Positions 1-64,000 of a stretch of DNA of 64,000 nucleotides are shown in pieces. The notes below the pieces were generated by a model that worked only from the letters and a program-made list of their open reading frames with translations, had not been told where the DNA came from and did no database searches. The position numbers were made by a program, and so were the translations under genes. The DNA is taken from NCBI GenBank assembly GCA_045612565.1, contig JAZKZG010000094.1, forward strand, positions 2,556 through 66,555, given 5' to 3'. The DNA comes from Eubacteriales bacterium. GTDB taxonomy: Bacteria > Bacillota > Clostridia > Oscillospirales > QAKW01. Position 1 is the stretch's first letter. Each line of letters begins with the position of its first letter.

Positions 1-651
1 TTCGGCGGTGACGATCAGTGGTCAAATATGCTTGGCGGTACCGAACTTATCCGTAAAAAACTCGGTAAAGATGCATACGCAATGACCATCACCCTGCTTA
101 TGAACTCAGAGGGCAAAAAGATGGGCAAGACCGCAAACGGTGCGGTATGGCTCGACCCCAAAAAGACAAGCCCCTATGATTTTTATCAGTATTGGCGTAA
201 CGTTGCCGACTGTGATGTTTTGCGCTTTATAAGAATGCTCACATTCTTACCTCTCGAAGAAATCGATAAGATGGATTCGTGGGGGGGCGCACAGCTCATC
301 ACCGCAAAAGAAATTCTTGCATACGAACTCACAACTCTTGTTCACGGCAAAGAAGAAGCCGACAAGGCACAAACTGCCGCAAAAGCACTTTTTGCAGGTG
401 GCAGTGACAACTCAGATATGCCTAAGTGCGAAATCGAGGTTGACGGCGAAATCAATATTATGGACCTTATGGTAAACGGCGGACTCGCTCCTTCAAAGTC
501 AGAGGCAAGACGTCTTGTGACCCAGGGCGGTGTGTCAATTGACGGCGTTAAGGTTGACGACCCCAAAACAATGCTCTCACGCGAAAGTCTTGCAAACGAG
601 CCTGTTATTAAAAAGGGTAAAAAGAACTTTTACAAGATTATTTTGAAATAA
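1..651 (+). CDS. tyrS: tyrosine--tRNA ligase, C-terminal part (5' end lies outside the window)
   Basis: Frame 1 is open from base 1 (FGGDDQWSNMLGG...). KMSKS-type loop 'KMGKT'. C-terminal S4-like RNA-binding domain (SKSEARRLVTQGGVSIDGVKV). Confidence 0.9.
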   Translation, partial: FGGDDQWSNMLGGTELIRKKLGKDAYAMTITLLMNSEGKKMGKTANGAVWLDPKKTSPYDFYQYWRNVADCDVLRFIRMLTFLPLEEIDKMDSWGGAQLITAKEILAYELTTLVHGKEEADKAQTAAKALFAGGSDNSDMPKCEIEVDGEINIMDLMVNGGLAPSKSEARRLVTQGGVSIDGVKVDDPKTMLSRESLANEPVIKKGKKNFYKIILK

Positions 652-693
652 TTTTATAACACCTCTCATATAGTTTATGGGAGGTGTTTTTAT

Positions 694-1347
694 ATGCAAA
701 AACAAAAAGGTTCATTTATTATAACACTGCTGATAATCGCGCTTTTTATGTTTGCGGGTGTATTTTACATAAAAACTTCAAAACCACAGCTTTACAGCGC
801 GGCAATAACTTTTGTAAAAGAAACAATATCAAAAGCGCAGGGGCTGGCGGAGGTAAACGCCGAAGTGTTTGATGCCGTAAAAACCCCAAAGGGCGAGATT
901 TTAAGTTCGGCAGAGGATATTAATTTTGATTACTTGTCGGCACACTCGGTAACAAACTCAAAAATTCCCGTTGACAATGCAGTTATAACCTCGCCCTACG
1001 GCAACCGCATCGACCCTGTTTATAAAACGTCGAATGCAACGCATCATGGAATTGACCTTGCCGCTTGTGAGGGCAGTGAAATCTACAGTTTTAAGTCGGG
1101 CGTTATTGAAAGCGTAAAAAACGATGATATATTCGGTAACTGTGTGCTTATAAATCACGGTGATATATCATCGTTTTATGCGCATATGTCAACTGTTTGC
1201 GTTGCCGAGGGTGACAGCGTAATCACAGGTCAAAAAATCGGCGTTATCGGCTCCACAGGAAAAAGCACAGGCACCCACCTTCATTTTGAAATACGCAAAG
1301 ACAGTGAGCGTATTGACCCTACGGAATATCTTTATGAAAAGATATAG
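694..1347 (+). CDS. membrane-anchored M23 (LytM-type) metallopeptidase, SpoIVFA-like position
   Basis: N-terminal TM helix. M23 motifs HHGIDLA (HxxxD) and GTHLHFEIR (HxH) are intact. GGAGGTG RBS lies upstream. The 3' end overlaps the following M50 protease gene. Confidence 0.8.
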   Translation: MQKQKGSFIITLLIIALFMFAGVFYIKTSKPQLYSAAITFVKETISKAQGLAEVNAEVFDAVKTPKGEILSSAEDINFDYLSAHSVTNSKIPVDNAVITSPYGNRIDPVYKTSNATHHGIDLAACEGSEIYSFKSGVIESVKNDDIFGNCVLINHGDISSFYAHMSTVCVAEGDSVITGQKIGVIGSTGKSTGTHLHFEIRKDSERIDPTEYLYEKI

Positions 1348-1906
1348 TATATCCCCGCTTTTAATAATATTTATGACGGCGTTTGTGCTAATTGACGGAA
1401 GTTTTTTTGCACTGCTTACCGTTTTGTTTTCGCTTTGGCACGAACTGTGGCACATAATCGTGCTTAAAATAGTGGGCGGAAAAATAAAAGGGCTTAGTGC
1501 AATCGGAGTCGGAATAAAACTCAGTTCAAATATGTTAAGTTACAGGCAGGAACTGGCTGTTGCACTTGCAGGGCCGGTTGCCTCTTTTTTTATGTCACTT
1601 ATATTTTTGCCGTTTGCATTAAAAAACGAGTATGCGATGTTTTGCGCTTTTTCAAACCTTGTCATATTTGCAATAAACATACTGCCCATCTTTCCGCTTG
1701 ACGGTGGCAGGGCTCTTTATTTTTTATTATGTAATAAACTGATGCCGTCATCCGCATCAAAAATAACAAAATGCGTAACTGTCATATTTTTGTTGCCTCT
1801 TTCTGTATTATCAGTTATAATATTAATAAAAACAGGCTATAACCTATCTCTTATGCTTATCTGCCTGTATTTATTGGTACTTTTTTTAGGAGTTAAAAAT
1901 ATATGA
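1334..1906 (+). CDS. short M50 site-2 protease (SpoIVFB-like, no CBS domain)
   Basis: HExxH as 'WHELWH' inside a TM helix and an 'NILPIFPLDGG' motif. Polytopic, about 190 aa. The internal ATG at 1334 was chosen because it overlaps the end of the M23 gene; the ORF track starts at 1286. Confidence 0.75.
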   Translation: MKRYSISPLLIIFMTAFVLIDGSFFALLTVLFSLWHELWHIIVLKIVGGKIKGLSAIGVGIKLSSNMLSYRQELAVALAGPVASFFMSLIFLPFALKNEYAMFCAFSNLVIFAINILPIFPLDGGRALYFLLCNKLMPSSASKITKCVTVIFLLPLSVLSVIILIKTGYNLSLMLICLYLLVLFLGVKNI

Positions 1907-3753
1907 CTGTTAATATGCAAAAACTAAACAGCATTTTACCGCTTGTGCAAAAACCCGCACGGTATACGGGCGGTGAACTGTTTGAATGTGTAAAGGACAA
2001 GCAAAAGGTGGATATCCGTTTTGCATTTTGCTTTCCTGATATATACGATATCGCAATGTCCTGCCTCGGTTATCGAATTCTTTACGGTGCGCTCAACTCA
2101 CAGGATAATATCTGGTGTGAACGCGTGTGTGCGCCGTGGCCCGATATGGAAGAACAACTGAAACAACAGGATATAAAACTCTTTTCGCTCGAGAGCAAGA
2201 CCGAACTGTGCGATTTTGACATAGTTGCATTTACCTTGCAGTATGAAATGTGCTACACCACCGTACTCAGTATGCTGTCTCTTGGCGGTGTACCCGTAAA
2301 AAAAGAAGAGCGCCAAGGTCTTGACAATATTGTAATTGCGGGTGGCCCCTGTGCCTATAATCCTGAGCCTCTTGCCGATTTTGTCGACCTCTTTACAATC
2401 GGTGAAGGCGAAAACCAACTTATCCAACTGTCGAATGCGCTCAAAAGCGCAAAGGACCGCGGTCTATCGCGCGAGGAGTTTTTTAAAGAGGCAATCAGAA
2501 TTGACGGCGTTTATGCCCCGTCACTCTATGAAACAACCTATAATGATGACGGTACTATTGCATCTTTTAAACCGCGATTTGACGATGTACCCGAAACTGT
2601 CACCAAGGCAATTATAAAAGACCTCGACGGTGTGTATTTTCCGTCTACACAAATTGTGCCGTATATCGACACGGTACATGACAGGGTAACAGTTGAACTT
2701 TTCCGCGGCTGTATCCGCGGTTGCCGTTTTTGTCAGGCGGGTATGCTTTGCCGACCGATACGTTCAAAATCGGTAGATACACTCGTAAAACAAGCCGAAA
2801 CACTTCTGGAGTGTACAGGCTATGAGCAACTATCGCTCTGTTCACTTTCGTCGAGTGACTATCCCGATATCGAGCGGCTTGTGGACGAGCTTTTAAAACT
2901 CACCGAGCCTAAAAAAATCAATCTTTCGATGCCGTCTTTACGCATTGATAATTTTTCAAAAGAACTTGCCGAAAAAATAACCCGCGTTAAAAAATCAACC
3001 TTCACTTTTGCGCCTGAAGCAGGTACACAGCGTCTGCGTGACGTTATTAACAAAAACGTCACCGTAGAGGATATCGACAAAAGTTGCCGTATGTCGTTTG
3101 AAAACGGAAACTCGTCGGTAAAACTCTATTTTATGACCGGTCTTCCTACCGAAACTATGGAGGATGTAGAGGGCATTGCTGACCTTTCGGCACACGTTAT
3201 GGATATCTTTTTCTCGGTTGATAAAAACAAGCGCAACCGCAGGGTGACTGTCACCTCGTCGGCATCAATCTTTGTTCCTAAGCCGTTTACGCCGTTTCAG
3301 TGGGAGGCGCAGGACGATTTTGACACAATATTCCAAAAACAGAGTTTACTTCGTGAGCGCTTTAAAACAATTCGCGCACAGATTGCAATGCACGAGCCGT
3401 ATATGTCACATATCGAGGCGGTACTTGCTCGCGGTGACCGACGTATTGGCGCAGTGCTTTATGAACTGTGCAAAAAGGGTGCGCGTCTTGAGGCGTGGGA
3501 CGAGTATTTTGATTACGAAAGTTGGAATACCGCTTTTGAAAAATGCGGTATTGATCCGCACTTTTATGCAAACCGCAAACGTGAGTTTAGCGAGATTTTG
3601 CCGTGGGACTTTATAAAGGTTGGTGTTACAAAGGCATATCTGCAAAAAGAGGCAGAGTGCGCCTACTGTGAAAAAACAACCCATAACTGCAAAGAGGGCT
3701 GTACGGGTTGCGGTGCGTCAAAACTTTTGGAAGGAGGACAGTGCGATGTCTAA
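1903..3753 (+). CDS. B12-binding-like/radical SAM protein (resembles the TIGR03960 family)
   Basis: CxxxCxxC cluster 'CIRGCRFCQAG'. 616 aa. Start overlaps the stop of the upstream gene (ATGA). Confidence 0.8.
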   Translation: MTVNMQKLNSILPLVQKPARYTGGELFECVKDKQKVDIRFAFCFPDIYDIAMSCLGYRILYGALNSQDNIWCERVCAPWPDMEEQLKQQDIKLFSLESKTELCDFDIVAFTLQYEMCYTTVLSMLSLGGVPVKKEERQGLDNIVIAGGPCAYNPEPLADFVDLFTIGEGENQLIQLSNALKSAKDRGLSREEFFKEAIRIDGVYAPSLYETTYNDDGTIASFKPRFDDVPETVTKAIIKDLDGVYFPSTQIVPYIDTVHDRVTVELFRGCIRGCRFCQAGMLCRPIRSKSVDTLVKQAETLLECTGYEQLSLCSLSSSDYPDIERLVDELLKLTEPKKINLSMPSLRIDNFSKELAEKITRVKKSTFTFAPEAGTQRLRDVINKNVTVEDIDKSCRMSFENGNSSVKLYFMTGLPTETMEDVEGIADLSAHVMDIFFSVDKNKRNRRVTVTSSASIFVPKPFTPFQWEAQDDFDTIFQKQSLLRERFKTIRAQIAMHEPYMSHIEAVLARGDRRIGAVLYELCKKGARLEAWDEYFDYESWNTAFEKCGIDPHFYANRKREFSEILPWDFIKVGVTKAYLQKEAECAYCEKTTHNCKEGCTGCGASKLLEGGQCDV

Positions 3754-4393
3754 TGTTCCGTTTAAAGAAGTACGCGTAATATTTAACAAAACAGGGTCTG
3801 CAATGTGGTTTTCGCACCTTGACCTTATGCGCGCAATATCAAGGGCGCTCAGACGTTCCAACCTTGATATCTGGATGAGCGAGGGATTTACACCGCGCCC
3901 ACATATCGTGTTCACTCCTCCGCTTTCACTCGGGTACGAGAGTACCGCTGAAATAATGGATTTCCGCTTAAATCTCGGCGCAAAACTTGATGCGGAAAAA
4001 CTCAAAGACTGTTTTCCTCCCGCACTCAAGGTAAACGAAATATATTTCCCCAAAACCAAAATGAAAGATATCGCGTTTGCCGACTATGAAATAACTTTAA
4101 CAACAGATGCAACCGCCAAAAGCATTGCCGACTTTTTTTCGCATCCCGTCGAGATGGTAAAAAAGACAAAGCGCGGTGAGTCGACCGTTGATATCACACA
4201 GTTTATAAAAACTTTTGAAATAACCGAAATGGGCGGTGTTGTCAAAATAAAAACGACACTCAGTTGCTCGGCAGAAGCAACCCTCAATCCGTCGTATATG
4301 CTTACGGCACTCGAGCAAAACGGATTTTCTTTTTGTTATCCGGCGGTGAGCCGTACAGGATTCAGAACCGAAAATTTAGAAATTTTCAAATAA
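3746..4393 (+). CDS. radical-SAM-linked protein (DUF2344 / TIGR03936-like)
   Basis: Begins MSNVPFKEVRVIFNKTGSAMWFSHLDLMRAISRALRRS, typical of the partner that is often fused to the preceding radical SAM protein. ATG at 3746 sits after AGGAGGA and overlaps the upstream stop. Confidence 0.7.
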   Translation: MSNVPFKEVRVIFNKTGSAMWFSHLDLMRAISRALRRSNLDIWMSEGFTPRPHIVFTPPLSLGYESTAEIMDFRLNLGAKLDAEKLKDCFPPALKVNEIYFPKTKMKDIAFADYEITLTTDATAKSIADFFSHPVEMVKKTKRGESTVDITQFIKTFEITEMGGVVKIKTTLSCSAEATLNPSYMLTALEQNGFSFCYPAVSRTGFRTENLEIFK

Positions 4394-4460
4394 GTTATTG
4401 ACCTTATTAGTTTTAAAATGTAATATAAAGATAATTTGAACATTTGTGAGGTAAAAAGTT

Positions 4461-5597
4461 ATGAACACCCCCGAAAAACTCTATGAGTTAACAACCGCTC
4501 CTGCTGTGTTTGCAGTAAAAGATAAGTATCAGATTATGGCTATGGCACGTTCGGAACTACTCTTTTGGGTAACTGTTAACGGCAAAAACTATTATGACCA
4601 TTCAAACGGTGTTATCCGCTCAAAAGAGGTTATTCACCGCGTAACAGTGCCGATGAAAGAACTCGACTCGGCAAAAGAATATACCATAAACTACCGCAGA
4701 ATGATAGAGCGTAAACCGTATTTTTCAGAGACCGAGGACATCGTGTCGCAGACATACGAGTTTAAGCCGGTATCGGAAAAGGGTCCCATTAAAATCTATC
4801 ATCTTTCAGACACACACGGAAAATTTGACCAACCTGCAAAGGCGGGTCAGTACTTTGGCGACGATATCGACCTGCTCATTTTAAACGGTGATATTATGGA
4901 CCACAGCGGTGATGTTAAAAACTTTGATCTTGTATATAAACTCTGCGATGCAATAACAGGCGGTTCGCGCCCTGTTGTTTTTTCACGCGGTAACCACGAT
5001 ACCCGCGGTATATTTGCCGAAAAAATTGCCGATTATACACCAAACTACCACGGCAACTCATACTATACTTTCCGCCTTGGCAGACTTTGGGGTATTGTTC
5101 TTGATACAGGCGAGGATAAGCCCGACAGCCACGCAGAATACGGTAACACAATGGCGTGTCACGAGTTCAGATTGGAAGAGGACGAGTTTATCGAGAGCGT
5201 TATCAAAAATGCTGATGAAGAGTATAACGCAAAAGGTGTTGAATACCGTCTTGTAATTGTACATAACCCCTTTACTTGCACAATCCATCCGCCGTTTGAT
5301 ATCGAACAGGAACTCTTTGGTAAATGGGTAAAACGTATTGGCGAGACCATCAATCCGCAACTTTATATCACGGGCCATCTCCATGGCACAATTGTGTCGC
5401 ATATCGGTGACAAACTCGACCATAAGGGTCAGACCTGCCCCGTAATCGTTGGCTCGAGATATTATAAAAACGAGAATAAAAAGCACGTTCACGTTGGCTG
5501 TGCAATCACACTTGACAAAAAAACTGCCAACGTAGTTTTTAACGATAACTTTGGTGAGATTCATTCAAGTTCCGAGGTTGTAAAACTTAAAAAGTAA
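4461..5597 (+). CDS. calcineurin-like metallophosphoesterase, no signal peptide
   Basis: All motifs are present: LSDTHG (DxH), NGDIMDH (GDxxD), RGNHDTRG (GNHD), VIVHNPF, TGHLHG (GHxH). The N-terminal ~100 aa module is paralogous to modules in the 47206..49848 protein. Confidence 0.8.
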   Translation: MNTPEKLYELTTAPAVFAVKDKYQIMAMARSELLFWVTVNGKNYYDHSNGVIRSKEVIHRVTVPMKELDSAKEYTINYRRMIERKPYFSETEDIVSQTYEFKPVSEKGPIKIYHLSDTHGKFDQPAKAGQYFGDDIDLLILNGDIMDHSGDVKNFDLVYKLCDAITGGSRPVVFSRGNHDTRGIFAEKIADYTPNYHGNSYYTFRLGRLWGIVLDTGEDKPDSHAEYGNTMACHEFRLEEDEFIESVIKNADEEYNAKGVEYRLVIVHNPFTCTIHPPFDIEQELFGKWVKRIGETINPQLYITGHLHGTIVSHIGDKLDHKGQTCPVIVGSRYYKNENKKHVHVGCAITLDKKTANVVFNDNFGEIHSSSEVVKLKK

Positions 5598-5616
5598 TTT
5601 AACACTAAATAATAAT

Positions 5617-5648
5617 TTAACCCTGCACAAACTGAAGTGCAGGGTTAA
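5617..5648. terminator. bidirectional stem-loop between convergent genes
   Basis: TTAACCCTGCAC-aaactgaa-GTGCAGGGTTAA, a perfect 12-bp stem. Confidence 0.6.
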
Positions 5649-5875
5649 TCTATTATAAATATGTCTTCAAATTCAACATCCAATATGTTTTTTATATGGA
5701 TGATTTCGTCGGGATAAAGGTGACGCTGACCTACTTCGATTTTTGCAACGGCACTTCTTGTTATATCGCACCCAAGTAACTGTAGCCTTGCCGAAAGCAT
5801 TTCTTGTGTGAGTCCCGCTTTTTCCCGTAAATTTCTAATGTTATTTCCAATCAGCTTTTCGATTTTTTCGTTCAC
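5645..5875 (-). CDS. XRE-family helix-turn-helix transcriptional regulator
   Basis: 76 aa. HTH_3-type signature (IRNLREKAGLTQEMLSARLQLLGCDITRSAVAKIEVGQR). Confidence 0.85.
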   Translation of the reverse strand: MNEKIEKLIGNNIRNLREKAGLTQEMLSARLQLLGCDITRSAVAKIEVGQRHLYPDEIIHIKNILDVEFEDIFIID

Positions 5876-5986
5876 ATTGTTTCTCCTTTGCTCTTATTCG
5901 GGTGCAAAATGATTGACTTTATTATACTGTTGTGATAAATTAGTATTGCACTTATATAGGTGCAATAAACAAAAAAGGAGAAAATT

Positions 5987-8900
5987 ATGAAAAAACGAAT
6001 TTTAAGTTTTGTACTTGTTTTGGTAATGGCAATCGGATTTTTGCCAACCATTTCAATTGCCAATGCTACAACTTATGGTGATCTTACATATGAAATTTCA
6101 GATTACAATATTACAATTACCAAATATGTTGGAGAAGCGACAACAGTTGAAATCCCTGCCTCAATCGATGGCTATCCTGTGACATCAATTGGTAATAGTG
6201 CATTTTACGAATGTTCAAGCCTCACATCGATCACAATCCCCGATAGTGTGACATCAATTGGTGACGATGCATTCTCAGGTTGTACAAGCCTCACATCAAT
6301 CACAATTCCCGATAGCGTAACTTCAATCGGTGCTTATGCATTCAAATATTGTACAAAACTCACATCAATCACGCTCCCTGATACCGTAAACTCAATTGGT
6401 TGTGAAGCATTTTATGATACAGCATATTATAAAGATGAACAGAACTGGGAAATTGGGATTTTGTATATAGGTAAACATCTGATAGAAGCAAAAAAAGATA
6501 TATCAAGTGATTATCCTATAAAACAGAATACTCTTACAATAGCAGACAAAGCATTTTTTGATTGCGATTCCCTTGAATTAATCAGAATCCCTGATAGCGT
6601 AACTTCAATTGGTGATTCTGCATTTGCATATAGCGCTCTTACATCAATCACAATCCCTGATAGTGTGATTTCAATTGGTGATTCTGCATTTGTATGGTGT
6701 GAGAGAATTTCATCAGTCACAATGGGTGTGGGAGTTACCTCAATTGGACGAAGAGCATTTGGGGGATGTACAAGTCTAAAAAATGTATATATAAAAGATC
6801 TTTCAACTTGGTGTAAAATTGATTTTGAATATGATTCACAATATCAACAATATGCTTCGAATCCGTTATCTAATGGAGCATATCTTTATCTGAATGGTGA
6901 TATCGTAGAAAACTTGGTGATTCCATCTAATATATCATCAATCAATAATTATGCATTTTACGGTTGTGCAAGTTTCAAATCAATATCAATTCCGAATAAT
7001 ATTACTTCGATTGGTGATGATTCATTTGGATCTTGTTCTAATATTGAAAAAGTATACATAACCGACCTCTCTGCTTGGTGTAAAATTGATTTTAAAACCA
7101 GACAATCAAACCCGCTTTGTAATGGTTCTGATTTATATTTAGATGGTAACAAAATAACAAATCTTGTTATTCCATATAACATAACTTCAATTGGTGATTA
7201 TACATTCTATAATTGTGAAAGCCTCACATCAGTCACGATCTCTGATAGTGTAACTTCAATTGGTGAATATACATTTTATAATTGCGACAGCCTTGAATCA
7301 GTTACAATAGGAGATAGCGTAACCTCAATCGGTCTTGAGGCATTTTCTTATTGCGAAAGCCTTGAATCAATCACAATCCCTGATAGCGTAACATCAATCG
7401 GTGCTTATGCATTCTATTATTGTAAAAACCTCACATCAATCACAATTCCCGATAGCGTGACGTCAATCGGTGATTGGGGATTTTATAATTGCTTTAGCCT
7501 TGAATCAATTACAATCCCCGATAGCGTAACCTCAATCGGTAGTGGTGCATTTTGTCATTGCGAAAGTCTTACATCAGTCACAATAGGAGATAGCGTAACT
7601 TCAATCAGTGAGAAGGCATTTTATTATTGCGACAGCCTTGAATCAGTTACAATAGGAGATAGCGTAACATCAATCGGTGGTAATGCATTTTATCATTGCG
7701 ACAGCCTTACATCAATCACAATTCCCGATAGCGTAACCTCAATTGGTGAGAAGGCATTTTATTATTGCGAAAGTCTTACATCAATCACAATTCCCGATAG
7801 CGTAACATCAATCGGTGATAATGCATTTTATTATTGTAAAAGCCTTACATCAATCACAATACCCGATAGCGTAACCTCAATCGGTGGTGGTGCATTTTGT
7901 TATTGCGAAAGTCTTACATCAGTCACAATAGGAGATGGTGTAACATCAATCGGTAGTGATGCATTCCATGGTTGTACAAGCCTCACATCAATCACAATCC
8001 CTGACAGTGTAACCTCAATTGGTGATTATGCATTTTATTATTGCGAAAGTCTTACATCAATCACAATTCCCGATAGTGTGACATCAATTGGTGACGATGC
8101 ATTCAGTGCATGTACAAGCCTCACATCTATCACAATTCCTGATAGTGTGACATCAATTGGTGACTATGCATTCTCTACTTGTACAAGCCTCACATCAATC
8201 ACAATCCCCGATAGCGTAACCTCAATCGGTAAATGTGCGTTTTATAATTGTTTTAACCTCGAATCGGTTACAATTGGTAGAGGGGTAAAAAGAATAGGTG
8301 TTGATGCTTTTCTCGACTGTTTGGAACTTGAAAGTGTATACATTTCTGATATTAAGGCTTGGTGTGAAATTAGTTTTGAAATCAATAATATGTACTATTA
8401 TAGTTGCTATGCAAATCCGCTTTATCTGCAGCCCGATTTGTATTTAAATGGTTGCAAGGTGACTCATCTTGTTATTCCAAAAGGTGTAACGTCAATTATT
8501 GATTATGCATTTTATTGTTATGATAAATTTGAATCGGTTACAATTCCTAATAGTGTAACATCAATTGATTCTCATGCGTTTACAAATTGTGATTTAACAG
8601 ACATATATTATGAGGGTAGTGAAGAAAAGTACCAAAAACTTTCGGGCAGGCCATCTGCTACCAATATGCACTATGAATACATCTACAACCCGCCTGTGAC
8701 AAACAGCACAACAGGTGCAACATATGCATCACTTACCGAGGCACTAAACACCGCCAAATCGGGAGAAACAATCAGACTTTTGGCAGATGTTACCGAACAA
8801 ACGGTAATTGTATCATCGGGAGTGACTGTTGACCTTGGTGGTTATAACCTCACAGCAAATCACTTTATTGCGCTTAACGGCAGTAACGTATATGACAGCA

Positions 8901-9400
8901 ACACTTCAAGCAAAGGCAAAATATATGTTGCCAAAAATAACGTTACATTCAGTAAAGATAACACACAACTTCCTGTGTATGATGCCCAAAACGGATGTTA
9001 TCAATTCTTAAAAATCAACCTTGCAAGAGCAAATAAATTTGTATATTCAAACGGCGCGTATACAGCAGAGCCTGTATTTGGTGACTCGGCAAAAATTGCA
9101 AACGGTATTGCAAAAACGCTCTTTAGTCAGGGTGCTGCCAAGAGCGGCGTAAATGTACGCATACGCGTTTCATGGGTTGACAAAAACGATACATACACCG
9201 CAACACAGGATTATACATTCAAAGACAGCGAAGTAAGTAAAGTTGTAAACAGTTTCACGGGCTCAAAATATAATACAATCTTTGGCGCAACATTCAGTGA
9301 AGCAGTGCTCACACAGGGTGATTCGATTGAAATCTCAACAATTGTAGACTCAGGCACAGGAGTGGAACTTACAAGTAACACAATTACAATTATCACATAA
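5987..9400 (+). CDS. secreted BspA-type leucine-rich-repeat surface protein
   Basis: Signal peptide (MKKRILSFVLVLVMAIGFLPTISIANA). More than 25 copies of the 23-aa unit 'SLTSITIPDSVTSIGDYAFYYCE'. Non-repetitive C-terminal ~250 aa. No LPxTG or SLH anchor seen. Confidence 0.85.
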   Translation: MKKRILSFVLVLVMAIGFLPTISIANATTYGDLTYEISDYNITITKYVGEATTVEIPASIDGYPVTSIGNSAFYECSSLTSITIPDSVTSIGDDAFSGCTSLTSITIPDSVTSIGAYAFKYCTKLTSITLPDTVNSIGCEAFYDTAYYKDEQNWEIGILYIGKHLIEAKKDISSDYPIKQNTLTIADKAFFDCDSLELIRIPDSVTSIGDSAFAYSALTSITIPDSVISIGDSAFVWCERISSVTMGVGVTSIGRRAFGGCTSLKNVYIKDLSTWCKIDFEYDSQYQQYASNPLSNGAYLYLNGDIVENLVIPSNISSINNYAFYGCASFKSISIPNNITSIGDDSFGSCSNIEKVYITDLSAWCKIDFKTRQSNPLCNGSDLYLDGNKITNLVIPYNITSIGDYTFYNCESLTSVTISDSVTSIGEYTFYNCDSLESVTIGDSVTSIGLEAFSYCESLESITIPDSVTSIGAYAFYYCKNLTSITIPDSVTSIGDWGFYNCFSLESITIPDSVTSIGSGAFCHCESLTSVTIGDSVTSISEKAFYYCDSLESVTIGDSVTSIGGNAFYHCDSLTSITIPDSVTSIGEKAFYYCESLTSITIPDSVTSIGDNAFYYCKSLTSITIPDSVTSIGGGAFCYCESLTSVTIGDGVTSIGSDAFHGCTSLTSITIPDSVTSIGDYAFYYCESLTSITIPDSVTSIGDDAFSACTSLTSITIPDSVTSIGDYAFSTCTSLTSITIPDSVTSIGKCAFYNCFNLESVTIGRGVKRIGVDAFLDCLELESVYISDIKAWCEISFEINNMYYYSCYANPLYLQPDLYLNGCKVTHLVIPKGVTSIIDYAFYCYDKFESVTIPNSVTSIDSHAFTNCDLTDIYYEGSEEKYQKLSGRPSATNMHYEYIYNPPVTNSTTGATYASLTEALNTAKSGETIRLLADVTEQTVIVSSGVTVDLGGYNLTANHFIALNGSNVYDSNTSSKGKIYVAKNNVTFSKDNTQLPVYDAQNGCYQFLKINLARANKFVYSNGAYTAEPVFGDSAKIANGIAKTLFSQGAAKSGVNVRIRVSWVDKNDTYTATQDYTFKDSEVSKVVNSFTGSKYNTIFGATFSEAVLTQGDSIEISTIVDSGTGVELTSNTITIIT
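7190..8270 (+). repeat. about 15 near-identical 69-bp tandem coding repeats (LRR units)
   Basis: Strings such as CACATCAATCACAATTCCCGATAGCGT recur in phase, for example near 6290, 7430, 7710, 7780, 8060 and 8200. Confidence 0.85.
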
Positions 9401-9420
9401 AGCGAAATACGTATAAATAA

Positions 9421-9456
9421 AATTCACCTCCACTTGTCAGTGAAGGTGAATTTTTT
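9421..9456 (+). terminator. rho-independent terminator of the LRR gene
   Basis: AATTCACCTCCAC-ttgtca-GTGAAGGTGAATT followed by TTTT. Confidence 0.7.
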
Positions 9457-9564
9457 CTTAAAGCAAAAACCAGAGGGGGAATATATCATAATTTGTATAA
9501 ACTGTTCATAAATCTCACGTTAAAACAATTATCAACAAAAAAGGGAGAGTTTGAAAACTCTCCC

Positions 9565-11208
9565 TTATTCTAAAATATTGATATCATAAAATTTGTAATC
9601 AAATCTTCCAAAAAAGTCACGTTCGCTTGAGTGGTCGGCGGCAAAAATCTTGCCGCTTTTTTTAAGTATCGCAACCTTTGTGTTTTTTGAAAACATTGCT
9701 TTTGCTTTTTTGTGCATCGGGTCGGTCAGTTTCAAGGGCTCGGGTATTTGCAGTGCTGACGCGCACGATAAAAGGTCACACACCAATTTTTCACGCAAGA
9801 TATCGGCATCAACGCGGTCTTTAAAGAACTCAAAAATCATAACTGCATAGTCAGAAAGTGCTTTATTCTGACCGTCTGTTTTGTTGCCGAACTCAAAAAA
9901 CAGTTTGAATGGAGTACAGCCTATAGCTACCAACAAATAGTCGATTGTAAACAAAAATCGACCGCTGTTATACATTCTGTCGAGTGCATCCTCACAGCGT
10001 TTGAGAGTCTTTATTTCGTCGGCGCAAATCCATGGCGTCGATACCACCTCATACGGCGGTGTGTCGTTAAATTCGCAAGGATATTTGTCGGATTGTTCGC
10101 GCATATCGGCACCGTAAAGCAGTTTTAAAAATCCCATCTGGAGCATATGTGCGCGTAGGTCAAATCCAATATTAAAACTGTTTTCAAAACTATTTATATC
10201 CTCGCCCGTAAGCCCTGCGATAAGGTCGATGTGAATGTGCATATTGCCAAAACCGATCAATTGTTTTATGTTGTCAATCAGCCGTTTGGTGTTAGTTTTA
10301 CGGTTGATTGTTTTTAAAGTATCCTCATTAAACGACTGCATTCCGATTTCGAGTTGCACAGCGCCCTTTGGCATCTTTGAGAGCAATTCCATCGTGCTTT
10401 GCTTTAGTATATCGCCTGCAATTTCAAAGTGAAAACAAACACCCTCGGGTATATTTTTGCCGTAGTTTTGCAATATGAACTCGAGTATTTGGTTTGCGTG
10501 ATTTTCGTTTGCGTTAAAGGTACGGTCGACAAATTTTATTGTCTGCGTTCCGCTGTTTGCGAGTTTTATCAAATCCCGCTTTGTCTGCTCTATGTCAAAA
10601 AATCTAAGTCCCGATATTCTGCCCGAAAGGCAGAATGCACAGCGAAACGGGCATCCGCGCGATGATTCAATATAGCAGATTCTGCCTTTTAACGCCTCAA
10701 AATATTTGTCGGTATAAGGTGACGGCGGAGTTTGACTGTAGCAAGTCTCAGGAATTGTCACAATGCCGTCATCGTTTCTGAAACAAAGCCCCGACACATC
10801 GTTTTTGTCTGAGTTTTTTAAAAGCATATTCAAAAATGCAGGGAATGCAAATTCGCCCTCACCCGCAAGTACATAGTCGATAAACGGATATTTTACCAAA
10901 ACATCTATCTGACGATATGCAACCTCAGGTCCGCCGAGTACGATGGCACAGCCGAGTTTTTGCTTTAATTTTTCACAGATGTAAAGAGTCTGGGTAACGT
11001 TCCATATATATGTGCAAAACGAAACGATATCGGGGCGCTTTTCTATAATATTTTCGCAGTATTTGTCAAGGTCGCCATTTATTGTGCCTTCAATTATTTC
11101 GTAATTGATTTTATTCGGCAGAAATTTGTCAATACCTGCCGCAAGGCACCAAGGTGCGCTTGACATATGTACATATTTGGAATTTAAACAACCAATAATA
11201 AGTTTCAT
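9565..11208 (-). CDS. B12-binding domain radical SAM protein (DUF4080-type C-terminus likely)
   Basis: 547 aa. Cluster 'SSRGCPFRCAFCLS'. N-terminal Rossmann-like B12-binding region. Confidence 0.75.
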   Translation of the reverse strand: MKLIIGCLNSKYVHMSSAPWCLAAGIDKFLPNKINYEIIEGTINGDLDKYCENIIEKRPDIVSFCTYIWNVTQTLYICEKLKQKLGCAIVLGGPEVAYRQIDVLVKYPFIDYVLAGEGEFAFPAFLNMLLKNSDKNDVSGLCFRNDDGIVTIPETCYSQTPPSPYTDKYFEALKGRICYIESSRGCPFRCAFCLSGRISGLRFFDIEQTKRDLIKLANSGTQTIKFVDRTFNANENHANQILEFILQNYGKNIPEGVCFHFEIAGDILKQSTMELLSKMPKGAVQLEIGMQSFNEDTLKTINRKTNTKRLIDNIKQLIGFGNMHIHIDLIAGLTGEDINSFENSFNIGFDLRAHMLQMGFLKLLYGADMREQSDKYPCEFNDTPPYEVVSTPWICADEIKTLKRCEDALDRMYNSGRFLFTIDYLLVAIGCTPFKLFFEFGNKTDGQNKALSDYAVMIFEFFKDRVDADILREKLVCDLLSCASALQIPEPLKLTDPMHKKAKAMFSKNTKVAILKKSGKIFAADHSSERDFFGRFDYKFYDINILE

Positions 11209-11222
11209 TAATTCTCCTAATT

Positions 11223-11250
11223 AAAAACCGCAAGAAATACTTGCGGTTTT
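11223..11250. terminator. stem-loop terminator after the ABC importer operon
   Basis: AAAACCGCAAG-aaata-CTTGCGGTTTT, flanked by A/T runs on both strands. Confidence 0.65.
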
Positions 11251-11256
11251 ATATTG

Positions 11257-12063
11257 TTATTTAGATAGCATTACCTTGTCGCTGGTAAACTCACTTCCGC
11301 TTGCCTTTTCAAAAAGACCGAGAAGCTCCGCGATTGTGAGCTTTTTCTTTTCTTCACCTGAAACATCAACAACTACTCTGCCCTCGTGCATCATAATGAG
11401 GCGGTTGCCGTGCGCGATTGCATCGTGCATATTATGTGTAATCATAAGGGTGGTGAGTTTGTTTTCGGTGACGAGTTTGTCGGTGATTTCAAGCACTTTT
11501 GCCGCTGTTTTGGGGTCGAGTGCTGCGGTATGCTCGTCAAGAAGCAAAAGCTTTGGTTTTTTTAGAGTTGCCATAAGCAGCGTTACTGCCTGACGCTGAC
11601 CGCCCGACAAAAGTCCTACTTTTGCTGAAAGACGCGATTCAAGACCGAGTTCGAGTGTAGCGAGAAGTTTTTTATACGCCTCGCGCTCCTCTTTTCTTAT
11701 GCCCCACACAAGTTTACGCTTTGTGCCGCGGCGAGCCGCGATACCGAGATTTTCTGCAATCTCCATATCGGGTGAGGTGCCTTTCATCGGGTCCTGGAAC
11801 ACGCGTCCGAGGAACTGTGCGCGTTTGTATTCGGGCATATTTGTAACGTCAACGCCGTCAATTTCAATGGTGCCGTAATCGGGCTTCCACACACCTGCGA
11901 TAGCGTTTAGCATTGTTGATTTACCTGCGCCGTTACCGCCGATAACGGTTACAAAATCGCCGTCATTAAGTGTAAGATTAAGACCTGACAGCGCAGTTTT
12001 TGCATTTACTGTGCCGGGATTGAAAGTTTTTTGTAAGTTTGTGATTTTAAGCATTGTCGTCAC
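11257..12063 (-). CDS. ABC transporter ATP-binding protein (COG1101-like)
   Basis: Walker A GGNGAGKST, signature LSGGQRQ, Walker B LLLLDEHTAALD. Confidence 0.9.
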   Translation of the reverse strand: MTTMLKITNLQKTFNPGTVNAKTALSGLNLTLNDGDFVTVIGGNGAGKSTMLNAIAGVWKPDYGTIEIDGVDVTNMPEYKRAQFLGRVFQDPMKGTSPDMEIAENLGIAARRGTKRKLVWGIRKEEREAYKKLLATLELGLESRLSAKVGLLSGGQRQAVTLLMATLKKPKLLLLDEHTAALDPKTAAKVLEITDKLVTENKLTTLMITHNMHDAIAHGNRLIMMHEGRVVVDVSGEEKKKLTIAELLGLFEKASGSEFTSDKVMLSK

Positions 12064-12961
12064 CTCCGCAGTTTATGGGCAGTGGCTTTTGCTTTGTAAA
12101 ATATTTGCCCTTTAAATAGGGTACCGCAAGGAACAGTACAACTATTATTGCCGAGAGCATTTTGAGATAGTCGGTTTTGAGTCCCATCATTACAACAAGG
12201 CTGTAGATTATGTAGTACACAATTCCGCCGCTCACAACACCGATAAGGCTTACAACAAAGTTGGGCTTTATCTTGAGCGAAACCGAAAGACCGATAAAGA
12301 TTGCTGCAAGGCCGATAACAATTGCGCCTTTGCCGTCGTTGATGTTTGCAGAACCTTTGTACTGCGCAAGGAGTGCACCTGCAAATGCAACGATACCATT
12401 TGATATTGCAAGTCCGAGAACTTTGTTAAAATCAACGTTTACGCCTTGTGCGCGGCTCATATCGGGATTGTCACCTGTCGATTTGAGTGTAAGACCCACC
12501 TCGGTATAAAAGAACAGCCACAATACAACAATTGTTGCCGCGATTATAATTCCTGCCACAATAATTGCCATAAAATTGTCACTCATAGAGAGCATAAGTT
12601 TGTGTGTGCCGCCAACGAGTGAGGCAAGTGATTTACTGCCAAGAATTGCAAGGTTGACCGAATAGAGCATAAGCTGTGTCAAAATACCGGCAAGAATTGA
12701 CGGGATACCGAGTGCGGTATTGAGAAGTCCTGTAACAATACCCGCAAGTGCACCTGCCAAAAACGCAATAATAACACTTAACCACGCGGGAACACCGTTT
12801 ATTATAAGTACTGCGCAAACACATCCGCCGGTACAAATAGAGCCGTCAACGGTAAGGTCGGCAATATCAAGAATTTTGTAGGAGATATAGACACCGATTG
12901 CCATAAGTCCCCATATTAGACCCTCTGCTATCGCACCGGGTAATGCATTTAAAAAAGCCAT
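12047..12961 (-). CDS. ABC transporter permease (COG4120-like)
   Basis: 304 aa polytopic membrane protein. Overlaps the ATPase gene by 17 nt. Confidence 0.85.
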   Translation of the reverse strand: MAFLNALPGAIAEGLIWGLMAIGVYISYKILDIADLTVDGSICTGGCVCAVLIINGVPAWLSVIIAFLAGALAGIVTGLLNTALGIPSILAGILTQLMLYSVNLAILGSKSLASLVGGTHKLMLSMSDNFMAIIVAGIIIAATIVVLWLFFYTEVGLTLKSTGDNPDMSRAQGVNVDFNKVLGLAISNGIVAFAGALLAQYKGSANINDGKGAIVIGLAAIFIGLSVSLKIKPNFVVSLIGVVSGGIVYYIIYSLVVMMGLKTDYLKMLSAIIVVLFLAVPYLKGKYFTKQKPLPINCGGDDNA

Positions 12962-12981
12962 TGGTTTACCTCAAAAAATGA

Positions 12982-13911
12982 TTATTTGCTTTCGGGAACA
13001 GTTATACCGAGCTGAGCGCAAAGGTCAGCATTGTATGCAACTGAAGGAGTAAGTGTTTTAACTTCGAAATCAGCAGGAGTTTTGCCGTTTAAAAGAATTT
13101 CTGCAGCCATTTTACCTGTTTCGCGGCCGAGTTCTTCATAGTCGATTGCAAGTGAAGCATAGCAGATAGCGCCGCCGTAACTTGTGTATACAGGAACCTT
13201 TTTGCCGCTGCAGATTGTACCTACGATTGCGTCGTTGTCGGCAACAGTGTTGTCTGAAGGAACATAAACTGCCTTACATTCACCTGCCATTGCTGTAACG
13301 AGAGCCTGAAGTTCGGTTGTTTCCGAGAATGTATATGCCTTTACAACAATCTTCTTTTCTTCGAAAAGTTTTTTAACTGCTTCGTACTGGATAACTGAGT
13401 TTGACTCGTTTGTGCAATAGAGAACGCCCACCTGATCGCCTTCTTTAAGACCGAGTGACTCAATCATCATTTTTGCCTGTTCGTCAAAAGGAACAGCGTC
13501 TGATGTACCCGAAACGTTTGCGGGGATGTTACCTGCAAAGGTATCGTTGTAGTCGGTAACAGATGTGCCGAGAACGGGGATGGTTGTTGTGGCATTTGCT
13601 GCTGCAAGAAGTGCGGGAGTAGCGTTTGCCATAATAAGATCAACGTTCTTTGATGTGAAAGCCTTTACGATAGTTGTGCAAAGGTCTGCACCGCCTGCAA
13701 CCTGTGTATCGAACGTAACAGTCTTACCTGCTTTTTCGAGTTCTTCGGTGAGTGCTGCAATAAAGCCGTTTGTTGCTTTATCGAGTGATTCGTGTTCCAT
13801 AAGCTGACAGATACCAACGGTGAAGTCGGTCTTTTCGCCGCACGATGTAAGCGAAGCCATAAGGCATACGCACATAACCAAAATTGTGATAAGTGAAATA
13901 ATCTTTTTCAT
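12982..13911 (-). CDS. ABC transporter substrate-binding lipoprotein (COG2984 / ABC_sub_bind-like)
   Basis: Lipobox 'LMASLTSCGEK' after MKKIISLITILVMCVC. ATG at 13911 is preceded by GGAG; the ORF-track start at 13983 would lie inside the T-box. Confidence 0.85.
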   Translation of the reverse strand: MKKIISLITILVMCVCLMASLTSCGEKTDFTVGICQLMEHESLDKATNGFIAALTEELEKAGKTVTFDTQVAGGADLCTTIVKAFTSKNVDLIMANATPALLAAANATTTIPVLGTSVTDYNDTFAGNIPANVSGTSDAVPFDEQAKMMIESLGLKEGDQVGVLYCTNESNSVIQYEAVKKLFEEKKIVVKAYTFSETTELQALVTAMAGECKAVYVPSDNTVADNDAIVGTICSGKKVPVYTSYGGAICYASLAIDYEELGRETGKMAAEILLNGKTPADFEVKTLTPSVAYNADLCAQLGITVPESK

Positions 13912-13924
13912 ATTTTTTCTCCTT

Positions 13925-14205
13925 TTAAAATAAAAACGCACTGCATCAAAAGATGCAGGGACGATTATAAACCGTGTTACCACTCTGCTTTACTCTTTTT
14001 TCGCAAAAAGAGCCTCTTCGGGTGCACATTACACCCTTGCAATATAACGGTTGCAACCGATACAGCCTACGCAGTAAAAACCTTCAGCTAACAGCTAACA
14101 AAATGAATTCACCTGTCTTTGTGATACTGTTTTGCACCAACCAACAGTTCTCTGGATCACGACAAACGGGTTACTGATTTTTGCTCAAACGCTTTTAAAA
14201 TACTA
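13925..14205 (-). promoter_or_regulatory. T-box riboswitch leader, apparent UUC (Phe) specifier
   Basis: On the minus strand, Stem I shows UGAG/CAAAA...UUUUG, an AGUA S-turn, the AGAGA bulge and a GGUGCAA distal loop. The specifier loop reads 'GAA-UUC-A' (codon at 14105..14107). T-box sequence AGAGUGGUAACACGG is at 13972..13986. Terminator CCCTGCATC-tttt-GATGCAG plus a U-run is at 13932..13962. Confidence 0.8.
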
Positions 14206-14212
14206 TATGATT

Positions 14213-14241
14213 ATTTTATATAATGAAATGCTCTTTGTCAA
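14213..14241 (-). promoter_or_regulatory. sigma-A-type promoter for the T-box/ABC operon
   Basis: Minus strand TTGACA (14236..14241), 17 nt spacer, TAAAAT (14213..14218). Confidence 0.6.
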
Positions 14242-14290
14242 GGAATTTTTTTGAATAATTATACAGTATAGCAAAAGCGATGCTTATCGG

Positions 14291-14953
14291 CTATTCAAAA
14301 GAAACGGGTTTTGTCTGTTCTGTTGCAAAAGCGTTGGGACCGGGGTCGGACATTGAAAAATACATTTTTGCCGCCTTGGTAGTACCGAAATCACGATTTG
14401 AACCTGAGTTTTGCACCTTGTTAAAGGCATCGCGGAACATCTGATTATGCGCTTCTTCGCGGTTTAGCAAAAAGTCGATTGTTTCGCGCACCTTTTTATC
14501 GTTTATCTGGCGGTAAAGATATTCATAAACTACTTTGGCGCGTTGTTCGGATGCGATATTACTCAAAAGGTCGGCGCACAAATCTCCGGTTACTGTCACA
14601 TAGTCGCCTGTCCATGAATACCCCGAAGCATTGATAAGCCCTGGATTTAGACCAAGCAGTACGTGTGACTGAATTTCACCTGCAGGTACTCTGTCGGCAC
14701 ATACATCGTGACCGTTTAAGAGATTTATGGCTTGTGCTACCATTTCCATATGACCGAGTTCTTCCGCGGCAATATCCAAAAATAAGTCTTTTATCTCGGG
14801 GTCTTTAATTCTGAAACTTTGCGACATATACTGCATAGCCGCCTTGAGTTCACCGTTACCGCCGCCAAGCTGTTCTTGTAAAAGTGCCGCATACTGCGGG
14901 TTTGGTTTTTCGATTTCAACAGGATGAAAAAGTTTTTTTTCGTGTTTGAACAT
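14291..14953 (-). CDS. manganese catalase family protein (CotJC-like)
   Basis: MFKHEKKLFHPVEIEKPNPQYAALLQEQLGGGNGELKAAMQYMSQSF... EELGHMEMV, a di-Mn ferritin-like signature. Confidence 0.85.
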   Translation of the reverse strand: MFKHEKKLFHPVEIEKPNPQYAALLQEQLGGGNGELKAAMQYMSQSFRIKDPEIKDLFLDIAAEELGHMEMVAQAINLLNGHDVCADRVPAGEIQSHVLLGLNPGLINASGYSWTGDYVTVTGDLCADLLSNIASEQRAKVVYEYLYRQINDKKVRETIDFLLNREEAHNQMFRDAFNKVQNSGSNRDFGTTKAAKMYFSMSDPGPNAFATEQTKPVSFE

Positions 14954-15075
14954 TTTGTTACCTCCTTATATATCCTATAAATATTTTTCTGTTTTTTTGC
15001 AATTGTATTCATAGTTTTTATATGCATATTTTTCTGTAATTGCAAAAACTAATTGTAATATACGGAGGAAATAAT

Positions 15076-16383
15076 ATGAAATCGATTTGGGAACAACAAT
15101 CATCAAAACCTGAGTTCAAAACTCTTGACGGTGACAAGAATACTGATATTTTAATAATCGGCGGAGGGATAGCAGGAATTTTATGTGCCCATAAGTTATC
15201 GAAATCGGGTGTCGAGTGCACAGTAGTTGAAGCAAATGAAATATGCGGAGGCATAACTAAAAACACTACGGCGAAAATCACAGTCGGACACGGACTCATA
15301 TATGATAAACTTATTAATCGCTTTGGACAACAAAATGCGCAACTTTATCTTTCGGCACAGATGGATGCACTCAAAGAATATATCGCGTTATGCCGTGATA
15401 TAGACTGCGATTTTCAAAACAAAGATTCGTATGTCTATTCTCTTTATGACACAAACAAAATCGAAAAAGAAATAAAAGCACTTAATAAACTCGGTATAAA
15501 AGCCGAATTTTCGGATGCATACGAACTTCCGATTGCGGTTGCGGGTGCGGTACGTGTGAAAAATCAGGCACAGTTTAATCCGCTTAAGTTTTTGTATGCG
15601 GTTGCAAAAAAACTTCCGATATATGAACATACAAAGGTGATGGAATTAAAAGAGAACAAAGCATACACAAACCGTGGTGTTATCTCCTTTAAAAAATTAG
15701 TTGTTACAACTCATTTTCCTATTTTTAATAAGCACGGCGGATACTTCTTAAAACTCTACCAGCACCGTTCTTATGTTGTTGCGCTCAAAAGCGTACCGCA
15801 ATTGAGCGGTATGTATGTTGATGAGTCTGATACGGGACTTTCTTTCAGAAGTTTCGGCGATGTTTTGCTTTTGGGCGGCGGAGGTCACCGAACGGGCAAA
15901 CAGGGCGGATGCTTTAGCGAACTGGAAGTATTTGCAAAAAAACATTATAACAATGCAAAAATTGTTGCAAAATGGGCAACACAGGACTGTATGACGCTGG
16001 ATGGGGTGGCATATATAGGTCAGTATGCAAAATCAACTCCGAATGTGTATGTAGCAACTGGCTTTAATAAATGGGGAATGACCAATGCAATGGCGGCGTC
16101 AAATATTTTGTGCGACATTATTTGTGGCAGACAAAACCGATATGCAGATGTGTTTTTGCCTTCGCGGAGCATACTTCATCCGCAGTTGGCACTTAACGCC
16201 TTTGAATCGGTGATGGGAATTATAACTCCCACAGTACCACGATGTCCGCACCTTGGCTGTGCTCTTAAATATAATCATGCCGAGCATACGTGGGATTGTT
16301 CCTGCCACGGCTCACGTTTTACAATAAACGGCAAACTTATCGACAATCCCGCCACCGATGACCACAAAACAATAGGCAAATAA
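15076..16383 (+). CDS. FAD-dependent oxidoreductase with C-terminal Rieske [2Fe-2S] domain
   Basis: GxGxxG 'IIGGGIAGILCA'. Rieske motif 'CPHLGC...CSCHGS'. ATG at 15076 follows GGAGGA. Confidence 0.8.
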   Translation: MKSIWEQQSSKPEFKTLDGDKNTDILIIGGGIAGILCAHKLSKSGVECTVVEANEICGGITKNTTAKITVGHGLIYDKLINRFGQQNAQLYLSAQMDALKEYIALCRDIDCDFQNKDSYVYSLYDTNKIEKEIKALNKLGIKAEFSDAYELPIAVAGAVRVKNQAQFNPLKFLYAVAKKLPIYEHTKVMELKENKAYTNRGVISFKKLVVTTHFPIFNKHGGYFLKLYQHRSYVVALKSVPQLSGMYVDESDTGLSFRSFGDVLLLGGGGHRTGKQGGCFSELEVFAKKHYNNAKIVAKWATQDCMTLDGVAYIGQYAKSTPNVYVATGFNKWGMTNAMAASNILCDIICGRQNRYADVFLPSRSILHPQLALNAFESVMGIITPTVPRCPHLGCALKYNHAEHTWDCSCHGSRFTINGKLIDNPATDDHKTIGK

Positions 16384-16407
16384 AAAAATCCCCGAGGGGA
16401 TTTTTTT
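16382..16407. terminator. bidirectional terminator
   Basis: AAAAAAATCCCC-ga-GGGGATTTTTTT between convergent genes. Confidence 0.7.
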
Positions 16408-18184
16408 AATGGAATTGTGAATTATACAGCGAGTGGTAAAAACCGCCTTTTTGTATTAGTTGTTCGTGGTTTCCCTGTTCGATAATTGCACCGTCTTTTA
16501 CCACAAGGATGGTATCGGCATTCTGAATTGTCGAAAGCCTGTGGGCAATTATAAAACAGGTCTTATTCTTCATAAGTTCGGTCATTGCGTTTTGTATTTG
16601 TATCTCGGTACGTGAGTCAACGTTTGAGGTTGCCTCGTCAAGAATGAGTATCGGTGCTTTTGACAAAAACGCACGTGCGATGGTTATAAGTTGTTTCTGA
16701 CCTTTTGAAATGTTTACACCGTCATCCGAAAGTATGGTGTCATACCCGTCGGGAAGTGATTCGATATATGAGGCGATTTTTGCTGACTTTGCCGCCGCAT
16801 AAACCTCCTCAGGCGTTGCATCTTGTCTGCCGTAAACGATGTTATCGTAAATGCTACCGCAAAACAGCCAGGTATCCTGAAGTACCATATTAAACGCAAA
16901 GCGCAGGTCTTGTCGCTTTAATTCGACCGACGGAATTCCGTCTATCAGGATTTTTCCGCTCTGTGCATCATAAAAGCGCATAAGCAGATTTATTATTGTT
17001 GTTTTTCCTGCACCCGTGGGTCCGACTATAGCAACAGTCTGACCTTTATTTGCGGTTACCGAGACATTTTTGAGTATTGTTTTATCCTGTGTATATCCAA
17101 AAGTTATGTTTTCAAGGCAGACATCGCCGTTTACATTCTTTAACTCTTTTGCATCTTTGATATCTTCTTTTTCGGGTTGCTCGTCAAGTATTGCAAATAC
17201 ACGCTCCGCGGCAGAAAATGCCGACTGAAACTCGTGAAGGATATTCGAAAACTCGTTTATGGGACCTGCAAATTTTCGTGAGTACTGCACAAACTGAGCA
17301 ACACCGCCAAGAGTTATAAAGAATACCGATGTTGCAAGTACGGTGCCGTTTTGTGAGAACATATAAAGTATTCCGCCGATGACGGCAACAAGTGTGAGCG
17401 AAATATTGTTTATAAGGTTTATGGTCGGGAAGAGCAGTGCGGCATTATATTCCGCTTTGTAAAATGCGTCCATTGCTTCGTCATTTATTTTGTTAAAGCG
17501 CGACGAGATTTCTTGTTGTTTTCCATAGGCAGAGATTGTACGCGAACCTGTAAGCATCTCTTCGGCAAAACCGTTAAGTTCACCGTATTTTTTGGCTCTT
17601 TTGCTAAAAAGAGGGCGCACTTTTTTTGAACGGTAGCGGGTAAACAGTATCGATACGGGAACGGTCAGCGCAAAAATGAGTATCATCGGCTTTGAAATCT
17701 GCCACATAAAAATAAGCGAACCCACAACGGTATAAATACTTGTCATAACCTGTATGAGATCGTGTGAGAGGGTGCTGTTTATGGTGTCGATATCGTATGA
17801 AAGGTGGCTTATAATGTCACCTGTTGCGTGGGTGTCGAAATATCCCACAGGAAGTGTTGTCAGTTTTTCAAAAACCTGTTTGCGCATTTTGTATATGATA
17901 CGTTGGCTCAGGTTTATCATAACAACCGAAAGAATGTATGAAAGCAGTGCCGAAATCACATAACAGCCAATCATATATGCTATGTTTTTCCATACAGCAT
18001 CAAAGTCAACACCGCCCTTAAATTCAATCGCATCAATTGCCGCACCCGAAAATCTGGGGCCAAGGAGTGACAGTTGGTTTGAACCGAGTGTTAAAATCAG
18101 CGCTGTAATAAACAACGGCCATTGTTCCACAACGTATTTACTCAGGCGCAAAAATATGCCTTTTTTAAACTTTTTCTTAGTCAA
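16406..18184 (-). CDS. ABC exporter, fused permease/ATPase (heterodimer partner B)
   Basis: Six-TM domain plus Walker A GPTGAGKTT, signature ISKGQKQ, Walker B ILILDEATS. The TTG at 18184 follows GGGAGGTG; the ORF track's upstream start at 18211 is also possible. Confidence 0.85.
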   Translation of the reverse strand: MTKKKFKKGIFLRLSKYVVEQWPLFITALILTLGSNQLSLLGPRFSGAAIDAIEFKGGVDFDAVWKNIAYMIGCYVISALLSYILSVVMINLSQRIIYKMRKQVFEKLTTLPVGYFDTHATGDIISHLSYDIDTINSTLSHDLIQVMTSIYTVVGSLIFMWQISKPMILIFALTVPVSILFTRYRSKKVRPLFSKRAKKYGELNGFAEEMLTGSRTISAYGKQQEISSRFNKINDEAMDAFYKAEYNAALLFPTINLINNISLTLVAVIGGILYMFSQNGTVLATSVFFITLGGVAQFVQYSRKFAGPINEFSNILHEFQSAFSAAERVFAILDEQPEKEDIKDAKELKNVNGDVCLENITFGYTQDKTILKNVSVTANKGQTVAIVGPTGAGKTTIINLLMRFYDAQSGKILIDGIPSVELKRQDLRFAFNMVLQDTWLFCGSIYDNIVYGRQDATPEEVYAAAKSAKIASYIESLPDGYDTILSDDGVNISKGQKQLITIARAFLSKAPILILDEATSNVDSRTEIQIQNAMTELMKNKTCFIIAHRLSTIQNADTILVVKDGAIIEQGNHEQLIQKGGFYHSLYNSQFH

Positions 18185-19895
18185 GGAAAGCACCTCCCAT
18201 CTGTGAGTCACTTATCTCTTTGTATTCGGTACAGTTTGTAAGAAGGTGTTCGTGTTTTCCATAGCCGATTATTTCGCCGTCTTCGATAACGAGTATCAGG
18301 TCGCAGTTTTTAACTGAACTGACGCGCTGTGCAACGGTAATAACGGTGGAATGCGGGAGTGACGTCGAAAGTGCAGTGCGCAGATTTGCGTCGGTTTTAT
18401 AGTCGAGCGCCGATGACGAGTCGTCGAGTATGAGTATTTCGGGTTGTCCTGCGATTGCACGTGTGATTAAAAGTCGCTGACGCTGACCACCCGAGAGATT
18501 GGTGCCTCCCGATGATACGCTGTGGGCATATCCGTCAGTAAATGACGAAATAAAATCGTGTGCCTGTGCAATCTTTGCTGCGCTTATAATGGTTTGTGTA
18601 GAAATGTCGCGTCCGAAACGGATATTTTCTTCTATTGTGTCAGCATAAATAAAATCATTCTGAAAAACAACACCGAACATATCGGTCAGCGTATCGCGGT
18701 CATATGAGCGTATGTCTTTGCCGTTTATACGGATAACACCGCTGTCTGCGTCATAAAAACGCATAAGCAATCGCAGAATTGTCGATTTGCCGCTTCCCGT
18801 GGCACCGATAATGCCTAGTGTCTGTCCTTTTTTTAACTCAAACGATATATCTTTTAAGTTGTTTTTCTTTCCGAGATACGAAAAGTTTACGTTTTTAAAA
18901 CTGATATGTACCGACGCATCGCCTTTGCCGTCGTCCTCAACGTCAACAAGTTCGCTTTTTTGTTCCATAACCTGCGAGATGCGTTTTGCAGATGCGGCAC
19001 ACTTTGTGTACATGACAAACATACGCGACAGCGACATCATTGCCATCGATATAAGTGTAAAATACTGCATAAATGCAATAACGGTTGACGAGGAAGACTG
19101 ATTACGTGCTACAAAATATGCACTGACTGCAACAACCGCAACAATGCCCAGATTCATAAGCAGTGTCATAATAGGGTTTACCACACCCATAATTATTCCC
19201 GCTCGGCTTTCGTTTTTTCTGAGCGTAAGATTGGCGCGGTCATAACGCGCGTTTTCATAATCCACCTTTGATAGTGCTTTTATAACACGGATGCCCTGCG
19301 CGTCTTCGCGCACAACGCGTACCATTCCGTCGACCGACTGTTGCACCTTTGAATAGAGCGGCACACCCATTCGTGATATGCTGTATACAACCGCAAAAAT
19401 AAGCGGTAGCATTGCAATCATAACAAGCGCCAGTTTTTTGTCCATAGCCATTGTGATGATTGTTCCGCCAAGCAAAAGTATCGGCGCACGTATGCCCATT
19501 CTCTGCATCATTCCTATAAAGTTCTGCACATTGTATGTATCAGAAGTTATTCGCGATTCGAGTGACGGAATGGTAAATTCATCGGTGCTTCTTGCCGATA
19601 AATTAAGTGTTTTCAAAAACAGATTTTTTCGCATCTGTGTCGAAAATCTCATTGTTGTTTTTGCTGCCATTCTGTTGGCAATTATATTTCCAAGACAGGC
19701 AATAACAGCGCAGACTGTCATTAAACCGCCAAAAAATATAATCTTTTTTACATCATTTGCTTGTATGACATTGTCAAGTATGTAACTCAGCAAAAAAGGA
19801 ATTATAAGTTCCGCGACTGTGCCGAGCATCTTTATGCTTGTTCCCGCTATAATTCGTTTTGTCAGCGGTTTTATGTATGAAAAAACCCACTTCAT
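18177..19895 (-). CDS. ABC exporter, fused permease/ATPase (heterodimer partner A)
   Basis: Walker A GATGSGKST, signature LSGGQRQR, Walker B ILILDDSSS. Overlaps the marR stop (ATGA-type). Confidence 0.85.
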   Translation of the reverse strand: MKWVFSYIKPLTKRIIAGTSIKMLGTVAELIIPFLLSYILDNVIQANDVKKIIFFGGLMTVCAVIACLGNIIANRMAAKTTMRFSTQMRKNLFLKTLNLSARSTDEFTIPSLESRITSDTYNVQNFIGMMQRMGIRAPILLLGGTIITMAMDKKLALVMIAMLPLIFAVVYSISRMGVPLYSKVQQSVDGMVRVVREDAQGIRVIKALSKVDYENARYDRANLTLRKNESRAGIIMGVVNPIMTLLMNLGIVAVVAVSAYFVARNQSSSSTVIAFMQYFTLISMAMMSLSRMFVMYTKCAASAKRISQVMEQKSELVDVEDDGKGDASVHISFKNVNFSYLGKKNNLKDISFELKKGQTLGIIGATGSGKSTILRLLMRFYDADSGVIRINGKDIRSYDRDTLTDMFGVVFQNDFIYADTIEENIRFGRDISTQTIISAAKIAQAHDFISSFTDGYAHSVSSGGTNLSGGQRQRLLITRAIAGQPEILILDDSSSALDYKTDANLRTALSTSLPHSTVITVAQRVSSVKNCDLILVIEDGEIIGYGKHEHLLTNCTEYKEISDSQMGGAFLD

Positions 19896-20332
19896 TTGTT
19901 TTCCTCTTGATTTTCAATAATTTCTCTTGCACGGTCTTGCATCCGTTTTAAAACCGAATCGAATATGTCGAGTTCATCCTGCGGTATATCTTCCGATAAA
20001 AGTTGCATCCATTCTGACGATGCTTTTTTTATATCCGGTACAACACCGAGCATTTTTTCGGACGGATAGACCGAAAACTGACGTTTGTCATTCGGCAGAG
20101 GTTTTCTTAAAATATACCCTTTTTCTTCAAGGTAATTAAGATTTCTTGTAACGGTACTTTTGTTGATGCAAAGTTCTTTTGCAAGTTGCTCTTGTGAGCG
20201 TCCGGGCTCACGGCAGATTGCAAGGGCAAAAGCATAGTGAGAACTTTGCAGCTCTTCGGCACATACTTTGCTGTGCCTGTAAATTGCTTGTGAACGGCTG
20301 ATGTTATTTAACATCTTCATAAATTTTGACAT
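19892..20332 (-). CDS. MarR-family transcriptional regulator
   Basis: Winged-helix core (QEQLAKELCINKSTVTRNLNYLEEKGYILRKPLPNDKRQ). ATG at 20332 is preceded by GGAG. First gene of the exporter operon. Confidence 0.85.
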   Translation of the reverse strand: MSKFMKMLNNISRSQAIYRHSKVCAEELQSSHYAFALAICREPGRSQEQLAKELCINKSTVTRNLNYLEEKGYILRKPLPNDKRQFSVYPSEKMLGVVPDIKKASSEWMQLLSEDIPQDELDIFDSVLKRMQDRAREIIENQEENK

Positions 20333-20464
20333 ATTATACTCCAAAAATAGTTGCACACGCAACAGTTTCGTATGCAACTATTTTAACAAACACTTTAGAG
20401 TATGTCAACATTGACAAAAAGTTTATCAAAAAATATAATAAAATAAAAAAGTATTGGAGGCATT

Positions 20465-20992
20465 ATGAATTTTACTGAAATTGCAAATAAAAGACAGTCT
20501 TGCCGCGCTTATGACACCAACCGTGCGGTAGAAAAAGAAAAAATCAACGCAATACTCGAATCGGCACGTCTTGCTCCTTCTGCCTGTAACGGTCAGCCGT
20601 ATTACATCACTGTGTGTCATGGTGATGTTGCAAAAAAGGTTGCAAAAGCAACCGAAGGTGTGGGTATCAACAAATTTGCCGCTGATGCTCCCGTACTTAT
20701 GGTCATTTCCGAAAAACCGTATAATTCCACCGCCGCTCTCGGCGCACGTCTTAAAAAGAACGATTACCGCTCAATCGATATCGGTATCGTTGCGGCATAC
20801 ATCACCGCCGAAGCAACTGCACAAGGTCTGGGCAGTTGTATTCTCGGTTGGCTCGATGATGCAAAAATCAGGGAGATTTGCGATATTGACGGTACAGTCC
20901 GCCTTGTTATAACCTTAGGCTATGAAAAGGACGGCACTCTTCGCTCCAAAAAGAGAAAGTCACTTGATGAACTGTCAAAAACAGTGAGGTAG
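20465..20992 (+). CDS. nitroreductase family protein
   Basis: 175 aa. RQSCRAY...ILESARLAPSACNGQPY signature. Confidence 0.8.
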   Translation: MNFTEIANKRQSCRAYDTNRAVEKEKINAILESARLAPSACNGQPYYITVCHGDVAKKVAKATEGVGINKFAADAPVLMVISEKPYNSTAALGARLKKNDYRSIDIGIVAAYITAEATAQGLGSCILGWLDDAKIREICDIDGTVRLVITLGYEKDGTLRSKKRKSLDELSKTVR

Positions 20993-20995
20993 AAT

Positions 20996-21706
20996 ATGTT
21001 TGATTTTAAAGATAAAGTAGCGGTTGTAACGGGCGGTGCAAGAGGCATCGGCAAGTGCATCCGTGAGCAGTTTGAACGTGCGGGAGCCACCGTTTATGTT
21101 ATTGACCTGCTCGATAATGATTGTTTTGTGGGCGACCTTTCGGATAAATCCACCCTCGAGCGCTTTGCCAAAAAAGTAATTGATGAAAACGGCAAAATCG
21201 ACTATCTTATCAATAATGCCGCACCAAAATGCGTTGGTATAAAAAGCGGCACCTACGATGAATTTGAATACGCGATGAGCGTGGGTGTGACCGCTCCGTT
21301 TTACCTTTCAAAACTGTTTGCGCCGTATTTTTCAAAGGGCGCAAGTATTGTTAATATTTCGTCATCGCGCGACAGAATGAGCCAACCGCAGACTGAGAGT
21401 TATACTGCGGCAAAAGGCGGTATCTCGGCGCTTACCCATGCACTTGCGGTAAGCCTTGCGGGAAAAGTGCGTGTTAACTCAATCTCGCCCGGCTGGATTG
21501 ACAATAACTATACAGTCTACGAGGGCGCCGATGCCGTGCAACAGCCTGTCGGCAGAGTGGGAAATCCACTGGATATCGCAAACGCGGTAATGTATCTTTG
21601 CTCAGATATGTCGGGCTTTATCACAGGCGAGGATATCTGCATTGACGGTGGAATGACAAAGCAGATGATTTATCACGCTGACCACGGATGGAAACTAATG
21701 CTATGA
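20996..21706 (+). CDS. SDR-family oxidoreductase
   Basis: TGGARGIG cofactor motif, NNAA, catalytic YxxxK (YTAAKGG). Confidence 0.85.
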   Translation: MFDFKDKVAVVTGGARGIGKCIREQFERAGATVYVIDLLDNDCFVGDLSDKSTLERFAKKVIDENGKIDYLINNAAPKCVGIKSGTYDEFEYAMSVGVTAPFYLSKLFAPYFSKGASIVNISSSRDRMSQPQTESYTAAKGGISALTHALAVSLAGKVRVNSISPGWIDNNYTVYEGADAVQQPVGRVGNPLDIANAVMYLCSDMSGFITGEDICIDGGMTKQMIYHADHGWKLML

Positions 21707-22098
21707 GATTTTTAAAAGGATTGATTATAATGTTTATGTTATTTAATTTAACTGCTTGTCATAACGATTTTGACAGAACTTTTGTTGACGGTTATTGGCA
21801 AATTTCTGCCGAGGAAGCTCATATGATTATGTCGACAAAAGAGGAATATGCAATAGTAGACGCCCGTACTCAAGAGGAGTATGACGAGGGTCATATAGAA
21901 GGCGCGATTATGATTCCTGAATACGAAATCGGCACTCGTGCCGAAAAAGAACTTTTAGACAAAGAACAGTTAATACTCGTTTATTGCCGAAGCGGCAGAC
22001 GAAGTAAAATTGCATCAAAAGCACTTGCAGAGTTGGGCTATACCAATGTGTACGAATTCGGCGGAATAATCGACTGGCCGTATGATATTGTAAAATAA
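21703..22098 (+). CDS. rhodanese-domain lipoprotein
   Basis: Lipobox 'NLTACHN'. Rhodanese active-site loop 'CRSGRRS'. ATG at 21703 overlaps the SDR stop. Confidence 0.8.
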   Translation: MRFLKGLIIMFMLFNLTACHNDFDRTFVDGYWQISAEEAHMIMSTKEEYAIVDARTQEEYDEGHIEGAIMIPEYEIGTRAEKELLDKEQLILVYCRSGRRSKIASKALAELGYTNVYEFGGIIDWPYDIVK

Positions 22099-22108
22099 TA
22101 GCAAATGA

Positions 22109-22140
22109 AAAAGCAGTCCCGATGGACTGCTTTTTGTTTT
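22109..22140. terminator. stem-loop terminator between convergent genes
   Basis: AAGCAGTCC-cgat-GGACTGCTT followed by TTTGTTTT. Confidence 0.7.
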
Positions 22141-22153
22141 AACAACTTATTTT

Positions 22154-23233
22154 TTAACTGATTGTTGATATCAGAGCCTTTTTTTGATTTTTTACATCAT
22201 ACATATTAAAATCAGCTCGTCTGATAACATCTTCGGCACAATCATTTTTTTCATACTTGGAATATCCGATAGAAACAGTTAATTGGTAGTATTCATTTTT
22301 AAAATTGTCTGCAATAGTTTTTTCAAAACGTGTCAGCAGATTTTCCACGTTGGCATTTTTTCTTAAAATTATTGCAAATTCGTCGCCGCCGATTCGGTAG
22401 CACTGACCGTAATTGCTGAAAATTGATTTGATGATACGTGAGATAATAACCAGACATTTATCTCCGTATGGATGACCGTAGGTGTCATTAATGTATTTAA
22501 AATCATCTATATCCAGAATTATTACCGTTTGGTTTACTTTAAATTCTTTTATTTTTTTGATATATGTTCCCTGGTTAAGAACACCTGTGAGTTTGTCAAA
22601 AAGATTTGTAAATTCAAGGTTATATGCATAATATATACACAAACAAAAAACGACAGTTATTCTTGTTGTGTATACTTCCTCTTTAAAAATTTGAATTGAA
22701 CATGATAAAAGAAAACACAAACTCAATAAATAGGCAAAAATCTTGTGCTGTAAAAATCCTTTACGTGAATATCGCAGTGTTTCGTAAAGTAAATATATCA
22801 CTGCAAAGAAATATGAAATTATATATACGAAAAACAAGCTGCCGCGATGATAATTATTTTGTGCATCTATATAGAATAACTTGTTTGATACAATCAAAAT
22901 ATGATAGATAAGCACATAGGCACCGATGCCGATAGCGGCTTGTTTTAAACGGTGAAATCTTGCAATGGTCATTGCAAAAAACACAATCAGAATCGGTGTA
23001 AGAAGAAACCCGAAATAATTTGATAAAAAGTTAATGGGTTTAAATTCAGATGCACAACCGTTTGAAAATATAGACATTACTTCACAAATTGTTACGAAAA
23101 CCGAACCCAAAAAAACGACGATAAAACCTTTTTTGTGCGCGGGTAAAATATATTCGTTTGTAACGGTTAAAAACAGCATACATAAAACCGTCATGAAAAG
23201 AATGGGGAGTGTATACAGGTATTGGGTTATCAT
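22154..23233 (-). CDS. membrane-embedded GGDEF diguanylate cyclase
   Basis: About 6 N-terminal TM helices and a C-terminal GGDEF domain (DIDDFKYINDTYGHPYGD...YRIGGDEFAI). No RxxD I-site is evident. Confidence 0.8.
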   Translation of the reverse strand: MITQYLYTLPILFMTVLCMLFLTVTNEYILPAHKKGFIVVFLGSVFVTICEVMSIFSNGCASEFKPINFLSNYFGFLLTPILIVFFAMTIARFHRLKQAAIGIGAYVLIYHILIVSNKLFYIDAQNNYHRGSLFFVYIISYFFAVIYLLYETLRYSRKGFLQHKIFAYLLSLCFLLSCSIQIFKEEVYTTRITVVFCLCIYYAYNLEFTNLFDKLTGVLNQGTYIKKIKEFKVNQTVIILDIDDFKYINDTYGHPYGDKCLVIISRIIKSIFSNYGQCYRIGGDEFAIILRKNANVENLLTRFEKTIADNFKNEYYQLTVSIGYSKYEKNDCAEDVIRRADFNMYDVKNQKKALISTIS

Positions 23234-23331
23234 TTAATTCTCCTGGTATATTTAACGTCTTAATAACATTTAGTCTGTTCAAATTAAAAGAATGTTCATA
23301 TCGGACTAAAGTCCGATATGAACACTCGACA

Positions 23332-23407
23332 TGGTCGGGATGACAGGACTTGAACCTGCGGCATCCAGTTCCCAAAACTGGCGCGCTACCAACTGCGCCA
23401 CATCCCG
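23332..23407 (-). tRNA. tRNA-Pro (UGG), CCA encoded
   Basis: CGGGATG-TG-GCGC-AGTTGGTA-GCGC-G-CCAGT-TTTGGGA-ACTGG-ATGCC-GCAGG-TTCAAGT-CCTGT-CATCCCG-A-CCA. All stems pair. A hairpin at 23291..23325 lies downstream. Confidence 0.92.
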
Positions 23408-23619
23408 AAAATGCTATAATATTAATCAGCAACAATTAACACTATAGCATTCTATCATTTTTTGTTTGCAATGTCAAGAAGCATTTGCATATAAAATTCA
23501 CTATGTCAGGCAATTTTTTTGACATAACATATTTCACCGATTGCCTGAAAGGTTGCAAACGGGCAAATAACAGCATCATAACACTGCACAGAATGCAAAA
23601 CCTTGTAATTATGGTTTAT

Positions 23620-24036
23620 TTAAAATTTTTTGCGGATTATAAAATAACATATCCAATAAATTACCACAAGTGTCATTGCTGAAAGTGAAATCCACCTCGC
23701 AATATTATGCATATTTAAAAACGACAAGATAATGGTTGCCACGCACATTATCACAACATAAATTATAAACGCAGCGCTTCTTGATTTGTGCATAATCTCG
23801 ATATTTCGTTCGTCAGTTTCTGCAATTTCATATTTTTTGATGCTGTCATCATTTTTGGTGATTATAAAATGTTTTTTTATTCTCGCTATACCGATTATTA
23901 AAAGGGTAAACCCAAAAGCTGAAATAAAATTGTTATCGGTTTTAGTTATAAGTTCGGTTGCAATCATAAATATTCCAATTATAATATAGGTGATGGCAAC
24001 AATGAGTCTGTTTTTAAGTCTTTTTCTATAATCCAT
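23620..24036 (-). CDS. small 4-TM membrane protein co-transcribed with an XRE regulator (DUF2178-like arrangement)
   Basis: 138 aa, hydrophobic segments. Starts 3 nt after the regulator's stop. Confidence 0.5.
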   Translation of the reverse strand: MDYRKRLKNRLIVAITYIIIGIFMIATELITKTDNNFISAFGFTLLIIGIARIKKHFIITKNDDSIKKYEIAETDERNIEIMHKSRSAAFIIYVVIMCVATIILSFLNMHNIARWISLSAMTLVVIYWICYFIIRKKF

Positions 24037-24038
24037 AG

Positions 24039-24236
24039 TTATTCCTCCTCAAAAATAAAAACCTCTTCAATTGTCATATCAAAGTATTTTGATATTTTGT
24101 GTGCAAGTGTAAGCGATGCGTTGTATTTTCCGTTCTCAAGCGAAATTATTGTTTGACGTGTAACCCCCACAGCCATTGCTAATTCGTCTTGTGTAACCTT
24201 GCTTTGCTTACGCAGTTCTTTTATTATATTATCCAA
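24039..24236 (-). CDS. small XRE-family HTH regulator (YozG-like)
   Basis: 65 aa. TQDELAMAVGVTRQTIISLENGKYNASLTLAHKISKYF. Confidence 0.85.
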   Translation of the reverse strand: MDNIIKELRKQSKVTQDELAMAVGVTRQTIISLENGKYNASLTLAHKISKYFDMTIEEVFIFEEE

Positions 24237-24337
24237 ATGATCGCCTCCTAAAAGTAAAGTATGATTTACATTACTATTTTAAAACATCAGTTGCAAAATG
24301 TCAAGTTTATTTTACATTTTGCTGTTCAAAAAAATAA

Positions 24338-24365
24338 TTGACAATCGTTAATTATTTGGTATAAT
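24338..24365 (+). promoter_or_regulatory. sigma-A promoter of the thrS leader
   Basis: TTGACA (24338..24343), 16 nt spacer, extended -10 TGGTATAAT (24357..24365). Confidence 0.65.
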
Positions 24366-24371
24366 AATATT

Positions 24372-24582
24372 AAAGCTATGACGGAAAAGCCGTCTTTTAC
24401 ACCGCTTAAGAGAGAAAACGGTTGGTGCAAGTTTTCGCGGGGTAGGGGAAATCGGTACCGCTTCCCGAGCTGTGCCGCAAAATACGGCGCCGCGTGTTCG
24501 CGTTATGAACCAAAGAGTTAAACACCAAGGTGGAACCGTGTAATTTTTTGCACCCTTGACATTTGTCAACGGGTGCTTTTTA
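24372..24582 (+). promoter_or_regulatory. T-box riboswitch leader of thrS
   Basis: K-turn GCUAUGAC/CGAGC, AGAGAG bulge, GGUUGGUGCAAG distal loop. Candidate specifier ACC at 24457..24459. T-box AAGGUGGAACCGUG at 24527..24540. Terminator GCACCCTTGAC-attt-GTCAACGGGTGC plus TTTTT at 24550..24581. Confidence 0.85.
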
Positions 24583-24604
24583 TATTTATTTGGAGGAAAA
24601 AATT

Positions 24605-26383
24605 GTGGAAAACGTATATTCATTTGAAAATCCCGAATTTAAAAAGACATATTGGCATACTTGCTCACACATAATGGCGCAGGCAGTAAAACGCCTCTAT
24701 CCCGAAGTGAAACTTGCTATCGGACCCGCTATTGCAGAGGGTTGGTACTATGATTTTGACCTTGAGCATTCACTCACTCCCGATGACCTCGAAAAAATTG
24801 AGGCTGAAATGAAAAAAATCTGCAAGGAAAAACTTGCTATCGAGAGATTTACTCTCCCTCGTGACGAGGCACTTGAATTTATGAAAGACGAGCCGTATAA
24901 GGTAGAGCTTATAACAGAACTTCCTGATGGCGAAGAAATTTCGTTTTATAAACAGGGCGAGTTTACTGACCTTTGTGCAGGTCCGCATATGGATTCAACT
25001 TCGAGAATCAAGGGCAACGCAATAAAACTTCTCGCGGCTACAGGTGCATATTGGCGCGGTGATGAAAAGAACAAGATGCTTCAGCGCGTATACGGTGTTG
25101 CATTCCAGAAAAAAGAAGAACTTGATTCGTTTATCGAGGCACGTGAGGAGGCAAGACGCCGCGATCATAACAAACTCGGTCGTGAACTTGGCTATTTTAC
25201 AACCGTTGACTCAATCGGTCAGGGCCTTCCGATACTTCTTCCCAAGGGTGCAAGAGTTATCCAACTTTTACAGCGTTGGGTTGAAGACATCGAGCAGGAA
25301 CACGATTATCTTCTCACAAAAACACCGCTTATGACAAAACGCGACCTTTATAAAATTTCAGGTCACTGGGATCACTATCTTGACGGTATGTTTGTGCTTG
25401 GCGATCCATACGACGAAGAAAAAGAATGCCTTGCAATGCGTCCTATGACCTGCCCCTTCCAGTATCAGGTATATCTTAATCAGGCAAGAAGTTACCGTGA
25501 ACTTCCCATGCGTCTTGGCGAGACCTCAACACTTTTCAGAAACGAGGACTCGGGCGAGATGCACGGTCTTATCAGAGTGCGTCAGTTTACAATCTCCGAG
25601 GGTCATCTTGTACTCCGTCCTGATCAACTTGCTGAGGAGTTTGCAGACTGTCTTAGCCTTTCAAAATATTTCCTCGGAACAGTAGGTCTTTTAGAGGACT
25701 GCTCGTTCAGATTTTCACAGTGGGATCCCGAAAACACCAAAAAATATGAAGGTACACCTGAGCAGTGGGCAGAGGCACAGGGCATTATGGAAAAAATTCT
25801 TGATGACCTCGGCGTTGAATATGAAGTTGGTGTAGGCGAAGCCGCTTTCTACGGTCCTAAACTCGATATCCAATATAAAAATGTTTTTGGTAAAGAGGAC
25901 ACAATCGTTACAATCCAGATTGATATGCTTCTTGCAGAAAAATTCGGTATGACCTATATCGATACCGATGGACAGAAAAAACTTCCGTATATCATTCACA
26001 GAACAAGCCTTGGATGTTACGAGCGTACTCTTGCATATCTTATCGAAAAATATGCGGGTGCACTTCCCACCTGGATGGCTCCCGAACAGGTGCGTATTCT
26101 TCCCATTACCGATCGCGCACTTGAATATGCAAATGACATAAAAGCAAAACTTTCGGCAAATAAATACCGCGTAACAATTGATGACAGAAGTGAAAAACTC
26201 GGTTACAAAATCCGCAGTGCACAGATGGAAAAGGTTCCGTATATGGTTATCATAGGTGATAAGGATATGGAAAATAATACAGTTTCAGTCCGTCATCGCT
26301 CGGGCGAGGACCTCGGTGCACTTTCGTTTGACGAATTTGAAAAGATTCTTCACGATGTTGTTGCAAACAAAGAGAAAAAATAA
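24605..26383 (+). CDS. thrS: threonine--tRNA ligase (short form without N-terminal TGS domain)
   Basis: Editing-domain 'WHTCSHIMAQAV', class II core, C-terminal anticodon-binding domain. The GTG at 24605 lies 8 nt after GGAGG; the ORF-track ATG at 24563 falls inside the T-box terminator. Confidence 0.9.
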   Translation: MENVYSFENPEFKKTYWHTCSHIMAQAVKRLYPEVKLAIGPAIAEGWYYDFDLEHSLTPDDLEKIEAEMKKICKEKLAIERFTLPRDEALEFMKDEPYKVELITELPDGEEISFYKQGEFTDLCAGPHMDSTSRIKGNAIKLLAATGAYWRGDEKNKMLQRVYGVAFQKKEELDSFIEAREEARRRDHNKLGRELGYFTTVDSIGQGLPILLPKGARVIQLLQRWVEDIEQEHDYLLTKTPLMTKRDLYKISGHWDHYLDGMFVLGDPYDEEKECLAMRPMTCPFQYQVYLNQARSYRELPMRLGETSTLFRNEDSGEMHGLIRVRQFTISEGHLVLRPDQLAEEFADCLSLSKYFLGTVGLLEDCSFRFSQWDPENTKKYEGTPEQWAEAQGIMEKILDDLGVEYEVGVGEAAFYGPKLDIQYKNVFGKEDTIVTIQIDMLLAEKFGMTYIDTDGQKKLPYIIHRTSLGCYERTLAYLIEKYAGALPTWMAPEQVRILPITDRALEYANDIKAKLSANKYRVTIDDRSEKLGYKIRSAQMEKVPYMVIIGDKDMENNTVSVRHRSGEDLGALSFDEFEKILHDVVANKEKK

Positions 26384-26395
26384 TCATACCATGTA

Positions 26396-26430
26396 AAAAG
26401 GGATAGAATCGATTGATTCTATCCCTTTTT
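26396..26430. terminator. bidirectional terminator
   Basis: AAAAGGGATAGAATC-gatt-GATTCTATCCCTTTTT. Confidence 0.75.
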
Positions 26431-26432
26431 AT

Positions 26433-27872
26433 TTACTTAATTAAATAATCTTTATGGAACTTAGTAAACATTACGCTGGCTTCGGCACGGGTACCTGTGC
26501 CTGTTGGGTCAAAACTTCCGGCACCTTTACCATTTACTATATCGGCCATTTGACAGATATAAACGGCTGTTTTTGCCCATTTGCTTATTTTACTGTCATC
26601 AGCAAAATTCTCTTTGCTTTCAACGCTTTTGAAGGTGATGTTTTTGAGTTTGGCAAAGTTTACAAGCATAACACACATTTGCTCACGTGTTACATTTGTA
26701 TTAGGTTCAAACTTACCTTTGCCCATACCGTTTACAACTTTGTTCTCACTTGCCCATTTGACGGCGGAAGTATACCATTTTTTAGATGGAACATCATTGA
26801 ATGAAGTTGTTACATTGCGGTTAGAAGTATCAACGCCTGTAATATTTGCAAGAACTTGTACAAATTGTGCACGTGTAATGTTCATCGACGGTGAAAACTC
26901 AGTTTTACTTGTGCCTGTAAAGATGCCGTGTTCTGCGACATAATCAACATATTGCTTAAACCATTTTTTTGCGGGAACATCATTAAATGATTTTTTGTTT
27001 ATTATTTCTGTGCGTTTTTCTGAACATATTGTACAAGTAAATTCTTTGCTACCTTCTATTAGATAGGTTGCTTCATTTACGATTTTTCCATTGTTCCATT
27101 TGTGCCCTGCCGCAGGAATTGTTTCGGTTTTTGTTTGGGCGCAATCTATGCAAGTATATAACTTTGTTCCTGCTGATGTACAGGTTTCTTTTAATGTGAC
27201 TGCACCTGTATTCCAATTATGCCTTGCATTAACTGTTTCGGTTTTTTTCTCGTTACATTCAGTACAAGTAAAAGTTTTTATACCATTGGCGGTGCATGTG
27301 GGAGGTGTCGTGATTACTCCGGAATCCCACTTGTGTTCTCCTTTTACATCACGAAATTCAAAATGATTACATACGCTGCAAGTTCTTTTATCTTTTCCGG
27401 TTATAATGCATGTCGGAGAAACAAAACTTTCCCAAGAACCAAATTTGTGGTTTGAGTTGCATTTGTTTTCTACTATAGTTAAATACGCAGTTTTTTGTGT
27501 GGGTGCAAAATGCCATTCATAGAATGAATAAAATTCCATATAGTATTTTATTTTATATTCGCCTGGGGAGAGATTTAAATGTTTGGTATCTATGTTTATA
27601 GTAACGTTGAATGTCCAATTGCCAAGTACTGCACCGGATGCTGAGGCAACTTTATTACCACTTGAATTATATAAATCTACATAGTAATTTTCATTTTTGA
27701 ACTCTCTGAATATGGTAAAATCCAGTCCTATGCTATCTCCAACAACTACACTGTTAGAAATATTATCAATAATAATTGATGGATAACTTGCTGCATTAGC
27801 AGGTAAAATAATTAAAGATATCATTGTTACAAATACACTGATCATTGACCAGAATTTTATTTGCTTTTTCAT
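26433..27872 (-). CDS. secreted SLH-domain cell-wall protein with four His/Cys-rich modules
   Basis: Signal peptide (MKKQIKFWSMISVFVTMISLIILPANA). Four ~38-aa H-x-W...C-x2-G...C-x2-C modules. Three C-terminal SLH repeats (FNDVPAKKWF..., FNDVPSKKWY..., FADDSKISKWA...). Confidence 0.8.
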   Translation of the reverse strand: MKKQIKFWSMISVFVTMISLIILPANAASYPSIIIDNISNSVVVGDSIGLDFTIFREFKNENYYVDLYNSSGNKVASASGAVLGNWTFNVTINIDTKHLNLSPGEYKIKYYMEFYSFYEWHFAPTQKTAYLTIVENKCNSNHKFGSWESFVSPTCIITGKDKRTCSVCNHFEFRDVKGEHKWDSGVITTPPTCTANGIKTFTCTECNEKKTETVNARHNWNTGAVTLKETCTSAGTKLYTCIDCAQTKTETIPAAGHKWNNGKIVNEATYLIEGSKEFTCTICSEKRTEIINKKSFNDVPAKKWFKQYVDYVAEHGIFTGTSKTEFSPSMNITRAQFVQVLANITGVDTSNRNVTTSFNDVPSKKWYTSAVKWASENKVVNGMGKGKFEPNTNVTREQMCVMLVNFAKLKNITFKSVESKENFADDSKISKWAKTAVYICQMADIVNGKGAGSFDPTGTGTRAEASVMFTKFHKDYLIK

Positions 27873-28014
27873 TTTTTCCTCCTACATAAAAATATATTTT
27901 CATAATACAACAACTAGAGGTTGTTGTCAATAACTAATAATAAGTTTTTTATTTAACTAATAAAAGTTGTTATCCTATAAATATAAGGCAAAAATAAAAG
28001 GAGAACGGCTTGGC

Positions 28015-28353
28015 ATGGTTAAAAATTTAAAGAGTTTGCGCATTGATGCGGGTTACAGTCAAAAACAACTTGCAGATGTTATAAATGTAAGTCAGCAATC
28101 AATAAATAAATATGAAAACCACGATGTTGAACCAAATATTGAAACACTTATTGCCATTGCAAAGTTGTTTGATACATCGGTTGATTATCTTATAGGACTG
28201 ACAGATATAAAAAGAAAAATCGAAAATGTTTATAAATTTGACCTTAACGATAGTGAAAAAAACGTGGTTGATATGTTCAGACAACTAAATGACGGAGACA
28301 GAAAACTGATTATTGAATTGTTGCACAGTTTACAGCAAAAAAATAACCGATAA
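28015..28353 (+). CDS. XRE-family HTH transcriptional regulator
   Basis: LRIDAGYSQKQLADVINVSQQSINKYENHDVEPNIETLIAIAKLF. ATG at 28015 follows GGAG. Confidence 0.8.
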   Translation: MVKNLKSLRIDAGYSQKQLADVINVSQQSINKYENHDVEPNIETLIAIAKLFDTSVDYLIGLTDIKRKIENVYKFDLNDSEKNVVDMFRQLNDGDRKLIIELLHSLQQKNNR

Positions 28354-28491
28354 AAAGGGCAGATACTGTTACAGTATCTGCTCTTTACATATTTTTAAAA
28401 AAATCACTTTTTTACATAAATATATAGAAAATTTCCATTTACTTTTACTGTTGGCTTTTTTATAATTTGGTAAAAAGGAGGCGACTTTTTT

Positions 28492-29790
28492 ATGAAAAAA
28501 GTAAGAATAGGTGTTCTTGGTGGATATCGCGGCACAAGTATGATTAACTATTGTAAATGCGCAGGTAATGCCGAGGTTGTAGCAATTTGCGACAAGGCTC
28601 CTGATGTTCTCGAGGCACAAAAAGAGACTACAAAAGGTCTTGACATCACATTCTATGACAACTTTGACGATTTTATAAAGCACGATATGGATGCTGTTGT
28701 TCTTGCAAACTATGCACATCAACACGCACCGTTCGCCATAAAAGCGATGGAAGCCGGTCTTCACGTGTTCTCAGAGGTTCTCCCCACACAGACAATGAAA
28801 GAGGCTGTTGAACTTATTGAAGCGGTTGAAAGAACAGGCAAAATCTATGCCTATGGTGAAAACTATTGCTATATGCCCGCGCCTTATGAAATGAAAAAAC
28901 TCTACAGAGAGGGCAAAATCGGTGAGGTTGAGTACGCTGAGGGCGAATACATTCATAACTGTGAGTCAATCTGGCATTCAATCACCTACGGTGAGAAAAA
29001 CCATTGGCGAAACCTTATGTATTCGACGTTCTACTGCACACACTCACTCGGCCCGATTATTCATATCACAGGACTTCGTCCAGTATCTGTTATCGGTTAC
29101 GAGGGCATAGGTGCCCACCGTAAAGAAAGAGTAGGCTCAAAAGCAGGTGGCTTTGGCGTTGAGATGGTAACACTCGAAAACGGCGCGGTCGTAAGAAGCG
29201 TACACGGAGGTCTTTATACAGGCGGTAACTGGTACTCAATTTACGGTTCTAAGGGCAAAATGGAAAACGCAAGAAGAACAGAAAGCCGCGATAATGTTAA
29301 AAAACTCTATGTAAGATATGATGAAAACGAAGGTGAATATGATCTTAAAGAAGAAGCATATTTCCCTGAACGTCCTTATGATGAGGTTTCAAAATCATTC
29401 GGACACGGCAGTTCGGATTTCTATTCAATGTGGAATTTCTGCGAAAAGGTTCTTGGCAATCCGGATGCTGACATAATTGATGTTTATGAGGCACTTGATA
29501 TGTCACTCCCCGGTATGTTTGCATTCCGTTCAGTTCTTGCAGGTGGTATTCCGATGGATATCCCCAATCTCAGAAACAAGGATGAACGTGAGAAATGGAG
29601 AAATGATACGGCTTGTACCGATCCCGAGGTTGCAGGTGATATGTTAATACCCACACGCAGTGACGGCACACCTGATATCCCCGATAGCGTTTATGATGCT
29701 ATGAAAGAAAAATGGGATGCTGAATGCAACGATGACAGTGAAGATAACTACAGAAATCTTGCGCTTAAACAAGGCGAAGGCAAAATATAA
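28492..29790 (+). CDS. Gfo/Idh/MocA-family oxidoreductase
   Basis: N-terminal Rossmann 'MKKVRIGVLGGYRG' and an EVLPTQT-type motif. 432 aa. Confidence 0.8.
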   Translation: MKKVRIGVLGGYRGTSMINYCKCAGNAEVVAICDKAPDVLEAQKETTKGLDITFYDNFDDFIKHDMDAVVLANYAHQHAPFAIKAMEAGLHVFSEVLPTQTMKEAVELIEAVERTGKIYAYGENYCYMPAPYEMKKLYREGKIGEVEYAEGEYIHNCESIWHSITYGEKNHWRNLMYSTFYCTHSLGPIIHITGLRPVSVIGYEGIGAHRKERVGSKAGGFGVEMVTLENGAVVRSVHGGLYTGGNWYSIYGSKGKMENARRTESRDNVKKLYVRYDENEGEYDLKEEAYFPERPYDEVSKSFGHGSSDFYSMWNFCEKVLGNPDADIIDVYEALDMSLPGMFAFRSVLAGGIPMDIPNLRNKDEREKWRNDTACTDPEVAGDMLIPTRSDGTPDIPDSVYDAMKEKWDAECNDDSEDNYRNLALKQGEGKI

Positions 29791-29840
29791 AAGATACCAA
29801 AGGAACAGACTTTAAAACTCTGTTCCTTTTTAAATAAAAT

Positions 29841-29873
29841 AAAAAACGCTTAACCGATTGGTTAAGCGTTTTT
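29841..29873 (-). terminator. terminator downstream of rpsU
   Basis: AAAAAACGCTTAACC-gatt-GGTTAAGCGTTTTT. A second hairpin at 29799..31 terminates the + strand oxidoreductase gene. Confidence 0.7.
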
Positions 29874-29897
29874 AAGTACGTCAAAAAGTGCCAGAGA

Positions 29898-30071
29898 TTA
29901 ATACTTGCGCTTTCTTGCTGCCTCTGACTTTTTCTTTCTCTTTACGCTGGGCTTTTCGTAGTGCTCTCTTTTTCTGATTTCAGAAAGAACGCCCGATTTT
30001 GCGCACTGTCTTTTAAATCTTCTGAGTGCGCTGTCTAACGACTCGTTTTCTTTAATGCGGATTTCAGCCAT
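29898..30071 (-). CDS. rpsU: 30S ribosomal protein S21
   Basis: Not in the ORF track (57 aa). Translates to [70 protein letters not shown]. Promoter TTGACT-17-TATAAT at 30135..30163. Confidence 0.9.
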
Positions 30072-30180
30072 TATTGATTTCCCTCCCTCCGCTATGTGAC
30101 CAATAAATACTATGCTTGTACATAGACAACAAATATTATAAATAAATCACGTCAAAAAGTCAATAGCAAAATAAAAGTTT

Positions 30181-30948
30181 TTATTTGTTTTTGTTATAAA
30201 TTATCAAAAGACCTTTTAAAAGCAGTTCGTCATCATAAATGATATCTCGGCGCATACAAAGGGGTGTTACAAGCCCCGCAAGACCGCCTGTTGCAATGAC
30301 TGTACATTCTTTACCGAGTTCGTTTTCGATACGTGTGATCATACCGTCGATAGCGGCGGCATTACCGAGCATAATTCCGCTTTTTAAGCAGTCAACCGTG
30401 TTTGTTCCAATAACTTTTTTTGGCTTGTCGTATGAAAATCTCGGAAGTTGCGATGTGCGGCTGATGAGTGCATCGGTAGAAACCGCCATACCTGTTGTGA
30501 TTGCACCGCCGAGGTAGTTTGCGTTTTCGTCAATTACCGAAAAAGTGGTGGCGGTACCCATATCTATTATTATCTGTGGTAGCGGATATTCGTTGATTCC
30601 CGCAACTGCGTCAACAACAAGGTCAGAACCGAGTTGAGCGGGATTGTCTATCTTTATCGAAAGACCTGTTTTGATGCCCGGACCGACAACGAGCGGAGAG
30701 ACATCACAATATTTTTCGATTGCGCGGCAGATAGTGCCTGTGACCTGCGGCACTACCGATGAAATGATTGCGCCTTCAATTGCTTTATGGTCGTAACCGT
30801 GCATATTGAGTGCGGTTTTTATCATTACCGCATACTCGAGGTCGGTTGCGGTCTTGTTGGTGGAAGTGCGCTCTTTGAGGCAGATTTCATCATTTTTAAA
30901 CGCACCTATAACGGTGTTTGTGTTTCCTACGTCAATTGTTAAAATCAT
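30181..30948 (-). CDS. coaX: type III pantothenate kinase
   Basis: MILTIDVGNTNTV..., IIIDMGTATT, and ...ATGG motifs of the ASKHA-fold CoaX family. Confidence 0.9.
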   Translation of the reverse strand: MILTIDVGNTNTVIGAFKNDEICLKERTSTNKTATDLEYAVMIKTALNMHGYDHKAIEGAIISSVVPQVTGTICRAIEKYCDVSPLVVGPGIKTGLSIKIDNPAQLGSDLVVDAVAGINEYPLPQIIIDMGTATTFSVIDENANYLGGAITTGMAVSTDALISRTSQLPRFSYDKPKKVIGTNTVDCLKSGIMLGNAAAIDGMITRIENELGKECTVIATGGLAGLVTPLCMRRDIIYDDELLLKGLLIIYNKNK

Positions 30949-30952
30949 ACCG

Positions 30953-31585
30953 CTACCTCTTTTTTATAATGTTTGCCGATTTAACGGCAACAACAACAGC
31001 CGATGCCAGAAGTGCTGCAATAATTGCTTCGATTGTGCCGTTTATTGACACTACCGATAGAATTACACCGATAATTGCATCATATGCAATACCGCGAGCC
31101 GCGGCATAACTCTGACCGAAAAACAGGTATATCATACTCATAACAAGAATTGTATTTGTAAGCGAACCCGCAACCCCGCCGATAAGACAGGAGAGTTTTT
31201 GTCCGCATTTATTTTTTAGTGCTTTATATACAAAATACGGCACAACACCGCATAGTATACGCGGTATAAAGCATATAACAAGCGCCAACGGACTTCCGCC
31301 CATACCGTCGCCAACCTCCACAAACGGCGAAAAACAAAACGACGTGAGTGCGGGTGCCATTGTGTTGTTTATAAGGCTTGTAAGTCCAAATACCGCACCA
31401 AGATACGCGCCCGACTTATAGCCGAGCAGTATTGAGCCGATTATGACGGGAATATGCACTGTTGTTGCCTGTATTGCCAGTCCCGGTATGCGAATGTAGC
31501 CAATCTGCGGCACAAATGCAAGTAAAAGCACCAGTGCTGTGAGCAGTGCGTTTTGTGTTAAAAAAAGCACCTTTGAATTTTTCAT
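30953..31585 (-). CDS. ECF-transporter S component, probably pantothenate-specific (PanT-like)
   Basis: 210 aa, 6 TM helices, typical S-component N-terminus. It lies immediately upstream of coaX and divergent from coaBC. The substrate is inferred from context only. Confidence 0.6.
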   Translation of the reverse strand: MKNSKVLFLTQNALLTALVLLLAFVPQIGYIRIPGLAIQATTVHIPVIIGSILLGYKSGAYLGAVFGLTSLINNTMAPALTSFCFSPFVEVGDGMGGSPLALVICFIPRILCGVVPYFVYKALKNKCGQKLSCLIGGVAGSLTNTILVMSMIYLFFGQSYAAARGIAYDAIIGVILSVVSINGTIEAIIAALLASAVVVAVKSANIIKKR

Positions 31586-31725
31586 TTTAAGTTTCCTCCT
31601 TTGCTAATGTTCCCTTGGGGGATACAGTGCCTAAAAACTTAAAAATAATATATCACATATTTTTTACAATTTCTATAGATTTGGTGATTTTTTTGTGCTA
31701 TCATAATAAAAAAGGGGGTATTTTT

Positions 31726-32913
31726 ATGTTAAAAGGAAAGCACATCGTAATCGGCGTAAGCGGTGGAATCGCGGCATACAAAATGCCGAATGTAGCGCGT
31801 ACGCTAAAAAAACTCGGTGCAAAAGTCACCGTTATTATGACCCAAAATGCCACCAATTTCATAACGCCCACAACCTTTGAGTCACTGCTTGGTACAAAGT
31901 GTCTTGTAGATACTTTTGACAGGAACTTTGAGTTTTCGGTTGAGCATGTGGCAATAGCCAAATCGGCTGATGTTGTGCTTATTGCACCTGCTACTGCCAA
32001 CGTTATAGGCAAAATTGCGGGTGGTATTGCCGATGATATGCTCACAACCACCGTTATGGCGTGTACCTGTAAAAAAATCATTGCTCCTGCAATGAATCAT
32101 AATATGTATCACAACCCGATTGTTGAAGATAATATCCAAAAACTGCAACGCTTCGGTTATGAGATTATTCCTGCTGACCGCGGTATGCTTGCAAATGGCG
32201 ATATCGGCGACGGCAGAATGCCCACAGAAGACGTACTTGTTGACTATGTTATCCGTGAGTGTGCATACCAAAAAGACCTTGTTGGAAGACGTGTGCTTAT
32301 AACAGCGGGTGCAACGCGTGAGGCTATTGACCCTGTGCGTTTTATCACCAATCATTCATCGGGCAAAATGGGTGTTTGTCTTGCACGTGCGGCAATGCTC
32401 CGCGGTGCTGATGTTACCCTTGTTCACGGTCATATGGAAGTGGATGCTCCGCGTTTTGTAAACGCAGTCGCTGTTACGTCGGCAAAAGATATGTTTGATG
32501 CGGTGACCACACTTGCACCGCAATTTGATATTATAATAAAGGCGGCGGCAGTTGCCGATTTCACTCCGTTTACCGTGGCACAGCACAAAATCAAAAAAGC
32601 AGATGCCGATATGTCAATTCCGCTGTCGCGTACACAGGATATTTTAAAATACCTTGGCGAACATAAAGAGAGCGGTCAGATAATCGTTGGGTTTTCGATG
32701 GAAACGGATAACGTTATTGAAAACTCGTCAAAAAAACTGCGTTCTAAAAACTGCGATATGATTTGTGCAAATTCAATTGCAACCGACGGTGCGGGTTTTG
32801 GCGTTGATACCAATATTCTGACGCTTATAACCGAAAAAGAAACTACTCGGCTCAAAAAAATGTCAAAAGACGATGTCTCACATGAAATACTAACAAAAAT
32901 CCTTAGTCTTTAA
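31726..32913 (+). CDS. coaBC: bifunctional phosphopantothenoylcysteine decarboxylase / phosphopantothenate--cysteine ligase
   Basis: Flavoprotein N-domain (GKHIVIGVSGGIAAYK...PAMNHNM) and DFP C-domain (ITAGATREAIDPVRFITNHSSGKMG). ATG at 31726 follows GGGGG. Confidence 0.9.
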   Translation: MLKGKHIVIGVSGGIAAYKMPNVARTLKKLGAKVTVIMTQNATNFITPTTFESLLGTKCLVDTFDRNFEFSVEHVAIAKSADVVLIAPATANVIGKIAGGIADDMLTTTVMACTCKKIIAPAMNHNMYHNPIVEDNIQKLQRFGYEIIPADRGMLANGDIGDGRMPTEDVLVDYVIRECAYQKDLVGRRVLITAGATREAIDPVRFITNHSSGKMGVCLARAAMLRGADVTLVHGHMEVDAPRFVNAVAVTSAKDMFDAVTTLAPQFDIIIKAAAVADFTPFTVAQHKIKKADADMSIPLSRTQDILKYLGEHKESGQIIVGFSMETDNVIENSSKKLRSKNCDMICANSIATDGAGFGVDTNILTLITEKETTRLKKMSKDDVSHEILTKILSL

Positions 32914-33053
32914 CTAAGGATTTTTTTGTTTAAATTACACAAAATCGGCTCTTCAAATTCTACTTTGTATATGCAAAAAATGATTGCATATATATTCTAT
33001 AAATAGTAAACTTAGATTAAGCATTATATAAATTAAAAAAGGAGAAAAACCAA

Positions 33054-36000
33054 ATGAAACGAATAATTTCTTGGGCACTAACGGTTATGATGATAATCGG
33101 ATGCTTAGGTAGTTTCTCAACAGCGGCATTTGCTGCGGTTGATACAAGCAACCCGATTTCAATAACCCAGTGGCACGATGAAACAGGCATCATCAAAGAC
33201 GGCTTTGGTGTGCTTGTGCCCGATAACACAACAACATCAACTGTTGAATTTGTGTGGCAGGGCGGCTACTATACCGCAACTGTAGGCACCGATGCCTTCA
33301 AAACAGTAGCGGCAGCACGTAGTGCGGGTAAAAAACAGTTAATCCTACCTGCTTTAACCTACGGCAAACTCGATATTTCGGGTTCAATCGAACTGTACGG
33401 TAACCACTTTGGAAAAAATCCCAATGTTATTGGCGAAGACAGAACACAAGACTGGACACTGAATGAAGAGTGGAAGAGCAATGTAACAACCGTTACAGGC
33501 AACATTAATATTCAAAATGTTGCAACTCCCACATCGGTAAAGGGAACCGTCATTGTTATTGACGGCTTAAAACTTAACGGCTCATTTATGGATAATGCAC
33601 GTAATGTTTCAAAGTATCCCACGAGCATAAAACTTTCAAATATGCATTTTGGATTTACAACATCAGCAACCCGCATTTTTGAACTTGCTAACAAAAATGC
33701 AAACAATGCTGATGAGTCAATTCTGAATGTGGATAGTTTTATTGTTGAAAATTCACGTTTTGATTACCCCAATAAAACAGATTCAAACCGCACATTCAAC
33801 GAATACAGTCCCAAAACACTCATAGTTAACAACAACTATTTCGGTAAGGGCTTTTCACGTCTTGGATGGTTCAAACAACAGGTGTCGGTTAAAGAAGGTC
33901 ACCTTGAACTGTCAAACAACTATTTCAGAGAAGGTAAATACATAATAAACCTTTGCGGTGGTGTAAACGTATTTAAGGGTAAATATACCGATACAAACAG
34001 CGTTGCCAAGTTCAACAACAACATTGTTTATAACTCGGCTGTTGACGGTGCACTTGAAATAGGCCCTGCTTATTTTGCAAGTACCGAGGTTATGGGAAAT
34101 GTGTTTGTTGACACAAAAAATCTTGATAAACACGCCATTTCGACTCCTATATACAACGAAATGTTTGCAGGTGTAAGCTATGCTGATGTAATAACCATCA
34201 AAGGCAACCGCTTTGTAGGTGTATCTGACCACCTTAAATTAAACGAGGGTACCGTAAGCCTTTCAAAAGACAATGCAAACTATCATTCGATGTATACCGA
34301 AGATTTTGCAAACGCTCAGAACGGCACACAGATTTACGGCGCACTCAAAGACAGCGACTATTACCTCGACTTCAATGCAACCACCCTTGCATCAGAGGCT
34401 GTTATGAAAGCAGACCGCGAGGGTATGAGTGTTGTTTCAAAATCAAATGTTGCATCAATTGTAATTGCAAAAGACGAAAACTATATCCCGTCACTCAAAA
34501 CAGTAAAAGACGTACCGTTTACTCTTTATTCTGACAAAGAGCATAAAAATGCGGTAAGCACAATTTCGGGTGCAGACGTCGGCGACGGCAGACTCTATTA
34601 TGCAAGAGCAATCACCGAAACAAACGTTGTAATCGACTATACTGTTGTGATTTCGGCTGGCGATAAAAACGCACCCGCTTATGAAGGCGCATACCTGCTT
34701 TATGACAAGACTGAGGATATGCCAGTGGGCGCAAAATTTGTTGCGACCTATAAGGGCAAAGAATATACCTTCACAGTAGGTGTTGACGCATTCCCGTCAC
34801 TTGCACAGATAAGCGTACAGCACAAAAAAGACGAAACAATCAACGTAATTATGCTTTCAGGTGCTTATGAAGGCGGCTATAACGTTACAGGCGACTTTAA
34901 CATCGTTGGTGACAACACAGTCCTCAAAAATGGCTTCAAGACCGACGGTCCTGTTAAAATTGCGTGTGTGGGCGACTCGATTACCGAGGCGGTAATGTAT
35001 GGCGGCCGCGCAACATGGGGCTATCCCGCACGTCTTAACGACCTTCTTGACGCATCATACGGCGAGGGTAATTACGAAGTTAAAAACTTCGGTAAAGGTA
35101 ACTCGTCACTCCAACAGATTAATACAACCACAACAACCAATTTGAAAACTGCCAACCGTTCGCAGTATAATCAGGGTTCGTGGTATTATTCGGCACTCAA
35201 TTACAACCCCGACGTTGTAATGGTTATGATCGGTCATAACGATACACAGGTAGCAGAAACCGATCATATCTATAAATCGGCGGCAAACTATAAAAAGTAT
35301 TATGTTGACCTTATTGAGAGTTTCAAAGAACTCCCCTCAAATCCGCAGATTATTGTTGTAAGCTGTCATGCAAGAGCGGCGGGATTCCGCGGAGATCTTG
35401 TTGAAAGATGTATAATCCCTGTTCAGAAAGAACTTGCAGAACGCTATAACACAATCTTTGTAGATACGTTTACCGTAACAAACGGTATGAAAAATGCCGC
35501 CGACGGCGTGTACTCAACTGACGGACTGCATCTCACACCCAAGGGCTATGCTCTTCTTGCAGGTCTTATCAAAGACGGTACCGACGGTATCTATTCATCA
35601 AAACGCGCTGTTACACTTGACGGCGTTACAGTTGACGAAAATGCCGAGGTTGTAACAAAAACCGCAAAAATCAAGATTGCTGCTATGGGTGATCAGACTA
35701 CATACGGTTCAAAATCGTATATTAACTATCCGACAGCACTCGGTCAAATCCTTGGCGATGGCTATGAGGTACGCAATTACGGTGAATGTGATATAACCAC
35801 CAAAAACTATTACACTGATAAAGAATACGGCGAAATAGGCGACTATCAGTCGGCACTCGCATGGAAACCTGATGTTGCAATTCTCGGCTTTGGCGCGAAC
35901 AACAGTACAAATACTGCATTTACAAACAGTTATCAGTCGATGATTGACGAACTTAAGGCACAGGGTACAAAGATTTATCTTCTGACTTCGCTTAAAAAAT

Positions 36001-39000
36001 CGATTAATACCAAAATAACCGAACTTGCAGCAGCAAATGAACTTGAAGTAATTGATATCTATACCTATGCAAAAGAAAATCTGAGCGACTATAAACTGTC
36101 AACTTACCTTTTTGACGAGGTGGGTAACACCAAGTTTGCAGAATTTGTTGCAAAAGAGGCTTTTGACGTTAATCCCCCTGAAAAAGCCACTGAGTTTGTT
36201 CTTGGCGGACAGCAGTTTAAAGACTATACTTCGGACTATATCCCCGTAACAGATGCACCGCTCTTTACACAGCGCGACGACAGCGCTCTCACAATCAAAA
36301 ACGATGCAGTTGCCGTTATTGAACTTGCATCCAAAAAGACTTCGGGCGACAGCATTATTGCACGGTGGGACGGACAGTATTATAAATTCACTGTCGGCGT
36401 AAACGCATTCGGCACACTCGCCGAGGCACTTTCAACCGATGTAAAACAGATAATCGTTCCCACAGGTCTTATTTCGAAGTTCGAGGTAACACGCTCGGTT
36501 GAAATTTACGGTGCAAACTACAACATTCATCCGTGGACTGTTGAAGGCGGCGAAAAGGTTGTTCAAAGTGCCGATTGGGGTAAATACGGCGAAAGTGTAA
36601 TTTATCAGACAGATATCGTTATCACTAAAGAGGCTGTTGGCGCAAATATCCTTATTTCAGGCTTCAGAATGACACGTGGCTTTAACGATACCGCTCGTCC
36701 GCTTTCTTCTGAAAATACAAGCATTACTCTCAAAAATAATATTCTTGACCGTTGCTTTGAGACGGGTGATTTCCGCGAATTCAATCTCCTCAACGCAAAC
36801 AATACAAATTCATCGAACACATCGGTTGAAAATAATGACGAGTTCACCATCAAGAATATGATGTTCCAGAATCACTCTCCAAATACAGGTCATGCACTGT
36901 TCCAGGAACAGTTACCGTCATTCTTTACAATTGACGGCTTTGGCTGTAATTCAAAAATGACAACCTTTGGCTTCCCCAAGTGGGGCTATGGTACAAAGCA
37001 GGGTAAAATGACCCTTAAAAACTGCTTTATTAAAGACGTAAATGCTTCTTCATCGCGTTTCCCGTATCTTATAAACTTCTCGGGTCATTTTGGAAGCGCA
37101 AACCTCACTGACCAGCAGATTTCAAATCTTGATTTATCACTTGAAATAAGTAACAACACCTTTATCGACTGCTACACCGGCGGTACAGATGGCGCAGTTA
37201 TTATCTGGCCGGCATCGTATACAGATATTGTTGTTGACGGCAACACTCTTGTTTCGACAAATGATATTAATAACCGCGGATTCCAGTGGAAAGGTCAGTC
37301 GGATTTCCGATCCAATGATAAAAACTTTACCGATAGAATTACATTTAAAAACAACCGAATCATCGGTTACATTGCATCGCACTATGTAAATGATCTTACA
37401 AAACTCGATCTTTCGGATAACTATTTCGAAACATACACACTTTCGTACAGAAACGGTGTGACAGGCGATATTCCTGCCGATATCGACGCAAACTACTATC
37501 TCGATTATAAACTCACAACCCGAATCGGCGATATGGCACCAAACAGCGTAAACGCTATCCACGCACTTTCGGTTGATAACGTAACACGCACAATCTCGGG
37601 CTTTGCGACAGGCGATATTGCCGAACTCGGAATGTCAAACGACATAGGCGTTGAATACACATTCTATTCGGATGCCGAGTGCAAAAACGCTATCACATCG
37701 CTTGATGTTGAACTCGGAAATGCCTCAAAGGCTTATGTAAAAGCAAAACGTGGAAATATCCAAATTGTTTATACACTGTATGTAATTGGTATAAAAGATG
37801 TTGCGGATATCGGTTCTGCCGATACCAACACAACCCTTGAGGGTATTGATGATGCAACACTCTGGTACCCCTCACTCTACGGTGCGCCCAACGGTATCAA
37901 GGTAATTTCTTACTACGACGGCAAACCCGTTGAGTTTACAACAGGTGTTAATGTTGCTTCGTCAGCAGGTGAGATGGGTCTTTACGGTGACGATATCATC
38001 TTCCCCGATAACATCACCGAAATCGACGGCCTTGAACTTGTTACTGCAGTAAATGTTTACAGCGCGGTTGCAAACATCAAGGGCATCAAGATGCGTAAGG
38101 TTAAAATTGCGTGTGTGGGTGACTCGATTACCGACGGTGTAATCAATGGCGGACGTCAGGATTCATACCCCACCACAATGCAAAACCTCCTTGGAACAAA
38201 CAGTTATGATATTCAGAACTTCGGCGGCAGCGGTGCTACCGCACAGTATATCGAGTATCTGCGCTTAAACGCTAATGAAGGCGACCGTGAGCGTCAGTAC
38301 AGAGTACTCCGCAAGTCGATGTACGAACAGAGTATTGCATACAACGGTGACGTTGTTATCATCGGCCTCGGTGCAAACGACTCGGCTGTTAATGAGCCTG
38401 TACGTTGGCTTTCAAACTATAACTTTATTGACCAATATATTGACCTCATCCGTGAGTATCAGTCACTTCCCTCAAAACCCGCGGTTTATATTACAACCAC
38501 CACGGCACGTTATGACCAGGCAGTTGCAACTGTACTCATTCAGGAAAATATGCGCTATATCGAGCAGGTAATTGCCGATATTACAGGTGCTGAGATTATT
38601 GACCTCAACACTCTTATGGACTATATGTTCAAGTCTACCGCAACCGAGTATTCCAGCGATAGACTTCACCCCACCGCAAAAGGATATCACGAGATGGGTA
38701 AAATTATCGCAGACGAGGTGACAAAAACACTTGCACCTATCGGCGAAAATACTATCACTGTAAACGGCGGTACTGTTTCGGGTGTGATAGAGTCAAGTGT
38801 TGCAAAAACAAACCTGGCTCTTAATGATAATACACTTGTTATCGACTCGCAAATCATCAACGGCAGCAATATTGTAGGTGTTGATCTCCACAACGCTGTT
38901 GTTAAAAAGAATGATAAAGTTGTGTCGGAATTTGATGCAGCTGAACTTATCACAAGCGGCGGCAGTGTTAAGGTTGACCTTGGTGTTGCCGATGTTGAAA

Positions 39001-40277
39001 CAACCTATCAGTCAACTCCCGCAATTACTGTTACAAACAACAACCCCGCAGTGCTCTTACAGGCAGTTCAGGCACAGAACGAGGGCGCAGATAACTTTGA
39101 ATGTGAAGGCATCAAACAACTTTTGACAGTTGACACAAGCACACTTTCAAATGAAGAGGCACAAAATATTATCAGCGCAATCCGCACCGGCAAACACGTA
39201 ATGACTGACGTTGATGCTACATTGCCAGACTGTGAAAACGGCGGAAACAGCGCCCACAAGATATGTATCTACTGTGGACACAAAGAAGGCTTTGTTCCAA
39301 CTGAACCGAATGGTCACGAAACCGTTAAGGTGACAGGTAAAAAAGCAACCTGTACAGCAGATGGTTATAAAGATTACTTCAAGTGTGAAACTTGCGGTAA
39401 AATCTTTGCTGACGAAGCTGCTAAGACTGCAATTGCAGATCTCGAAGCATGGAAACTTGCAGACGGTAAGATTGCAAAAGTTGCTCACGTTTGGGGCGAA
39501 TATGTTTATAACAATGACGCTACAACCGAAAAAGACGGCACAAAGACTGCTAAATGTAACAACTGTGACGCTACAGACGTTAAGGTAGCAGAGGGTACAA
39601 AACTCGAAAAACCTGCAGATAAACCTGCAGATAAACCTGAAGACAAACCCGAAGAGAAGCCTGAAGAAAAACCCGAAGTTGAAATCAAAGATACTTCTAA
39701 GATCTTCAAAGATATCAAGGCTAAAGGCTGGTATAGAAATGCGGTTGACTATTGCTACAGCTACGGATTTATTGCAGGTACTGCAAAAGATACGTTTGGC
39801 CGCACAACCAACGTAACACGCGGTATGTTTATTACGGTTCTCGCGCGTATTGCCGGCGTTGACACAACAAGCAAGGGCGTTAATAAAGTTGAAACTAAGT
39901 TTACTGATGTTAAATCGGGCAAATACTATACTGCTGCTATCAAGTGGGCAAACGAAAATAGTATTGTAAACGGTACAAGCAAAACCACCTTTGGTCCCGA
40001 TAATGCAATCAGCCGTCAGGACCTTTGCGTAATGCTTGTGAACTATGCAAACTTTATGAAAGTTGACCTGAAGGCATCTGTAAAAGAACTTTCGTTCAAG
40101 GATGCAAAAACCATCAGAAAGTATGCAAAAGATGCCGTTAAGGTTTGCCAGATGGCAGGTATTGTAACCGGTTATGCAAACGGAAACGAGTTTGATTTCA
40201 AACCTCAGAATACCGCATCACGTGCCGAGGCTGCACAAATCCTTTATGTATTCCATCAAACCTTTATAGCAAAATAA
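33054..40277 (+). CDS. 2407-aa secreted SLH-anchored multidomain protein with three SGNH/GDSL hydrolase domains
   Basis: Signal peptide. Two long Asn-rich beta-helix-like regions. GDS(L) blocks 'KIACVGDSITE', 'KIAAMGDQTTYG', 'KIACVGDSITDG', each with a downstream 'D(G/R)LHPT' block. His/Cys modules, a (KPxD/E)n linker and three SLH repeats at the C-terminus. Confidence 0.8.
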   Translation: MKRIISWALTVMMIIGCLGSFSTAAFAAVDTSNPISITQWHDETGIIKDGFGVLVPDNTTTSTVEFVWQGGYYTATVGTDAFKTVAAARSAGKKQLILPALTYGKLDISGSIELYGNHFGKNPNVIGEDRTQDWTLNEEWKSNVTTVTGNINIQNVATPTSVKGTVIVIDGLKLNGSFMDNARNVSKYPTSIKLSNMHFGFTTSATRIFELANKNANNADESILNVDSFIVENSRFDYPNKTDSNRTFNEYSPKTLIVNNNYFGKGFSRLGWFKQQVSVKEGHLELSNNYFREGKYIINLCGGVNVFKGKYTDTNSVAKFNNNIVYNSAVDGALEIGPAYFASTEVMGNVFVDTKNLDKHAISTPIYNEMFAGVSYADVITIKGNRFVGVSDHLKLNEGTVSLSKDNANYHSMYTEDFANAQNGTQIYGALKDSDYYLDFNATTLASEAVMKADREGMSVVSKSNVASIVIAKDENYIPSLKTVKDVPFTLYSDKEHKNAVSTISGADVGDGRLYYARAITETNVVIDYTVVISAGDKNAPAYEGAYLLYDKTEDMPVGAKFVATYKGKEYTFTVGVDAFPSLAQISVQHKKDETINVIMLSGAYEGGYNVTGDFNIVGDNTVLKNGFKTDGPVKIACVGDSITEAVMYGGRATWGYPARLNDLLDASYGEGNYEVKNFGKGNSSLQQINTTTTTNLKTANRSQYNQGSWYYSALNYNPDVVMVMIGHNDTQVAETDHIYKSAANYKKYYVDLIESFKELPSNPQIIVVSCHARAAGFRGDLVERCIIPVQKELAERYNTIFVDTFTVTNGMKNAADGVYSTDGLHLTPKGYALLAGLIKDGTDGIYSSKRAVTLDGVTVDENAEVVTKTAKIKIAAMGDQTTYGSKSYINYPTALGQILGDGYEVRNYGECDITTKNYYTDKEYGEIGDYQSALAWKPDVAILGFGANNSTNTAFTNSYQSMIDELKAQGTKIYLLTSLKKSINTKITELAAANELEVIDIYTYAKENLSDYKLSTYLFDEVGNTKFAEFVAKEAFDVNPPEKATEFVLGGQQFKDYTSDYIPVTDAPLFTQRDDSALTIKNDAVAVIELASKKTSGDSIIARWDGQYYKFTVGVNAFGTLAEALSTDVKQIIVPTGLISKFEVTRSVEIYGANYNIHPWTVEGGEKVVQSADWGKYGESVIYQTDIVITKEAVGANILISGFRMTRGFNDTARPLSSENTSITLKNNILDRCFETGDFREFNLLNANNTNSSNTSVENNDEFTIKNMMFQNHSPNTGHALFQEQLPSFFTIDGFGCNSKMTTFGFPKWGYGTKQGKMTLKNCFIKDVNASSSRFPYLINFSGHFGSANLTDQQISNLDLSLEISNNTFIDCYTGGTDGAVIIWPASYTDIVVDGNTLVSTNDINNRGFQWKGQSDFRSNDKNFTDRITFKNNRIIGYIASHYVNDLTKLDLSDNYFETYTLSYRNGVTGDIPADIDANYYLDYKLTTRIGDMAPNSVNAIHALSVDNVTRTISGFATGDIAELGMSNDIGVEYTFYSDAECKNAITSLDVELGNASKAYVKAKRGNIQIVYTLYVIGIKDVADIGSADTNTTLEGIDDATLWYPSLYGAPNGIKVISYYDGKPVEFTTGVNVASSAGEMGLYGDDIIFPDNITEIDGLELVTAVNVYSAVANIKGIKMRKVKIACVGDSITDGVINGGRQDSYPTTMQNLLGTNSYDIQNFGGSGATAQYIEYLRLNANEGDRERQYRVLRKSMYEQSIAYNGDVVIIGLGANDSAVNEPVRWLSNYNFIDQYIDLIREYQSLPSKPAVYITTTTARYDQAVATVLIQENMRYIEQVIADITGAEIIDLNTLMDYMFKSTATEYSSDRLHPTAKGYHEMGKIIADEVTKTLAPIGENTITVNGGTVSGVIESSVAKTNLALNDNTLVIDSQIINGSNIVGVDLHNAVVKKNDKVVSEFDAAELITSGGSVKVDLGVADVETTYQSTPAITVTNNNPAVLLQAVQAQNEGADNFECEGIKQLLTVDTSTLSNEEAQNIISAIRTGKHVMTDVDATLPDCENGGNSAHKICIYCGHKEGFVPTEPNGHETVKVTGKKATCTADGYKDYFKCETCGKIFADEAAKTAIADLEAWKLADGKIAKVAHVWGEYVYNNDATTEKDGTKTAKCNNCDATDVKVAEGTKLEKPADKPADKPEDKPEEKPEEKPEVEIKDTSKIFKDIKAKGWYRNAVDYCYSYGFIAGTAKDTFGRTTNVTRGMFITVLARIAGVDTTSKGVNKVETKFTDVKSGKYYTAAIKWANENSIVNGTSKTTFGPDNAISRQDLCVMLVNYANFMKVDLKASVKELSFKDAKTIRKYAKDAVKVCQMAGIVTGYANGNEFDFKPQNTASRAEAAQILYVFHQTFIAK
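39609..39677 (+). repeat. 12-nt tandem coding repeat (KPADKPADKPEDKPEEKPEEKPE linker)
   Basis: AAACCTGCAGAT x2, then degenerate AAACC(T/C)GAAGA(C/G) units. Confidence 0.8.
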
Positions 40278-40280
40278 ATT

Positions 40281-40320
40281 AAAAAGAGTAGAATCGAAAG
40301 ATTCTACTCTTTGTTTTTTT
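40281..40320. terminator. bidirectional terminator
   Basis: AGAGTAGAATC-gaaa-GATTCTACTCT flanked by A-run and T-run. Confidence 0.75.
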
Positions 40321-40343
40321 GTGTTCTTTATAACGGAGGTGGC

Positions 40344-41108
40344 TTATATCATTATGTAGCCGTGGGTGTGAAGTATTGTACCGCCGTCTTGCAGATATTT
40401 TTTAAGACTTTTTTGAAGTGAAGTATTTTCGGGCGCGTTTTGTACATTGCCGTCAAAATCAAAGCCGAATACACGCTGTTTTGCCTGTGCGCTGTCATCT
40501 TCGTCAACAGTTGTTTTTGTCCATAGACGCATAAACTTTACGATATTTGAGTTTTCGTTCAAAATTCTTGTAAGATTTTCTGAAAGTAACCACGATGAAC
40601 AAACAAACCTGTCGGGAGTATTTTTGGGAAAATACTTTTTAAAGAACTCACGTGCGATATCAAATGATGCGACGCACTCGCTTTCGATGAGCGGTTCGTC
40701 CTGCGGAATGTGTGTGTTAAGGACCTCTTTTCCATCCTGCTCAATTATATGAAACTGCAGACGTCCGAGACGGAACATTTGTCCTGTGTAATGATACCAC
40801 AACCAGTCAAACTCGCCGATGCCGATTTTGCCTGTGACAGTTTTATAGTTTTTAAACCATACGTTTACATCTTTAAGCGTTGCAACGGTGATTTCACGCG
40901 GAATACCGCGCTCACTGTTGATTTTAAGTGCATAGTCTGCCAAAAAGCCGAGAACGAATACCGTTTCCATACCTTTTTCGGGCTGGGGCATTTTTCCTGC
41001 AATAACCTCGTCGGCAAGTTCACGTGCGCGGTTTGCGTACTGCACGTTTGCAAGAATTGCGTCGCGTATTTCGTTACTCTCTACAATTTCTTCAATAAAA
41101 AAGTCCAT
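40344..41108 (-). CDS. hypothetical protein (possibly acyltransferase-like DUF5596/GNAT-C family)
   Basis: 254 aa soluble protein. I have only a weak memory-based resemblance ('FRLGRLQF' segment) and no catalytic motif I can verify. Confidence 0.35.
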   Translation of the reverse strand: MDFFIEEIVESNEIRDAILANVQYANRARELADEVIAGKMPQPEKGMETVFVLGFLADYALKINSERGIPREITVATLKDVNVWFKNYKTVTGKIGIGEFDWLWYHYTGQMFRLGRLQFHIIEQDGKEVLNTHIPQDEPLIESECVASFDIAREFFKKYFPKNTPDRFVCSSWLLSENLTRILNENSNIVKFMRLWTKTTVDEDDSAQAKQRVFGFDFDGNVQNAPENTSLQKSLKKYLQDGGTILHTHGYIMI

Positions 41109-41111
41109 AAT

Positions 41112-41966
41112 TTATTCTCCCATTTTAGGCAGTTCGTGTTTAACGTCGCCGCCTGACAAAAATCTCATATAGTTTTTGTTATAAATCTTTTCGCGCGTGG
41201 TTTCGTCAACACCGAGTTCGTCAAAGAGATTTCCGTCGATTGTAAGCCATTTTTTTACCCATTCACTGCCGTATGCAACGGTTGTCTGGTCGGTACCGAA
41301 CATAATGTTGTCAGCAACATCATAGCCCACCGTAAACAACTTTGTAATAAGGTCGCGGCGGTAGATTTCGGGTGTGCCGGGGGTGAGGTCAAAAAACATT
41401 TCGCTTGATTGTTTGTGGTTGTATGATTCAAGGAACTTGCCATAAACCGCGATGCACTCGTCATACCACGGCCAAGAACAGTGAGCAAGTGCAAACTTGG
41501 TCTTTTTGAACTCGAGCATACATTCCCAGTCGACAGGCTTATTGTATTTTGAACTGTCTTTTCCGCTCCACAAAATGCCTGTATGGAATAAAACAGGAAG
41601 CCCTGTTTTTTCGATTTCAGTAAGCATTTCCATGTTCTCTTTGCAGTAGACATAGTGGTTTTCGCAAATGATTTTAAAAGCGCGTATACCGCTTTCTTTG
41701 GCATCGTGAATTTTGTCTTTTATATCCTTTTCAAAGGGGTTTACCCACAGCATAGGGATAAGACGCTCGTCTGAATTTTTGCACCAGTCCATAACGTTTT
41801 TTACGCGGTCGCGGTAATCGAGCGACAAAAGGTTCTCTTTTGATTCGAAAGGCGCTGCCGAGATAATTCCGCCGCCGTAAATACCTGCACTCTCAAGATT
41901 GTTTAAAAGACGTGCGCTGTCGGGTACACCTGTGTCAACGTGTATGTGCATATCATAAATTTTCAT
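41112..41966 (-). CDS. amidohydrolase-family (TIM-barrel metal-dependent) hydrolase
   Basis: N-terminal 'MKIYDMHIHV' HxH metal motif. 284 aa. Confidence 0.7.
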   Translation of the reverse strand: MKIYDMHIHVDTGVPDSARLLNNLESAGIYGGGIISAAPFESKENLLSLDYRDRVKNVMDWCKNSDERLIPMLWVNPFEKDIKDKIHDAKESGIRAFKIICENHYVYCKENMEMLTEIEKTGLPVLFHTGILWSGKDSSKYNKPVDWECMLEFKKTKFALAHCSWPWYDECIAVYGKFLESYNHKQSSEMFFDLTPGTPEIYRRDLITKLFTVGYDVADNIMFGTDQTTVAYGSEWVKKWLTIDGNLFDELGVDETTREKIYNKNYMRFLSGGDVKHELPKMGE

Positions 41967-41978
41967 AGAATACCTCTT

Positions 41979-42800
41979 TTAGATTATGTTTTCAACAATA
42001 TATTTAATAGCGTGTTGTTCGTTTGAACAAATTATTTTGTCGCAAACTTCCTTTAGTGAGTCACTTGCATTATCAACCGCAAGACCAAGACCTGCATCCT
42101 TGATAAGCGTCAAATCGTTTCCGCTGTCACCGACACCGATGGTTTGGCTAACGTCAATTCCAAGTTTTTTTGCAAGAGCGGTAAGTGCCGCACCCTTACC
42201 TGCAGATTTGCTGAAAATTTCAAGGTTATACGGCCACGAATCCGCCACCACAATTTCCCCGATGTCACTTAACTGTTGTTTGCATTTTTGCATTTCGGTT
42301 TCGCTGTGGAAAAATATTGACATTACCTCGACATCATCGAGCGAGTAAACAAACTCTTTATATCCTTCTTTTAAAACGGCGTATTCGGTAATTACCCCTT
42401 TATGAACGTTGTGAACATTATAAAAACGATAGTCGCTTTCTTTTTGATATTCAGCATCAATATAGCAAATTCCATTATGGCGCAATGTGATATGAGTTTT
42501 GTAACTGTAAAGAGTGTCGAGCACCTTACCCACAATCGCTTTTGACATACACATTAAAATCTTTTCGCCGGTAAGCGTGTCAATTGCGGCGGCACCGTTT
42601 GAGTAGATATAATAGCGGATATCAGAATTGTTTATTAGTTCAGGTGGCATTTCCGACATTGTTCTGCCCGATGACGGCACAAATAAAATGCCACGCTCAC
42701 ACAGTTTTTTTATTGCATCAATGTTTTCGCGGCTTATTTGAGTTTTGTTATTATACAAAGTACCGTCAAGATCGCAGGCAATAAGTTTATAATTCGACAT
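41979..42800 (-). CDS. Cof-type HAD-IIB phosphatase
   Basis: 'LIACDLDGTL' motif I, 'SGR' motif II, 'GDSGNDL' motif IV. Confidence 0.85.
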   Translation of the reverse strand: MSNYKLIACDLDGTLYNNKTQISRENIDAIKKLCERGILFVPSSGRTMSEMPPELINNSDIRYYIYSNGAAAIDTLTGEKILMCMSKAIVGKVLDTLYSYKTHITLRHNGICYIDAEYQKESDYRFYNVHNVHKGVITEYAVLKEGYKEFVYSLDDVEVMSIFFHSETEMQKCKQQLSDIGEIVVADSWPYNLEIFSKSAGKGAALTALAKKLGIDVSQTIGVGDSGNDLTLIKDAGLGLAVDNASDSLKEVCDKIICSNEQHAIKYIVENII

Positions 42801-42890
42801 ATAATATCCTCATTTATATATAATGCGTATTTCTATTTCAAGTGGTAACTGAAAAAAGTCGACACGGACAAAACAGAGTCCGCGGCGATG

Positions 42891-42967
42891 ATGGCGCGCC
42901 CGACTGGATTCGAACCAGCGGCCTTCAGAGTCGGGGGCTGACGCTCTATCCAACTGGGCTACGGGCG
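42891..42967 (-). tRNA. tRNA-Arg (CCG) with atypical anticodon arm, CCA encoded
   Basis: GCGCCCG-TA-GCCC-AGTTGGATA-GAGC-G-TCAGC-CCCCGAC-TCTGA-AGGCC-GCTGG-TTCGAAT-CCAGT-CGGGCGC-G-CCA. Acceptor and T arms are perfect. There is a C12-A23 mismatch, a C31-U39 mismatch and C at position 33. Confidence 0.7.
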
Positions 42968-43086
42968 CATTTGCTTCATTCTAACATATATATTTTACAA
43001 TTTCAATAAATTATAAAATATTATTGATTTAGAATAAAATATATAATATAATATTAAATTGAAAAATTATGCAGAGGTAAAAAGCA

Positions 43087-44748
43087 ATGGAAGATAAAAA
43101 TTTACAGTTAGCAGAACTTTTGTTCTCACACGTTACAAAAACTCCCGACGATATGGAAACGGAGTTTGCCGTTCGTGATTTACCCGAGGGCGCAAAGGTT
43201 ACACGTATTGCACCCAGCCCCACAGGTTTTGTTCATTTCGGCAACCTTTTTCCTGCAATGATATCAGAGCGTCTTGCACGTCAGAGTGACGGTCTTTTCC
43301 TTCTTAGAATTGAAGATACCGACGCACAGCGTAAGGTTGAGGGTGCGGTTGAAACAATCATCGATTCATTTGCGCACTACGGTCTCCAGTTTGACGAGGG
43401 CGCATCAAAAACAGGTGATATCGGTGCTTACGGACCTTATTTTCAGTCGCAGCGCGCACACATCTACCACGTTTTTGCAAAATCACTTGTACAGCAAGGT
43501 CTTGCATACCCCTGCTTTTATACTAAAGACGAACTCGAAAAAATCCGTGAAGAGCAGGAGGCAAAAAAAGTGCTCCCCGGTGTATATGGTGAGTGGGCAA
43601 AATACCGCGATGCCGATATTGACACCGTAAAAGAACTTATCGAAAAGGGCGTACCTTATGTTGTACGTCTTCGTTCACCCGGTGTTGTCGGTGGCAGAAT
43701 TAAGGTAACCGACGTTATCAAGGGTAATCTTGAACTCGACGAAAACTATGTTGACGGTGTTATCTTAAAGAGTGACGGCATTCCCACATACCACTTTGCA
43801 CACGCGGTTGATGACCATCTTATGCGCGTAACCCACGTTGTACGCGGTGAAGAATGGCTTCCGTCTCTTCCGCTTCATATCCAACTCTTTAAAGTACTTG
43901 GCTTTAAGGCTCCCAAATATCTGCACATTTCACTGCTTATGAAACAGGACGGCACCTCAAAGCGTAAACTTTCAAAGCGTCACGACCCTGAAGCCGCACT
44001 TTCATACTATAAAGAAGTTGGTTATCCCGCAGCGTCGGTGCGTGAGTATGTTATGACACTCCTTAACTCAAACTTTGAAGAGTGGCGTATGCAAAATCCC
44101 AAGGCTCCGCTTGACGACTTTAAGTTTACCACCGCAAAAATGAGCCACAGCGGTTCGCTTTTCGATATAAACAAACTCGACGACGTTTCTAAAAACGCAA
44201 TCAGCGTTATGACTGCCGACGAGGTAACATCACAGGTTATAAACTGGGCAGAAGAGTTCGACAGCGAACTTTATTCGCTTCTCTCACGTGATGAGGACTA
44301 TACAAAGAGCATTTTTGCAATCGGCAGAACAGACGCAAAACCGCGTAAAGATCTTGCAAAATGGAACGAGGTCCGCGCCTATGTAGGTCTTTTCTTTGAT
44401 GAGTTGTTTGCAAATATTGATGCAATGCCGGCTAACGTGTCGGATGACGATATTGTGGCAATCCTCACACAGTTTAAAGACAGTTACGATATCGCTGATG
44501 ACAGCAGTGCATGGTTTGAAAAATTAAAGGTTATTGCCGACAACTTAGGCTTTGCGCAAAAACCGAAAGACTATAAAAACAATCCCGATATGTACAAAGG
44601 TCACGTAGGTGACATCAGCATGGTGCTTCGTGTGGCGGTTTCGGGCAAAACAATGTCTCCTGACCTCTACAGCATTATGCAGATTATCGGTAAAGACAGA
44701 ACTTTCGCACGAATTGATGACGCAATAAAGAGTATTAAGGAGAACTAA
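43087..44748 (+). CDS. gltX: glutamate--tRNA ligase (long, divergent form)
   Basis: 'RIAPSPTGFVHFGNLF' (HIGH region reads HFGN), 'LLRIEDTDAQR', 'KLSKR'. 553 aa. Confidence 0.85.
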   Translation: MEDKNLQLAELLFSHVTKTPDDMETEFAVRDLPEGAKVTRIAPSPTGFVHFGNLFPAMISERLARQSDGLFLLRIEDTDAQRKVEGAVETIIDSFAHYGLQFDEGASKTGDIGAYGPYFQSQRAHIYHVFAKSLVQQGLAYPCFYTKDELEKIREEQEAKKVLPGVYGEWAKYRDADIDTVKELIEKGVPYVVRLRSPGVVGGRIKVTDVIKGNLELDENYVDGVILKSDGIPTYHFAHAVDDHLMRVTHVVRGEEWLPSLPLHIQLFKVLGFKAPKYLHISLLMKQDGTSKRKLSKRHDPEAALSYYKEVGYPAASVREYVMTLLNSNFEEWRMQNPKAPLDDFKFTTAKMSHSGSLFDINKLDDVSKNAISVMTADEVTSQVINWAEEFDSELYSLLSRDEDYTKSIFAIGRTDAKPRKDLAKWNEVRAYVGLFFDELFANIDAMPANVSDDDIVAILTQFKDSYDIADDSSAWFEKLKVIADNLGFAQKPKDYKNNPDMYKGHVGDISMVLRVAVSGKTMSPDLYSIMQIIGKDRTFARIDDAIKSIKEN

Positions 44749-44749
44749 A

Positions 44750-46405
44750 ATGGAAGAACTTACATCATTTTTTATACACGATATCATTGATAAAGATATC
44801 GAAAACGGCCTTGATCGCCGTATTCACACACGTTTCCCGCCCGAACCCAACGGTTATCTGCATATCGGCAGTGCAAAAGCAATTTTTATAAACCACTATA
44901 CCGCACAAAAATATAACGGTCTTTTCAATCTTCGTTATGACGATACCAACCCCGTAAAAGAGGATGACGAGTATGTAAAGAGCATTTATGAAGACCTCAA
45001 ATGGCTCGGTTGTGACATAAACGGCGGTGTATTTTACGGTTCTGACTATTTTGATAAATGCTATGAGTACGCTTGTCAACTTATCCGTCAGGGCGATGCT
45101 TATGTCTGCGACCTCAACGCCGACGAAATGCGCGAATACCGCGGTACACTCACAGCCCCCGGTAAAGAAAGCCCCTACAGAAACAGAAGCGTTGAAGAAA
45201 ACCTCGCACTTTTTGAGAAAATGAAAAATGGTGAGTTCGAAGATGGTGCCTGTACCCTTCGTGCAAAGATTGATATGTCGAGTTCAAATATGAACCTCCG
45301 CGACCCTGCAATCTACCGCATCAGCCACACCCACCATCACCGTCAGGGCGATAAATGGTGTATCTATCCGCTTTATGACTTTGCACATCCCATTCAGGAC
45401 GCACTCGAGGGCATTACACATTCGCTCTGCTCACTTGAGTTTGAAAACCACCGTCCGCTTTATGACTGGGTTGTTGACAAGATCGGTTTTGAAAATAAAC
45501 CCCATCAGTATGAATTTGCACGTCTTAACGTTACAAATACAGTTATGAGCAAACGCTATCTTCGTGAACTGGTTGAAACAGGCATTGTTGACGGTTGGGA
45601 CGATCCGCGTATGCCCACACTCTGCGGTCTTCGCCGTCGCGGTTACACACCCTCATCGATTATTGAATTTGTAAAACAGGCGGGTGTTTCAAAGGCATTT
45701 TCAATTGTTGATATCGGTATGCTCGAACACTGTGTGCGTGATGAACTCAACTACTCGGCGCAAAGACGCATCGCGGTAATCGACCCGATAAAAGTTGTTG
45801 TTGATAACTATCCCGAGGATAAAACCGAGACCTTTAAGGTATCAAATAACCCCAATGACGAAAACGCAGGAATGCGCGAAGTATCATTCAGCCGTGAACT
45901 GTACATCGACCGTGCCGACTTCCTTAAAGAAAAGGTTGGCAAGTTCTTCCGTATGTATCCCGGCGGTGAGGTTCGTCTTATGAGTGCATACATCGTAAAA
46001 TGTACAGGCTTTGAAGAGGATGAAAACGGCAACGTTACAGTAATTCACTGTGAGGCTGATCTCGAAACAGGTTGTAATATGCCCTCTGACGGCAGAAAAA
46101 TTAAAGGTACAATCCACTGGGTTAACGCAAATGATTGCGAAAATGCAAAGGTTATCAAGTACGATAAACTTTTCACCGAAGAAAACCTTGTTACAATGGA
46201 AGAAGGCAAGACCTATGGCGATTATCTCAATCACGATTCTGTTATTGAGTTTAATAATGCCAAAGTTGAACGCGCACTTGCAGAGGCAAAACCTTCTGAT
46301 AAGTTCCAGTTTGTAAGAACGGGTTATTTCTGCCGCGATACCAAAAACACAGATGAACTTGTATTTAACTCAATTGTTGAACTCCGCGACAGCAAAGGTA
46401 AATAA
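44750..46405 (+). CDS. glnS: glutamine--tRNA ligase
   Basis: 'RFPPEPNGYLHIGSAKA', 'LRYDDTNP', 'VMSKR'. Starts 1 nt after the gltX stop (TAAAATG). Confidence 0.92.
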   Translation: MEELTSFFIHDIIDKDIENGLDRRIHTRFPPEPNGYLHIGSAKAIFINHYTAQKYNGLFNLRYDDTNPVKEDDEYVKSIYEDLKWLGCDINGGVFYGSDYFDKCYEYACQLIRQGDAYVCDLNADEMREYRGTLTAPGKESPYRNRSVEENLALFEKMKNGEFEDGACTLRAKIDMSSSNMNLRDPAIYRISHTHHHRQGDKWCIYPLYDFAHPIQDALEGITHSLCSLEFENHRPLYDWVVDKIGFENKPHQYEFARLNVTNTVMSKRYLRELVETGIVDGWDDPRMPTLCGLRRRGYTPSSIIEFVKQAGVSKAFSIVDIGMLEHCVRDELNYSAQRRIAVIDPIKVVVDNYPEDKTETFKVSNNPNDENAGMREVSFSRELYIDRADFLKEKVGKFFRMYPGGEVRLMSAYIVKCTGFEEDENGNVTVIHCEADLETGCNMPSDGRKIKGTIHWVNANDCENAKVIKYDKLFTEENLVTMEEGKTYGDYLNHDSVIEFNNAKVERALAEAKPSDKFQFVRTGYFCRDTKNTDELVFNSIVELRDSKGK

Positions 46406-46411
46406 AATAAT

Positions 46412-46444
46412 AAAAGCAGAACCAAACGGTTCTGCTTTTTTTTT
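46412..46444 (+). terminator. rho-independent terminator of gltX-glnS
   Basis: AAAAGCAGAACC-aaac-GGTTCTGCTTTTTTTTT. Confidence 0.8.
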
Positions 46445-46508
46445 GTGAGATTGTTCGTTTTGTTCGGTTTATTTGCTTTATAATATTATTATAAAGGAGA
46501 ACAAAACT

Positions 46509-46976
46509 ATGAAATTTATAAAAATACCAAAAGAATTTTTTAAAAACCCCTACTATAAAAATTTATCTTCAAATGCAAAATTGCTGTATGGTCTTTTGCT
46601 TGACCGCCGTTCGCTTTCCGAGTCAAACAACCTGACCGATGACAACGGCGAAACGGTTGTGTATTGTACACATAAGGAGGCAAAAGAATTACTGTGCATA
46701 GGCAAGGATGCCTGTGATAAAGCATTTAATGATTTAAAGACTGTAGGGCTTTTGCGTGTCGGGTTTCTCGGTGTTGGAAAAACCTGTATGCTATATATCA
46801 AAAAACCGTTACGCCATGTCGGAAATTCAGTACATACCGTATCGGGAATTCAGTATACAAATAATACTGATTATAATAAGACTGAATTAAATAAGACTGA
46901 TTATAATAAAGAACTTGAAGATTATTTTTTGAATTTTTTCTCGGATTCGTTCGACAAAGACGGTCATTGTATTTAA
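46509..46976 (+). CDS. RepA_N-domain (replication initiator A N-terminal) protein, short/orphan
   Basis: MKFIKIPKEFFKNPYYKNLSSNAKLLYGLLLDRRSLS...CTHKEAKELLCIGKDACDKAFNDLKTVGLL matches the RepA_N pattern. Only 155 aa. ATG at 46509 follows AAGGAG. Confidence 0.6.
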   Translation: MKFIKIPKEFFKNPYYKNLSSNAKLLYGLLLDRRSLSESNNLTDDNGETVVYCTHKEAKELLCIGKDACDKAFNDLKTVGLLRVGFLGVGKTCMLYIKKPLRHVGNSVHTVSGIQYTNNTDYNKTELNKTDYNKELEDYFLNFFSDSFDKDGHCI

Positions 46977-47205
46977 AATTCAATCGAAACAAGGACATCT
47001 CTGTATGGTGAAACGCTATTTACTGTAGCCTAAAAATCAGACTTTTTATCATACTTTGCACCTGAAATGTGTATATTTTTTATACTTTTGCTTGTTTTTA
47101 GGTGAAGCGTGTCGATTTCGTCGGGGTGAATGTTAAAATAGGCGGTGTGAAGAGTATTTCCCATAACATTAAATCACACTTTGCGGTAAGTTCACGGTTG
47201 AAATG

Positions 47206-49848
47206 TTATGCATTGGGTGTGGCGCCTTTGGAACTAAGTATTTGTTCGATTTCCTGTTGTGTCAAACTGTGCATAAGCGGAGGTTCGTATGCAATCACGC
47301 CTGCCTCGTATGCAAATTTTAAAGCCTTTGTCTGACGGTTAACGGGGTTGCCGTCAACCGAGTAATCGAGCTTGTCAAAATCAACGCCCGAAAGATTAAA
47401 ATACATTAACAGAAACTGTGTGCATCTCATCGGAACGGCTTTGAGTTCAGGGGTTGAGTTTTGTGAAAGACCGCGTTCCAGCCACTCATAAATCATAAGT
47501 GTGTGCCACTTGAGGTCGGTAGGCTTTTCAACTACAGCTTCCTCATATTTGGGGTTAACTTCGAGTTGTTTCTGTTCGTCTGTTAAAAAGTCAGTGGCTT
47601 TTGGGGTGGTCTGGCTAAGTTTTTCTTCGCTTATCTGCGGACTTATATCAGATAGGGTTGCGTGTTTTGTGCCTTGGTCGGAGTTTTTGTGTTCGCCGAG
47701 AGTTTTTTTGCTGTATGTGTTGACAGTGCCGTAATTTCCGCCGTCGCCTATGTATGCGCATCCGCCGAGTGCATCATATATGCCGACAGTGATTTTCTTT
47801 AGTGTATCGGTATCAGCACCTGCGAAAAAGGTACATTCGCCGTCTGTGAGTTTAAGTGTTTCGAGCCACAGCCGTTGTTTTTCGGTGTAACTGTTTGAAA
47901 GCCCTTTGCGGTTGGTGTCGCACACTATAATATTAACGTCGCCGTAACGTGTGTTAAAGAACATTCCGTTATGATTGCCGTTTTGGGTAATTCTCAAAAT
48001 TTGTGAAAGATATGGCGCATAGTCGCCGTAACACTCGCCCTCACCGCGCGTGAAAATAACGGGTTTTGTACCGCCGCTGAGCGCGTTTGCAAAAACAAGA
48101 ATGTTTTTTATAAAGTCATTTTGCGTGTAAATGCCATCACTCATATTACCGCCCAGCACAATCACATCGGGTTCAACACTCAGCGTATTTTTTGCCTTTA
48201 CTGCCGCTTCAATGCCGCCGCAACCCGAAAATGATGCAACCGATACGCTTTTGCCTTTTTCAAACTCAGCAAATGTATATGGCTTTGATGTGACGGTGAG
48301 ACCGATGTCGGTCGAGGTTGCTTCGTACATATAATTCTCACCATAAGCGCCGTATGCACCAAGGTATGTTGTTTTTATTACATAGGTTGCACCTTCCAGA
48401 ATACTTTTTGGCACCGCGATTGAGTGTACTGCGTTTGATACGGCATTACCCGCTTTTGCGTCGGTAAAAGTATAGATTTTGCCGTCTTTTGCGGTAATTT
48501 CTGCCTGTGCTTTTGTGAGGTCGCTTCCTGCGTCCGCAACAAATACTATATTATACATATCACCGCAGTCAAAAACGGTGGGCGGTACAGTTACAGTCGG
48601 CGAGTATTTGGAGCCTTTTGTGGCAATGCCTGTACCGCTTACGATTTTTTCGAGCGGAGCATTCTGCACGTACTCTGTATTTTGTTTTTGCTCTTTAGGT
48701 GTTACTGTTTTTTGAACTGTTCTGGCAGAGTGGGTAAATACAGAATTGAGGTTGTTATCCCACACCTCAAAGTTTATGTTGTCACCCGATAACTTTAAAA
48801 CTCCGCCGCGGAAACCGTTTGACATAAGACCGCCGTCAATCAAGATGGGATACTGCGCACCCGAAAACTCGGCGGCAACGTGGCTGTGTCCCGATATCTG
48901 AATATCGGTGCCGTATTCCTCTAAAATTTTAAAACATTCGCTTGAATATTTTCGGTCAAAAAATCTCGGCGAGTGCGAAAGCGCAATATGGTATGGCTTT
49001 GATGCGTCATAACCGCCCATATTCTGTAGCCAGTTGAGTTGGCTTATGAGATAGTTGTCAAAATCGACAAGTCCGCCGTACTCCACCTGATAGTCGGGCT
49101 TGTCTTCGCCGCAGTCACCCACGATAAACGATGCGGGACCGAATTCAACGCGCCCATACATATTTCCGCCCTCAAATGCGAGGTATCTGTCAATAAACTG
49201 TGCAAATTCACCTCGCGCCTCGTGATTTCCGCGAACATATATAACGGGTATCTCACCGCGCGAAATAATGTACGCTCCGTCAAGCAACGCCTCGGCAAAA
49301 TACATATCGTTCGGCAGTGCGTCGGTGATGTCGCCGTTTAAAACAATGAGGTCGGGACGTCCGATTTTTTTGTCCATAATGTCACGTGCCATTTCGGCAC
49401 GTTCAAATTCGGCAGGTTTTAGGTGTAAATCCGAAAAGAATGAAATATTGATGCTATTTTTATCTTTATCGCCATAAAAAGTCTGTGTTTTGCGCACTTC
49501 ACTTTCATAAGAAATTCCGTTTTTGGTGCTATTTTCCACCTCACGCGCAACAATTGTGTACGCTCCCGCGCTATCGAGCATTGATTTTGGAACACGCACC
49601 GAATGTATGTAATCGTCGGTGCGGATAACGCCGTCGTACTCGTCGGCATATACATAGGTTTTGCCGCCGTAACTGAGTTCGACAAAGGCAGCCGAATAGT
49701 CATCAGTTGCAAAAACAATGTTATATTCGTCGGGACCCGATAAAAACACCGTCGGGTTTGTAAGAATTTTCGCTTCAGCGTTTGCCGAAAACGTAAGTCC
49801 CGATATCAGAATTAATGCTGTGAGTATTATGCAAAAAAATCTTTTCAT
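47206..49848 (-). CDS. secreted two-module metallophosphoesterase (second catalytic module degenerate)
   Basis: Signal peptide (MKRFFCIILTALILISGLTFSANA). Module 1 has SDLH / NGDITD / RGNHE / GHSH. Module 2 has GCG / GGNMSD / RGEGE in the equivalent positions. Confidence 0.75.
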   Translation of the reverse strand: MKRFFCIILTALILISGLTFSANAEAKILTNPTVFLSGPDEYNIVFATDDYSAAFVELSYGGKTYVYADEYDGVIRTDDYIHSVRVPKSMLDSAGAYTIVAREVENSTKNGISYESEVRKTQTFYGDKDKNSINISFFSDLHLKPAEFERAEMARDIMDKKIGRPDLIVLNGDITDALPNDMYFAEALLDGAYIISRGEIPVIYVRGNHEARGEFAQFIDRYLAFEGGNMYGRVEFGPASFIVGDCGEDKPDYQVEYGGLVDFDNYLISQLNWLQNMGGYDASKPYHIALSHSPRFFDRKYSSECFKILEEYGTDIQISGHSHVAAEFSGAQYPILIDGGLMSNGFRGGVLKLSGDNINFEVWDNNLNSVFTHSARTVQKTVTPKEQKQNTEYVQNAPLEKIVSGTGIATKGSKYSPTVTVPPTVFDCGDMYNIVFVADAGSDLTKAQAEITAKDGKIYTFTDAKAGNAVSNAVHSIAVPKSILEGATYVIKTTYLGAYGAYGENYMYEATSTDIGLTVTSKPYTFAEFEKGKSVSVASFSGCGGIEAAVKAKNTLSVEPDVIVLGGNMSDGIYTQNDFIKNILVFANALSGGTKPVIFTRGEGECYGDYAPYLSQILRITQNGNHNGMFFNTRYGDVNIIVCDTNRKGLSNSYTEKQRLWLETLKLTDGECTFFAGADTDTLKKITVGIYDALGGCAYIGDGGNYGTVNTYSKKTLGEHKNSDQGTKHATLSDISPQISEEKLSQTTPKATDFLTDEQKQLEVNPKYEEAVVEKPTDLKWHTLMIYEWLERGLSQNSTPELKAVPMRCTQFLLMYFNLSGVDFDKLDYSVDGNPVNRQTKALKFAYEAGVIAYEPPLMHSLTQQEIEQILSSKGATPNA

Positions 49849-49914
49849 TAAATTTACCTCTTTTTATATGTAAAATAAATATAACATTATCGGTTATCTA
49901 AGTCAACATTTGCA

Positions 49915-49943
49915 ATTGACATATTTTAATAAAAATAATATAA
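49915..49943 (+). promoter_or_regulatory. consensus sigma-A promoter upstream of eda
   Basis: TTGACA (49915..49920), 17 nt spacer, TATAAT (49938..49943). Confidence 0.65.
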
Positions 49944-50017
49944 TGAAGACAAAAAATAGCCTCCTTTGTATAACGGGAGGAAGACCGATGCACAGCGTTG
50001 GTGGAAGGATTGTTATT

Positions 50018-50644
50018 ATGGAAAATTTAGCAAAAAAAATGTCAGACGTAGGTATTATCCCCGTTGTTGTAATTGACGATGCAAAGGATGCACTTCCCCT
50101 TGCACGTGCACTTAAACAGGGCGGTATTGAGTGCGCCGAGGTTACTTTCAGAACAGCGGCGGCAGAGGAGAGTATTAAAAGAATTGCGGCTGAGTACCCC
50201 GAGTTTTTAATTGGCGCAGGAACCATTCTCACACCCGCACAGGCAGATTGTGCAATGGCGGCGGGAGCCTCGTTTATTGTAAGCCCCGGTCTTAATCCCG
50301 AGGTTGTGCGTCACTGTATAGATAAAGGTTACCCCATTATCCCCGGTGTTTGCACACCCAGCGAGGTTGAACTTGGTCTGTCGCTTGGTCTTAAATATCT
50401 TAAATTCTTTCCTGCAGAGGCGGCAGGCGGTCTTAAAATGATAAAGGCAATGTCGGCACCCTATGGAATGGTACGCTTTATGCCAACGGGCGGTATCAGC
50501 GCAAAAAATGTCACCGAGTACCTTGAGTGCAAAGCGGTATTTGCCTGTGGCGGCAGTTGGATGGTGCCAAAAGATATGATTGCAAACGGCGAGTTTGATA
50601 AAATTGAACAACTTACCCGCGAGGCAAAATCACTTGTTAAATAA
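50018..50644 (+). CDS. eda: KHG/KDPG aldolase
   Basis: IIPVVVIDDAKDALPLARALKQGGIECAEVTFRT...GAGTIL...KFFPA...MPTGGI. ATG at 50018 follows GGAAGGA. Confidence 0.85.
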   Translation: MENLAKKMSDVGIIPVVVIDDAKDALPLARALKQGGIECAEVTFRTAAAEESIKRIAAEYPEFLIGAGTILTPAQADCAMAAGASFIVSPGLNPEVVRHCIDKGYPIIPGVCTPSEVELGLSLGLKYLKFFPAEAAGGLKMIKAMSAPYGMVRFMPTGGISAKNVTEYLECKAVFACGGSWMVPKDMIANGEFDKIEQLTREAKSLVK

Positions 50645-50645
50645 C

Positions 50646-50675
50646 AAAAACGGAACTTTAGTTCCGTTTTATATT
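50646..50675 (+). terminator. rho-independent terminator of eda
   Basis: AAAAACGGAAC-ttta-GTTCCGTTTT followed by ATATTTTT. Confidence 0.75.
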
Positions 50676-50732
50676 TTTAATTTTGTTGGATAATATTGCA
50701 GTTTTTGTTCAATATCAGAAGGAGTTGGGATA

Positions 50733-52577
50733 ATGATCAAAAAAGAAAATAAGACACGTTTTTTAAATATGACAACACTAACGATTGCAGGTGTTTTATT
50801 GATATTGCTCTCAGCTGTTATTTTGTTGTGGCACGGCAATGCAACCAGTAATCAATCCGTATCGGCTTTAGTGGCTCAGATATATTTTGACGGCGAGTAT
50901 CGTATTGCTGACGGTGACTGGCAGAAAATCGAAGACGGAAAACACATTTCTTCTACAGAGGGAGATGTGACCCTGCGAGGTAATTTCCACATGTTAGCAC
51001 CGGATGGTGAGTATGTTGGTATTTATAGTGGTGATATTCCGATTGCTCTTTATACAAATCATATTAACCTTACATTTTATGAGAAGGAAAAAGAACCCTT
51101 TATAATAGATGTGGAAAATCATTTATACGGAAATTCTGCCTGTCACGAGGATTGGACCGCTCATACTATTACAAGCGAAGAACCAATCGAGATACTTATT
51201 CATAATCCACATAGTTTTGGCAATGAAACTGCCATTGACGAGATGCTTTCCAACACGGCTTTATGGACGGATATTGAGTTTGAAAAAGGAGTTCTTGAAA
51301 GCGGAAGATACCAAAGAGATATCGGTTTGTTGTTTGTTATTGTTTCTCTTTTGTTTTTGGGAACTGCCCTGTTTTCGACACTTATACATATAAAAAACAA
51401 CAAGACACTTTGGTTATTCGGCATCGTAATTTTGTTTGCCGGCGCATACCTGTTATATGGTGCTGACGGCGTGTCTTTCTGGAGCAAATCCGTTGTATCA
51501 AATACGACGATTTTGGGATGCTCAATGATGTTCTATATGCTCTTCCTTTCTATTGCGCTTGTACACTTTTTGAGAAGTACAAAATCAATTGGTACAATTG
51601 CCGTTGCACTTCTCGGTTTTGTTAACTTGGTTTTTTTAATTCTGCCTATCTTAACGGATATTTTGTTTTATGATATGTGGGTTTATTGGGCTGCTGCTCA
51701 AATACTTGTAAACATTATTTTGTTTGGATGCCTTATACGAGAGTTTTTTGTTACAAAGGGAAAAGAACGTTGGCTTTATATCGGCCTGATTTTGCCGCTT
51801 ATCTCTTTTGGCGTTGATGTTATTATGACTGACCTTGGATTATGGCAGGGCGGACTTGCATCTGAATACATTTTTATTGTTTTCTTTATTGCCGCTATGG
51901 TAGCAGTGCTTAAAGTCATACCAAACAGCATCAACACTCTTGCCAAAGCCAAAGATTTGGAAACCGAGAAAATCATATTAAATGCTCAGCTTACCGAAAG
52001 CAGAGTTTCTACTATGATGAGTCAGATTCGTCCGCACTTTATTTATAATACCCTCGGCAGTATCGAACAACTTTGTAATATTGATCCGCCAAAGGCAGGA
52101 GAACTCGTTCATAACTTTGCGAAATATCTTAGAGGTAATTTTGGAGAACTGGATAATCCCAAGCCGATTTTGATGTCAAAGGAAATGGAGCACGTACATC
52201 ATTACATTAGTATCGAAAATGTCCGTTTCCCCGATATGACGTTCTCCTTTGTAATGAATTCGGACGATTTTTATATTCCTGCACTTACTATTCAGCCAAT
52301 TGTAGAAAATGCGATTAAGCACGGACTTATGAAATTGCAAAAAGGCGGTACAATCCGTGTAATTTCCTATGAGACCGATAGCCATTACTGTGTTTCGGTG
52401 GAGGATGACGGTGTGGGATTTGATACGGCTGTTTTGCTTGACGAAAGAAAACACGTGGGAATCCGTAATATTCGCGGAAGATTAAAGGCGATGGTAAATG
52501 GAACCCTTGAAATCGAAAGCACACAGGGCGTTGGTACCAAGGTCCTGATAACTATTCCTAAGGAGGCAGGCGAATGA
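50733..52577 (+). CDS. LytS/YesM-type sensor histidine kinase
   Basis: Signal-anchor, ~180-aa extracytoplasmic domain and ~6 TM helices. His_kinase box 'RPHFIYNTLGSI'. GHKL ATPase (ENAIKHG...DDGVGF...GVGT). Confidence 0.85.
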   Translation: MIKKENKTRFLNMTTLTIAGVLLILLSAVILLWHGNATSNQSVSALVAQIYFDGEYRIADGDWQKIEDGKHISSTEGDVTLRGNFHMLAPDGEYVGIYSGDIPIALYTNHINLTFYEKEKEPFIIDVENHLYGNSACHEDWTAHTITSEEPIEILIHNPHSFGNETAIDEMLSNTALWTDIEFEKGVLESGRYQRDIGLLFVIVSLLFLGTALFSTLIHIKNNKTLWLFGIVILFAGAYLLYGADGVSFWSKSVVSNTTILGCSMMFYMLFLSIALVHFLRSTKSIGTIAVALLGFVNLVFLILPILTDILFYDMWVYWAAAQILVNIILFGCLIREFFVTKGKERWLYIGLILPLISFGVDVIMTDLGLWQGGLASEYIFIVFFIAAMVAVLKVIPNSINTLAKAKDLETEKIILNAQLTESRVSTMMSQIRPHFIYNTLGSIEQLCNIDPPKAGELVHNFAKYLRGNFGELDNPKPILMSKEMEHVHHYISIENVRFPDMTFSFVMNSDDFYIPALTIQPIVENAIKHGLMKLQKGGTIRVISYETDSHYCVSVEDDGVGFDTAVLLDERKHVGIRNIRGRLKAMVNGTLEIESTQGVGTKVLITIPKEAGE

Positions 52578-53353
52578 TTGCAATAGCAGTTGACGACGAA
52601 ATATTAATGCTTGGTGCTTTGGTAACAGCAATTAAAGCATCACCCGATATCTCTGAAGTTTCTCAGTTTTCCGACTGTGATGAGGCTCTTACATTTGTGA
52701 AAGAAAATTTGGTTGATGTTGCCTTTTTGGATATTAATATGCGTGGTATGGGCGGACTTGCACTTGCAAAAAAGATACTTAATGCGTGTCCCGATTGCAA
52801 AATTGTATTTTGTACAGGATATGAGGAATATGCTATTCCCGCCTTTAAATTACATGTCTCAGGATACTTAATGAAACCTGTATCAGCCAAAGACGTGCAG
52901 GCAGAGATTGATAATATAAAAGGTATTCGTCAAAAAGAAAAACCGCTTACAGTGAAATGCTTTGGTAATTTCGAGGTCTATGCAAAAGGTGAAAAGTTGA
53001 CGTTCAGACGTTCAAAAACAAAAGAACTGTTTGCGTTTTTGATTGACCGAAACGGTGCAGGGGTTACGGTTGCAGAAATTGGAGTTGCACTCTGGGAAAA
53101 TGATGAAGAGGAAAAAAACCAAAACTATATCCATCAATTATTTCGCGATCTGCGCCAAACTCTTGAAGCAATTGGTATGGAAGAGATTTTTGAGCGAAAC
53201 AACTATCTCTATTCTGTGAATACCGAGAAAATTGATTGTGATTATTATAATTACTTAAAAAGCGGAAAGCCTGAATTTATCGGCGAGTATATGTCTCAGT
53301 ATAGCTGGGCAGAAGGAACTTGCGGATTGCTTTGGGATAGAAAAACTAAATAA
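52574..53353 (+). CDS. response regulator with SARP/BTAD-like winged-helix output
   Basis: Receiver domain (DDE...FLDINM...K). Output 'CFGNFEVYAKGEKLTFRRSKTKELFAFLIDRNGAGVTVAEIGVALW'. ATGA overlap with the kinase gene. Confidence 0.8.
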   Translation: MIAIAVDDEILMLGALVTAIKASPDISEVSQFSDCDEALTFVKENLVDVAFLDINMRGMGGLALAKKILNACPDCKIVFCTGYEEYAIPAFKLHVSGYLMKPVSAKDVQAEIDNIKGIRQKEKPLTVKCFGNFEVYAKGEKLTFRRSKTKELFAFLIDRNGAGVTVAEIGVALWENDEEEKNQNYIHQLFRDLRQTLEAIGMEEIFERNNYLYSVNTEKIDCDYYNYLKSGKPEFIGEYMSQYSWAEGTCGLLWDRKTK

Positions 53354-53366
53354 ACCTACTTGTTAA

Positions 53367-53396
53367 GATAAGCCGTCTGTTTGACGGCTTATTTTT
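53367..53396 (+). terminator. rho-independent terminator of the two-component operon
   Basis: ATAAGCCGTC-tgttt-GACGGCTTAT followed by TTTTT. Confidence 0.75.
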
Positions 53397-53562
53397 TATT
53401 TGTAAGAAGTTTGTCATACCGTAAATGATATACTGAAGCGGAAAATAGGGTAACTATGCCTTGTAGCAGATGTTAAGGCTTTAATTTAAACGAAATAAAC
53501 ATAAATTTCTTTAAAAAAGATGAAAAAATGTGATTAAAAAGATATAAAGGAAATTTAATTGT

Positions 53563-53859
53563 ATGACTATTGAAATTAAGAAAAACAATCAGGAAACCAT
53601 CATCGAGGTTGTAGGAAGACTCGATACTATTACTGCCCCCGCACTTGACAAAACTATCAACGAGGATATCGGAGATACCAAAAACCTTGTTATTGACGTA
53701 AAAGGTGTGGAGTATATCTCCAACGCAGGACTTCGTGTGCTTCTTGATGCACAGAAGAAAATGCAGAAGGTCGGTTCTATGAAAGTGACGGGTGTTTGCC
53801 AAGAGGTTATGGAAGTATTCGATATGACAGACTTTGCCGATATTTTGGTAATTGAATAA
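53563..53859 (+). CDS. STAS-domain protein (anti-sigma-factor antagonist family)
   Basis: 98 aa. 'VVGRLDTITAPALDKTI...VIDVKGVEYISNAGLRVLL', with the conserved phosphorylatable Ser context (YISNAG). Confidence 0.85.
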   Translation: MTIEIKKNNQETIIEVVGRLDTITAPALDKTINEDIGDTKNLVIDVKGVEYISNAGLRVLLDAQKKMQKVGSMKVTGVCQEVMEVFDMTDFADILVIE

Positions 53860-53970
53860 TGGAACTTATGGCCCCTGCTTTTTTTACTGTATATTCAATC
53901 GTTTTTTTGCGGTTGGATTGCTGTAAAAATAAATTACGATATTAGACCCAAAATCGAAGGTGAATATATA

Positions 53971-55566
53971 ATGAATGAAAATAAATTATTAATGAAACAA
54001 AAATTTAATAAAACACATTCTATGCAGTTTCGTGTTTTGGCTACCATAATTTTCGCAATGCTTACAATAACGGTTTTTATTGGTGGCATCAGCATTTACG
54101 AGGTGGACCAATACATACAGGATGAGTCGGAAAACTTTGTTGTGGTTGCTTGTGAAAATGAAGGCACACAGATTGACGATATTTTTGATGATATGGAAAA
54201 ATCGGTCAAGATTATGGAAAGCTACATAATGGACTTTTTTACCGAGGACGTCATTGTGGAAGATCGCAATTTTCAGGAAAAAGTTGTCAATAGTACCGAC
54301 AAAATGTTTGCCGAAGTTGCCAAACACGCAAGTGGTGCAGTTGCCTATTATTTTCGGTTAGACCCTGCGATTTCAGATGGTAAAATGGGATTGTTTTATA
54401 GCAAAACAAAAGAAAATGATGAATACGTTTCTTTGGAACCAACCGATATCTCACTTTATGAAAAAGAAGATACCGAACACGTTGGTTGGTTTTGGCAGCC
54501 TTACCAAGCCGGAAAACCTGTCTGGATGTTGCCTTACTATAACCAAAATAACAATATTTATATGATTTCATATGTGGTACCGATGTATCATAAAGAAAAA
54601 CTTATTGGCATTGTTGGAATGGATTTTGATTATACGGTTTTATCAGACCGCGTACACGAAATTAAAATTTATGAAAATGGATTTGCTCATTTAGAAACCA
54701 ACGGAGTTGTTATTCATGACGACAGTGTGCTTGATGAAAAAATCACACACGATCCAAATAAATATCTGCGCGTATCAAAAGAGTTGAAAAACGGAATGAC
54801 GCTTGTTATTTCTGCAAGTTATGATGATATCCGACAAATTCGATATGAAATCAGTATTGTGATTTTGTTTGCTGTTTTAATACTGTCTGCGTTTTTTACA
54901 GTGGTGGCAATTATTGTTGTCAAGAGAATCGTTGCCCCACTCAAAAAAATTGTCGATGCGGCGGTAAAACTATCAAATGGGGATTATGATGTAGAATTTG
55001 TACATAGTAACGTTTCCGAAATAGAACTTTTAAACACGGCTTTTGAAAATATGGCAACGCATTTACACGAGCGCGAACGAGAATTGAGCTTTTCTGCCAA
55101 ACGTGACTCTCTTACGGGTCTTAGAAATACCACATCGTATAAAAGTTGGGTAGAAGAGTTTGAAAAAGAGATTGAAAATAAAACCGCAGAGTTCGGTGTT
55201 GTTGTTTTTGACTTAAATCAACTTAAGGAAACGAATGATACATATGGACACGATGTAGGCGATAAACTTATCGTTACTGCCGCAAAAGTGATTTCGGATG
55301 TTTTTAAAAGAAGCCTCGTTTTCAGAATAGGCGGAGATGAGTTTTTGGCGGTTCTTCAACACAAAGATTTAGAAAACTGCGAAAAATTATTTGCTCAGTT
55401 TGATTTGGAATGTATAAAGACACGTATTGAAGAAACACCTATCAGCATTGCAAGAGGTTTTGCAAGGTTTGACCCGGACCGCGATTTATACTTTAATGAC
55501 GTATTTAAACGTGCAGATAATGCTATGTATGAAAACAAGAGAAAAAGCAAAAAAGTTACGGTTTAA
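53971..55566 (+). CDS. Cache-like sensor / HAMP / GGDEF diguanylate cyclase
   Basis: TM, ~260-aa extracytoplasmic domain, TM, HAMP (VAPLKKIVDAAVKLSNGDYD), GGDEF (DLNQLKETNDTYGHDVGD...FRIGGDEFLAV). Confidence 0.85.
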   Translation: MNENKLLMKQKFNKTHSMQFRVLATIIFAMLTITVFIGGISIYEVDQYIQDESENFVVVACENEGTQIDDIFDDMEKSVKIMESYIMDFFTEDVIVEDRNFQEKVVNSTDKMFAEVAKHASGAVAYYFRLDPAISDGKMGLFYSKTKENDEYVSLEPTDISLYEKEDTEHVGWFWQPYQAGKPVWMLPYYNQNNNIYMISYVVPMYHKEKLIGIVGMDFDYTVLSDRVHEIKIYENGFAHLETNGVVIHDDSVLDEKITHDPNKYLRVSKELKNGMTLVISASYDDIRQIRYEISIVILFAVLILSAFFTVVAIIVVKRIVAPLKKIVDAAVKLSNGDYDVEFVHSNVSEIELLNTAFENMATHLHERERELSFSAKRDSLTGLRNTTSYKSWVEEFEKEIENKTAEFGVVVFDLNQLKETNDTYGHDVGDKLIVTAAKVISDVFKRSLVFRIGGDEFLAVLQHKDLENCEKLFAQFDLECIKTRIEETPISIARGFARFDPDRDLYFNDVFKRADNAMYENKRKSKKVTV

Positions 55567-55657
55567 AAACGATTTGAAGCCCAGTTACTTTGTAAGATGA
55601 CATATTATAAAATGTAAGATCCGCAAGGAAATCGCCTTTTGAAAGGAATCTTGGAAT

Positions 55658-56056
55658 ATGACGGATAAAGAATTTAAACGCTTAAGCAGAGCGCAGTTGA
55701 TTGAGATTATCTATCAACTCCAATTGCAAATCGACCAACTGAATGAGCAAAAGCAAGGTTTGGAAAGCGAATTAGCAGACAAACGTCTTCGTTTGAGCGT
55801 TGCCGGTAATATTGCTGATGCAGCCCTTGAAATTAATGATTGCTTCCGTAGTGCACAAAATGCAGCAGAACAATATTTAAATGAAATTAAAGCTATCCGT
55901 GAAGAAACCGAACAAGAGCGACAGACGATAATTTCGGAGGCACGAGCGCAAGCGGAGGAAATCATTGCGGACGCAAAAAAGACGCATGGCGATTACGATT
56001 CTGCGATAGATACGATTTTGAATGAATTTAGGCAGAGTCATTCGGATAACGGGTGA
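55658..56056 (+). CDS. hypothetical coiled-coil protein
   Basis: 132 aa, heptad-rich and charged. Its stop overlaps the signal peptidase start region. Confidence 0.5.
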   Translation: MTDKEFKRLSRAQLIEIIYQLQLQIDQLNEQKQGLESELADKRLRLSVAGNIADAALEINDCFRSAQNAAEQYLNEIKAIREETEQERQTIISEARAQAEEIIADAKKTHGDYDSAIDTILNEFRQSHSDNG

Positions 56057-56061
56057 TAGAT

Positions 56062-56649
56062 ATGTTACATAGTAAGAAAAAGGAAGTATCGCTTCCAACA
56101 AAAAAGCAGGTTGAAACAGAACGAAAGCGATACCGCCGTCAAAAAGCCTATAATAAAGCCCTGCGCGGAACAGTATACGTTTTAACGATAGTAGCCGCTG
56201 TTGCCGTGTTGATTGCAACACTGATATTACCTGTTTTGCAAATTGAGGGAACCAGTATGGAGCCGACGTTATCAAACGGTGATATCGTGTTACTTGCAAA
56301 AACAACCCGTTTTGACCGCGGAGATCTTTGCGGATTCACCTGGAACAACAAACTTTTAATAAAACGAGTAATTGGTCTGCCGGGTGATTGGATTGAGATT
56401 GATACCGACGGAACGGTATACCTCAATGGCGATAAATTGGAAGAACCTTATGTGGAACATAAGGCTTTGGGAGAATGTGATTTAGAGTTTCCTTTTCAAG
56501 TGCCGCTGGAGCAGTATTTTGTAATAGGAGATATGCGTGAAAGTTCTATCGACTCTCGCAATACGGTAATTGGATGCATTCCAAAAGATCAGATTGTCGG
56601 AAAAGTTTTCTTTAGAGTATGGCCGTTTAAGAGCATACGATTTTTTTAA
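56062..56649 (+). CDS. type I signal peptidase (S26)
   Basis: TM anchor, catalytic-Ser box 'EGTSMEPTL', Lys box 'IKRVIGLPGD', 'GDMRESSIDSR'. The start could be GTG 56053 or ATG 56062. Confidence 0.85.
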   Translation: MLHSKKKEVSLPTKKQVETERKRYRRQKAYNKALRGTVYVLTIVAAVAVLIATLILPVLQIEGTSMEPTLSNGDIVLLAKTTRFDRGDLCGFTWNNKLLIKRVIGLPGDWIEIDTDGTVYLNGDKLEEPYVEHKALGECDLEFPFQVPLEQYFVIGDMRESSIDSRNTVIGCIPKDQIVGKVFFRVWPFKSIRFF

Positions 56650-56682
56650 ATAAACAATGTATTTATAAAAGGACAAGCGTTT

Positions 56683-59600
56683 ATGAGTTTCATTGAACAA
56701 TACTTGTTACAATTGAATACCGAAAAACGACGATGGCGATGTGCTATAGCAATTTTAACAGCATTGTCACTCATCGTTGCGCTTGTTACCGTGTGGAATT
56801 TGCGTATGACAGGCATTACGATTGCAAACAGCGCATCTTGCGGATATGAGGAACACCAACATACAGAAGATTGTATGCAACAAGACGTCCTGATTTGCAC
56901 TGTGTCGGAGCATATTCACAAAGCCGAATGTTATTCCGATCCTAAAGCGGATACTGAAACTTCATTAGATTGGCAAAATATGTTTGCCAACTACCCTTAT
57001 ACAGGTGTTGTTCGAGAGGATTTAGTCGGCATCGCCAAAACTCAGGTGGGATATACTGAGAGTCAGTTGAATTTTGAAGCCGGAGACGACGGTGTACGGC
57101 GTGGTTATACAAGGTATGGCGCATGGTACGGAGCGCCCTATAACGATTGGTCTGCAATGTTTGTGTCGTTCTGTCTGAACTTTGCAGGAGCGGATTGTTC
57201 GGTATTTCCTAACAGTTCCGGCGCTGCAATGATGGCAGAACTTTGGAAAACACACGAAAAGTATATTCCTGCGGGAGATTATGTTCCGCAAAGCGGAGAT
57301 ATTGTATTTTTTAATAACAACACTGTAGGTATTATTACTGAAATATTTAACACCAATTTTTATGTAATCCGTGGTGATGTACAGAATAAAGTTACCAATG
57401 ATATGATGTCGCTGAATGACCCGTCTATTGTTGGCTGGGGATGCACAGAAACACCTGTTCACAGCGATAATGTACCGACAGATGACTTGTTGGATATATC
57501 AGACGGACCTGCTTTTTTCATTATAGAAGGAAACAAGATAGAACAACCGGCACGAAGATTTACCTTGAGAGCTAACCGTGCAATTATGCAACTGATTCCT
57601 TATCTGGAAGCCAACGGCGGTAACTATTTTTTAACATTGTTGGACCTTAACAATAAGGAACTGCCCAAAGATGAAAACGGAAATTACATTGCTGTAGCTA
57701 ACGAAGGCTATAAGTTGACCCTCACCTTTAATAGCCCGAAGGGATTTTTACCGGGAACGTATCAGTATCAGATTTCCAACGGAATGATGGTAGATGGCGG
57801 TAACGGCGAATTTGTTTTGACTGACGGAACCAAAGTTGGTACCTGGGAGGTCTCTGATACGGGTCTTATTACTCTTGAGTTCAACGAGCAGATAAATAGC
57901 CGTACGGACATAACTATTAGTTCAACGCTTGGTATCCACTTTCAAGAGCAGGATGACCTTATTGATTTTGACGGTTTAATCACTGTTAAGATTGAGCCGC
58001 CCGTTCAGCAAAAGGACCCAACTGTTTTGTCAAAATGGGGTTCTCCCAACTCGAGTGCGAAAAAAATCAATTGGACGGTGCGAATTGACGGACATACGGA
58101 TTCGCAGATTCCCGGTAACATTCTTACCGACCAACCCACACTAAGCGATTGGAGCAGACCACATAGTTATACACAATCAGACATAGATGGCGGTCTGACC
58201 TTTGGTGTTTCAGACCCGACGGGAGGATGGCATGCATGGACTGTTCACGCTGACGACCCACATCTTGTATGGGATGAAACGGGATGGTCCTATAAGATTC
58301 CCAAAACTGTTATATGCGACTATTGCGGACAACTGGAATTGGGCAATGATGGGTGGTCCTATCTTATAAATTATACGTCTACCCCCACAGAACTCAACAC
58401 TCCCGGTACCTTTGACTATGAGAACAAGGTCACAGTGGATGGCCAGACAGCATGGGGCTGGAGTAATTTCACTCATGTTGAGATTGAGGCGCAGATCGTT
58501 AAGACAGGCTCTTTTGTATCCGATGCAACCGGAGGCGGTTTCCTTTGGGAATTCCAGGCTACAATACCGGGACGTCAGGAAGGACAGAGAGCAGAGTATT
58601 CCTGGTTTATTATGGATGAGATGCGTCTTATGGATGATAAAGGCACAATCATAGGCCGTGTACAAAATGATGTCAATCTGTCTACAGTTACGGCAGTCTA
58701 TAATGGAACGGTTATCCAAATTCCACGCATTCAGGATGCTACGGACGAGGATATGTTCGCCTGGGACAATGCTTGGACAGCAACAGAAAATGGTGTCGGT
58801 TACAACCGAACGATAAATCTCCTTTGTCGATGCCAATGTACCACTGAAACATGCCATTGGTCAGGATGCGGAGACTATTGGTTCCAGAAAGATAACGGTG
58901 AATGGGCTGCCAACGGTTTTTGTCAGTGCTGGACAGAAACACAGAATATGACGTTTACTTTTGTTTACAAAACCGAGGATATATCCTTAATTAAAGATTA
59001 TGGTTCTCTTGATTATAAAGTAAACAATCATGCGCAACTGTACTATATGCCCGATGGCAGCAACTCTGTCAGGGTTGATTATGATGATGCGACGGTCACT
59101 ATTCCAAATCTGTTTGAAAAGCAGCTTACCCATGATTTTAACGGCTATACCGCTCACTATAAAATCACGGTGAACGAAGCCAAATTGGTGCTGACAAACG
59201 GTTCACCATTAACAATTCACGATGCTATGACCGATACATTGGCGTACATAGGCGGTTCGCTTGTTATTACAACCGAAAATGCAAACGGCCACACAAGTGT
59301 CTTGCAGCAAGGTGTGGATTATACCGTCACTTATGATGGTACAGGAAATCAAACGGATTCTGCGGGTAAAAAAGTGCATGTGCTGGATATTGTTATTCTA
59401 AAACCGCAACCGGTTATGTATATCCTTGATTATGATACGACACTCATTATGCCGGAGCATATAACAGGCGGTGTTAAGTATAGTAACTCCGCAAATATTA
59501 CGCTTTGGGGCAAGGATGTTACGAATAACGCTGTCGAAAAGGTGTATGCCGATATTAATATTGCCGCCAAGAGTTATGCCGTCGAAATGTCTAAGACTTG

Positions 59601-60066
59601 CGCACTGACCAACAAAGCGCTTTCGGGAGCAACATTTGGTCTTTACAATGCGCAAGGCGGTTTGATAACTTCAGGTGTGACAGATGCTGACGGAAAACTG
59701 GTATTCCGTACTAATATCATAGAAGGCATCGTTTTGCAAGAACATAAGTTGTACTATTTGCAGGAAATTCAACCGCCACCGGCTTATCAATTGGATGATA
59801 CAAAGTATTGGTTCTGTTTCTGCAGTGATAAAGGCAATACTTGTGTCGAATGCAACAAGCTTATGATAGATGTGGAGGCTGTTCGTATTCCGTTTGAGCA
59901 AATTGGTCTTATCAATATTGTTAACTATCCTGCCAATGTAGAATTGCCCGCCACAGGCGGTATTGGCACGTACATTTATATACTATGCGGACTAACGCTT
60001 GTGATTGGGCCGCTTGTATACGGATTCAGCTTGAGGCGCAGATATGGAAGGAGGTCAAAAAAATAA
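56683..60066 (+). CDS. 1127-aa LPATG-anchored pilus tip/adhesin-like protein with degenerate CHAP-like domain
   Basis: N-terminal signal anchor, two C-x4-H-x-H-x3-C knuckles and a CHAP-like region (aa ~100-240). C-terminal Cna-B/E-box-like 'YYLQEIQPPPAY'. Sorting signal 'LPATGG' plus hydrophobic stretch plus RRRYGRRSKK. Confidence 0.75.
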   Translation: MSFIEQYLLQLNTEKRRWRCAIAILTALSLIVALVTVWNLRMTGITIANSASCGYEEHQHTEDCMQQDVLICTVSEHIHKAECYSDPKADTETSLDWQNMFANYPYTGVVREDLVGIAKTQVGYTESQLNFEAGDDGVRRGYTRYGAWYGAPYNDWSAMFVSFCLNFAGADCSVFPNSSGAAMMAELWKTHEKYIPAGDYVPQSGDIVFFNNNTVGIITEIFNTNFYVIRGDVQNKVTNDMMSLNDPSIVGWGCTETPVHSDNVPTDDLLDISDGPAFFIIEGNKIEQPARRFTLRANRAIMQLIPYLEANGGNYFLTLLDLNNKELPKDENGNYIAVANEGYKLTLTFNSPKGFLPGTYQYQISNGMMVDGGNGEFVLTDGTKVGTWEVSDTGLITLEFNEQINSRTDITISSTLGIHFQEQDDLIDFDGLITVKIEPPVQQKDPTVLSKWGSPNSSAKKINWTVRIDGHTDSQIPGNILTDQPTLSDWSRPHSYTQSDIDGGLTFGVSDPTGGWHAWTVHADDPHLVWDETGWSYKIPKTVICDYCGQLELGNDGWSYLINYTSTPTELNTPGTFDYENKVTVDGQTAWGWSNFTHVEIEAQIVKTGSFVSDATGGGFLWEFQATIPGRQEGQRAEYSWFIMDEMRLMDDKGTIIGRVQNDVNLSTVTAVYNGTVIQIPRIQDATDEDMFAWDNAWTATENGVGYNRTINLLCRCQCTTETCHWSGCGDYWFQKDNGEWAANGFCQCWTETQNMTFTFVYKTEDISLIKDYGSLDYKVNNHAQLYYMPDGSNSVRVDYDDATVTIPNLFEKQLTHDFNGYTAHYKITVNEAKLVLTNGSPLTIHDAMTDTLAYIGGSLVITTENANGHTSVLQQGVDYTVTYDGTGNQTDSAGKKVHVLDIVILKPQPVMYILDYDTTLIMPEHITGGVKYSNSANITLWGKDVTNNAVEKVYADINIAAKSYAVEMSKTCALTNKALSGATFGLYNAQGGLITSGVTDADGKLVFRTNIIEGIVLQEHKLYYLQEIQPPPAYQLDDTKYWFCFCSDKGNTCVECNKLMIDVEAVRIPFEQIGLINIVNYPANVELPATGGIGTYIYILCGLTLVIGPLVYGFSLRRRYGRRSKK

Positions 60067-60153
60067 GTCCTCCCCAAATGGCGTAAAATCAAATTTATGC
60101 GCCTGACTGATTCCAAAATAATATAAAATTTATTTTTAGAAAGGAAAATCATT

Positions 60154-61956
60154 ATGAAAAAGTTTTTATCCATCATTATGGTGTTGGCAATAGTTCTTTC
60201 TTTGTGTGTTACCGCTTTTGCGGCAGATAACAAAGGTTCTATCACCATCACTAACGCAACCATCGACGAAACCTACGCAATCTACAAAATCTTCGATGCA
60301 ACTATCAGCAAGGATGCCGGTGGAAACACAAAAGCGGTTTCCTATAGTATTACAACCGACAACCAATTCTTTGCCGCTCTCTTCGGTGCTGACGGCAAGA
60401 CAGAAAACCTCTTCTTTGTGTACAATAGCAACACAGGCTCTGTTACAAAGAAGGAAGGTGTCAACGATGCAGAACTGATAAAGTATCTGACCGAATTAGT
60501 TGAAAACGGCACTTACGCCACTGCCGCTACACCTGTCAAGGCTACCAATGAAGAAGTGAAGTTTGAGGATCTGCCCTATGGTTATTACTTAATCACCAGT
60601 TCTTTGGGCACAACTGTAACTATCAACTCAAATACTCCTGACGTTAAAGTAATTGATAAAAACCAGAAGCCCGGCAGCGGTTTTGATAAACTGATACAAA
60701 ACGGTGTGGATGTTAACGGAGATCCCATTTGGGCTGAATCTAACTCCGCTAATATAGCTGACGAGGTAACTTACAAAATTTCTTTTGAAGCAACCAATTA
60801 CGACGGCGAAAACAAGATCAAGTACTACCAGATTCATGATGAAAAGGGCGAAGCAATCTGGGCAGAATTTAACAGTTTTGAAGTTTATGTTGACGGTGTG
60901 AAACTTGAGAGAGGTTACTATCTGTCTCAGGGCGGAAATAATACTGATAACTGGGAATATTTCGGCGACTGGACCGGTACAGAGAAGAATCGTAACAACG
61001 CACAGTGGTACCTGGTACATCTGGACTATGACAAGTTCCGTATCACTATTCCGTGGTTGGAAAATCACACTCTTTCCAATGTTACCAACGATGTTGGAGA
61101 AATCACATCTTATTCTGTGAACTTCCCCGAGAATGCCGAATCTAAATTTGATTCTCCCGTTCAGGTAGAGATTATCTACAAAGCGGTAGTTGAAGCAAAT
61201 GCTGCTATCGGTGATACAACCCATGGTAACCGTTACAACAAGGCTTATGCTTCTTGGACAAGTGAACACGAAACTGATTCTACCAAACCTGAAGAGGTTG
61301 TAACCTATGTTTACGGTATCGGCTTACTTAAAGACGACATTGCTACCCGTGAGAATTTGGCAGGTGCTAAGTTCCGTATCTACAAGGATGAGGCATGTAC
61401 TCAGCCACTCAATGTAATTCCTACAAAGATTGACGGTGTTTACATCGTTGATAGTTTAGGTACCGCTGCGGAAAATATTAGCGGCATTATGCAAGAAACC
61501 ACTCGTAAACTGTACGAGGCATATCTGGCAGAATATTTGAAGGATGATAACGGTAATACTATTGAAAAGAATAACCTTGTTGTCTCACAGGCTAACGGTA
61601 AGTTGGCTATCCTTGGTCTTAAGGAAGGCGCTTACTACCTTAAGGAAGTAGAGGCTCCCGACGGCTATAACGCTCTGACTCAGCCTGTTAAATTTGAGGC
61701 AGGTAAAGATATCCGCCCATTCAGCATATTTGCTGACGAGAACGGCAATGTTGCTGATATTCAGGAAGAAGATGGTGTACATACCGAAAATCGTTACGAC
61801 CTGACACATACTGTTGTTCACAACAGCAAGGGTGTTGTGTTGCCTTCTACAGGCGGTATGGGAACTTTCTGGCTTATTACCATCGGCACTTTACTTGCTA
61901 TTGGCTTTGCTGTGTTCCTTATCACTCACAAAAAGATGTCTGTTTATACTGACTAA
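60154..61956 (+). CDS. backbone (major) pilin-like isopeptide-domain protein, LPSTG sorting signal
   Basis: Signal peptide ending in 'AFA-AD'. Pilin-motif-like 'DVKVIDKNQKP'. E-box 'YYLKEVEAPDGYN'. 'LPSTGGMGTFWLITIGTLLAIGFAVFLITHKK'. Confidence 0.8.
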   Translation: MKKFLSIIMVLAIVLSLCVTAFAADNKGSITITNATIDETYAIYKIFDATISKDAGGNTKAVSYSITTDNQFFAALFGADGKTENLFFVYNSNTGSVTKKEGVNDAELIKYLTELVENGTYATAATPVKATNEEVKFEDLPYGYYLITSSLGTTVTINSNTPDVKVIDKNQKPGSGFDKLIQNGVDVNGDPIWAESNSANIADEVTYKISFEATNYDGENKIKYYQIHDEKGEAIWAEFNSFEVYVDGVKLERGYYLSQGGNNTDNWEYFGDWTGTEKNRNNAQWYLVHLDYDKFRITIPWLENHTLSNVTNDVGEITSYSVNFPENAESKFDSPVQVEIIYKAVVEANAAIGDTTHGNRYNKAYASWTSEHETDSTKPEEVVTYVYGIGLLKDDIATRENLAGAKFRIYKDEACTQPLNVIPTKIDGVYIVDSLGTAAENISGIMQETTRKLYEAYLAEYLKDDNGNTIEKNNLVVSQANGKLAILGLKEGAYYLKEVEAPDGYNALTQPVKFEAGKDIRPFSIFADENGNVADIQEEDGVHTENRYDLTHTVVHNSKGVVLPSTGGMGTFWLITIGTLLAIGFAVFLITHKKMSVYTD

Positions 61957-61981
61957 TTTTTGACTTACAAAAATATCGGGT

Positions 61982-62009
61982 GGGAGGAGAGAAGTTCTGC
62001 TCTCCTCCC
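61982..62009 (+). promoter_or_regulatory. perfect 10-bp GC-rich hairpin between the pilin and sortase genes
   Basis: GGGAGGAGAG-aagttctg-CTCTCCTCCC. No U-tract follows. Confidence 0.6.
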
Positions 62010-62038
62010 GCTAAAACTATAACAGAAAGGAGATGCCT

Positions 62039-62905
62039 ATGAGAAAGCATAAGACTGTAATTATTTTAACCGTTGGTTTTTTGGTAGGTATCTGCATTCT
62101 GTTATATCCCGCATCCAGTGATTTTTGGAACAGCAAAACCCAAAGCCGAGCAATTACTGACTATGAATCTGTTTTGGATACCCTTGATGAAAATGACTAC
62201 AATGCTCTTTTTGAAAGTGCCCATGCTTACAACAAGGCGTTGTATGAAACGAATTATCCGTTGATAGATTATAGAAAAGTGCCGGGGTACTACGACACTC
62301 TTCGCATAACCGATAATGATATGATAGGCTATTTGAAGATTGAGCGTATTGGCGTGGAACTTCCAATTTACCACGGCACATCGGACGATGTTCTTAACAG
62401 AGGTGTAGGTCATCTGGAAGGGAGCAGTTTGCCTGTGGGCGGAGAAAATACCCATAGTGTTATGTCTGCTCATAGGGGATTGCCCAGTTCAAAACTGTTT
62501 ACCGAACTTGACCGTGTAGAAAAGGGCGATACCTTTCAGATTGTAATACTGAACCAAGTTCTGACATATCAAGTTGATTTTATAAAAGTAATAGAACCTA
62601 ATGATGTTTCGGATTTGAATATTATTGAAGGCGGTGACTATTGCACTCTGTTTACCTGCACACCCTATGGCATCAATACACATAGGTTGCTGGTACGGGG
62701 CGTAAGAATTGAAACAATCAAAGAAAAACCTATGATTTATGTCTCCAACGAGGCATTTCGTATAGAACCGCTATTGGTAACTCCTGCGGTTGCGGCACCT
62801 ATGCTTTTGGTGTTACTGATTCACTTGCTTGTTAAGTATAGAGAACCGCCTAAAAATACGCAACAAAAGAAAAAAGAGGAAGGAGGTACAGAAAGTGACC
62901 CGTAA
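62039..62905 (+). CDS. class C (pilus-polymerising) sortase
   Basis: N-terminal TM, 'TLFTCTPYGINTHRLLVRG' catalytic Cys box, C-terminal TM helix typical of class C. ATG 62039 has the better GGAG spacing; 62033 is possible. Confidence 0.9.
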   Translation: MRKHKTVIILTVGFLVGICILLYPASSDFWNSKTQSRAITDYESVLDTLDENDYNALFESAHAYNKALYETNYPLIDYRKVPGYYDTLRITDNDMIGYLKIERIGVELPIYHGTSDDVLNRGVGHLEGSSLPVGGENTHSVMSAHRGLPSSKLFTELDRVEKGDTFQIVILNQVLTYQVDFIKVIEPNDVSDLNIIEGGDYCTLFTCTPYGINTHRLLVRGVRIETIKEKPMIYVSNEAFRIEPLLVTPAVAAPMLLVLLIHLLVKYREPPKNTQQKKKEEGGTESDP

Positions 62906-63764
62906 AATCACAACCTTTTGTGTAACAATATTACTGCTTTTAACTTGTTATTTATCGGCTTTTGCAGAAGAATTCGACCAAAGCAAAACCGGGTCTATAT
63001 CTGTTACGCTTATCGAACAAAAACAACCGATTGTTGGAGCAGAACTTAGTGTCTATTATGTTGCAACCGCTTTATTGGATGCAGACAGAAATTTGATTTA
63101 TGACTATACTAAAGAATTTAAACAGATTGATACTGCAATTGATGATACGTCACTTGCCGCAAAACTGGATGCGTTTGTATCTTTGCACAGTGTACCTTCT
63201 GTTAAAATAACAACCGATACTGACGGCACGGCGTTGTGCAAAGAACTTCCTTTAGGACTTTATTTTGTCAAGCAGACAGGTGCAGTAGAAGGCTTTTCAC
63301 CCTGTACGCCCTTCCTTGTAACAGTTCCTAATGAAAAGAATGGTGTATATGTGTACGATGTAAACGCTTCTCCAAAAACAGAAGTCGAAAGACTCACTTC
63401 TATCACCATAAAAAAGGTGTGGAATACCGATAAATCCACCGAGGCAACTCAAAGTGTTACCGTTCAGTTGCTTAAAAGTGGAAATGTAGTCAAGACGGCA
63501 ATTCTTGATGTTAAAAACGATTGGCAAGTAACTTATGACGATATGCCTGTAAGCGATGCTTACAGTGTCAAAGAAGTAGACGTGCCGAAAGGGTTTACTG
63601 CAACTTATAAGCAAAACGGTTATATTTTCACAGTTACTAATACTTCGACTTTAATACAAACCGGTCAGTTGATGTGGCCGATTCCTGCGTTGGCAATGGG
63701 CGGTATGCTTTTAATTGCGGTAGGTATTGTGCTGTTACAGAAAAAGAGGAAAACAAATGCGTAA
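62895..63764 (+). CDS. small Cna-B-type pilin (minor/basal) with non-canonical LIQTG sorting signal
   Basis: GTG at 62895 follows AGGAGG and overlaps the sortase 3' end. Signal peptide '...CYLSAFAEE'. 'LGLYFVKQTGAVEGF' E-box-like, 'VNASPKTE', and 'LIQTGQLMWPIPALAMGGMLLIAVGIVLLQKKRK'. Confidence 0.7.
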   Translation: MTRKITTFCVTILLLLTCYLSAFAEEFDQSKTGSISVTLIEQKQPIVGAELSVYYVATALLDADRNLIYDYTKEFKQIDTAIDDTSLAAKLDAFVSLHSVPSVKITTDTDGTALCKELPLGLYFVKQTGAVEGFSPCTPFLVTVPNEKNGVYVYDVNASPKTEVERLTSITIKKVWNTDKSTEATQSVTVQLLKSGNVVKTAILDVKNDWQVTYDDMPVSDAYSVKEVDVPKGFTATYKQNGYIFTVTNTSTLIQTGQLMWPIPALAMGGMLLIAVGIVLLQKKRKTNA

Positions 63765-64000
63765 ATGGATAGGTGTAATATGTGTTTTCCTTGGTGTTGT
63801 TTGCATACTGAGTTCTGTCGGCTTGATAGTATACAATAGGTGGCAAGACAAAAATTCAAAAAAGACAGCTCAATCTCTTCTTGAGGATATACGAAGTATA
63901 ACCGATGAGAAAACACCCGGACCTGAATATACAGAAATGGCTACCATTAAAGTGGACGATTATGACTGTATCGGCGTTCTTTCGGTTCCTGTATTAGATT
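63757..64000 (+). CDS. second sortase, N-terminal part (runs off the window)
   Basis: ATGCGTAA start/stop overlap with the previous gene. MRKWIGVICVFLGVVCILSSVGLIVYNRW... then 'DCIGVLSVPVLD', the typical first beta-strand region of sortases. The catalytic region is not in the window. Confidence 0.6.
   Translation, partial: MRKWIGVICVFLGVVCILSSVGLIVYNRWQDKNSKKTAQSLLEDIRSITDEKTPGPEYTEMATIKVDDYDCIGVLSVPVLD

Follow-up and report, generated by a model that had tools for sequence, protein, structure and literature searches.

A single T-box leader lies on the minus strand of the window, the whole 64-kb stretch of DNA analysed here, directly upstream of a three-gene operon that encodes an ABC importer. 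An all-family Rfam scan returned this leader as the only T-box match in the window (RF00230, 13954..14198, minus strand), and the match covers the complete model, positions 1-219 of 219, and scores 103.5 bits, above the gathering score of 93 (E = 9.2e-22). The features of the locus are listed from promoter to operon end, with the basis of each assignment in brackets.

14213..14241, minus strand: sigma-70-type promoter, TTGACA-17 nt-TAAAAT, 11 of 12 consensus positions (scan)
14083..14202, minus strand: stem I, comprising K-turn region, specifier loop, AG bulge and distal loop (custom stem-I model R1, 121.3 bits)
13954..14198, minus strand: T-box leader, full length (covariance-model match to RF00230)
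14179..14183 and 14099..14103, minus strand: basal helix, CAAAA paired with UUUUG (sequence and ortholog covariation)
14172..14175, minus strand: AGUA, the 5' half of the specifier-loop S-turn (sequence; aligned to the AGUA of the Rfam consensus)
14149..14153, minus strand: AG bulge, AGAGA (sequence)
14108..14110, minus strand: GAA preceding the specifier (sequence)
14105..14107, minus strand: specifier triplet UUC (Phe), followed by A14104 (specifier columns of the covariance-model alignment)
13955..13988, minus strand: antiterminator, with helix A1 GCAGAG/CCCUGC, 7-nt bulge UGGUAAC and helix A2 ACGGU/AUCGU (covariance-model alignment and sequence)
13979..13982, minus strand: UGGU bulge of the T-box (able to pair with ACCA at the 3' end of tRNA-Phe)
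13927..13958, minus strand: intrinsic terminator, a 7-bp hairpin CUGCAUC-UUUU-GAUGCAG (13941..13958) followed by UGCG and UUUUUAUUUU (terminator scan)
13919..13924, minus strand: ribosome-binding site AAGGAG (7 nt before the ATG at 13911)
12982..13911, minus strand: substrate-binding lipoprotein, 309 aa, predicted Phe binder (PF04392, E = 1.9e-38)
12047..12961, minus strand: ABC permease, 304 aa (PF02653 BPD_transp_2, E = 1.5e-29)
11257..12063, minus strand: ABC ATPase, 268 aa (PF00005, E = 1.3e-28)
11224..11250, no strand assigned: palindromic operon-end terminator hairpin, 11-bp stem with flanking A and T runs (terminator scan)

An earlier description made from the letters alone, termed here the sequence-only reading, had proposed a minus-strand leader with all T-box landmarks, and this is borne out by the full-length RF00230 match, in which the landmarks occupy the positions listed. 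The AGUA, GAA-UUC-A and AGAGA motifs and GGUUGGUGCAA all align with the RF00230 consensus, and the conserved T-box sequence of the leader is AGAGUGGUAACACG, which contains the UGGU bulge (13982..13979). The promoter precedes the first position of the T-box model by approximately 15 nt. At the distal end of the leader, the 3' strand of antiterminator helix A1 occupies 13955..13960, of which 13955..13958 also belongs to the 5' arm of the terminator, and the antiterminator and terminator are mutually exclusive because both use these four positions. The terminator hairpin is also seen in the centroid fold. Its 7-bp stem, with just 4 nt in common with the antiterminator, makes it weaker than most of its counterparts in the orthologous leaders, where the terminators are of the same design and longer, and the 3' region of the leader does not fold better than shuffled sequence (z = -1.1). 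Helix A1 contains one A.C mismatch; as this is kept in 63 orthologs, it characterises the clade and does not point to decay. The promoter, the antiterminator/terminator pair, the Shine-Dalgarno sequence and the three-gene operon together form a standard attenuator layout.

The coordinates of the regulated lipoprotein/permease/ATPase operon, placed by the sequence-only reading at 11257..13911, are upheld by gene calls and domain matches. The operon genes abut or overlap, the ATPase and permease genes by 17 nt, and the hairpin at 11224..11250 is of a form that can, by prediction, terminate transcription in both directions. The binding protein has the N-terminus MKKIISLITILVMCVCLMASLTS-C24, in which a lipobox, LTSC, with Cys24 was read by eye.

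Assignment of the specifier depends on its register, which was examined in orthologs. Eighty loci with an ortholog of the binding protein (69-84% identity) were fetched, all of them from gut metagenome-assembled genomes of Oscillospirales/Clostridia. The stem-I regions of 21 orthologs were aligned, the base pairs were counted and a stem-I covariance model was built from that alignment. Across the 21 orthologs, 88% of stem-I cells are paired and 15 pairs have changes on both sides, and when the partner is slid by 1-3 columns the overall stem pairing falls from 88% to 30-52%. Pairing reaches 99% in the basal helix adjoining the triplet, helix 23-27/108-112 of alignment A1, and three of its five pairs change on both sides, for example CAAAA/UUUUG, CGGAA/UUCCG, UGGAA/UUCCA and UCAAA/UUUGA. 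The register of the triplet is therefore fixed by covariation, because the basal helix covaries and the slid registers lose pairing.

Meanwhile, the covariance model places UUC at 14105..14107 in the specifier columns, the outcome sought in the RF00230 alignment that the sequence-only reading had called for, and these are the same consensus columns that hold the UUC of the genome's pheS leader. Covariance-model columns alone are not decisive, as the fifth base pair of the serS leader moves its codon by one column, and because of this shift a structural rule was adopted for the specifier: codon, then one base, then basal helix. The genome has seven further T-boxes, upstream of valS, serS, pheS, thrS, alaS, ileS and ilvA, and these supply an internal control for the rule. 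It yields GUA for valS, UCA for serS, UUC for pheS, ACC for thrS, GCU for alaS and AUC for ileS, so that each of the six synthetase leaders reads the amino acid of its own gene; the ilvA leader has CUC (Leu) and gives no independent check of the rule. The canonical specifier-loop layout with UUC as its triplet, as described in the sequence-only reading, thus stands on both basal-helix covariation and covariance-model columns.

With the stem-I model, 71 of the 80 ortholog loci show a leader before the binding-protein gene; together with the window this gives 72 leaders, and when the specifiers of these orthologous leaders are compared, a check also proposed beforehand, stem-I covariance-model alignment gives UUC in 72/72. 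A subgroup of leaders carries one extra base, GAA-G-UUC-A, and UUC still adjoins the helix there. The -1 frame was rejected, as its triplet is AUU or GUU depending on the subgroup and so is not conserved. Two of the nine ortholog loci lacking a stem-I match have too little upstream sequence and the other seven have no T-box in an all-family Rfam scan; because of these seven, T-box control is considered common but not universal in the orthologs.

The T-box bulge is UGGU in 70/70 orthologous leaders and the leader consequently expects a tRNA ending in ACCA. The 3' end of tRNA-Phe(GAA) is ACCA in 11 related genomes; in the genome's own tRNA-Phe(GAA) gene the contig stops short of the discriminator base, and the 70 nt present are identical to those of the relatives. 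The pheS leader of the genome has the same combination of UUC specifier and UGGU bulge. A search with the stem-I model of the importer leader gave no match to that pheS leader at E <= 0.01, and for this reason the importer leader is not taken to be a recent copy of it.

The importer belongs to a family with solved members. The closest of these to the binding protein is the tyrosine binder CD0873 of Clostridioides difficile (6HNI, E = 6.8e-37), also a Cys-24 lipoprotein and of the same fold family, followed by SP1069 of Streptococcus pneumoniae (3LFT, 2.1e-30) and, as the most distant of the three, VC_1101 of Vibrio cholerae (3LKV, E = 4.7e-28); they were crystallised with Tyr, Trp and Phe, respectively (PMC6816091). 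The ATP, GTSD and PxDN blocks common to the three proteins are kept in the binding protein of the window. Its best NCBIfam match is the TrpX model NF041285 at 176.6 bits, under the 390-bit equivalog cut-off, and on this score the protein is best regarded as a TrpX paralog and not TrpX itself, a status that agrees with the non-Trp specifier and with the presence of Tyr at the column of Gln-284 in the Trp binder of the TrpXYZ system, where the two proteins differ.

These affiliations alter the starting point. The sequence-only reading had treated the importer as one of an uncharacterised family whose substrates are mostly unknown, and this is contradicted by its PF04392/TrpX membership and its Tyr-, Trp- and Phe-bound relatives (PMC6816091), as well as by the UGG T-box on trpXYZ, the subject of a mutational study in Streptococcus suis (PMC9382623). 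Its proposal that the T-box predicts phenylalanine or an aromatic compound as substrate is now better supported, although as a refinement within a known family of aromatic-amino-acid importers and not as the first clue to a family without known substrates. Phenylalanine auxotrophy was considered as a rationale for the importer and rejected, since a prephenate dehydratase is encoded in the genome; phenylalanine uptake would thus supplement synthesis and would not be obligatory.

The same leader type occurs elsewhere in the order. The stem-I model was searched against 301 Oscillospirales genomes with a threshold of at least 75 bits, on a scale where orthologous leaders score 81.8 bits or more and no unrelated T-box exceeds 57 bits, and the leader type was found in 49/301 genomes, a count that includes leaders with UAC specifiers and leaders of genes other than importers. 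When 31 of the matches of at least 75 bits were fetched and aligned to the stem-I model, they fell into four groups. The first consists of UUC leaders before binding proteins 48-77% identical to that of the window, and the second of UUC leaders before genes for PaaK-like phenylacetate-CoA ligases, at nine loci in nine other genomes (TIGR02155 519 bits, under the 646-bit cut-off). The third consists of UAC (Tyr) leaders before paralogous PF04392 binding proteins, L124, L129 and L132, which are 34-44% identical to that of the window, and the fourth of UAC leaders before PF00474 sodium:solute symporters, at seven loci. Anaerobes are able to make phenylalanine from phenylacetate, by activation and then reductive carboxylation. 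If this route applies, PaaK would tie the UUC leader to phenylalanine supply via a second, unrelated gene family.

The paralogs with different specifiers also differ in the binding pocket. Two selectivity positions have been described across CD0873, VC_1101 and SP1069, which have Glu-263/Ala/Ala at the first and Tyr-279/Tyr/Gln at the second, and Glu-263 of CD0873 binds the tyrosine hydroxyl (PMC6816091). In the Glu-263 column, Tyr accompanied by a 3-4-residue deletion is present in 81/81 orthologs and in all 12 UUC-linked proteins added later, the window protein being in this respect unlike CD0873. The UAC-linked L124, L129 and L132 are CD0873-like, having Glu in this column and a gap-free alignment to CD0873 around it. 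In the Tyr-279 column, which holds Gln in the Trp binder, Tyr is kept in all the UUC- and UAC-linked proteins aligned, so that here the window protein is like CD0873. As judged from these alignments, the specifier and the pocket residue change together, as would be expected if the specifier reports the transported side chain. VC_1101 shares with the window protein its family, its ligand (as predicted for the latter) and the Tyr of its Tyr-262 column; unlike the window protein, however, it has the small residue Ala-246, which together with Tyr-262 makes up a 'default' Phe pocket, and no 3-4-residue deletion where the window protein has Tyr and the deletion, with a gap placement that varies between pairwise alignments. 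The riboswitch and the contrast with the Tyr-type paralogs, and not a matching pocket, are the grounds on which phenylalanine is taken as the probable ligand.

Taken together, the locus is best explained as a transcription-attenuating T-box that senses the charging of tRNA-Phe(GAA) and controls a TrpXYZ-type importer, most likely for L-phenylalanine, a reading to which a probability of roughly 0.82 is assigned. The antitermination response and the ligand of the binding protein are predictions within it, and the mechanism is the one suggested by the anatomy of the leader together with the established behaviour of the T-box class. Transcription would start at the TTGACA/TAAAAT promoter, and stem I would dock tRNA-Phe, with UUC pairing to the GAA anticodon and the distal loop stacking on the tRNA elbow. 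If the tRNA-Phe is uncharged, its free ACCA would pair with UGGU and hold the antiterminator (13955..13988) closed, allowing read-through into the operon. If it is charged with phenylalanine, its end would be unable to pair, the hairpin at 13941..13958 with its U-run would form and transcription would stop. A shortage of phenylalanine would in this way lead to more importer and increased uptake.

The most durable alternative, though an unlikely one, accepts that tRNA-Phe is sensed and proposes that the importer takes a precursor or relative of phenylalanine (phenylpyruvate, phenylacetate or phenyllactate) or carries aromatic amino acids in general. The pocket lends itself to this proposal, as it departs from that of the solved Phe binder in the replacement of Ala-246 by Tyr and the 3-4-residue deletion, and so does the control of PaaK-like ligases by the UUC leader clade in other genomes, by which aryl-acid salvage appears to be part of the phenylalanine regulon. 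Against it, free alpha-amino acids are the ligands of all three solved relatives (PMC6816091) and the window protein keeps the ATP, GTSD and PxDN blocks of these solved binders. Furthermore, the UAC-linked paralogs carry the Glu with which CD0873 binds tyrosine, which argues that the specifiers of the clade track amino-acid side chains.

It is far less probable that the specifier lies one base later, as UCA, UCC or UCU (Ser), with the fourth base as a synonymous third position and an operon that answers tRNA-Ser. Of the 72 leaders, 45 have A after UUC (as does the window), 26 have C and one has U, so this frame gives a serine codon every time, and the C found at the canonical purine position after the codon in 26/72 leaders is unusual for the UUC frame. 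This +1 frame (UCN) was nevertheless rejected, because the UGGU bulge present in 70/70 leaders does not suit the GCCA ends of tRNA-Ser and because the base that would follow the codon, U14103, is invariant and paired in the covarying helix. All four tRNA-Ser genes of the genome end in GCCA, and the genome's serS leader has the matching bulge, UGGC. In addition, going from UCA to UCC or back would call for a different isoacceptor, and the transporter family binds aromatic amino acids. The remaining alternative, in which the leader survives as a remnant, decaying or constitutive, whose terminator is weak, whose antiterminator is mismatched and whose regulation has been lost, is just as improbable: the 7-bp terminator stem, the 3' region that folds no better than shuffled sequence and the A.C mismatch in A1 are in keeping with it, but that mismatch is conserved in the 63 orthologs, RF00230 matches at full length above its gathering score, and the landmark motifs, promoter and U-run are all intact.

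The closest known system is TrpXYZ with its Trp T-box (S. suis; S. pneumoniae SP1069, 3LFT), which likewise consists of a PF04392 lipoprotein, a PF02653 permease and an ABC ATPase. In both cases the T-box lies upstream, and uncharged tRNA turns on the uptake of the cognate aromatic amino acid, by prediction in the case described here. The TrpXYZ T-box has a UGG specifier and a UGGC bulge, unlike the present leader with its UUC and UGGU. Of the other two solved relatives, CD0873 is under no T-box in the regulon tables consulted, and the host of VC_1101 is a proteobacterium, a group for which the T-box surveys consulted report none. Phenylalanine T-boxes have been described on an NSS-family transporter of the Bacillus cereus group, where the specifier was used to predict the transporter substrate (Wels et al. 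2008, PMC2494555). The present leader resembles the Phe T-boxes of pheS/pheT and of the NSS transporter in its Phe specifier and is unlike them in regulating a TrpXYZ-family ABC importer. In T-box surveys (Wels 2008, PMC2494555; Sun 2013 regulon tables), trpXYZ appears only under Trp, and the Phe T-boxes are confined to pheST, an NSS transporter and brnQ1. No paper describing an ABC importer of the TrpXYZ type under a Phe T-box came up in targeted literature searches, although an earlier mention is possible.

T-box specificity is known to change after duplication (PMC3766115), and the four groups of leaders allow a wider interpretation, which is offered tentatively and is doubtful as it stands: that single-base changes between UUC and UAC in the specifier have put one leader clade of gut Oscillospirales to new use in a small aromatic regulon, in which the specifier labels the pocket residues. 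Its UUC arm would comprise the Phe-type subfamily of TrpX-like binding proteins and the PaaK-like ligases, and its UAC arm the CD0873-like, Glu-bearing proteins and the symporters. The pocket would then follow a code in which Tyr with the deletion stands for Phe, Glu for Tyr and Gln for Trp. Such a regulon suggests that phenylalanine is made or salvaged from phenylacetate under tRNA-Phe control in these bacteria. In the strongest form of this interpretation, the UUC-linked binding protein may import an aryl-acid precursor and not phenylalanine.

The understanding of how T-boxes or TrpXYZ-type importers work is unchanged by this locus. The covariation of specifier and pocket and the link to PaaK, both drawn from sequence comparison, are the new points in support of phenylalanine. 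Here, a widespread, generically annotated ABC importer of uncultured gut Oscillospirales is given L-phenylalanine as its predicted substrate, and the correspondence between specifier and pocket among TrpXYZ-family importers would come to include Phe beside Trp and Tyr, with Tyr and a short deletion at the Glu-263 position. Furthermore, UUC control of phenylacetate-CoA ligase genes hints at a balance of phenylalanine uptake versus aryl-acid salvage in these anaerobes.

Members of the clade to which the window's UUC leader belongs are also found in other Oscillospirales genomes, and at nine loci there (L112, L113, L114, L116, L120, L122, L125, L127 and L131) the UUC leader lies directly ahead of a gene for a PaaK-like phenylacetate-CoA ligase. 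This arrangement suggests that phenylacetate use is under tRNA-Phe control, perhaps for the purpose of phenylalanine synthesis. The ligase scores 519 bits against TIGR02155, short of the cut-off of 646 bits.

Two further T-boxes and one tRNA-Phe gene were located in the window and its source genome (G000):

24369..24560 of the window, + strand: second T-box of the window, the thrS leader (80.5 bits, against an Rfam gathering score of 93 that it does not reach)
G000:C165, L001:1501-1748, - strand: T-box ahead of the ilvA-like gene (122 bits)
G000:C32:22893-22962: tRNA-Phe gene, the sole one detected

The thrS T-box has ACC as its specifier and UGGA as its bulge. The top-scoring T-box of the source genome is the leader of the threonine dehydratase (ilvA-like) gene, and its specifier is CUC (Leu), not Ile. 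The tRNA-Phe gene is broken off by the contig end 6 nt short of its 3' terminus, and ARAGORN in circular mode had fused it with the start of the contig. The tRNA species for Ile, Tyr, Trp, Asn, Cys and Glu were not found in the source assembly, which is 86% complete.

In the window's antiterminator (13955..13988, - strand), an A.C mismatch interrupts helix A1 (GCAGAG/CCCUGC) beside the tRNA-binding bulge; this mismatch is kept in 63 of about 70 orthologous leaders, with an A-U pair restored in one ortholog, and may tune the switch. The base that follows the specifier in T-boxes is usually a conserved purine. It is A in the window, and across the 72 leaders (the window's and its orthologs, L009-L088) it is C in 26 and U in one.

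Downstream of the ABC operon at one ortholog locus, L050, two extra stem-I-like matches stand in tandem about 80 nt apart, with the apparent triplets AUC and CUC, and may represent a tandem T-box:

L050:6880-6997, + strand: stem-I-like match
L050:7075-7191, + strand: stem-I-like match

At L080, an ortholog locus that lacks a T-box, the binding-protein gene is immediately preceded by a tRNA gene (3336-3423), and the locus ends with a 16S rRNA gene.

At L118, L121, L123, L126, L128, L130 and L133, the gene behind the leader encodes a sodium:solute symporter (PF00474, about 520 aa). The leaders there are sisters of the UUC type that carry UAC (Tyr) instead, and this specifier predicts tyrosine or a 4-hydroxyphenyl compound as the substrate of this uncharacterised symporter. 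At three other loci, UAC-specifier leaders are followed by PF04392 binding-protein paralogs:

L124:667-1632, - strand: PF04392 paralog
L129:785-1750, - strand: PF04392 paralog
L132: PF04392 paralog

In all three, Glu occupies the column of Glu-263 of CD0873, the residue that binds the tyrosine hydroxyl, so by their sequence these paralogs look like true tyrosine binders, and they constitute a natural contrast set to the Phe-type binding proteins.

Follow-up and report, generated by a model that had tools for sequence, protein, structure and literature searches.

In the FCT loci of S. pyogenes, ordered cpa-sipA-fctA-srtC-fctB, pili are anchored via the housekeeping sortase A, and SipA-type proteins, which lack the catalytic Ser/Lys, are chaperones without catalysis. 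In the SpaA-type pili of C. diphtheriae the base pilin carries an LAFTG signal read by the non-polymerising SrtF, whose action stops further growth and leaves the fibre anchored; SrtF is of class E, a general enzyme with many substrates whose gene lies elsewhere. Anchoring of the PI-2b pilus of GBS is reportedly served by Srt2. The PI-2b operon runs orf-lep-ap1-spb1-srtC1-ap2-srt2 (PMC5249243), its backbone BP-2b has a mutationally proven pilin motif (K175 in VTPNATIHEKN; PMC4420484), and the part of a review that treats PI-2b cites Lazzarin et al. 2015 for sortase A being dispensable in pilus anchoring. [quoted passage not shown]

We analysed a 64,000-nt window from an uncultured gut Clostridia (Eubacteriales bacterium), in which an operon of seven genes, all on the + strand, starts at 55658 and runs past the window end at 64000 (Table 1). 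Judged by its genes, the locus is a genuine gene cluster for a predicted covalently assembled surface fibre (pilus). Its seven-gene order (small ORF, peptidase, tip, backbone, sortase C, small pilin, second sortase) is identical to that of GBS PI-2b, so the architecture is already known, and the locus is a new member of it in Acutalibacteraceae/Oscillospiraceae-like MAGs, its host being an uncultured Clostridia lineage and not a streptococcus. The first-pass annotation had described a sortase-dependent pilus locus of six genes at 56053-64000; family scans support the locus type and the gene roles, and the ORFs, overlaps, sorting signals and motifs it named all lie where it placed them, but the locus begins one gene earlier. 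Its remark that such pili are uncharacterised in gut Oscillospiraceae-like bacteria agrees with our literature searches, of partial coverage, which returned none, but does not extend to the architecture itself. The genes overlap or are separated by gaps of 33-88 nt throughout, with no terminator-like sites on the + strand between them: the GTG at 62895 lies 11 nt within the sortase gene and has AGGAGG 7 nt upstream, and a start/stop overlap at 63757-63764 reads ATGCGTAA, both as first annotated. A sorting-signal-like tail with a plausible motif occurs in only three ORFs of the window, those of the tip, backbone and small pilin, and two signal classes are found per locus: LP(A/S/G)TGG on tip and backbone, L(I/V/A/P)QTGQ on the small pilin.

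Table 1. Positions of the pilus operon genes, their sequence features, and two SLH proteins in the window
Feature	Coordinates	Strand	Details
Small cytoplasmic coiled-coil ORF	55658..56056	+	132 aa
Type I signal peptidase	56053..56649	+	198 aa from GTG 56053; alternative start ATG 56062
Tip adhesin precursor	56683..60066	+	1127 aa; ends ...VELPATGG, hydrophobic stretch, RRRYGRRSKK
Two C-x4-H-x-H-x3-C motifs of tip	56839..56931	+	aa 53-64, 72-83
Degenerate CHAP-like domain of tip	57136..57369	+	aa 152-229
C-terminal SpaA/CnaB-type stalk domain of tip	59581..59832	+	Pfam PF17802 5.7e-10, aa 967-1050
LPATG sorting motif of tip	59944..59958	+	aa 1088-1092; relatives LP(A/S/G)TGG
Backbone (major) pilin precursor	60154..61956	+	600 aa; ...VLPSTGG...
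K169, candidate pilin-motif lysine of backbone (NTPDVKVIDKN)	60658..60660	+	alternative K172
E-box YYLKEVEAPDGY of backbone	61633..61668	+	aa 494-505, E498
LPSTG sorting motif of backbone	61840..61854	+	aa 563-567; LPSTGG in every related locus
Class C (pilus-polymerising) sortase	62033..62905	+	290 aa; N- and C-terminal membrane segments
Small two-domain pilin	62895..63764	+	289 aa, GTG start; ...TLIQTGQ...
K161, pilin-motif lysine of small pilin (YDVNASPK)	63375..63377	+	from SpaD alignment
LIQTGQ, non-canonical sorting signal of small pilin	63651..63668	+	aa 253-258; then LMWPIP
Second, small sortase, 5' part	63757..64000	+	81 codons from ATG 63757; leaves window
Large SLH protein	33054-40277		2407 aa; GDSL and three SLH
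Second SLH protein	26433-27872	minus	479 aa

From gene order and motifs we consider it probable that the product of the operon is a covalently linked, heterotrimeric pilus laid out like that of PI-2b, with the second sortase anchoring it. Three precursors would be exported and their signal peptides cut off, possibly by the locus peptidase, whose likeliest client would be the long atypical leader of the tip, and a C-terminal hydrophobic tail would keep each precursor in the membrane. The class C sortase would cleave LPATG and LPSTG after Thr, linking the tip to backbone K169 and then using that lysine again to join successive backbone subunits, whilst CnaB-type domains would lock themselves by Lys-Asn isopeptides at the candidate triads. 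Transfer of the final backbone Thr to the small-pilin K161 would stop growth; the class C enzyme would ignore the LIQTGQ of that subunit, which the second sortase would cleave, moving the whole fibre to a wall precursor. The tip would use its variable MSCRAMM-like Ig domains to bind a ligand of host, dietary or bacterial origin, its far end bearing two Cys/His knuckles and a CHAP-like module that would be catalytically dead.

The operon probably opens with the coiled-coil ORF, whose stop codon overlaps the peptidase GTG start. This ORF lies directly 5' of the peptidase in six related loci (68-82% identity), and its DivIVA-like matches in the family scan were weak and sub-threshold; the 'orf' gene occupies the same place in GBS PI-2b (PMC5249243). 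The peptidase matches TIGR02227 with 130.6 bits (cutoff 47) and Pfam Peptidase_S26 at 1.2e-36, which bears out the role first proposed for it. Unlike S. pyogenes SipA, it retains both Ser/Lys motifs (GTSMEP, aa 66-71; IKRVIG, aa 103-108), by which it is predicted to be catalytically intact. It shares 90-95% identity with its counterparts in relatives and 52-58% with those of L084 and L013, two distant loci in which a tip-like gene is again its neighbour. It might be the general enzyme of the cell, which counts against the assembly model above. In gene content the operon matches S. pyogenes FCT loci, which likewise encode a peptidase homologue, tip adhesin, backbone, pilus sortase and base pilin.

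The polymerising enzyme is a class C sortase as annotated (NF033745, 256.8 bits against a cutoff of 160), with H147 in SAHRG, C209 in TLFTCTP and an Arg in LLVRG. Its best solved relative is 4d7w (E 4e-61), labelled 'sortase family protein', which we take to be SrtC1 of GBS PI-2b; C. perfringens 6ixz also matches (E 4e-50). The polymerase of VR-10B is of class B.

The backbone matches the SpaH/EbpB major pilin profile NF033902 from aa 3 to 590 (E 1.1e-22; 80.5 bits, under the cutoff of 95) and PF17802 at 2.1e-14, its sequence matches in the PDB include CppA, Spb1 and RrgB, which match its C-terminal part, and EbpB, and its top 30 fold matches, from a poor model, are all Gram-positive pilins; the backbone role first assigned to it stands. 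CppA (5xcc, 6ixy) is among its best matches by both sequence and fold, GBS Spb1/BP-2b (4uzg) matches by sequence (E 1.5e-4) and by fold, and S. pyogenes T6 (4p0d) by fold. With BP-2b it also shares a non-canonical pilin motif, ...TP..x.[IV]x[DE]KN: in a by-eye comparison the context of backbone K169 is like that of the BP-2b K175 motif (PMC4420484). Both pilin-motif-like lysine segments first noted were located, VIDKNQKPG at aa 166-174 of the backbone and NASPKTE at aa 157-163 of the small pilin. The acceptor in the backbone is ambiguous, K169 or K172 by alignment: both are invariant, and when backbone and small pilin were aligned with hhalign, K161 of the latter fell within two residues of K172. 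K393, E498 and N557 are likewise invariant, in a region aligned with CnaB-type domains from 4oq1 and CppA, and form a candidate isopeptide triad.

It is highly improbable that there is no pilus at all, the three LPXTG-like proteins being separate wall-anchored monomeric adhesins of MSCRAMM type served by two sortases. Such a reading draws on the fold matches of the tip, mostly monomeric MSCRAMMs, on the backbone scoring under the curated major-pilin cutoff and on poor structural models of the pilin domains (AlphaFold models of two proteins, mean pLDDT 52.6 and 52.1). Against it, the sortase is unambiguously of class C, a class whose defining activity is pilus assembly (PMC8225981, Table 1), the 600-aa backbone follows the major-pilin profile end to end with pilins as its best 30 fold matches, candidate acceptor lysines are kept at the D1/D2 junction, and the gene order is that of a proven pilus operon.

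Homologues of the tip number over 1600, each of them either without a name or 'hypothetical'. At 1127 aa, with Cys/His knuckles and a CHAP-like module, the tip sets the locus apart from PI-2b. Its N- and C-termini are retained in L007 and L009, whilst the centre (about aa 255-930) is swapped. Fold matches from a low-confidence model are to MSCRAMMs (SdrD, UafA, FnBPA, SdrE, ClfA and Cna) and to pilins, tentatively suggesting MSCRAMM-like Ig domains. Near the N-terminus, 30 homologues show no variation at C53, H58, H60, C64, C72, H77, H79 or C83, and the two motifs formed by these residues presumably bind metal; the copy number of this motif differs among the tip-like proteins of L013, L084, L025 and L029. 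The following CHAP-like assignment is sub-threshold and the putative domain degenerate: Pfam E-values are 3.5e-4 to 9.5e-4 (20-21 bits, under the 26-bit cutoff), and on our reading of the consensus the place of the catalytic Cys is taken by S157 (Ala in L007, Gly in L013) and that of the His by T214. The L007 homologue also matches CHAP and is ~50% identical over the CHAP-like region. At the other end, the stalk domain aligns to BcpA (3rkp/3kpt), including the E-box YYLQEIQPPPAY (aa 1024-1035), and K971, E1028 and N1081, all invariant in the homologue alignment, make up a candidate isopeptide triad.

The full block is found in the same order in six MAG species and partial blocks in eight more. 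Among relatives the flanks vary on both sides whilst the seven genes stay together, and tip and backbone identities are mosaic across loci. These features, with the CHAP-like module and Cys/His repeats being located at the tip, would suit a cluster carried as cargo of a mobile or conjugative element, its fibre serving mating-pair or cell-cell aggregation and its CHAP-like domain binding or cutting the peptidoglycan of the partner. We regard this as very unlikely: no relaxase, T4SS, integrase or replication genes were found among the neighbours examined, no match came from the plasmid collection, the STAS gene of the upstream flank is shared with L006, and the expected CHAP catalytic residues are not conserved. 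A role in aggregation is, moreover, also compatible with the PI-2b-like pilus.

The small pilin combines a SpaA-type domain (PF17802) with a Cna_B domain (PF05738), in keeping with its first description; the major pilins SpaD (4hss) and Spa2 (7woi) align with its N-domain, Cna B repeats with its C-domain. Its K161 aligns with the YPK lysine of C. diphtheriae SpaD ('WNYNVVAYPKN' against 'VYVYDVNASPKT'), and S159, P160 and K161 are invariant even in relatives of 35-40% identity. E-box-like motifs had been claimed for all three substrates, which holds for tip and backbone but not for the motif named in the small pilin (LYFVKQTGAVEGF, aa 122-134), where an invariant Q127 takes the place of the Glu; a Glu-bearing motif, YSVKEVDVP (E227), lies instead within the Cna_B domain, and K173 or K174, E227 and N249, invariant like the triads of tip and backbone, are its candidate isopeptide triad. 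In the sorting signal L253, T256, G257 and Q258 are invariant. The protein is presumably the base pilin, and compared with PI-2b its signal is LIQTGQ-x-WPIP, ap2 and srt2 being matched to the locus by gene position.

The 81 residues of the last ORF that lie in the window gave no family match in the family scans. The gene is nevertheless confirmed as the second sortase that had been proposed, because the full-length protein from the source contig (P0335, 193 aa), whose first 81 residues are identical and whose listed longest contig is, at 80,993 bp, as long as that of the 100%-identical tip and backbone proteins, carries Pfam Sortase; its L004 orthologue scores 47 bits for this family (cutoff 26.6). 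It has an N-terminal membrane anchor only, with AAHNY (H116), LYTCT (C174) and RVTVRC in P0335, and falls below every NCBIfam class cutoff. We grouped its family into 34 clusters at 85% identity, 31 of which have a readable upstream ORF; in all 31 this ORF, just 5' of the sortase, ends in L-x-(Q/D)-T-G-(Q/M), with LxQTGQ followed by xWP(I/V)(P/W) in 29 and WP(I/V)P in 28. The pairing persists down to 38-45% sortase identity, and a small second sortase always paired with an LIQTGQ-type base subunit is the single unusual feature of the locus; descriptions of Cpp and VR-10B mention neither an LxQTGQ signal nor a small terminal sortase from this clade. The pair also closes pilus loci with a class B sortase (the L052 type), which fits a general job of anchoring base pilins. 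Because of this gene linkage, we infer that the second sortase anchors the base pilin, and hence the finished fibre, to the wall. The anchoring logic would be shared with C. diphtheriae SpaA-type pili (model in PMC8088525); unlike the enzyme used there, the presumed anchoring sortase is small, unclassified and encoded beside its substrate.

Alternatively, the second sortase could join the small pilin to a different partner or act as its polymerase, and we assign a small but appreciable chance to the two forming a separate module, in which the enzyme would polymerise the small pilin, by way of the K161 and LIQTGQ of that protein, into a second thin fibre or scatter it along the shaft, instead of anchoring the main pilus. 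The small pilin has a full kit for self-polymerisation (the SpaD YPK-aligned lysine, a sorting signal and a sortase of its own), L024, L025, L056 and L066 have sortase/LxQTGQ pairs but no class C sortase nearby, and a class C enzyme (24rr, E 5.5e-16) is the top match for the profile of the second-sortase family. However, LxQTGQ substrates in loci lacking both class C and class B sortases have no pilin-motif domain (in L025 and L066 an unrelated N-domain is followed by two Cna_B repeats), and in class B loci of the L052 type the substrate, short and with a Pro-rich tail, again has no such domain. The second sortase, moreover, has no C-terminal membrane anchor, reaches 44 bits against the class C cutoff of 160, and stands last, after a base-pilin-like gene, as in GBS PI-2b.

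Elsewhere in the window, 5987-9400 encodes a BspA-type LRR protein of 1137 aa that gave no SLH match. Two large SLH proteins had been annotated alongside the pilus genes; one is indeed large, whilst the other is far shorter (Table 1).

Seven co-directional ORFs lie on the plus strand between position 55658 and the window end (see table), and we consider it quite probable that the locus as a whole is a sortase-dependent pilus system. The first-pass annotation had called a six-gene sortase-pilus locus here and the call stands, as that of a real system, of a known kind and with a known operon layout. The gene overlaps it described are also present, with the GTG at 62895 lying within the end of the class C sortase gene and ATGCGTAA found at 63757-63764. 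The stop of the coiled-coil gene overlaps the GTG start of the peptidase gene; alternatively, the peptidase starts at ATG 56062, which would leave a 5-nt gap after the coiled-coil gene instead of the overlap. The coiled-coil ORF, whose translation is coupled to that of the signal peptidase, is kept together with it in relatives and occupies the position of the unexplained 'orf' gene of group B Streptococcus (GBS) pilus island 2b (PI-2b). In a consensus scan no plus-strand terminator-like site was found between the operon genes, the sole one falling inside the tip gene, and promoter-like matches came up at no higher rate than in shuffled sequence. An Rfam scan of 53000-64000 found no riboswitch, including any c-di-GMP element after the GGDEF gene. 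The genes immediately upstream are possible regulators of the operon; only the STAS gene among them was also found in a relative (L006). Across the 64-kb window, a sorting motif combined with a hydrophobic stretch and basic residues at the C-terminus occurs only in the tip, the backbone and the small pilin.

Positions of the pilus genes, the genes upstream of them and further surface proteins in the window
Feature	Position	Strand	Remarks
Coiled-coil protein, 132 aa	55658-56056	+	cytoplasmic
Signal peptidase, 198 aa	56053-56649	+	
Tip, 1127 aa	56683-60066	+	
Backbone, 600 aa	60154-61956	+	
Class C sortase, 290 aa	62033-62905	+	between backbone and small-pilin genes
Small pilin, 289 aa	GTG 62895 to 63764	+	AGGAGG 7 nt upstream of GTG
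Second sortase	ATG 63757 to window end	+	81 codons
Upstream genes	50733-55566		LytS-type histidine kinase, response regulator, STAS-domain protein, Cache/HAMP/GGDEF diguanylate cyclase
BspA-type leucine-rich-repeat surface protein, 1137 aa	5987-9400		no SLH match
SLH surface protein, 479 aa	26433-27872	-	SLH triplet at C-terminus
GDSL-esterase surface protein, 2407 aa	33054-40277		three SLH domains

Fourteen related loci were found in species-representative genomes, mostly MAGs labelled Acutalibacteraceae or Faecousia, with some homologues labelled Oscillospiraceae, and close homologues in gut metagenomes number in the hundreds. The seven-gene block is complete, with its order kept, in six of these loci (L002, L003, L004, L006, L007 and L009), most of the other related contigs being too short to show all seven genes, and the neighbouring genes vary between relatives on both sides of the block. 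Identity in the relatives is 90-95% for the peptidase, 78-91% for the class C sortase and 52-90% for the backbone, placing the pilins below the enzymes.

The peptidase is of the bacterial type I (Pfam S26, 1.2e-36; TIGR02227, 130.6 bits against a cutoff of 47) and retains the SMEP and KRVIG motifs bearing the catalytic Ser and Lys; a SipA-like dead chaperone is ruled out by these intact motifs. We infer its role in the pilus system from gene linkage, which is kept even in the distant loci L013 and L084. The proposed class C sortase was borne out by the HMM search (NF033745, 256.8 bits against a cutoff of 160). This 290-aa protein, which has a hydrophobic segment at each end, matches 21 class C structures at E < 1e-30, among them C. 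perfringens 6ixz (E 4e-50), and its best PDB match is 4d7w (E 4e-61), which we take to be SrtC1 of GBS PI-2b.

The PI-2b operon comprises orf (a small conserved hypothetical), lep (a putative signal peptidase), ap1, spb1, srtC1, ap2 and srt2 (PMC5249243). Its gene order is the same as that of the window operon, the comparison being made at the protein level for the class C sortase and the backbone and by gene order alone for orf, lep, AP1, AP2 and Srt2 (PMC5249243). The window backbone matches the PI-2b backbone Spb1 (4uzg, E 1.5e-4) and has a candidate pilin motif that resembles that of BP-2b. Parts of the logic are also held in common with the Cpp and VR-10B pili of C. perfringens, the FCT pili of S. 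pyogenes and the Spa pili of C. diphtheriae. The view of pilus assembly is unchanged. This arrangement of genes had been described before in GBS PI-2b, and it appears here in a lineage not previously studied for it. In bifidobacteria, lactobacilli and pathogens, sortase pili have a major part in colonisation and in recognition by the immune system, and to our knowledge almost nothing is known of those of the abundant, uncultured gut Oscillospirales; a literature search found no report of sortase pili in Acutalibacteraceae or Oscillospiraceae. The locus provides a parts list for the sortase pili of gut Oscillospirales that is complete, conserved and, it appears, common.

For the backbone pilin proposed in the first pass, the HMM search agreed in extent, with the SpaH/EbpB major-pilin profile spanning residues 3-590 (E 1.1e-22), but not in score, the 80.5 bits falling below the cutoff of 95. 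The protein carries a signal peptide, an E-box (E498) and LPSTG, contains a SpaA-type domain and has a C-terminal domain which aligns with CppA, Spb1, RrgB and EbpB. Its candidate pilin-motif lysine is non-canonical (VIDK169, or K172) and was assigned by analogy with BP-2b, both lysines being invariant. In BP-2b the linking lysine, established by mutagenesis, is K175 of the motif VTPNATIHEKN (PMC4420484), and K169 is favoured as the backbone acceptor because its context, NTPDVKVIDKN, resembles that motif. In a weak profile-profile alignment between the N-domains of backbone and small pilin (E 3e-4, probability 39%), K161 of the small pilin falls two residues beyond K172, so that K172 is kept as the alternative. 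The backbone and tip models were built from shallow alignments (at least 70% identity) and are poor (mean pLDDT 52-53; 52.6 for the backbone and 52.1 for the tip), so fold searches with either are only indicative; in these terms, the 30 best fold matches of the backbone are all Gram-positive pilins. A backbone D1 fragment gave no significant match in the PDB, only chance-level hits at E > 0.4.

The small pilin combines a SpaA-type N-domain with a Cna_B C-domain. Its N-domain can be aligned with the first domain of two major pilins, SpaD and Spa2, and in the alignment YDVNASPK falls on YNVVAYPK of SpaD, that is, on the pilin motif. The E-box assigned to this protein earlier, LYFVKQTGAVEGF, did not hold up: an invariant Gln stands where Glu is expected, so the domain that contains it probably has no isopeptide bond. 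Reading the canonical pattern of a first-strand Lys, an E-box Glu and a last-strand Asn, we found candidate isopeptide triads in all three substrates, each of them invariant: the backbone has K393/E498/N557, the tip K971/E1028/N1081 and the small pilin K173 or K174/E227/N249. In one relative (L011:328-1161) three in-frame stops interrupt the 5' part of the small-pilin homologue and the downstream sortase is intact; either the copy is a pseudogene or the assembly is at fault.

The 81 residues of the second sortase within the window matched no family. All 14 related loci have a 190-200-aa ORF at this position, and the copy in L004 matches the Pfam Sortase domain (PF04203, 47.1 bits against a cutoff of 26.6). 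P0335, a full-length 193-aa version, agrees with the window at each of the 81 residues and continues into AAHNY...LYTCT...RVTVRC; its longest contig has the length (80,993 bp) also given for the backbone and tip entries that are 100% identical to those of the window. Together, the identity and motifs of P0335 and the Pfam match of the L004 copy identify the sixth gene of the first-pass annotation as the sortase it was claimed to be. Across 40 diverse members H116, C174 and T173 never vary, and R181 hardly does. Assignment to a class is another matter, as every NCBIfam class score is below its cutoff: 49.6 bits against 160 for class E, 43.9 against 160 for class C, 41.3 against 140 for SrtD (LPxTATN), 23.8 against 158 for class GN and 23 against 165 for class D, with no further sortase class model matching at E 0.01 or better. 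Class C was rejected on that score and on the end of the protein, which comes 8 residues after RVTVRC and without a hydrophobic tail, and class B was rejected as no class B model matched. As a single sequence the enzyme barely matches solved sortases (E 7e-4), and the profile of 40 members lies at about equal distance from class C, D and A structures. The family extends to 3100 representative clusters at E 1e-3 or better, a number that drops to 700 at 1e-30 or better; no match was found in the plasmid collection.

To the 14 related loci we added 80 metagenome loci, retrieved with a 10-sequence alignment of the second-sortase family, and in all 94 examined the ORF that ends immediately before the sortase gene. 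The sortases form 34 clusters at 85% identity, 31 of them with a readable upstream ORF, and in every one of these 31 that ORF ends in L-x-(Q/D)-T-G-(Q/M). LxQTGQ followed by x-W-P-(I/V)-(P/W) accounts for 29 of the 31 (28 with WP(I/V)P), with I, V, A or P at position 2, and the tip and backbone of the same loci always carry LP(A/S/G)TGG. The sole well-flanked locus with an unreadable signal has a masked run of N over the end of its small-pilin homologue (L013:10873-11200). The order backbone, class C sortase, small pilin, second sortase is kept in six distant loci (L026, L030, L033, L038, L082 and L084). The pairing of sortase and LxQTGQ-WP offers a simple rule to predict the surface proteins handled by the second sortase, and the enzyme and its signal may serve as an orthogonal sortase/tag pair for protein ligation.

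The same pair also closes a different kind of pilus locus, very common in the human gut and with a class-B-like sortase, in L052 and 52 near-identical human-gut contigs (L032-L094). There (L052:981-8588) an LLPDTG adhesin is followed by a coiled-coil ORF, a signal peptidase, a 356-aa pilin ending in IDTG, the class-B-like sortase, a 259-aa LIQTGQ protein with a Pro-rich tail and the small sortase, so that this sortase and its signal are common to class-C and class-B pilus types. The small coiled-coil ORF before the peptidase in these loci (L052:4064-4525) is another, different one from that of the window. In L025:2124-8636 and L066:2401-8669 the small sortase and a LIQTGQ protein with two Cna_B repeats stand beside vWA and TasA/camelysin-like genes; here the same putative anchoring pair belongs to another kind of surface system, and no pilus sortase is present. 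In a literature search, LIQTG, LVQTG and (L)PQTGQ did not turn up as sorting signals. Tentatively, and at rather less than even confidence, we propose that the second sortase belongs to an undescribed class (ca. 190-220 aa, with an N-terminal anchor only, below every NCBIfam cutoff, ca. 700 clusters at E 1e-30 or better) which recognises L-x-Q-T-G-Q-x-W-P-(I/V)-P, a signal other than LPXTG, with Pro at position 2 optional and the post-cleavage residues conserved, and which could act as a portable pilus-anchoring enzyme of class-C pili, class-B pili and other surface loci of gut Clostridia. The sortase clade with its LxQTGQ-WP signal may be the sole new element of the locus, its newness hinging on how it compares with GBS Srt2 and AP2-2b. 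A review cites Lazzarin et al. (2015) for the dispensability of sortase A in pilus anchoring. The study reportedly found that Srt2 anchors the fibre via the minor ancillary pilin.

We lean somewhat towards the second sortase of the window anchoring the fibre to the wall; the main alternative would have it polymerise the small pilin or scatter it. In the model we favour, the class C sortase would polymerise tip and backbone through links from the LPxTG Thr to Lys169, K161 of the small pilin would accept the last backbone subunit, and LIQTGQ would be cut by the second sortase, fixing the fibre to the wall. This three-step model draws on the identities of the genes, on the division of the signals into two disjoint classes, on the conserved lysines, on the strict linkage of sortase and signal, and on the canonical model of pilus assembly as summarised in PMC8088525.

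By sequence, only the last domain of the tip is recognised (PF17802, residues 967-1050; its E-box aligns with BcpA). Residues 152-229 give a sub-threshold CHAP match (E ca. 4e-4 to 1e-3, 20-21 bits against a cutoff of 26), as does the L007 homologue, which is ca. 50% identical over this region. By our own reading of the CHAP consensus, the expected catalytic Cys and His would fall at S157 and T214; the former position is Ala in L007 and Gly in L013, and the latter is Thr or another residue in homologues. To judge from these residues the region would be at most a degenerate CHAP relative and, if it is one, not an enzyme. Beyond it, Big_8, Collagen_bind and Sgo0707_N2 match below threshold, and an N-terminal fragment gave no significant PDB match, only chance-level hits at E > 0.4. 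The best fold matches, subject to the same poor modelling, are the MSCRAMM adhesins SdrD, UafA, FnBPA, SdrE, ClfA and Cna, followed by pilins. In two relatives (L007:3246-7124 and L009:2316-7172) an unrelated sequence takes the place of the tip centre and the first ca. 255 residues and the C-terminal stalk are retained, as one would expect if the tip binds a ligand. From locus to locus the identities of tip and backbone form a mosaic (89% and 69% in L004, 74% and 90% in L001), which together with the central swaps points to recombination among alleles of the pilus genes. Host or phage pressure may lie behind the variation of the tip and backbone alleles.

Two C-x4-H-x-H-x3-C motifs near the start of the tip (C53 to C83; 56839-56931) are invariant in 30 homologues and matched no Pfam family. 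The motif, in the form C-x4-H-x-H-x3-C(Y) (CGxEEHxHTxxCY), is N-terminal in tip-like surface proteins, which elsewhere carry from 2 to >10 copies (L013:367-6867, L084:911-4873, L025:2124-3095 and L029:1214-3835).

Follow-up and report, generated by a model that had tools for sequence, protein, structure and literature searches.

A catalytically degenerate CHAP-type head on a putative pilus tip subunit from a protein family of gut Clostridia

The N-terminal head of a putative pilus tip subunit encoded in the 64-kb window (the whole stretch of DNA that was analysed) is a CHAP-type papain fold in which every catalytic position has been replaced. It is fairly probable that this head works as a non-catalytic, ligand-binding module of the pilus, carried on a large subunit that is itself probably located at the tip, a position deduced only from gene order, size and architecture. 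The protein, whose source is, judged from its relatives, an uncultured gut Clostridium resembling Oscillospiraceae, is one branch of a large undescribed family of CHAP-headed pilus or LPXTG proteins of gut Clostridia. The features on which this description relies are collected in Table 1.

Table 1. Features of the pilus operon and of the putative tip protein (positions in the window; residues numbered in the tip protein)
Feature	Position	Strand	Evidence or detail
Signal peptidase I gene, opens the pilus operon	56053..56649	+	Pfam Peptidase_S26 1.2e-36; TIGR02227 4.8e-38
Putative pilus tip subunit, 1127 aa, CHAP-like head	56683..60066	+	ORF
N-terminal signal-anchor, long, residues 1-52	56683..56838	+	AF2 helix 2-48; invariant columns
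Two C-x4-H-x-H-x3-C units, C53/H58/H60/C64 and C72/H77/H79/C83	56839..56931	+	
CHAP-like (papain-fold) domain, catalytically degenerate, residues ~91-255	56953..57447	+	
Ser157 (TCT) in catalytic Cys column, N-terminus of helix 156-167	57151..57153	+	
Cys164 ('VSFC'), conserved, not the nucleophile	57172..57174	+	Active/dead comparison, orthologues
Thr214 (ACT) in catalytic His column	57322..57324	+	
R230-G231-D232 in place of E-G-N of active CHAP	57370..57378	+	
Linker, residues 256-300, weakly conserved, low-confidence	57448..57582	+	pLDDT <50
All-beta stalk, about five Ig-like (CnaA/CnaB-type) domains, residues 301-1085	57583..59937	+	
Cell-wall sorting signal	59944..60063	+	LPATG 59944-59958, residues 1088-1092
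Major (shaft) pilin, 600 aa, LPSTG	60154..61956	+	NF033902, Pfam SpaA
Class C (pilus-polymerising) sortase, TLFTC active-site motif	62033..62905	+	NF033745 class_C_sortase
Small minor pilin, 311 aa, LIQTG-type sorting signal	62829..63764	+	Pfam Cna_B 4.8e-13, SpaA 1e-9

A CHAP-like domain had been recognised by eye in the preliminary description from the strings 'YTRYGAWYGAPYNDWSAMFVSFCLNFAG' and 'SGDIVFFNNNTVGIITEIFNTNFYVIRGD', both of which are found in the ORF of the tip protein, as is the LPATG motif. It is confirmed that the head forms a CHAP-type papain fold. When the fragment alone is compared with Pfam, CHAP (PF05257) matches residues 151-230 over profile positions 4-79 of 81, with an E-value of 3.5e-4 and 21.4 bits, which is below the gathering score of 26; the full-length protein gives no CHAP match at E<=0.1. 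This threshold is reached by relatives of the head, the best of them with 4.7e-14, and the CHAP profile matches 17 of the 17 aligned members, the window protein included. Relatives that are 36-44% identical (E 1e-23 to 1e-30) have the full C...H...EGN signature, and the family HMM scores 248 bits on the window domain. For residues 91-260, AF2 gives a confident model (pLDDT 87.7, pTM 0.85) that has the arrangement of a papain fold, with S157 opening its helix and T214 lying just before the strand 215-222. The top Foldseek matches in BFVD are predicted phage endolysins of the CHAP/TIGR02594/PlyB-like type (E 2e-9, TMq 0.65-0.70), and in the PDB the solved CHAP lysin Ly7917 was found (E 9e-4), solved structures being distant (TMq 0.49). 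A PDB sequence search with the window domain returned chance matches only. Given the sub-threshold Pfam match, the canonical relatives, the confident model and the fold matches, the likeness is not a chance resemblance.

The head shares with the CHAP hydrolases (PF05257; LysK CHAPK 4CSH, Ly7917 5D74/5D76, PlyB-like/TIGR02594) the papain-like alpha+beta fold, by clear common descent, and the order of the motifs, namely the xW[C]AxFVS helix, the GD(L/I)VFF...[H]VGI strand and the xI[E]G[N] strand. It differs from them in that Cys, His, Glu and Asn are replaced, the His loop is gone and the match stays under the gathering threshold. Those hydrolases are lysins and autolysins, whereas the window domain is the N-terminus of an LPXTG pilus subunit.

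The Cys column was placed by the family alignment, the Pfam coordinates and the position in the secondary structure, which agree that S157 stands in it, as had been proposed for this codon; S157 falls on Pfam profile position 10, where the canonical relatives L051 and L057 have Cys. The His, Glu and Asn columns were mapped on LysK (catalytic C54/H117/E134/N136; reference sequence verified at 100% identity) via Pfam profile coordinates and hhalign together; the hhalign alignment of the canonical profile to LysK covers the C-terminal half only, at 15% probability, and was used beside the Pfam coordinates. A PDB search with the canonical profile recovered nothing but the His motif 'GDLVFFD..HVGI' of NlpC/P60 enzymes, and was of no help with the Cys column. 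T214 shares its column with the His of the family and H117 of LysK, so that the reported exchange of His for Thr stands as to its position; it is not a simple swap, given that a preceding loop of about six residues has also been deleted in this clade. R230 falls on LysK E134 and D232 on LysK N136, in agreement with the earlier reading of 'EGN' as 'RGD'. The LysK mutants C54A and H117A are inactive, and the mutants E134A and N136A are less active (PMC4126393). The loss therefore goes beyond the catalytic dyad named in the preliminary description and takes in the Glu and Asn as well, which means that the Cys nucleophile, the His, the third polar residue and the oxyanion-hole residue of a functional enzyme are all missing. 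Since all four catalytic positions have changed, the head, judged from its sequence, cannot act as a cysteine-histidine hydrolase.

This conclusion would have been weakened if another residue had taken over. The Cys of 'VSFC' or 'GADC' had been named as such candidates, and both were rejected as substitute nucleophiles: C164 is conserved at 0.97 in the active and the dead groups alike and in 120 of 120 orthologues, and is regarded as structural because it is kept in active and dead relatives, while C172 is kept in 2 of 120. In the window clade, the domain has no conserved His at any position. The Cys/His repeats that precede the head were likewise rejected as a source of the missing residues in trans, because active relatives also have these repeats. 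All eight Cys and His of these two units are invariant in 38 orthologues, the H-x-H-x3-C motif occurs in 140 of 147 family representatives with up to 23 copies, and the region has no Pfam match; the units are candidate metal-binding knuckles.

The positions that have lost catalysis have been fixed rather than left to drift. In the survey of close orthologues that the preliminary description had called for, residue 157 is Ser in 120 of 120, residue 214 is Thr in 118 and residue 232 is Asp in 117, with G231 present in all 120. S157, N213, T214 and D232 are under strong purifying selection, as are the fold and the aromatic-rich stretch GYTRYGxWYGxPYxDW that leads into the former nucleophile, and few parts of the protein are as well conserved as residues 81-160. 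The dN/dS of the head is ~0.12, versus 0.43 for the adjacent linker and 0.08 for the stalk. Between active and dead groups, 34 positions are conserved alike, while C157, H214, E230 and N232 are conserved in the active group only, together with nine further positions (E98, L106, W110, G154, C181, W184, L188, Y242 and Y252). The low dN/dS, the conserved residues 81-160 and the fixed S157, T214 and D232 indirectly support the view that the dead head is functional and is not decaying. The altered catalytic residues in a CHAP-type fold that is kept and conserved are what the earlier suggestion of a pseudo-enzyme would lead one to expect.

Position 230 behaves differently. It is variable, with R in 66 of 120 close orthologues (only 55%), C in 35, H in 13, and also S, G and Q. 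The RGD at residues 230-232, together with the mammalian guts that relatives of the organism inhabit, might suggest a host-directed adhesin in which an exposed RGD binds integrins, a reading that we hold to be extremely improbable and whose motif was rejected on conservation. The Arg is present in little more than half of the close orthologues and the position varies across loci, the conservation of Gly and Asp stems from the former active site, where the pair is homologous to the G-N of EGN, and in the model the tripeptide lies in a beta-strand and not in a flexible loop. The caution that the tripeptide may be coincidental was thus justified, and the RGD is incidental.

The fixed Ser157 could also be read as a nucleophile in a rewired enzyme, forming a dyad of Ser-Asp type with Asp232, likewise fixed (and with N213/T214), for the hydrolysis or transfer of an ester or amide on a target surface. 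The coupling of the two columns across the family speaks for it, given that the switch from Asn to Asp goes with the loss of Cys: S-D occurs 49 times versus 2 for S-N, with N-D 13 and D-D 11, while among the Cys forms C-N occurs 90 times versus 7 for C-D. Moreover, N136 of LysK is close to the catalytic triad (PMC4126393), and 12 Ser-forms elsewhere in the family retain the His (S/H/E-G-D). Nonetheless, we consider this very unlikely, since the window clade is without a conserved His or other general base, the loop that bore the His is deleted, and in sister lineages of dead heads the nucleophile is replaced by Asn, Asp or Thr with x-G-D unchanged. This last observation fits hydrogen bonding in a pocket better than catalysis.

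The wider family places the window protein in a series of active and dead heads. Clustered at 50% identity, it comprises 2135 clusters at E<=1e-30, and relatives are encoded in at least 344 genomes at species level. Most members are long LPXTG proteins whose genes lie in pilus operons. All of the 80 loci examined belong to uncultured bacteria, mostly associated with the animal or human gut and almost all Clostridia, one record being labelled Eggerthellaceae. About half of the heads are canonical and half are dead (S/N/D), and inactivation has occurred through repeated losses, with at least 23 changes by NJ/parsimony, which is a rough estimate. The canonical CHAP-headed proteins of gut Clostridia (L051, L057, L064 and L073) have in common with the window protein the family, the N-terminal position, the H-x-H-x3-C repeats and the operon, and differ in that C/H/E-G-N is kept, so that they are predicted to be active, and in being usually longer (1.7-3 kaa). 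No experimental studies of such canonical CHAP-headed LPXTG or pilus proteins were found in the literature searched, and a literature search for CHAP-tipped pili found nothing relevant.

In 16 relatives an active CHAP domain is followed by a dead copy. Such a tandem is what is usually seen where a catalytic domain is coupled to a binding module, and it favours reading the dead head as a binding module. The same tandems, and some operons that encode two headed LPXTG proteins, would also suit a pseudoenzyme whose role is to recruit an active peptidoglycan hydrolase, either its own or that of a neighbour, or to regulate it, rather than to act as an adhesin. Pseudoenzyme activators of cell-wall hydrolases include EnvC and NlpD, and dead LytM factors activate amidases. 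For the window protein a partnership of this type appears highly improbable, given that no active CHAP domain was found elsewhere in the 64-kb window, that both heads are dead in the two-headed operons L052 and L055, and that the covalent end of a fibre, far from the wall, is ill-suited to regulating the cell's own autolysins.

The remainder of the tip protein fits a subunit of a sortase-assembled pilus. The signal-anchor has a charged N-region and a hydrophobic helix, with W38, L40, R41, T43, G44, N49 and A51 invariant. The linker between head and stalk has the highest entropy of the whole protein. The stalk, which has invariant Cys clusters at residues 715-749 and 1045-1057, matches Ig arrays of adhesins and pilins in Foldseek (E 3e-16 to 1e-8), including the PrgB Ig domains, SdrD, AgI/II C123 and pilins, and contains at residues 967-1050 a SpaA/prealbumin domain (Pfam SpaA 39.7 bits, cutoff 23.1) as well as a weak BcpA match. 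In the sorting signal, the LPATG is followed by a hydrophobic segment and a positively charged tail ending in RRRYGRRSKK, and LPxTG is conserved in the 120 orthologues. Only weak look-alikes of a pilin-motif lysine are present. The full-length AF2 model (pLDDT 65.9, pTM 0.38) is worse in the head than the domain-only run and was used for the stalk architecture only. Weak Pfam matches to KOWx_SPT5, SLATT_1 and Gar1 look spurious and were set aside. DUF2272 and Amidase_6 recur among relatives and appear to be CHAP-related; a weak DUF2272 match was set aside here.

Adhesion could instead reside in this Ig-like stalk, of CnaA or collagen-binding type and MSCRAMM-like, with the head reduced to a structural cap or a module for folding or export. 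Weak Pfam matches to Big_8 and Collagen_bind at residues 375-483, the similarity of the stalk to the adhesive regions of SdrD, Cna, UafA and AgI/II, and its dN/dS, which is below that of the head, all point in that direction. We regard it as unlikely, because the replaced catalytic positions and the aromatic motif flanking the cleft are invariant beyond what upkeep of the fold would demand, because the head stays N-terminal, at the presumed distal end, throughout a family of thousands, and because it is duplicated in the tandems described above.

The genomic surroundings are those of a sortase-assembled pilus. The signal peptidase gene comes first, and the genes of the tip subunit, the major pilin, the class C sortase and the probable basal pilin follow it; an operon of the same type is found again in most of the 80 related loci. 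The earlier assignment of the protein to an LPATG pilus subunit is thereby upheld, as it is the large LPATG subunit of an operon with three pilins and a class C sortase. The signal peptidase keeps both catalytic motifs, SMEPT (Ser68) and KRVIG (Lys104), and a signal-peptidase match lies directly 5' of the tip gene in most loci with upstream sequence. The major pilin matches NF033902 (SpaH/EbpB family) with 1.1e-22 and 80.5 bits, under the cutoff of 95, and Pfam SpaA with 2.1e-14, and has a pilin-motif-like 'VKVIDKN' (Lys169). The sortase matches NF033745 with 1.8e-76 and 256.8 bits (cutoff 160). The 311-aa minor pilin is probably the basal pilin. A conjugative-element context was considered and is unsupported, the scanned neighbours being housekeeping genes and a two-component system.

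The S. pyogenes FCT loci (cpa-sipA-fctA-srtC-fctB) follow the same order logic, with a signal-peptidase homologue, tip adhesin, shaft pilin, class C sortase and basal pilin, and in the tip adhesin Cpa/Spy0125 an N-terminal adhesive head is followed by an Ig-like stalk and an LPXTG-type signal, which matches the architecture of the window protein. The head of Cpa is a thioester domain that forms a covalent bond to its target, whereas here it is a dead CHAP fold. SipA of S. pyogenes is described as lacking the catalytic Ser and Lys, both of which the window signal peptidase keeps. The domain types of the vWFA or thioester tip adhesins Cpa, RrgA, SpaC and EbpA are absent from the window protein, given that the full-length search gave no Pfam or NCBIfam match to a thioester (TED) or vWFA domain at E<=0.1.

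By analogy with the established biology of sortase pili, the subunit would be exported via its long signal-anchor, probably helped by the co-encoded signal peptidase, and the class C sortase would cleave the LPATG and couple its Thr to a lysine in the first shaft pilin, which would leave the N-terminal head at the distal end of the fibre. This head descends from an active peptidoglycan amidase or peptidase of the Cys-His-Glu(-Asn) type through four changes: Cys to Ser157, His to Thr214 with the deletion of the loop, Glu to a residue that varies, here Arg230, and Asn to Asp232. The old substrate cleft has most likely been kept as a non-catalytic binding pocket, making the head a lectin-like adhesin module. 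Our leading guess for the ligand is a peptidoglycan-type peptide. The likeliest class would be the ancestral one, an amide of the stem-peptide or cross-bridge type displayed by nearby Gram-positive cells, so that the pilus would make bacteria adhere to one another; a ligand from the host or the diet is possible.

A precedent for such a conversion is RipD (Rv1566c) of Mycobacterium tuberculosis, an NlpC/P60 domain which, according to the account in PMC6628586 citing Both et al. 2014, has been adapted to non-catalytic peptidoglycan binding. As described there, it is an N-terminal cell-wall hydrolase domain of papain fold whose catalytic residues have been altered; it does not act as a hydrolase and serves as a binding module. 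The window head likewise has altered catalytic residues in a fold that is retained and conserved. RipD differs, in the same account, in belonging to the NlpC/P60 branch, in being a small secreted protein that acts on its own wall, and in that binding has been demonstrated for it, whereas for the window head it is predicted. The CHAP domain of the S. aureus autolysin/adhesin Aaa binds fibrinogen, fibronectin and vitronectin (PMC3386970); Aaa (LysM + CHAP) differs in that its CHAP domain is active, its association with the wall through LysM is non-covalent and it is not a pilus subunit.

Among the long-range adhesins of Gram-positive bacteria, sortase pili are the principal ones. To our knowledge, every pilus tip head that has been characterised is a domain of the vWFA, thioester or collagen-binding type, to which a CHAP-fold head would add a further type, and a common one. 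The heads of the family range naturally from active through half-dead to fully dead, at times within one protein, and this makes it a good system for studying the transition from enzyme to binding module. If the ligand is peptidoglycan, the pili would mediate adhesion or attack between bacteria in the gut community. It is possible, if doubtful, that gut Clostridia carry a large undescribed class of sortase pili with CHAP domains as distal heads, the canonical ones being active hydrolase tips and the dead ones peptidoglycan lectins. Were this so, a canonical tip would be a contact-dependent wall-cutter directed against neighbours, or would allow the fibre to pierce its own wall, the cleft of a dead head would be a peptidoglycan-specific lectin gluing the cell to other Gram-positive bacteria, and the pair Ser157/Asp232 and the H-x-H-x3-C metal-knuckle repeats would belong to a new recognition chemistry.

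A protein identical to the product of the 1127-aa ORF is present in NCBI (P0210) and carries no name. Most of the close orthologues are also unnamed, and those with names bear the annotation 'hypothetical protein' or no more than 'LPXTG cell wall anchor domain-containing protein'.

The head of the tip protein, previously described as CHAP-like, is a genuine yet divergent CHAP-type fold, as judged from profile matches, canonical relatives, a confident model and structure matches. The full-length protein has no Pfam CHAP match at E<=0.1; the head fragment alone matches CHAP PF05257 (E 3.5e-4, 21.4 bits, under the gathering score of 26) along residues 151-230 and profile positions 4-79 of 81. The homologue search returned a near tier of relatives, 58-78% identical and reading 'DWSAMFVSFC / NNT-VGI / IRGD', and a far tier, 36-44% identical, with the full canonical signature 'DWCAMFVSFC / DHVGIV / IEGN'. 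When the window head was aligned with canonical relatives, 17/17 members matched Pfam CHAP (best 4.7e-14). The AlphaFold2 model of residues 91-260 is confident (pLDDT 87.7, pTM 0.85), and its best matches are TIGR02594, 'PlyB-like endolysin' and CHAP proteins among predicted viral structures (E 2e-9, TMq 0.65-0.70), and the CHAP lysin Ly7917, a diffocin baseplate protein, PlyGRCS, Gsp amidase and PlyC among solved structures (E from 9e-4, TMq 0.49). Descent places the head with the CHAP domains. Given that it fails every functional defining feature of this enzyme family and also scores under the Pfam threshold, it is classed as a degenerate homologue with a CHAP fold rather than as a CHAP hydrolase.

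The reference for the catalytic columns was the CHAP domain of the phage lysin LysK, which has the triad C54/H117/E134 and N136 as proposed oxyanion-hole residue, and whose activity is abolished by C54A and H117A (PMC4126393). The sequence used was checked at 100% identity against phage 812/K-like endolysins. Residues 46-136 of LysK align to positions 3-81 of the Pfam CHAP profile, with E134 at 79 and N136 at 81. The canonical heads of the related loci L051 and L057 match from profile position 1 and place Cys, Glu and Asn at 10, 79 and 81, where the window head (fragment 61-140, profile 4-79) has S157, R230 and D232. The profile mapping therefore upholds two replacements that the preliminary description had read by eye, Ser157 for the nucleophile (TCT, 57151-57153) and RGD for EGN (R230-G231-D232, 57370-57378). 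The third, Thr214 for His (ACT, 57322-57324), is correct as to the column and incomplete, since a loop of about six residues before the His is also deleted in the window clade. The hhalign comparison of the canonical profile with LysK, of low overall probability and restricted to the C-terminal half, independently sets the family His (T214 in the window) on H117, Glu on E134 and Asn on N136. In the AlphaFold2 model S157 is the first residue of helix 156-167 and T214 lies just before strand 215-222, a predicted arrangement that agrees with a papain fold. No invariant His was found anywhere in the head in the orthologue conservation. The residues at these columns show a head that would be unable to act as a Cys-His hydrolase. 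The two other cysteines that the preliminary description had named as possible nucleophiles both fail: C164 ('VSFC') is 0.97 conserved in active and dead domains alike and is thus structural, and C172 ('GADC') is kept in only 2/120 orthologues.

Both Ser and Thr are kept among the 120 closest full-length orthologues (67-100% identity; one, the protein P0210, identical): S157, C164 and G231 occur in 120/120, T214 in 118/120 and D232 in 117/120. A head rewired into a Ser-Asp enzyme would draw on the retained S157 and D232, and is improbable in a domain with no invariant His. Position 230 varies (R 66, C 35, H 13, S 3, G 2, Q 1) and the RGD is therefore incidental, as had been suspected, while G231-D232 is conserved and derives from the G-N of EGN. 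We give practically no credence to integrin binding through an RGD whose Arg is present in 66 of the 120.

In 26 full-length orthologues taken from genome loci, few parts of the tip protein are conserved as well as residues 81-160, which are level with residues 801-920. Rough Nei-Gojobori estimates, with dS near saturation, put dN/dS at 0.12 in the head, at 0.08-0.13 in the stalk domains and at 0.43 in the linker 256-300. When 109 canonical domain copies are compared with 179 degenerate ones, the two groups share 34 conserved positions, among them GYTRYGxWYGxPYxDW, FxSFC and GDxxF; C157, H214, E230 and N232 are conserved only in the active group, together with E98, L106, W110, G154, C181, W184, L188, Y242 and Y252. 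Constraint has thus disappeared from the catalytic centre, and from a few positions elsewhere, and persists over most of the domain. These patterns show a head that, at the level of sequence, appears to be maintained by selection. The stalk model, of moderate confidence, matches PrgB Ig domains, SdrD, antigen I/II C123, EbpB, BcpA, CppA, SpaD and a TIE protein; that the head is a mere cap and adhesion resides in this stalk is unlikely for a domain conserved in this way.

In species-representative genomes, at least 344 loci carry a relative. The 80 fetched loci come from uncultured bacteria, most of them from the guts of animals (ruminants, rabbits, humans and others). Nearly all belong to the Clostridia, with Faecousia, Oscillospiraceae, Acutalibacteraceae and Lachnospiraceae among the groups represented, and a single record carries the label Eggerthellaceae. 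Most encode proteins of 1100-3000 aa with a terminal LPXTG-type signal. Signal peptidase, pilin and class C sortase matches surround most of the genes at these loci, with degenerate and several canonical heads; among the canonical loci, L051 and L057 have both signal peptidase and pilins/sortase, while pilins and sortase are found at L064 and the signal peptidase alone at L073 and L078. The exhaustive profile search returned 13,419 cluster representatives at E<=1e-3, of which 2135 remain at E<=1e-30; the new representatives have a median length of 1516 aa and an LPXTG end in 107/147. In 211 domain copies the nucleophile column holds C 102, S 69, D 17 and N 17; the Cys forms pair with His (98/102) and Asn (90 vs 7 Asp), and the non-Cys forms with Asp. 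In a neighbour-joining tree of heads with the catalytic columns left out, the window falls in a clade of 101 members, all of them dead (S 78, N 13, D 8, T 2), and at least 23 active/dead changes, a rough estimate with Cys at the root, indicate that inactivation happened repeatedly. An intermediate S/H/E-G-D form, with Ser at the nucleophile, His and Glu kept and Asp for Asn, is seen at locus L058, in the proteins P0040 and P0066 and in others; these could be enzymes with a Ser-His-Glu centre, or stages on the way to inactivation.

By architecture, 82 proteins have a single active head and 81 a single dead one, 16 have an active|dead tandem and 8 are dead|dead (tandem proteins include P0063, P0068, P0069, P0072 and P0077). 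The canonical copy comes first in each mixed tandem seen, and the degenerate copy directly after. A pseudoenzyme that regulates a hydrolase could be imagined for such pairs, and is very improbable for the window head, as no active CHAP domain was found in the window. The reading preferred here is that the former substrate cleft would now be a non-catalytic binding pocket. Three features suggest this: the polar replacements S157, N213, T214 and D232 are fixed, the aromatic wall is conserved, and relatives have active|dead tandems. The most economical guess for the ligand is a peptidoglycan-type peptide on neighbouring bacteria, because this was the ancestral substrate.

The tip gene lies in one compact cluster (Table), a classical three-pilin sortase pilus arrangement in which the large first LPXTG protein is expected to be the tip subunit. 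The LPATG noted in the preliminary description is present; after export its Thr would be joined to the shaft pilin by the class C sortase, and the N-terminal head would become the distal end of the fibre.

Table. Features of the tip protein, the pilus cluster and other parts of the window
Feature	Residues	Window position	Strand	Remarks
Diguanylate cyclase		53971-55566	+	dCache-HAMP-GGDEF
DivIVA-like protein		55658-56056	+	small, coiled-coil
Signal peptidase I		56053-56649	+	Pfam S26 1.2e-36; SMEPT and KRVIG motifs kept
Tip protein ORF	1127 aa	56683..60066	+	large LPXTG subunit with CHAP-like head
Long signal-anchor	1-52	56683-56838
Two C-x4-H-x-H-x3-C(Y) units	53-83	56839-56931	+	invariant; between signal-anchor and head
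CHAP-like head	91-255
Variable linker	256-300
Stalk	301-1085			about five Ig-like beta domains
Cys cluster CRCQC..C....C...CQC	715-749	58825-58929
Cys cluster CFC......C..C	1045-1057	59815-59853
LPATG	1088-1092			then hydrophobic segment, basic tail
SpaH/EbpB-type pilin	600 aa	60154-61956	+	LPSTG; pilin-like motif 'VKVIDKN'
Class C sortase		62033-62905	+	NF033745 256.8 bits vs cutoff 160; TLFTC motif
Minor pilin	311 aa	62829-63764	+	Cna_B/SpaA
GDSL/SLH protein	2407 aa	33054-40277	+	secreted
Two aminoacyl-tRNA synthetases	553 + 551 aa	43087-46405		class I, Glu/Gln-type

The operon works in the same way as the S. pyogenes FCT pilus loci, but its head is a different one and its signal peptidase appears to be intact. 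Both the conversion of a pseudoenzyme into a binder and the sortase tip adhesin are known kinds; what is new is their combination and the size of the family. A literature search on CHAP-headed sortase pili found no paper. Few close orthologues have names, and these read 'hypothetical protein' or 'LPXTG cell wall anchor domain-containing protein'; the precomputed domain annotation of nearly all 120 listed orthologues is SpaA only.

The signal-anchor is atypical: in place of the 'LILPAITME' or 'LRQPGLTLAG' of relatives it has the invariant stretch W-x-L-R-x-T-G...N-x-A-x-C. Unlike it, the signal peptides of the shaft and basal pilins are of the ordinary AFA type. In most related loci the gene directly 5' of the tip gene encodes a signal peptidase I whose Ser/Lys motifs are intact. 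Together, these features suggest a dedicated processing step for the tip subunit. The diguanylate cyclase and DivIVA-like genes are directly upstream of the operon, and piliation may be under c-di-GMP control. At loci L052 (1188-5828 and 7653-11465) and L055 (1167-5807 and 7653-11471), one pilus operon encodes two distinct LPXTG proteins with dead CHAP heads, with Asn at the nucleophile position in one protein and Asp in the other; they may be alternative tips for one fibre.

The C-x4-H-x-H-x3-C units of the tip protein have no Pfam match, and the H-x-H-x3-C motif occurs in 140/147 family representatives, in 1 to 23 copies, in active- and dead-headed proteins alike. The unit looks like an undescribed extracellular Cys2His2 metal-binding repeat. 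The two Cys clusters inside the stalk, largely invariant and unusual in a Gram-positive surface protein, could be disulfide or metal clusters. Elsewhere in the window, the GDSL/SLH protein combines GDSL lipase/esterase domains with three SLH domains at its C-terminus, so that the organism also displays SLH-anchored surface enzymes, and the two aminoacyl-tRNA synthetase genes stand side by side in tandem.
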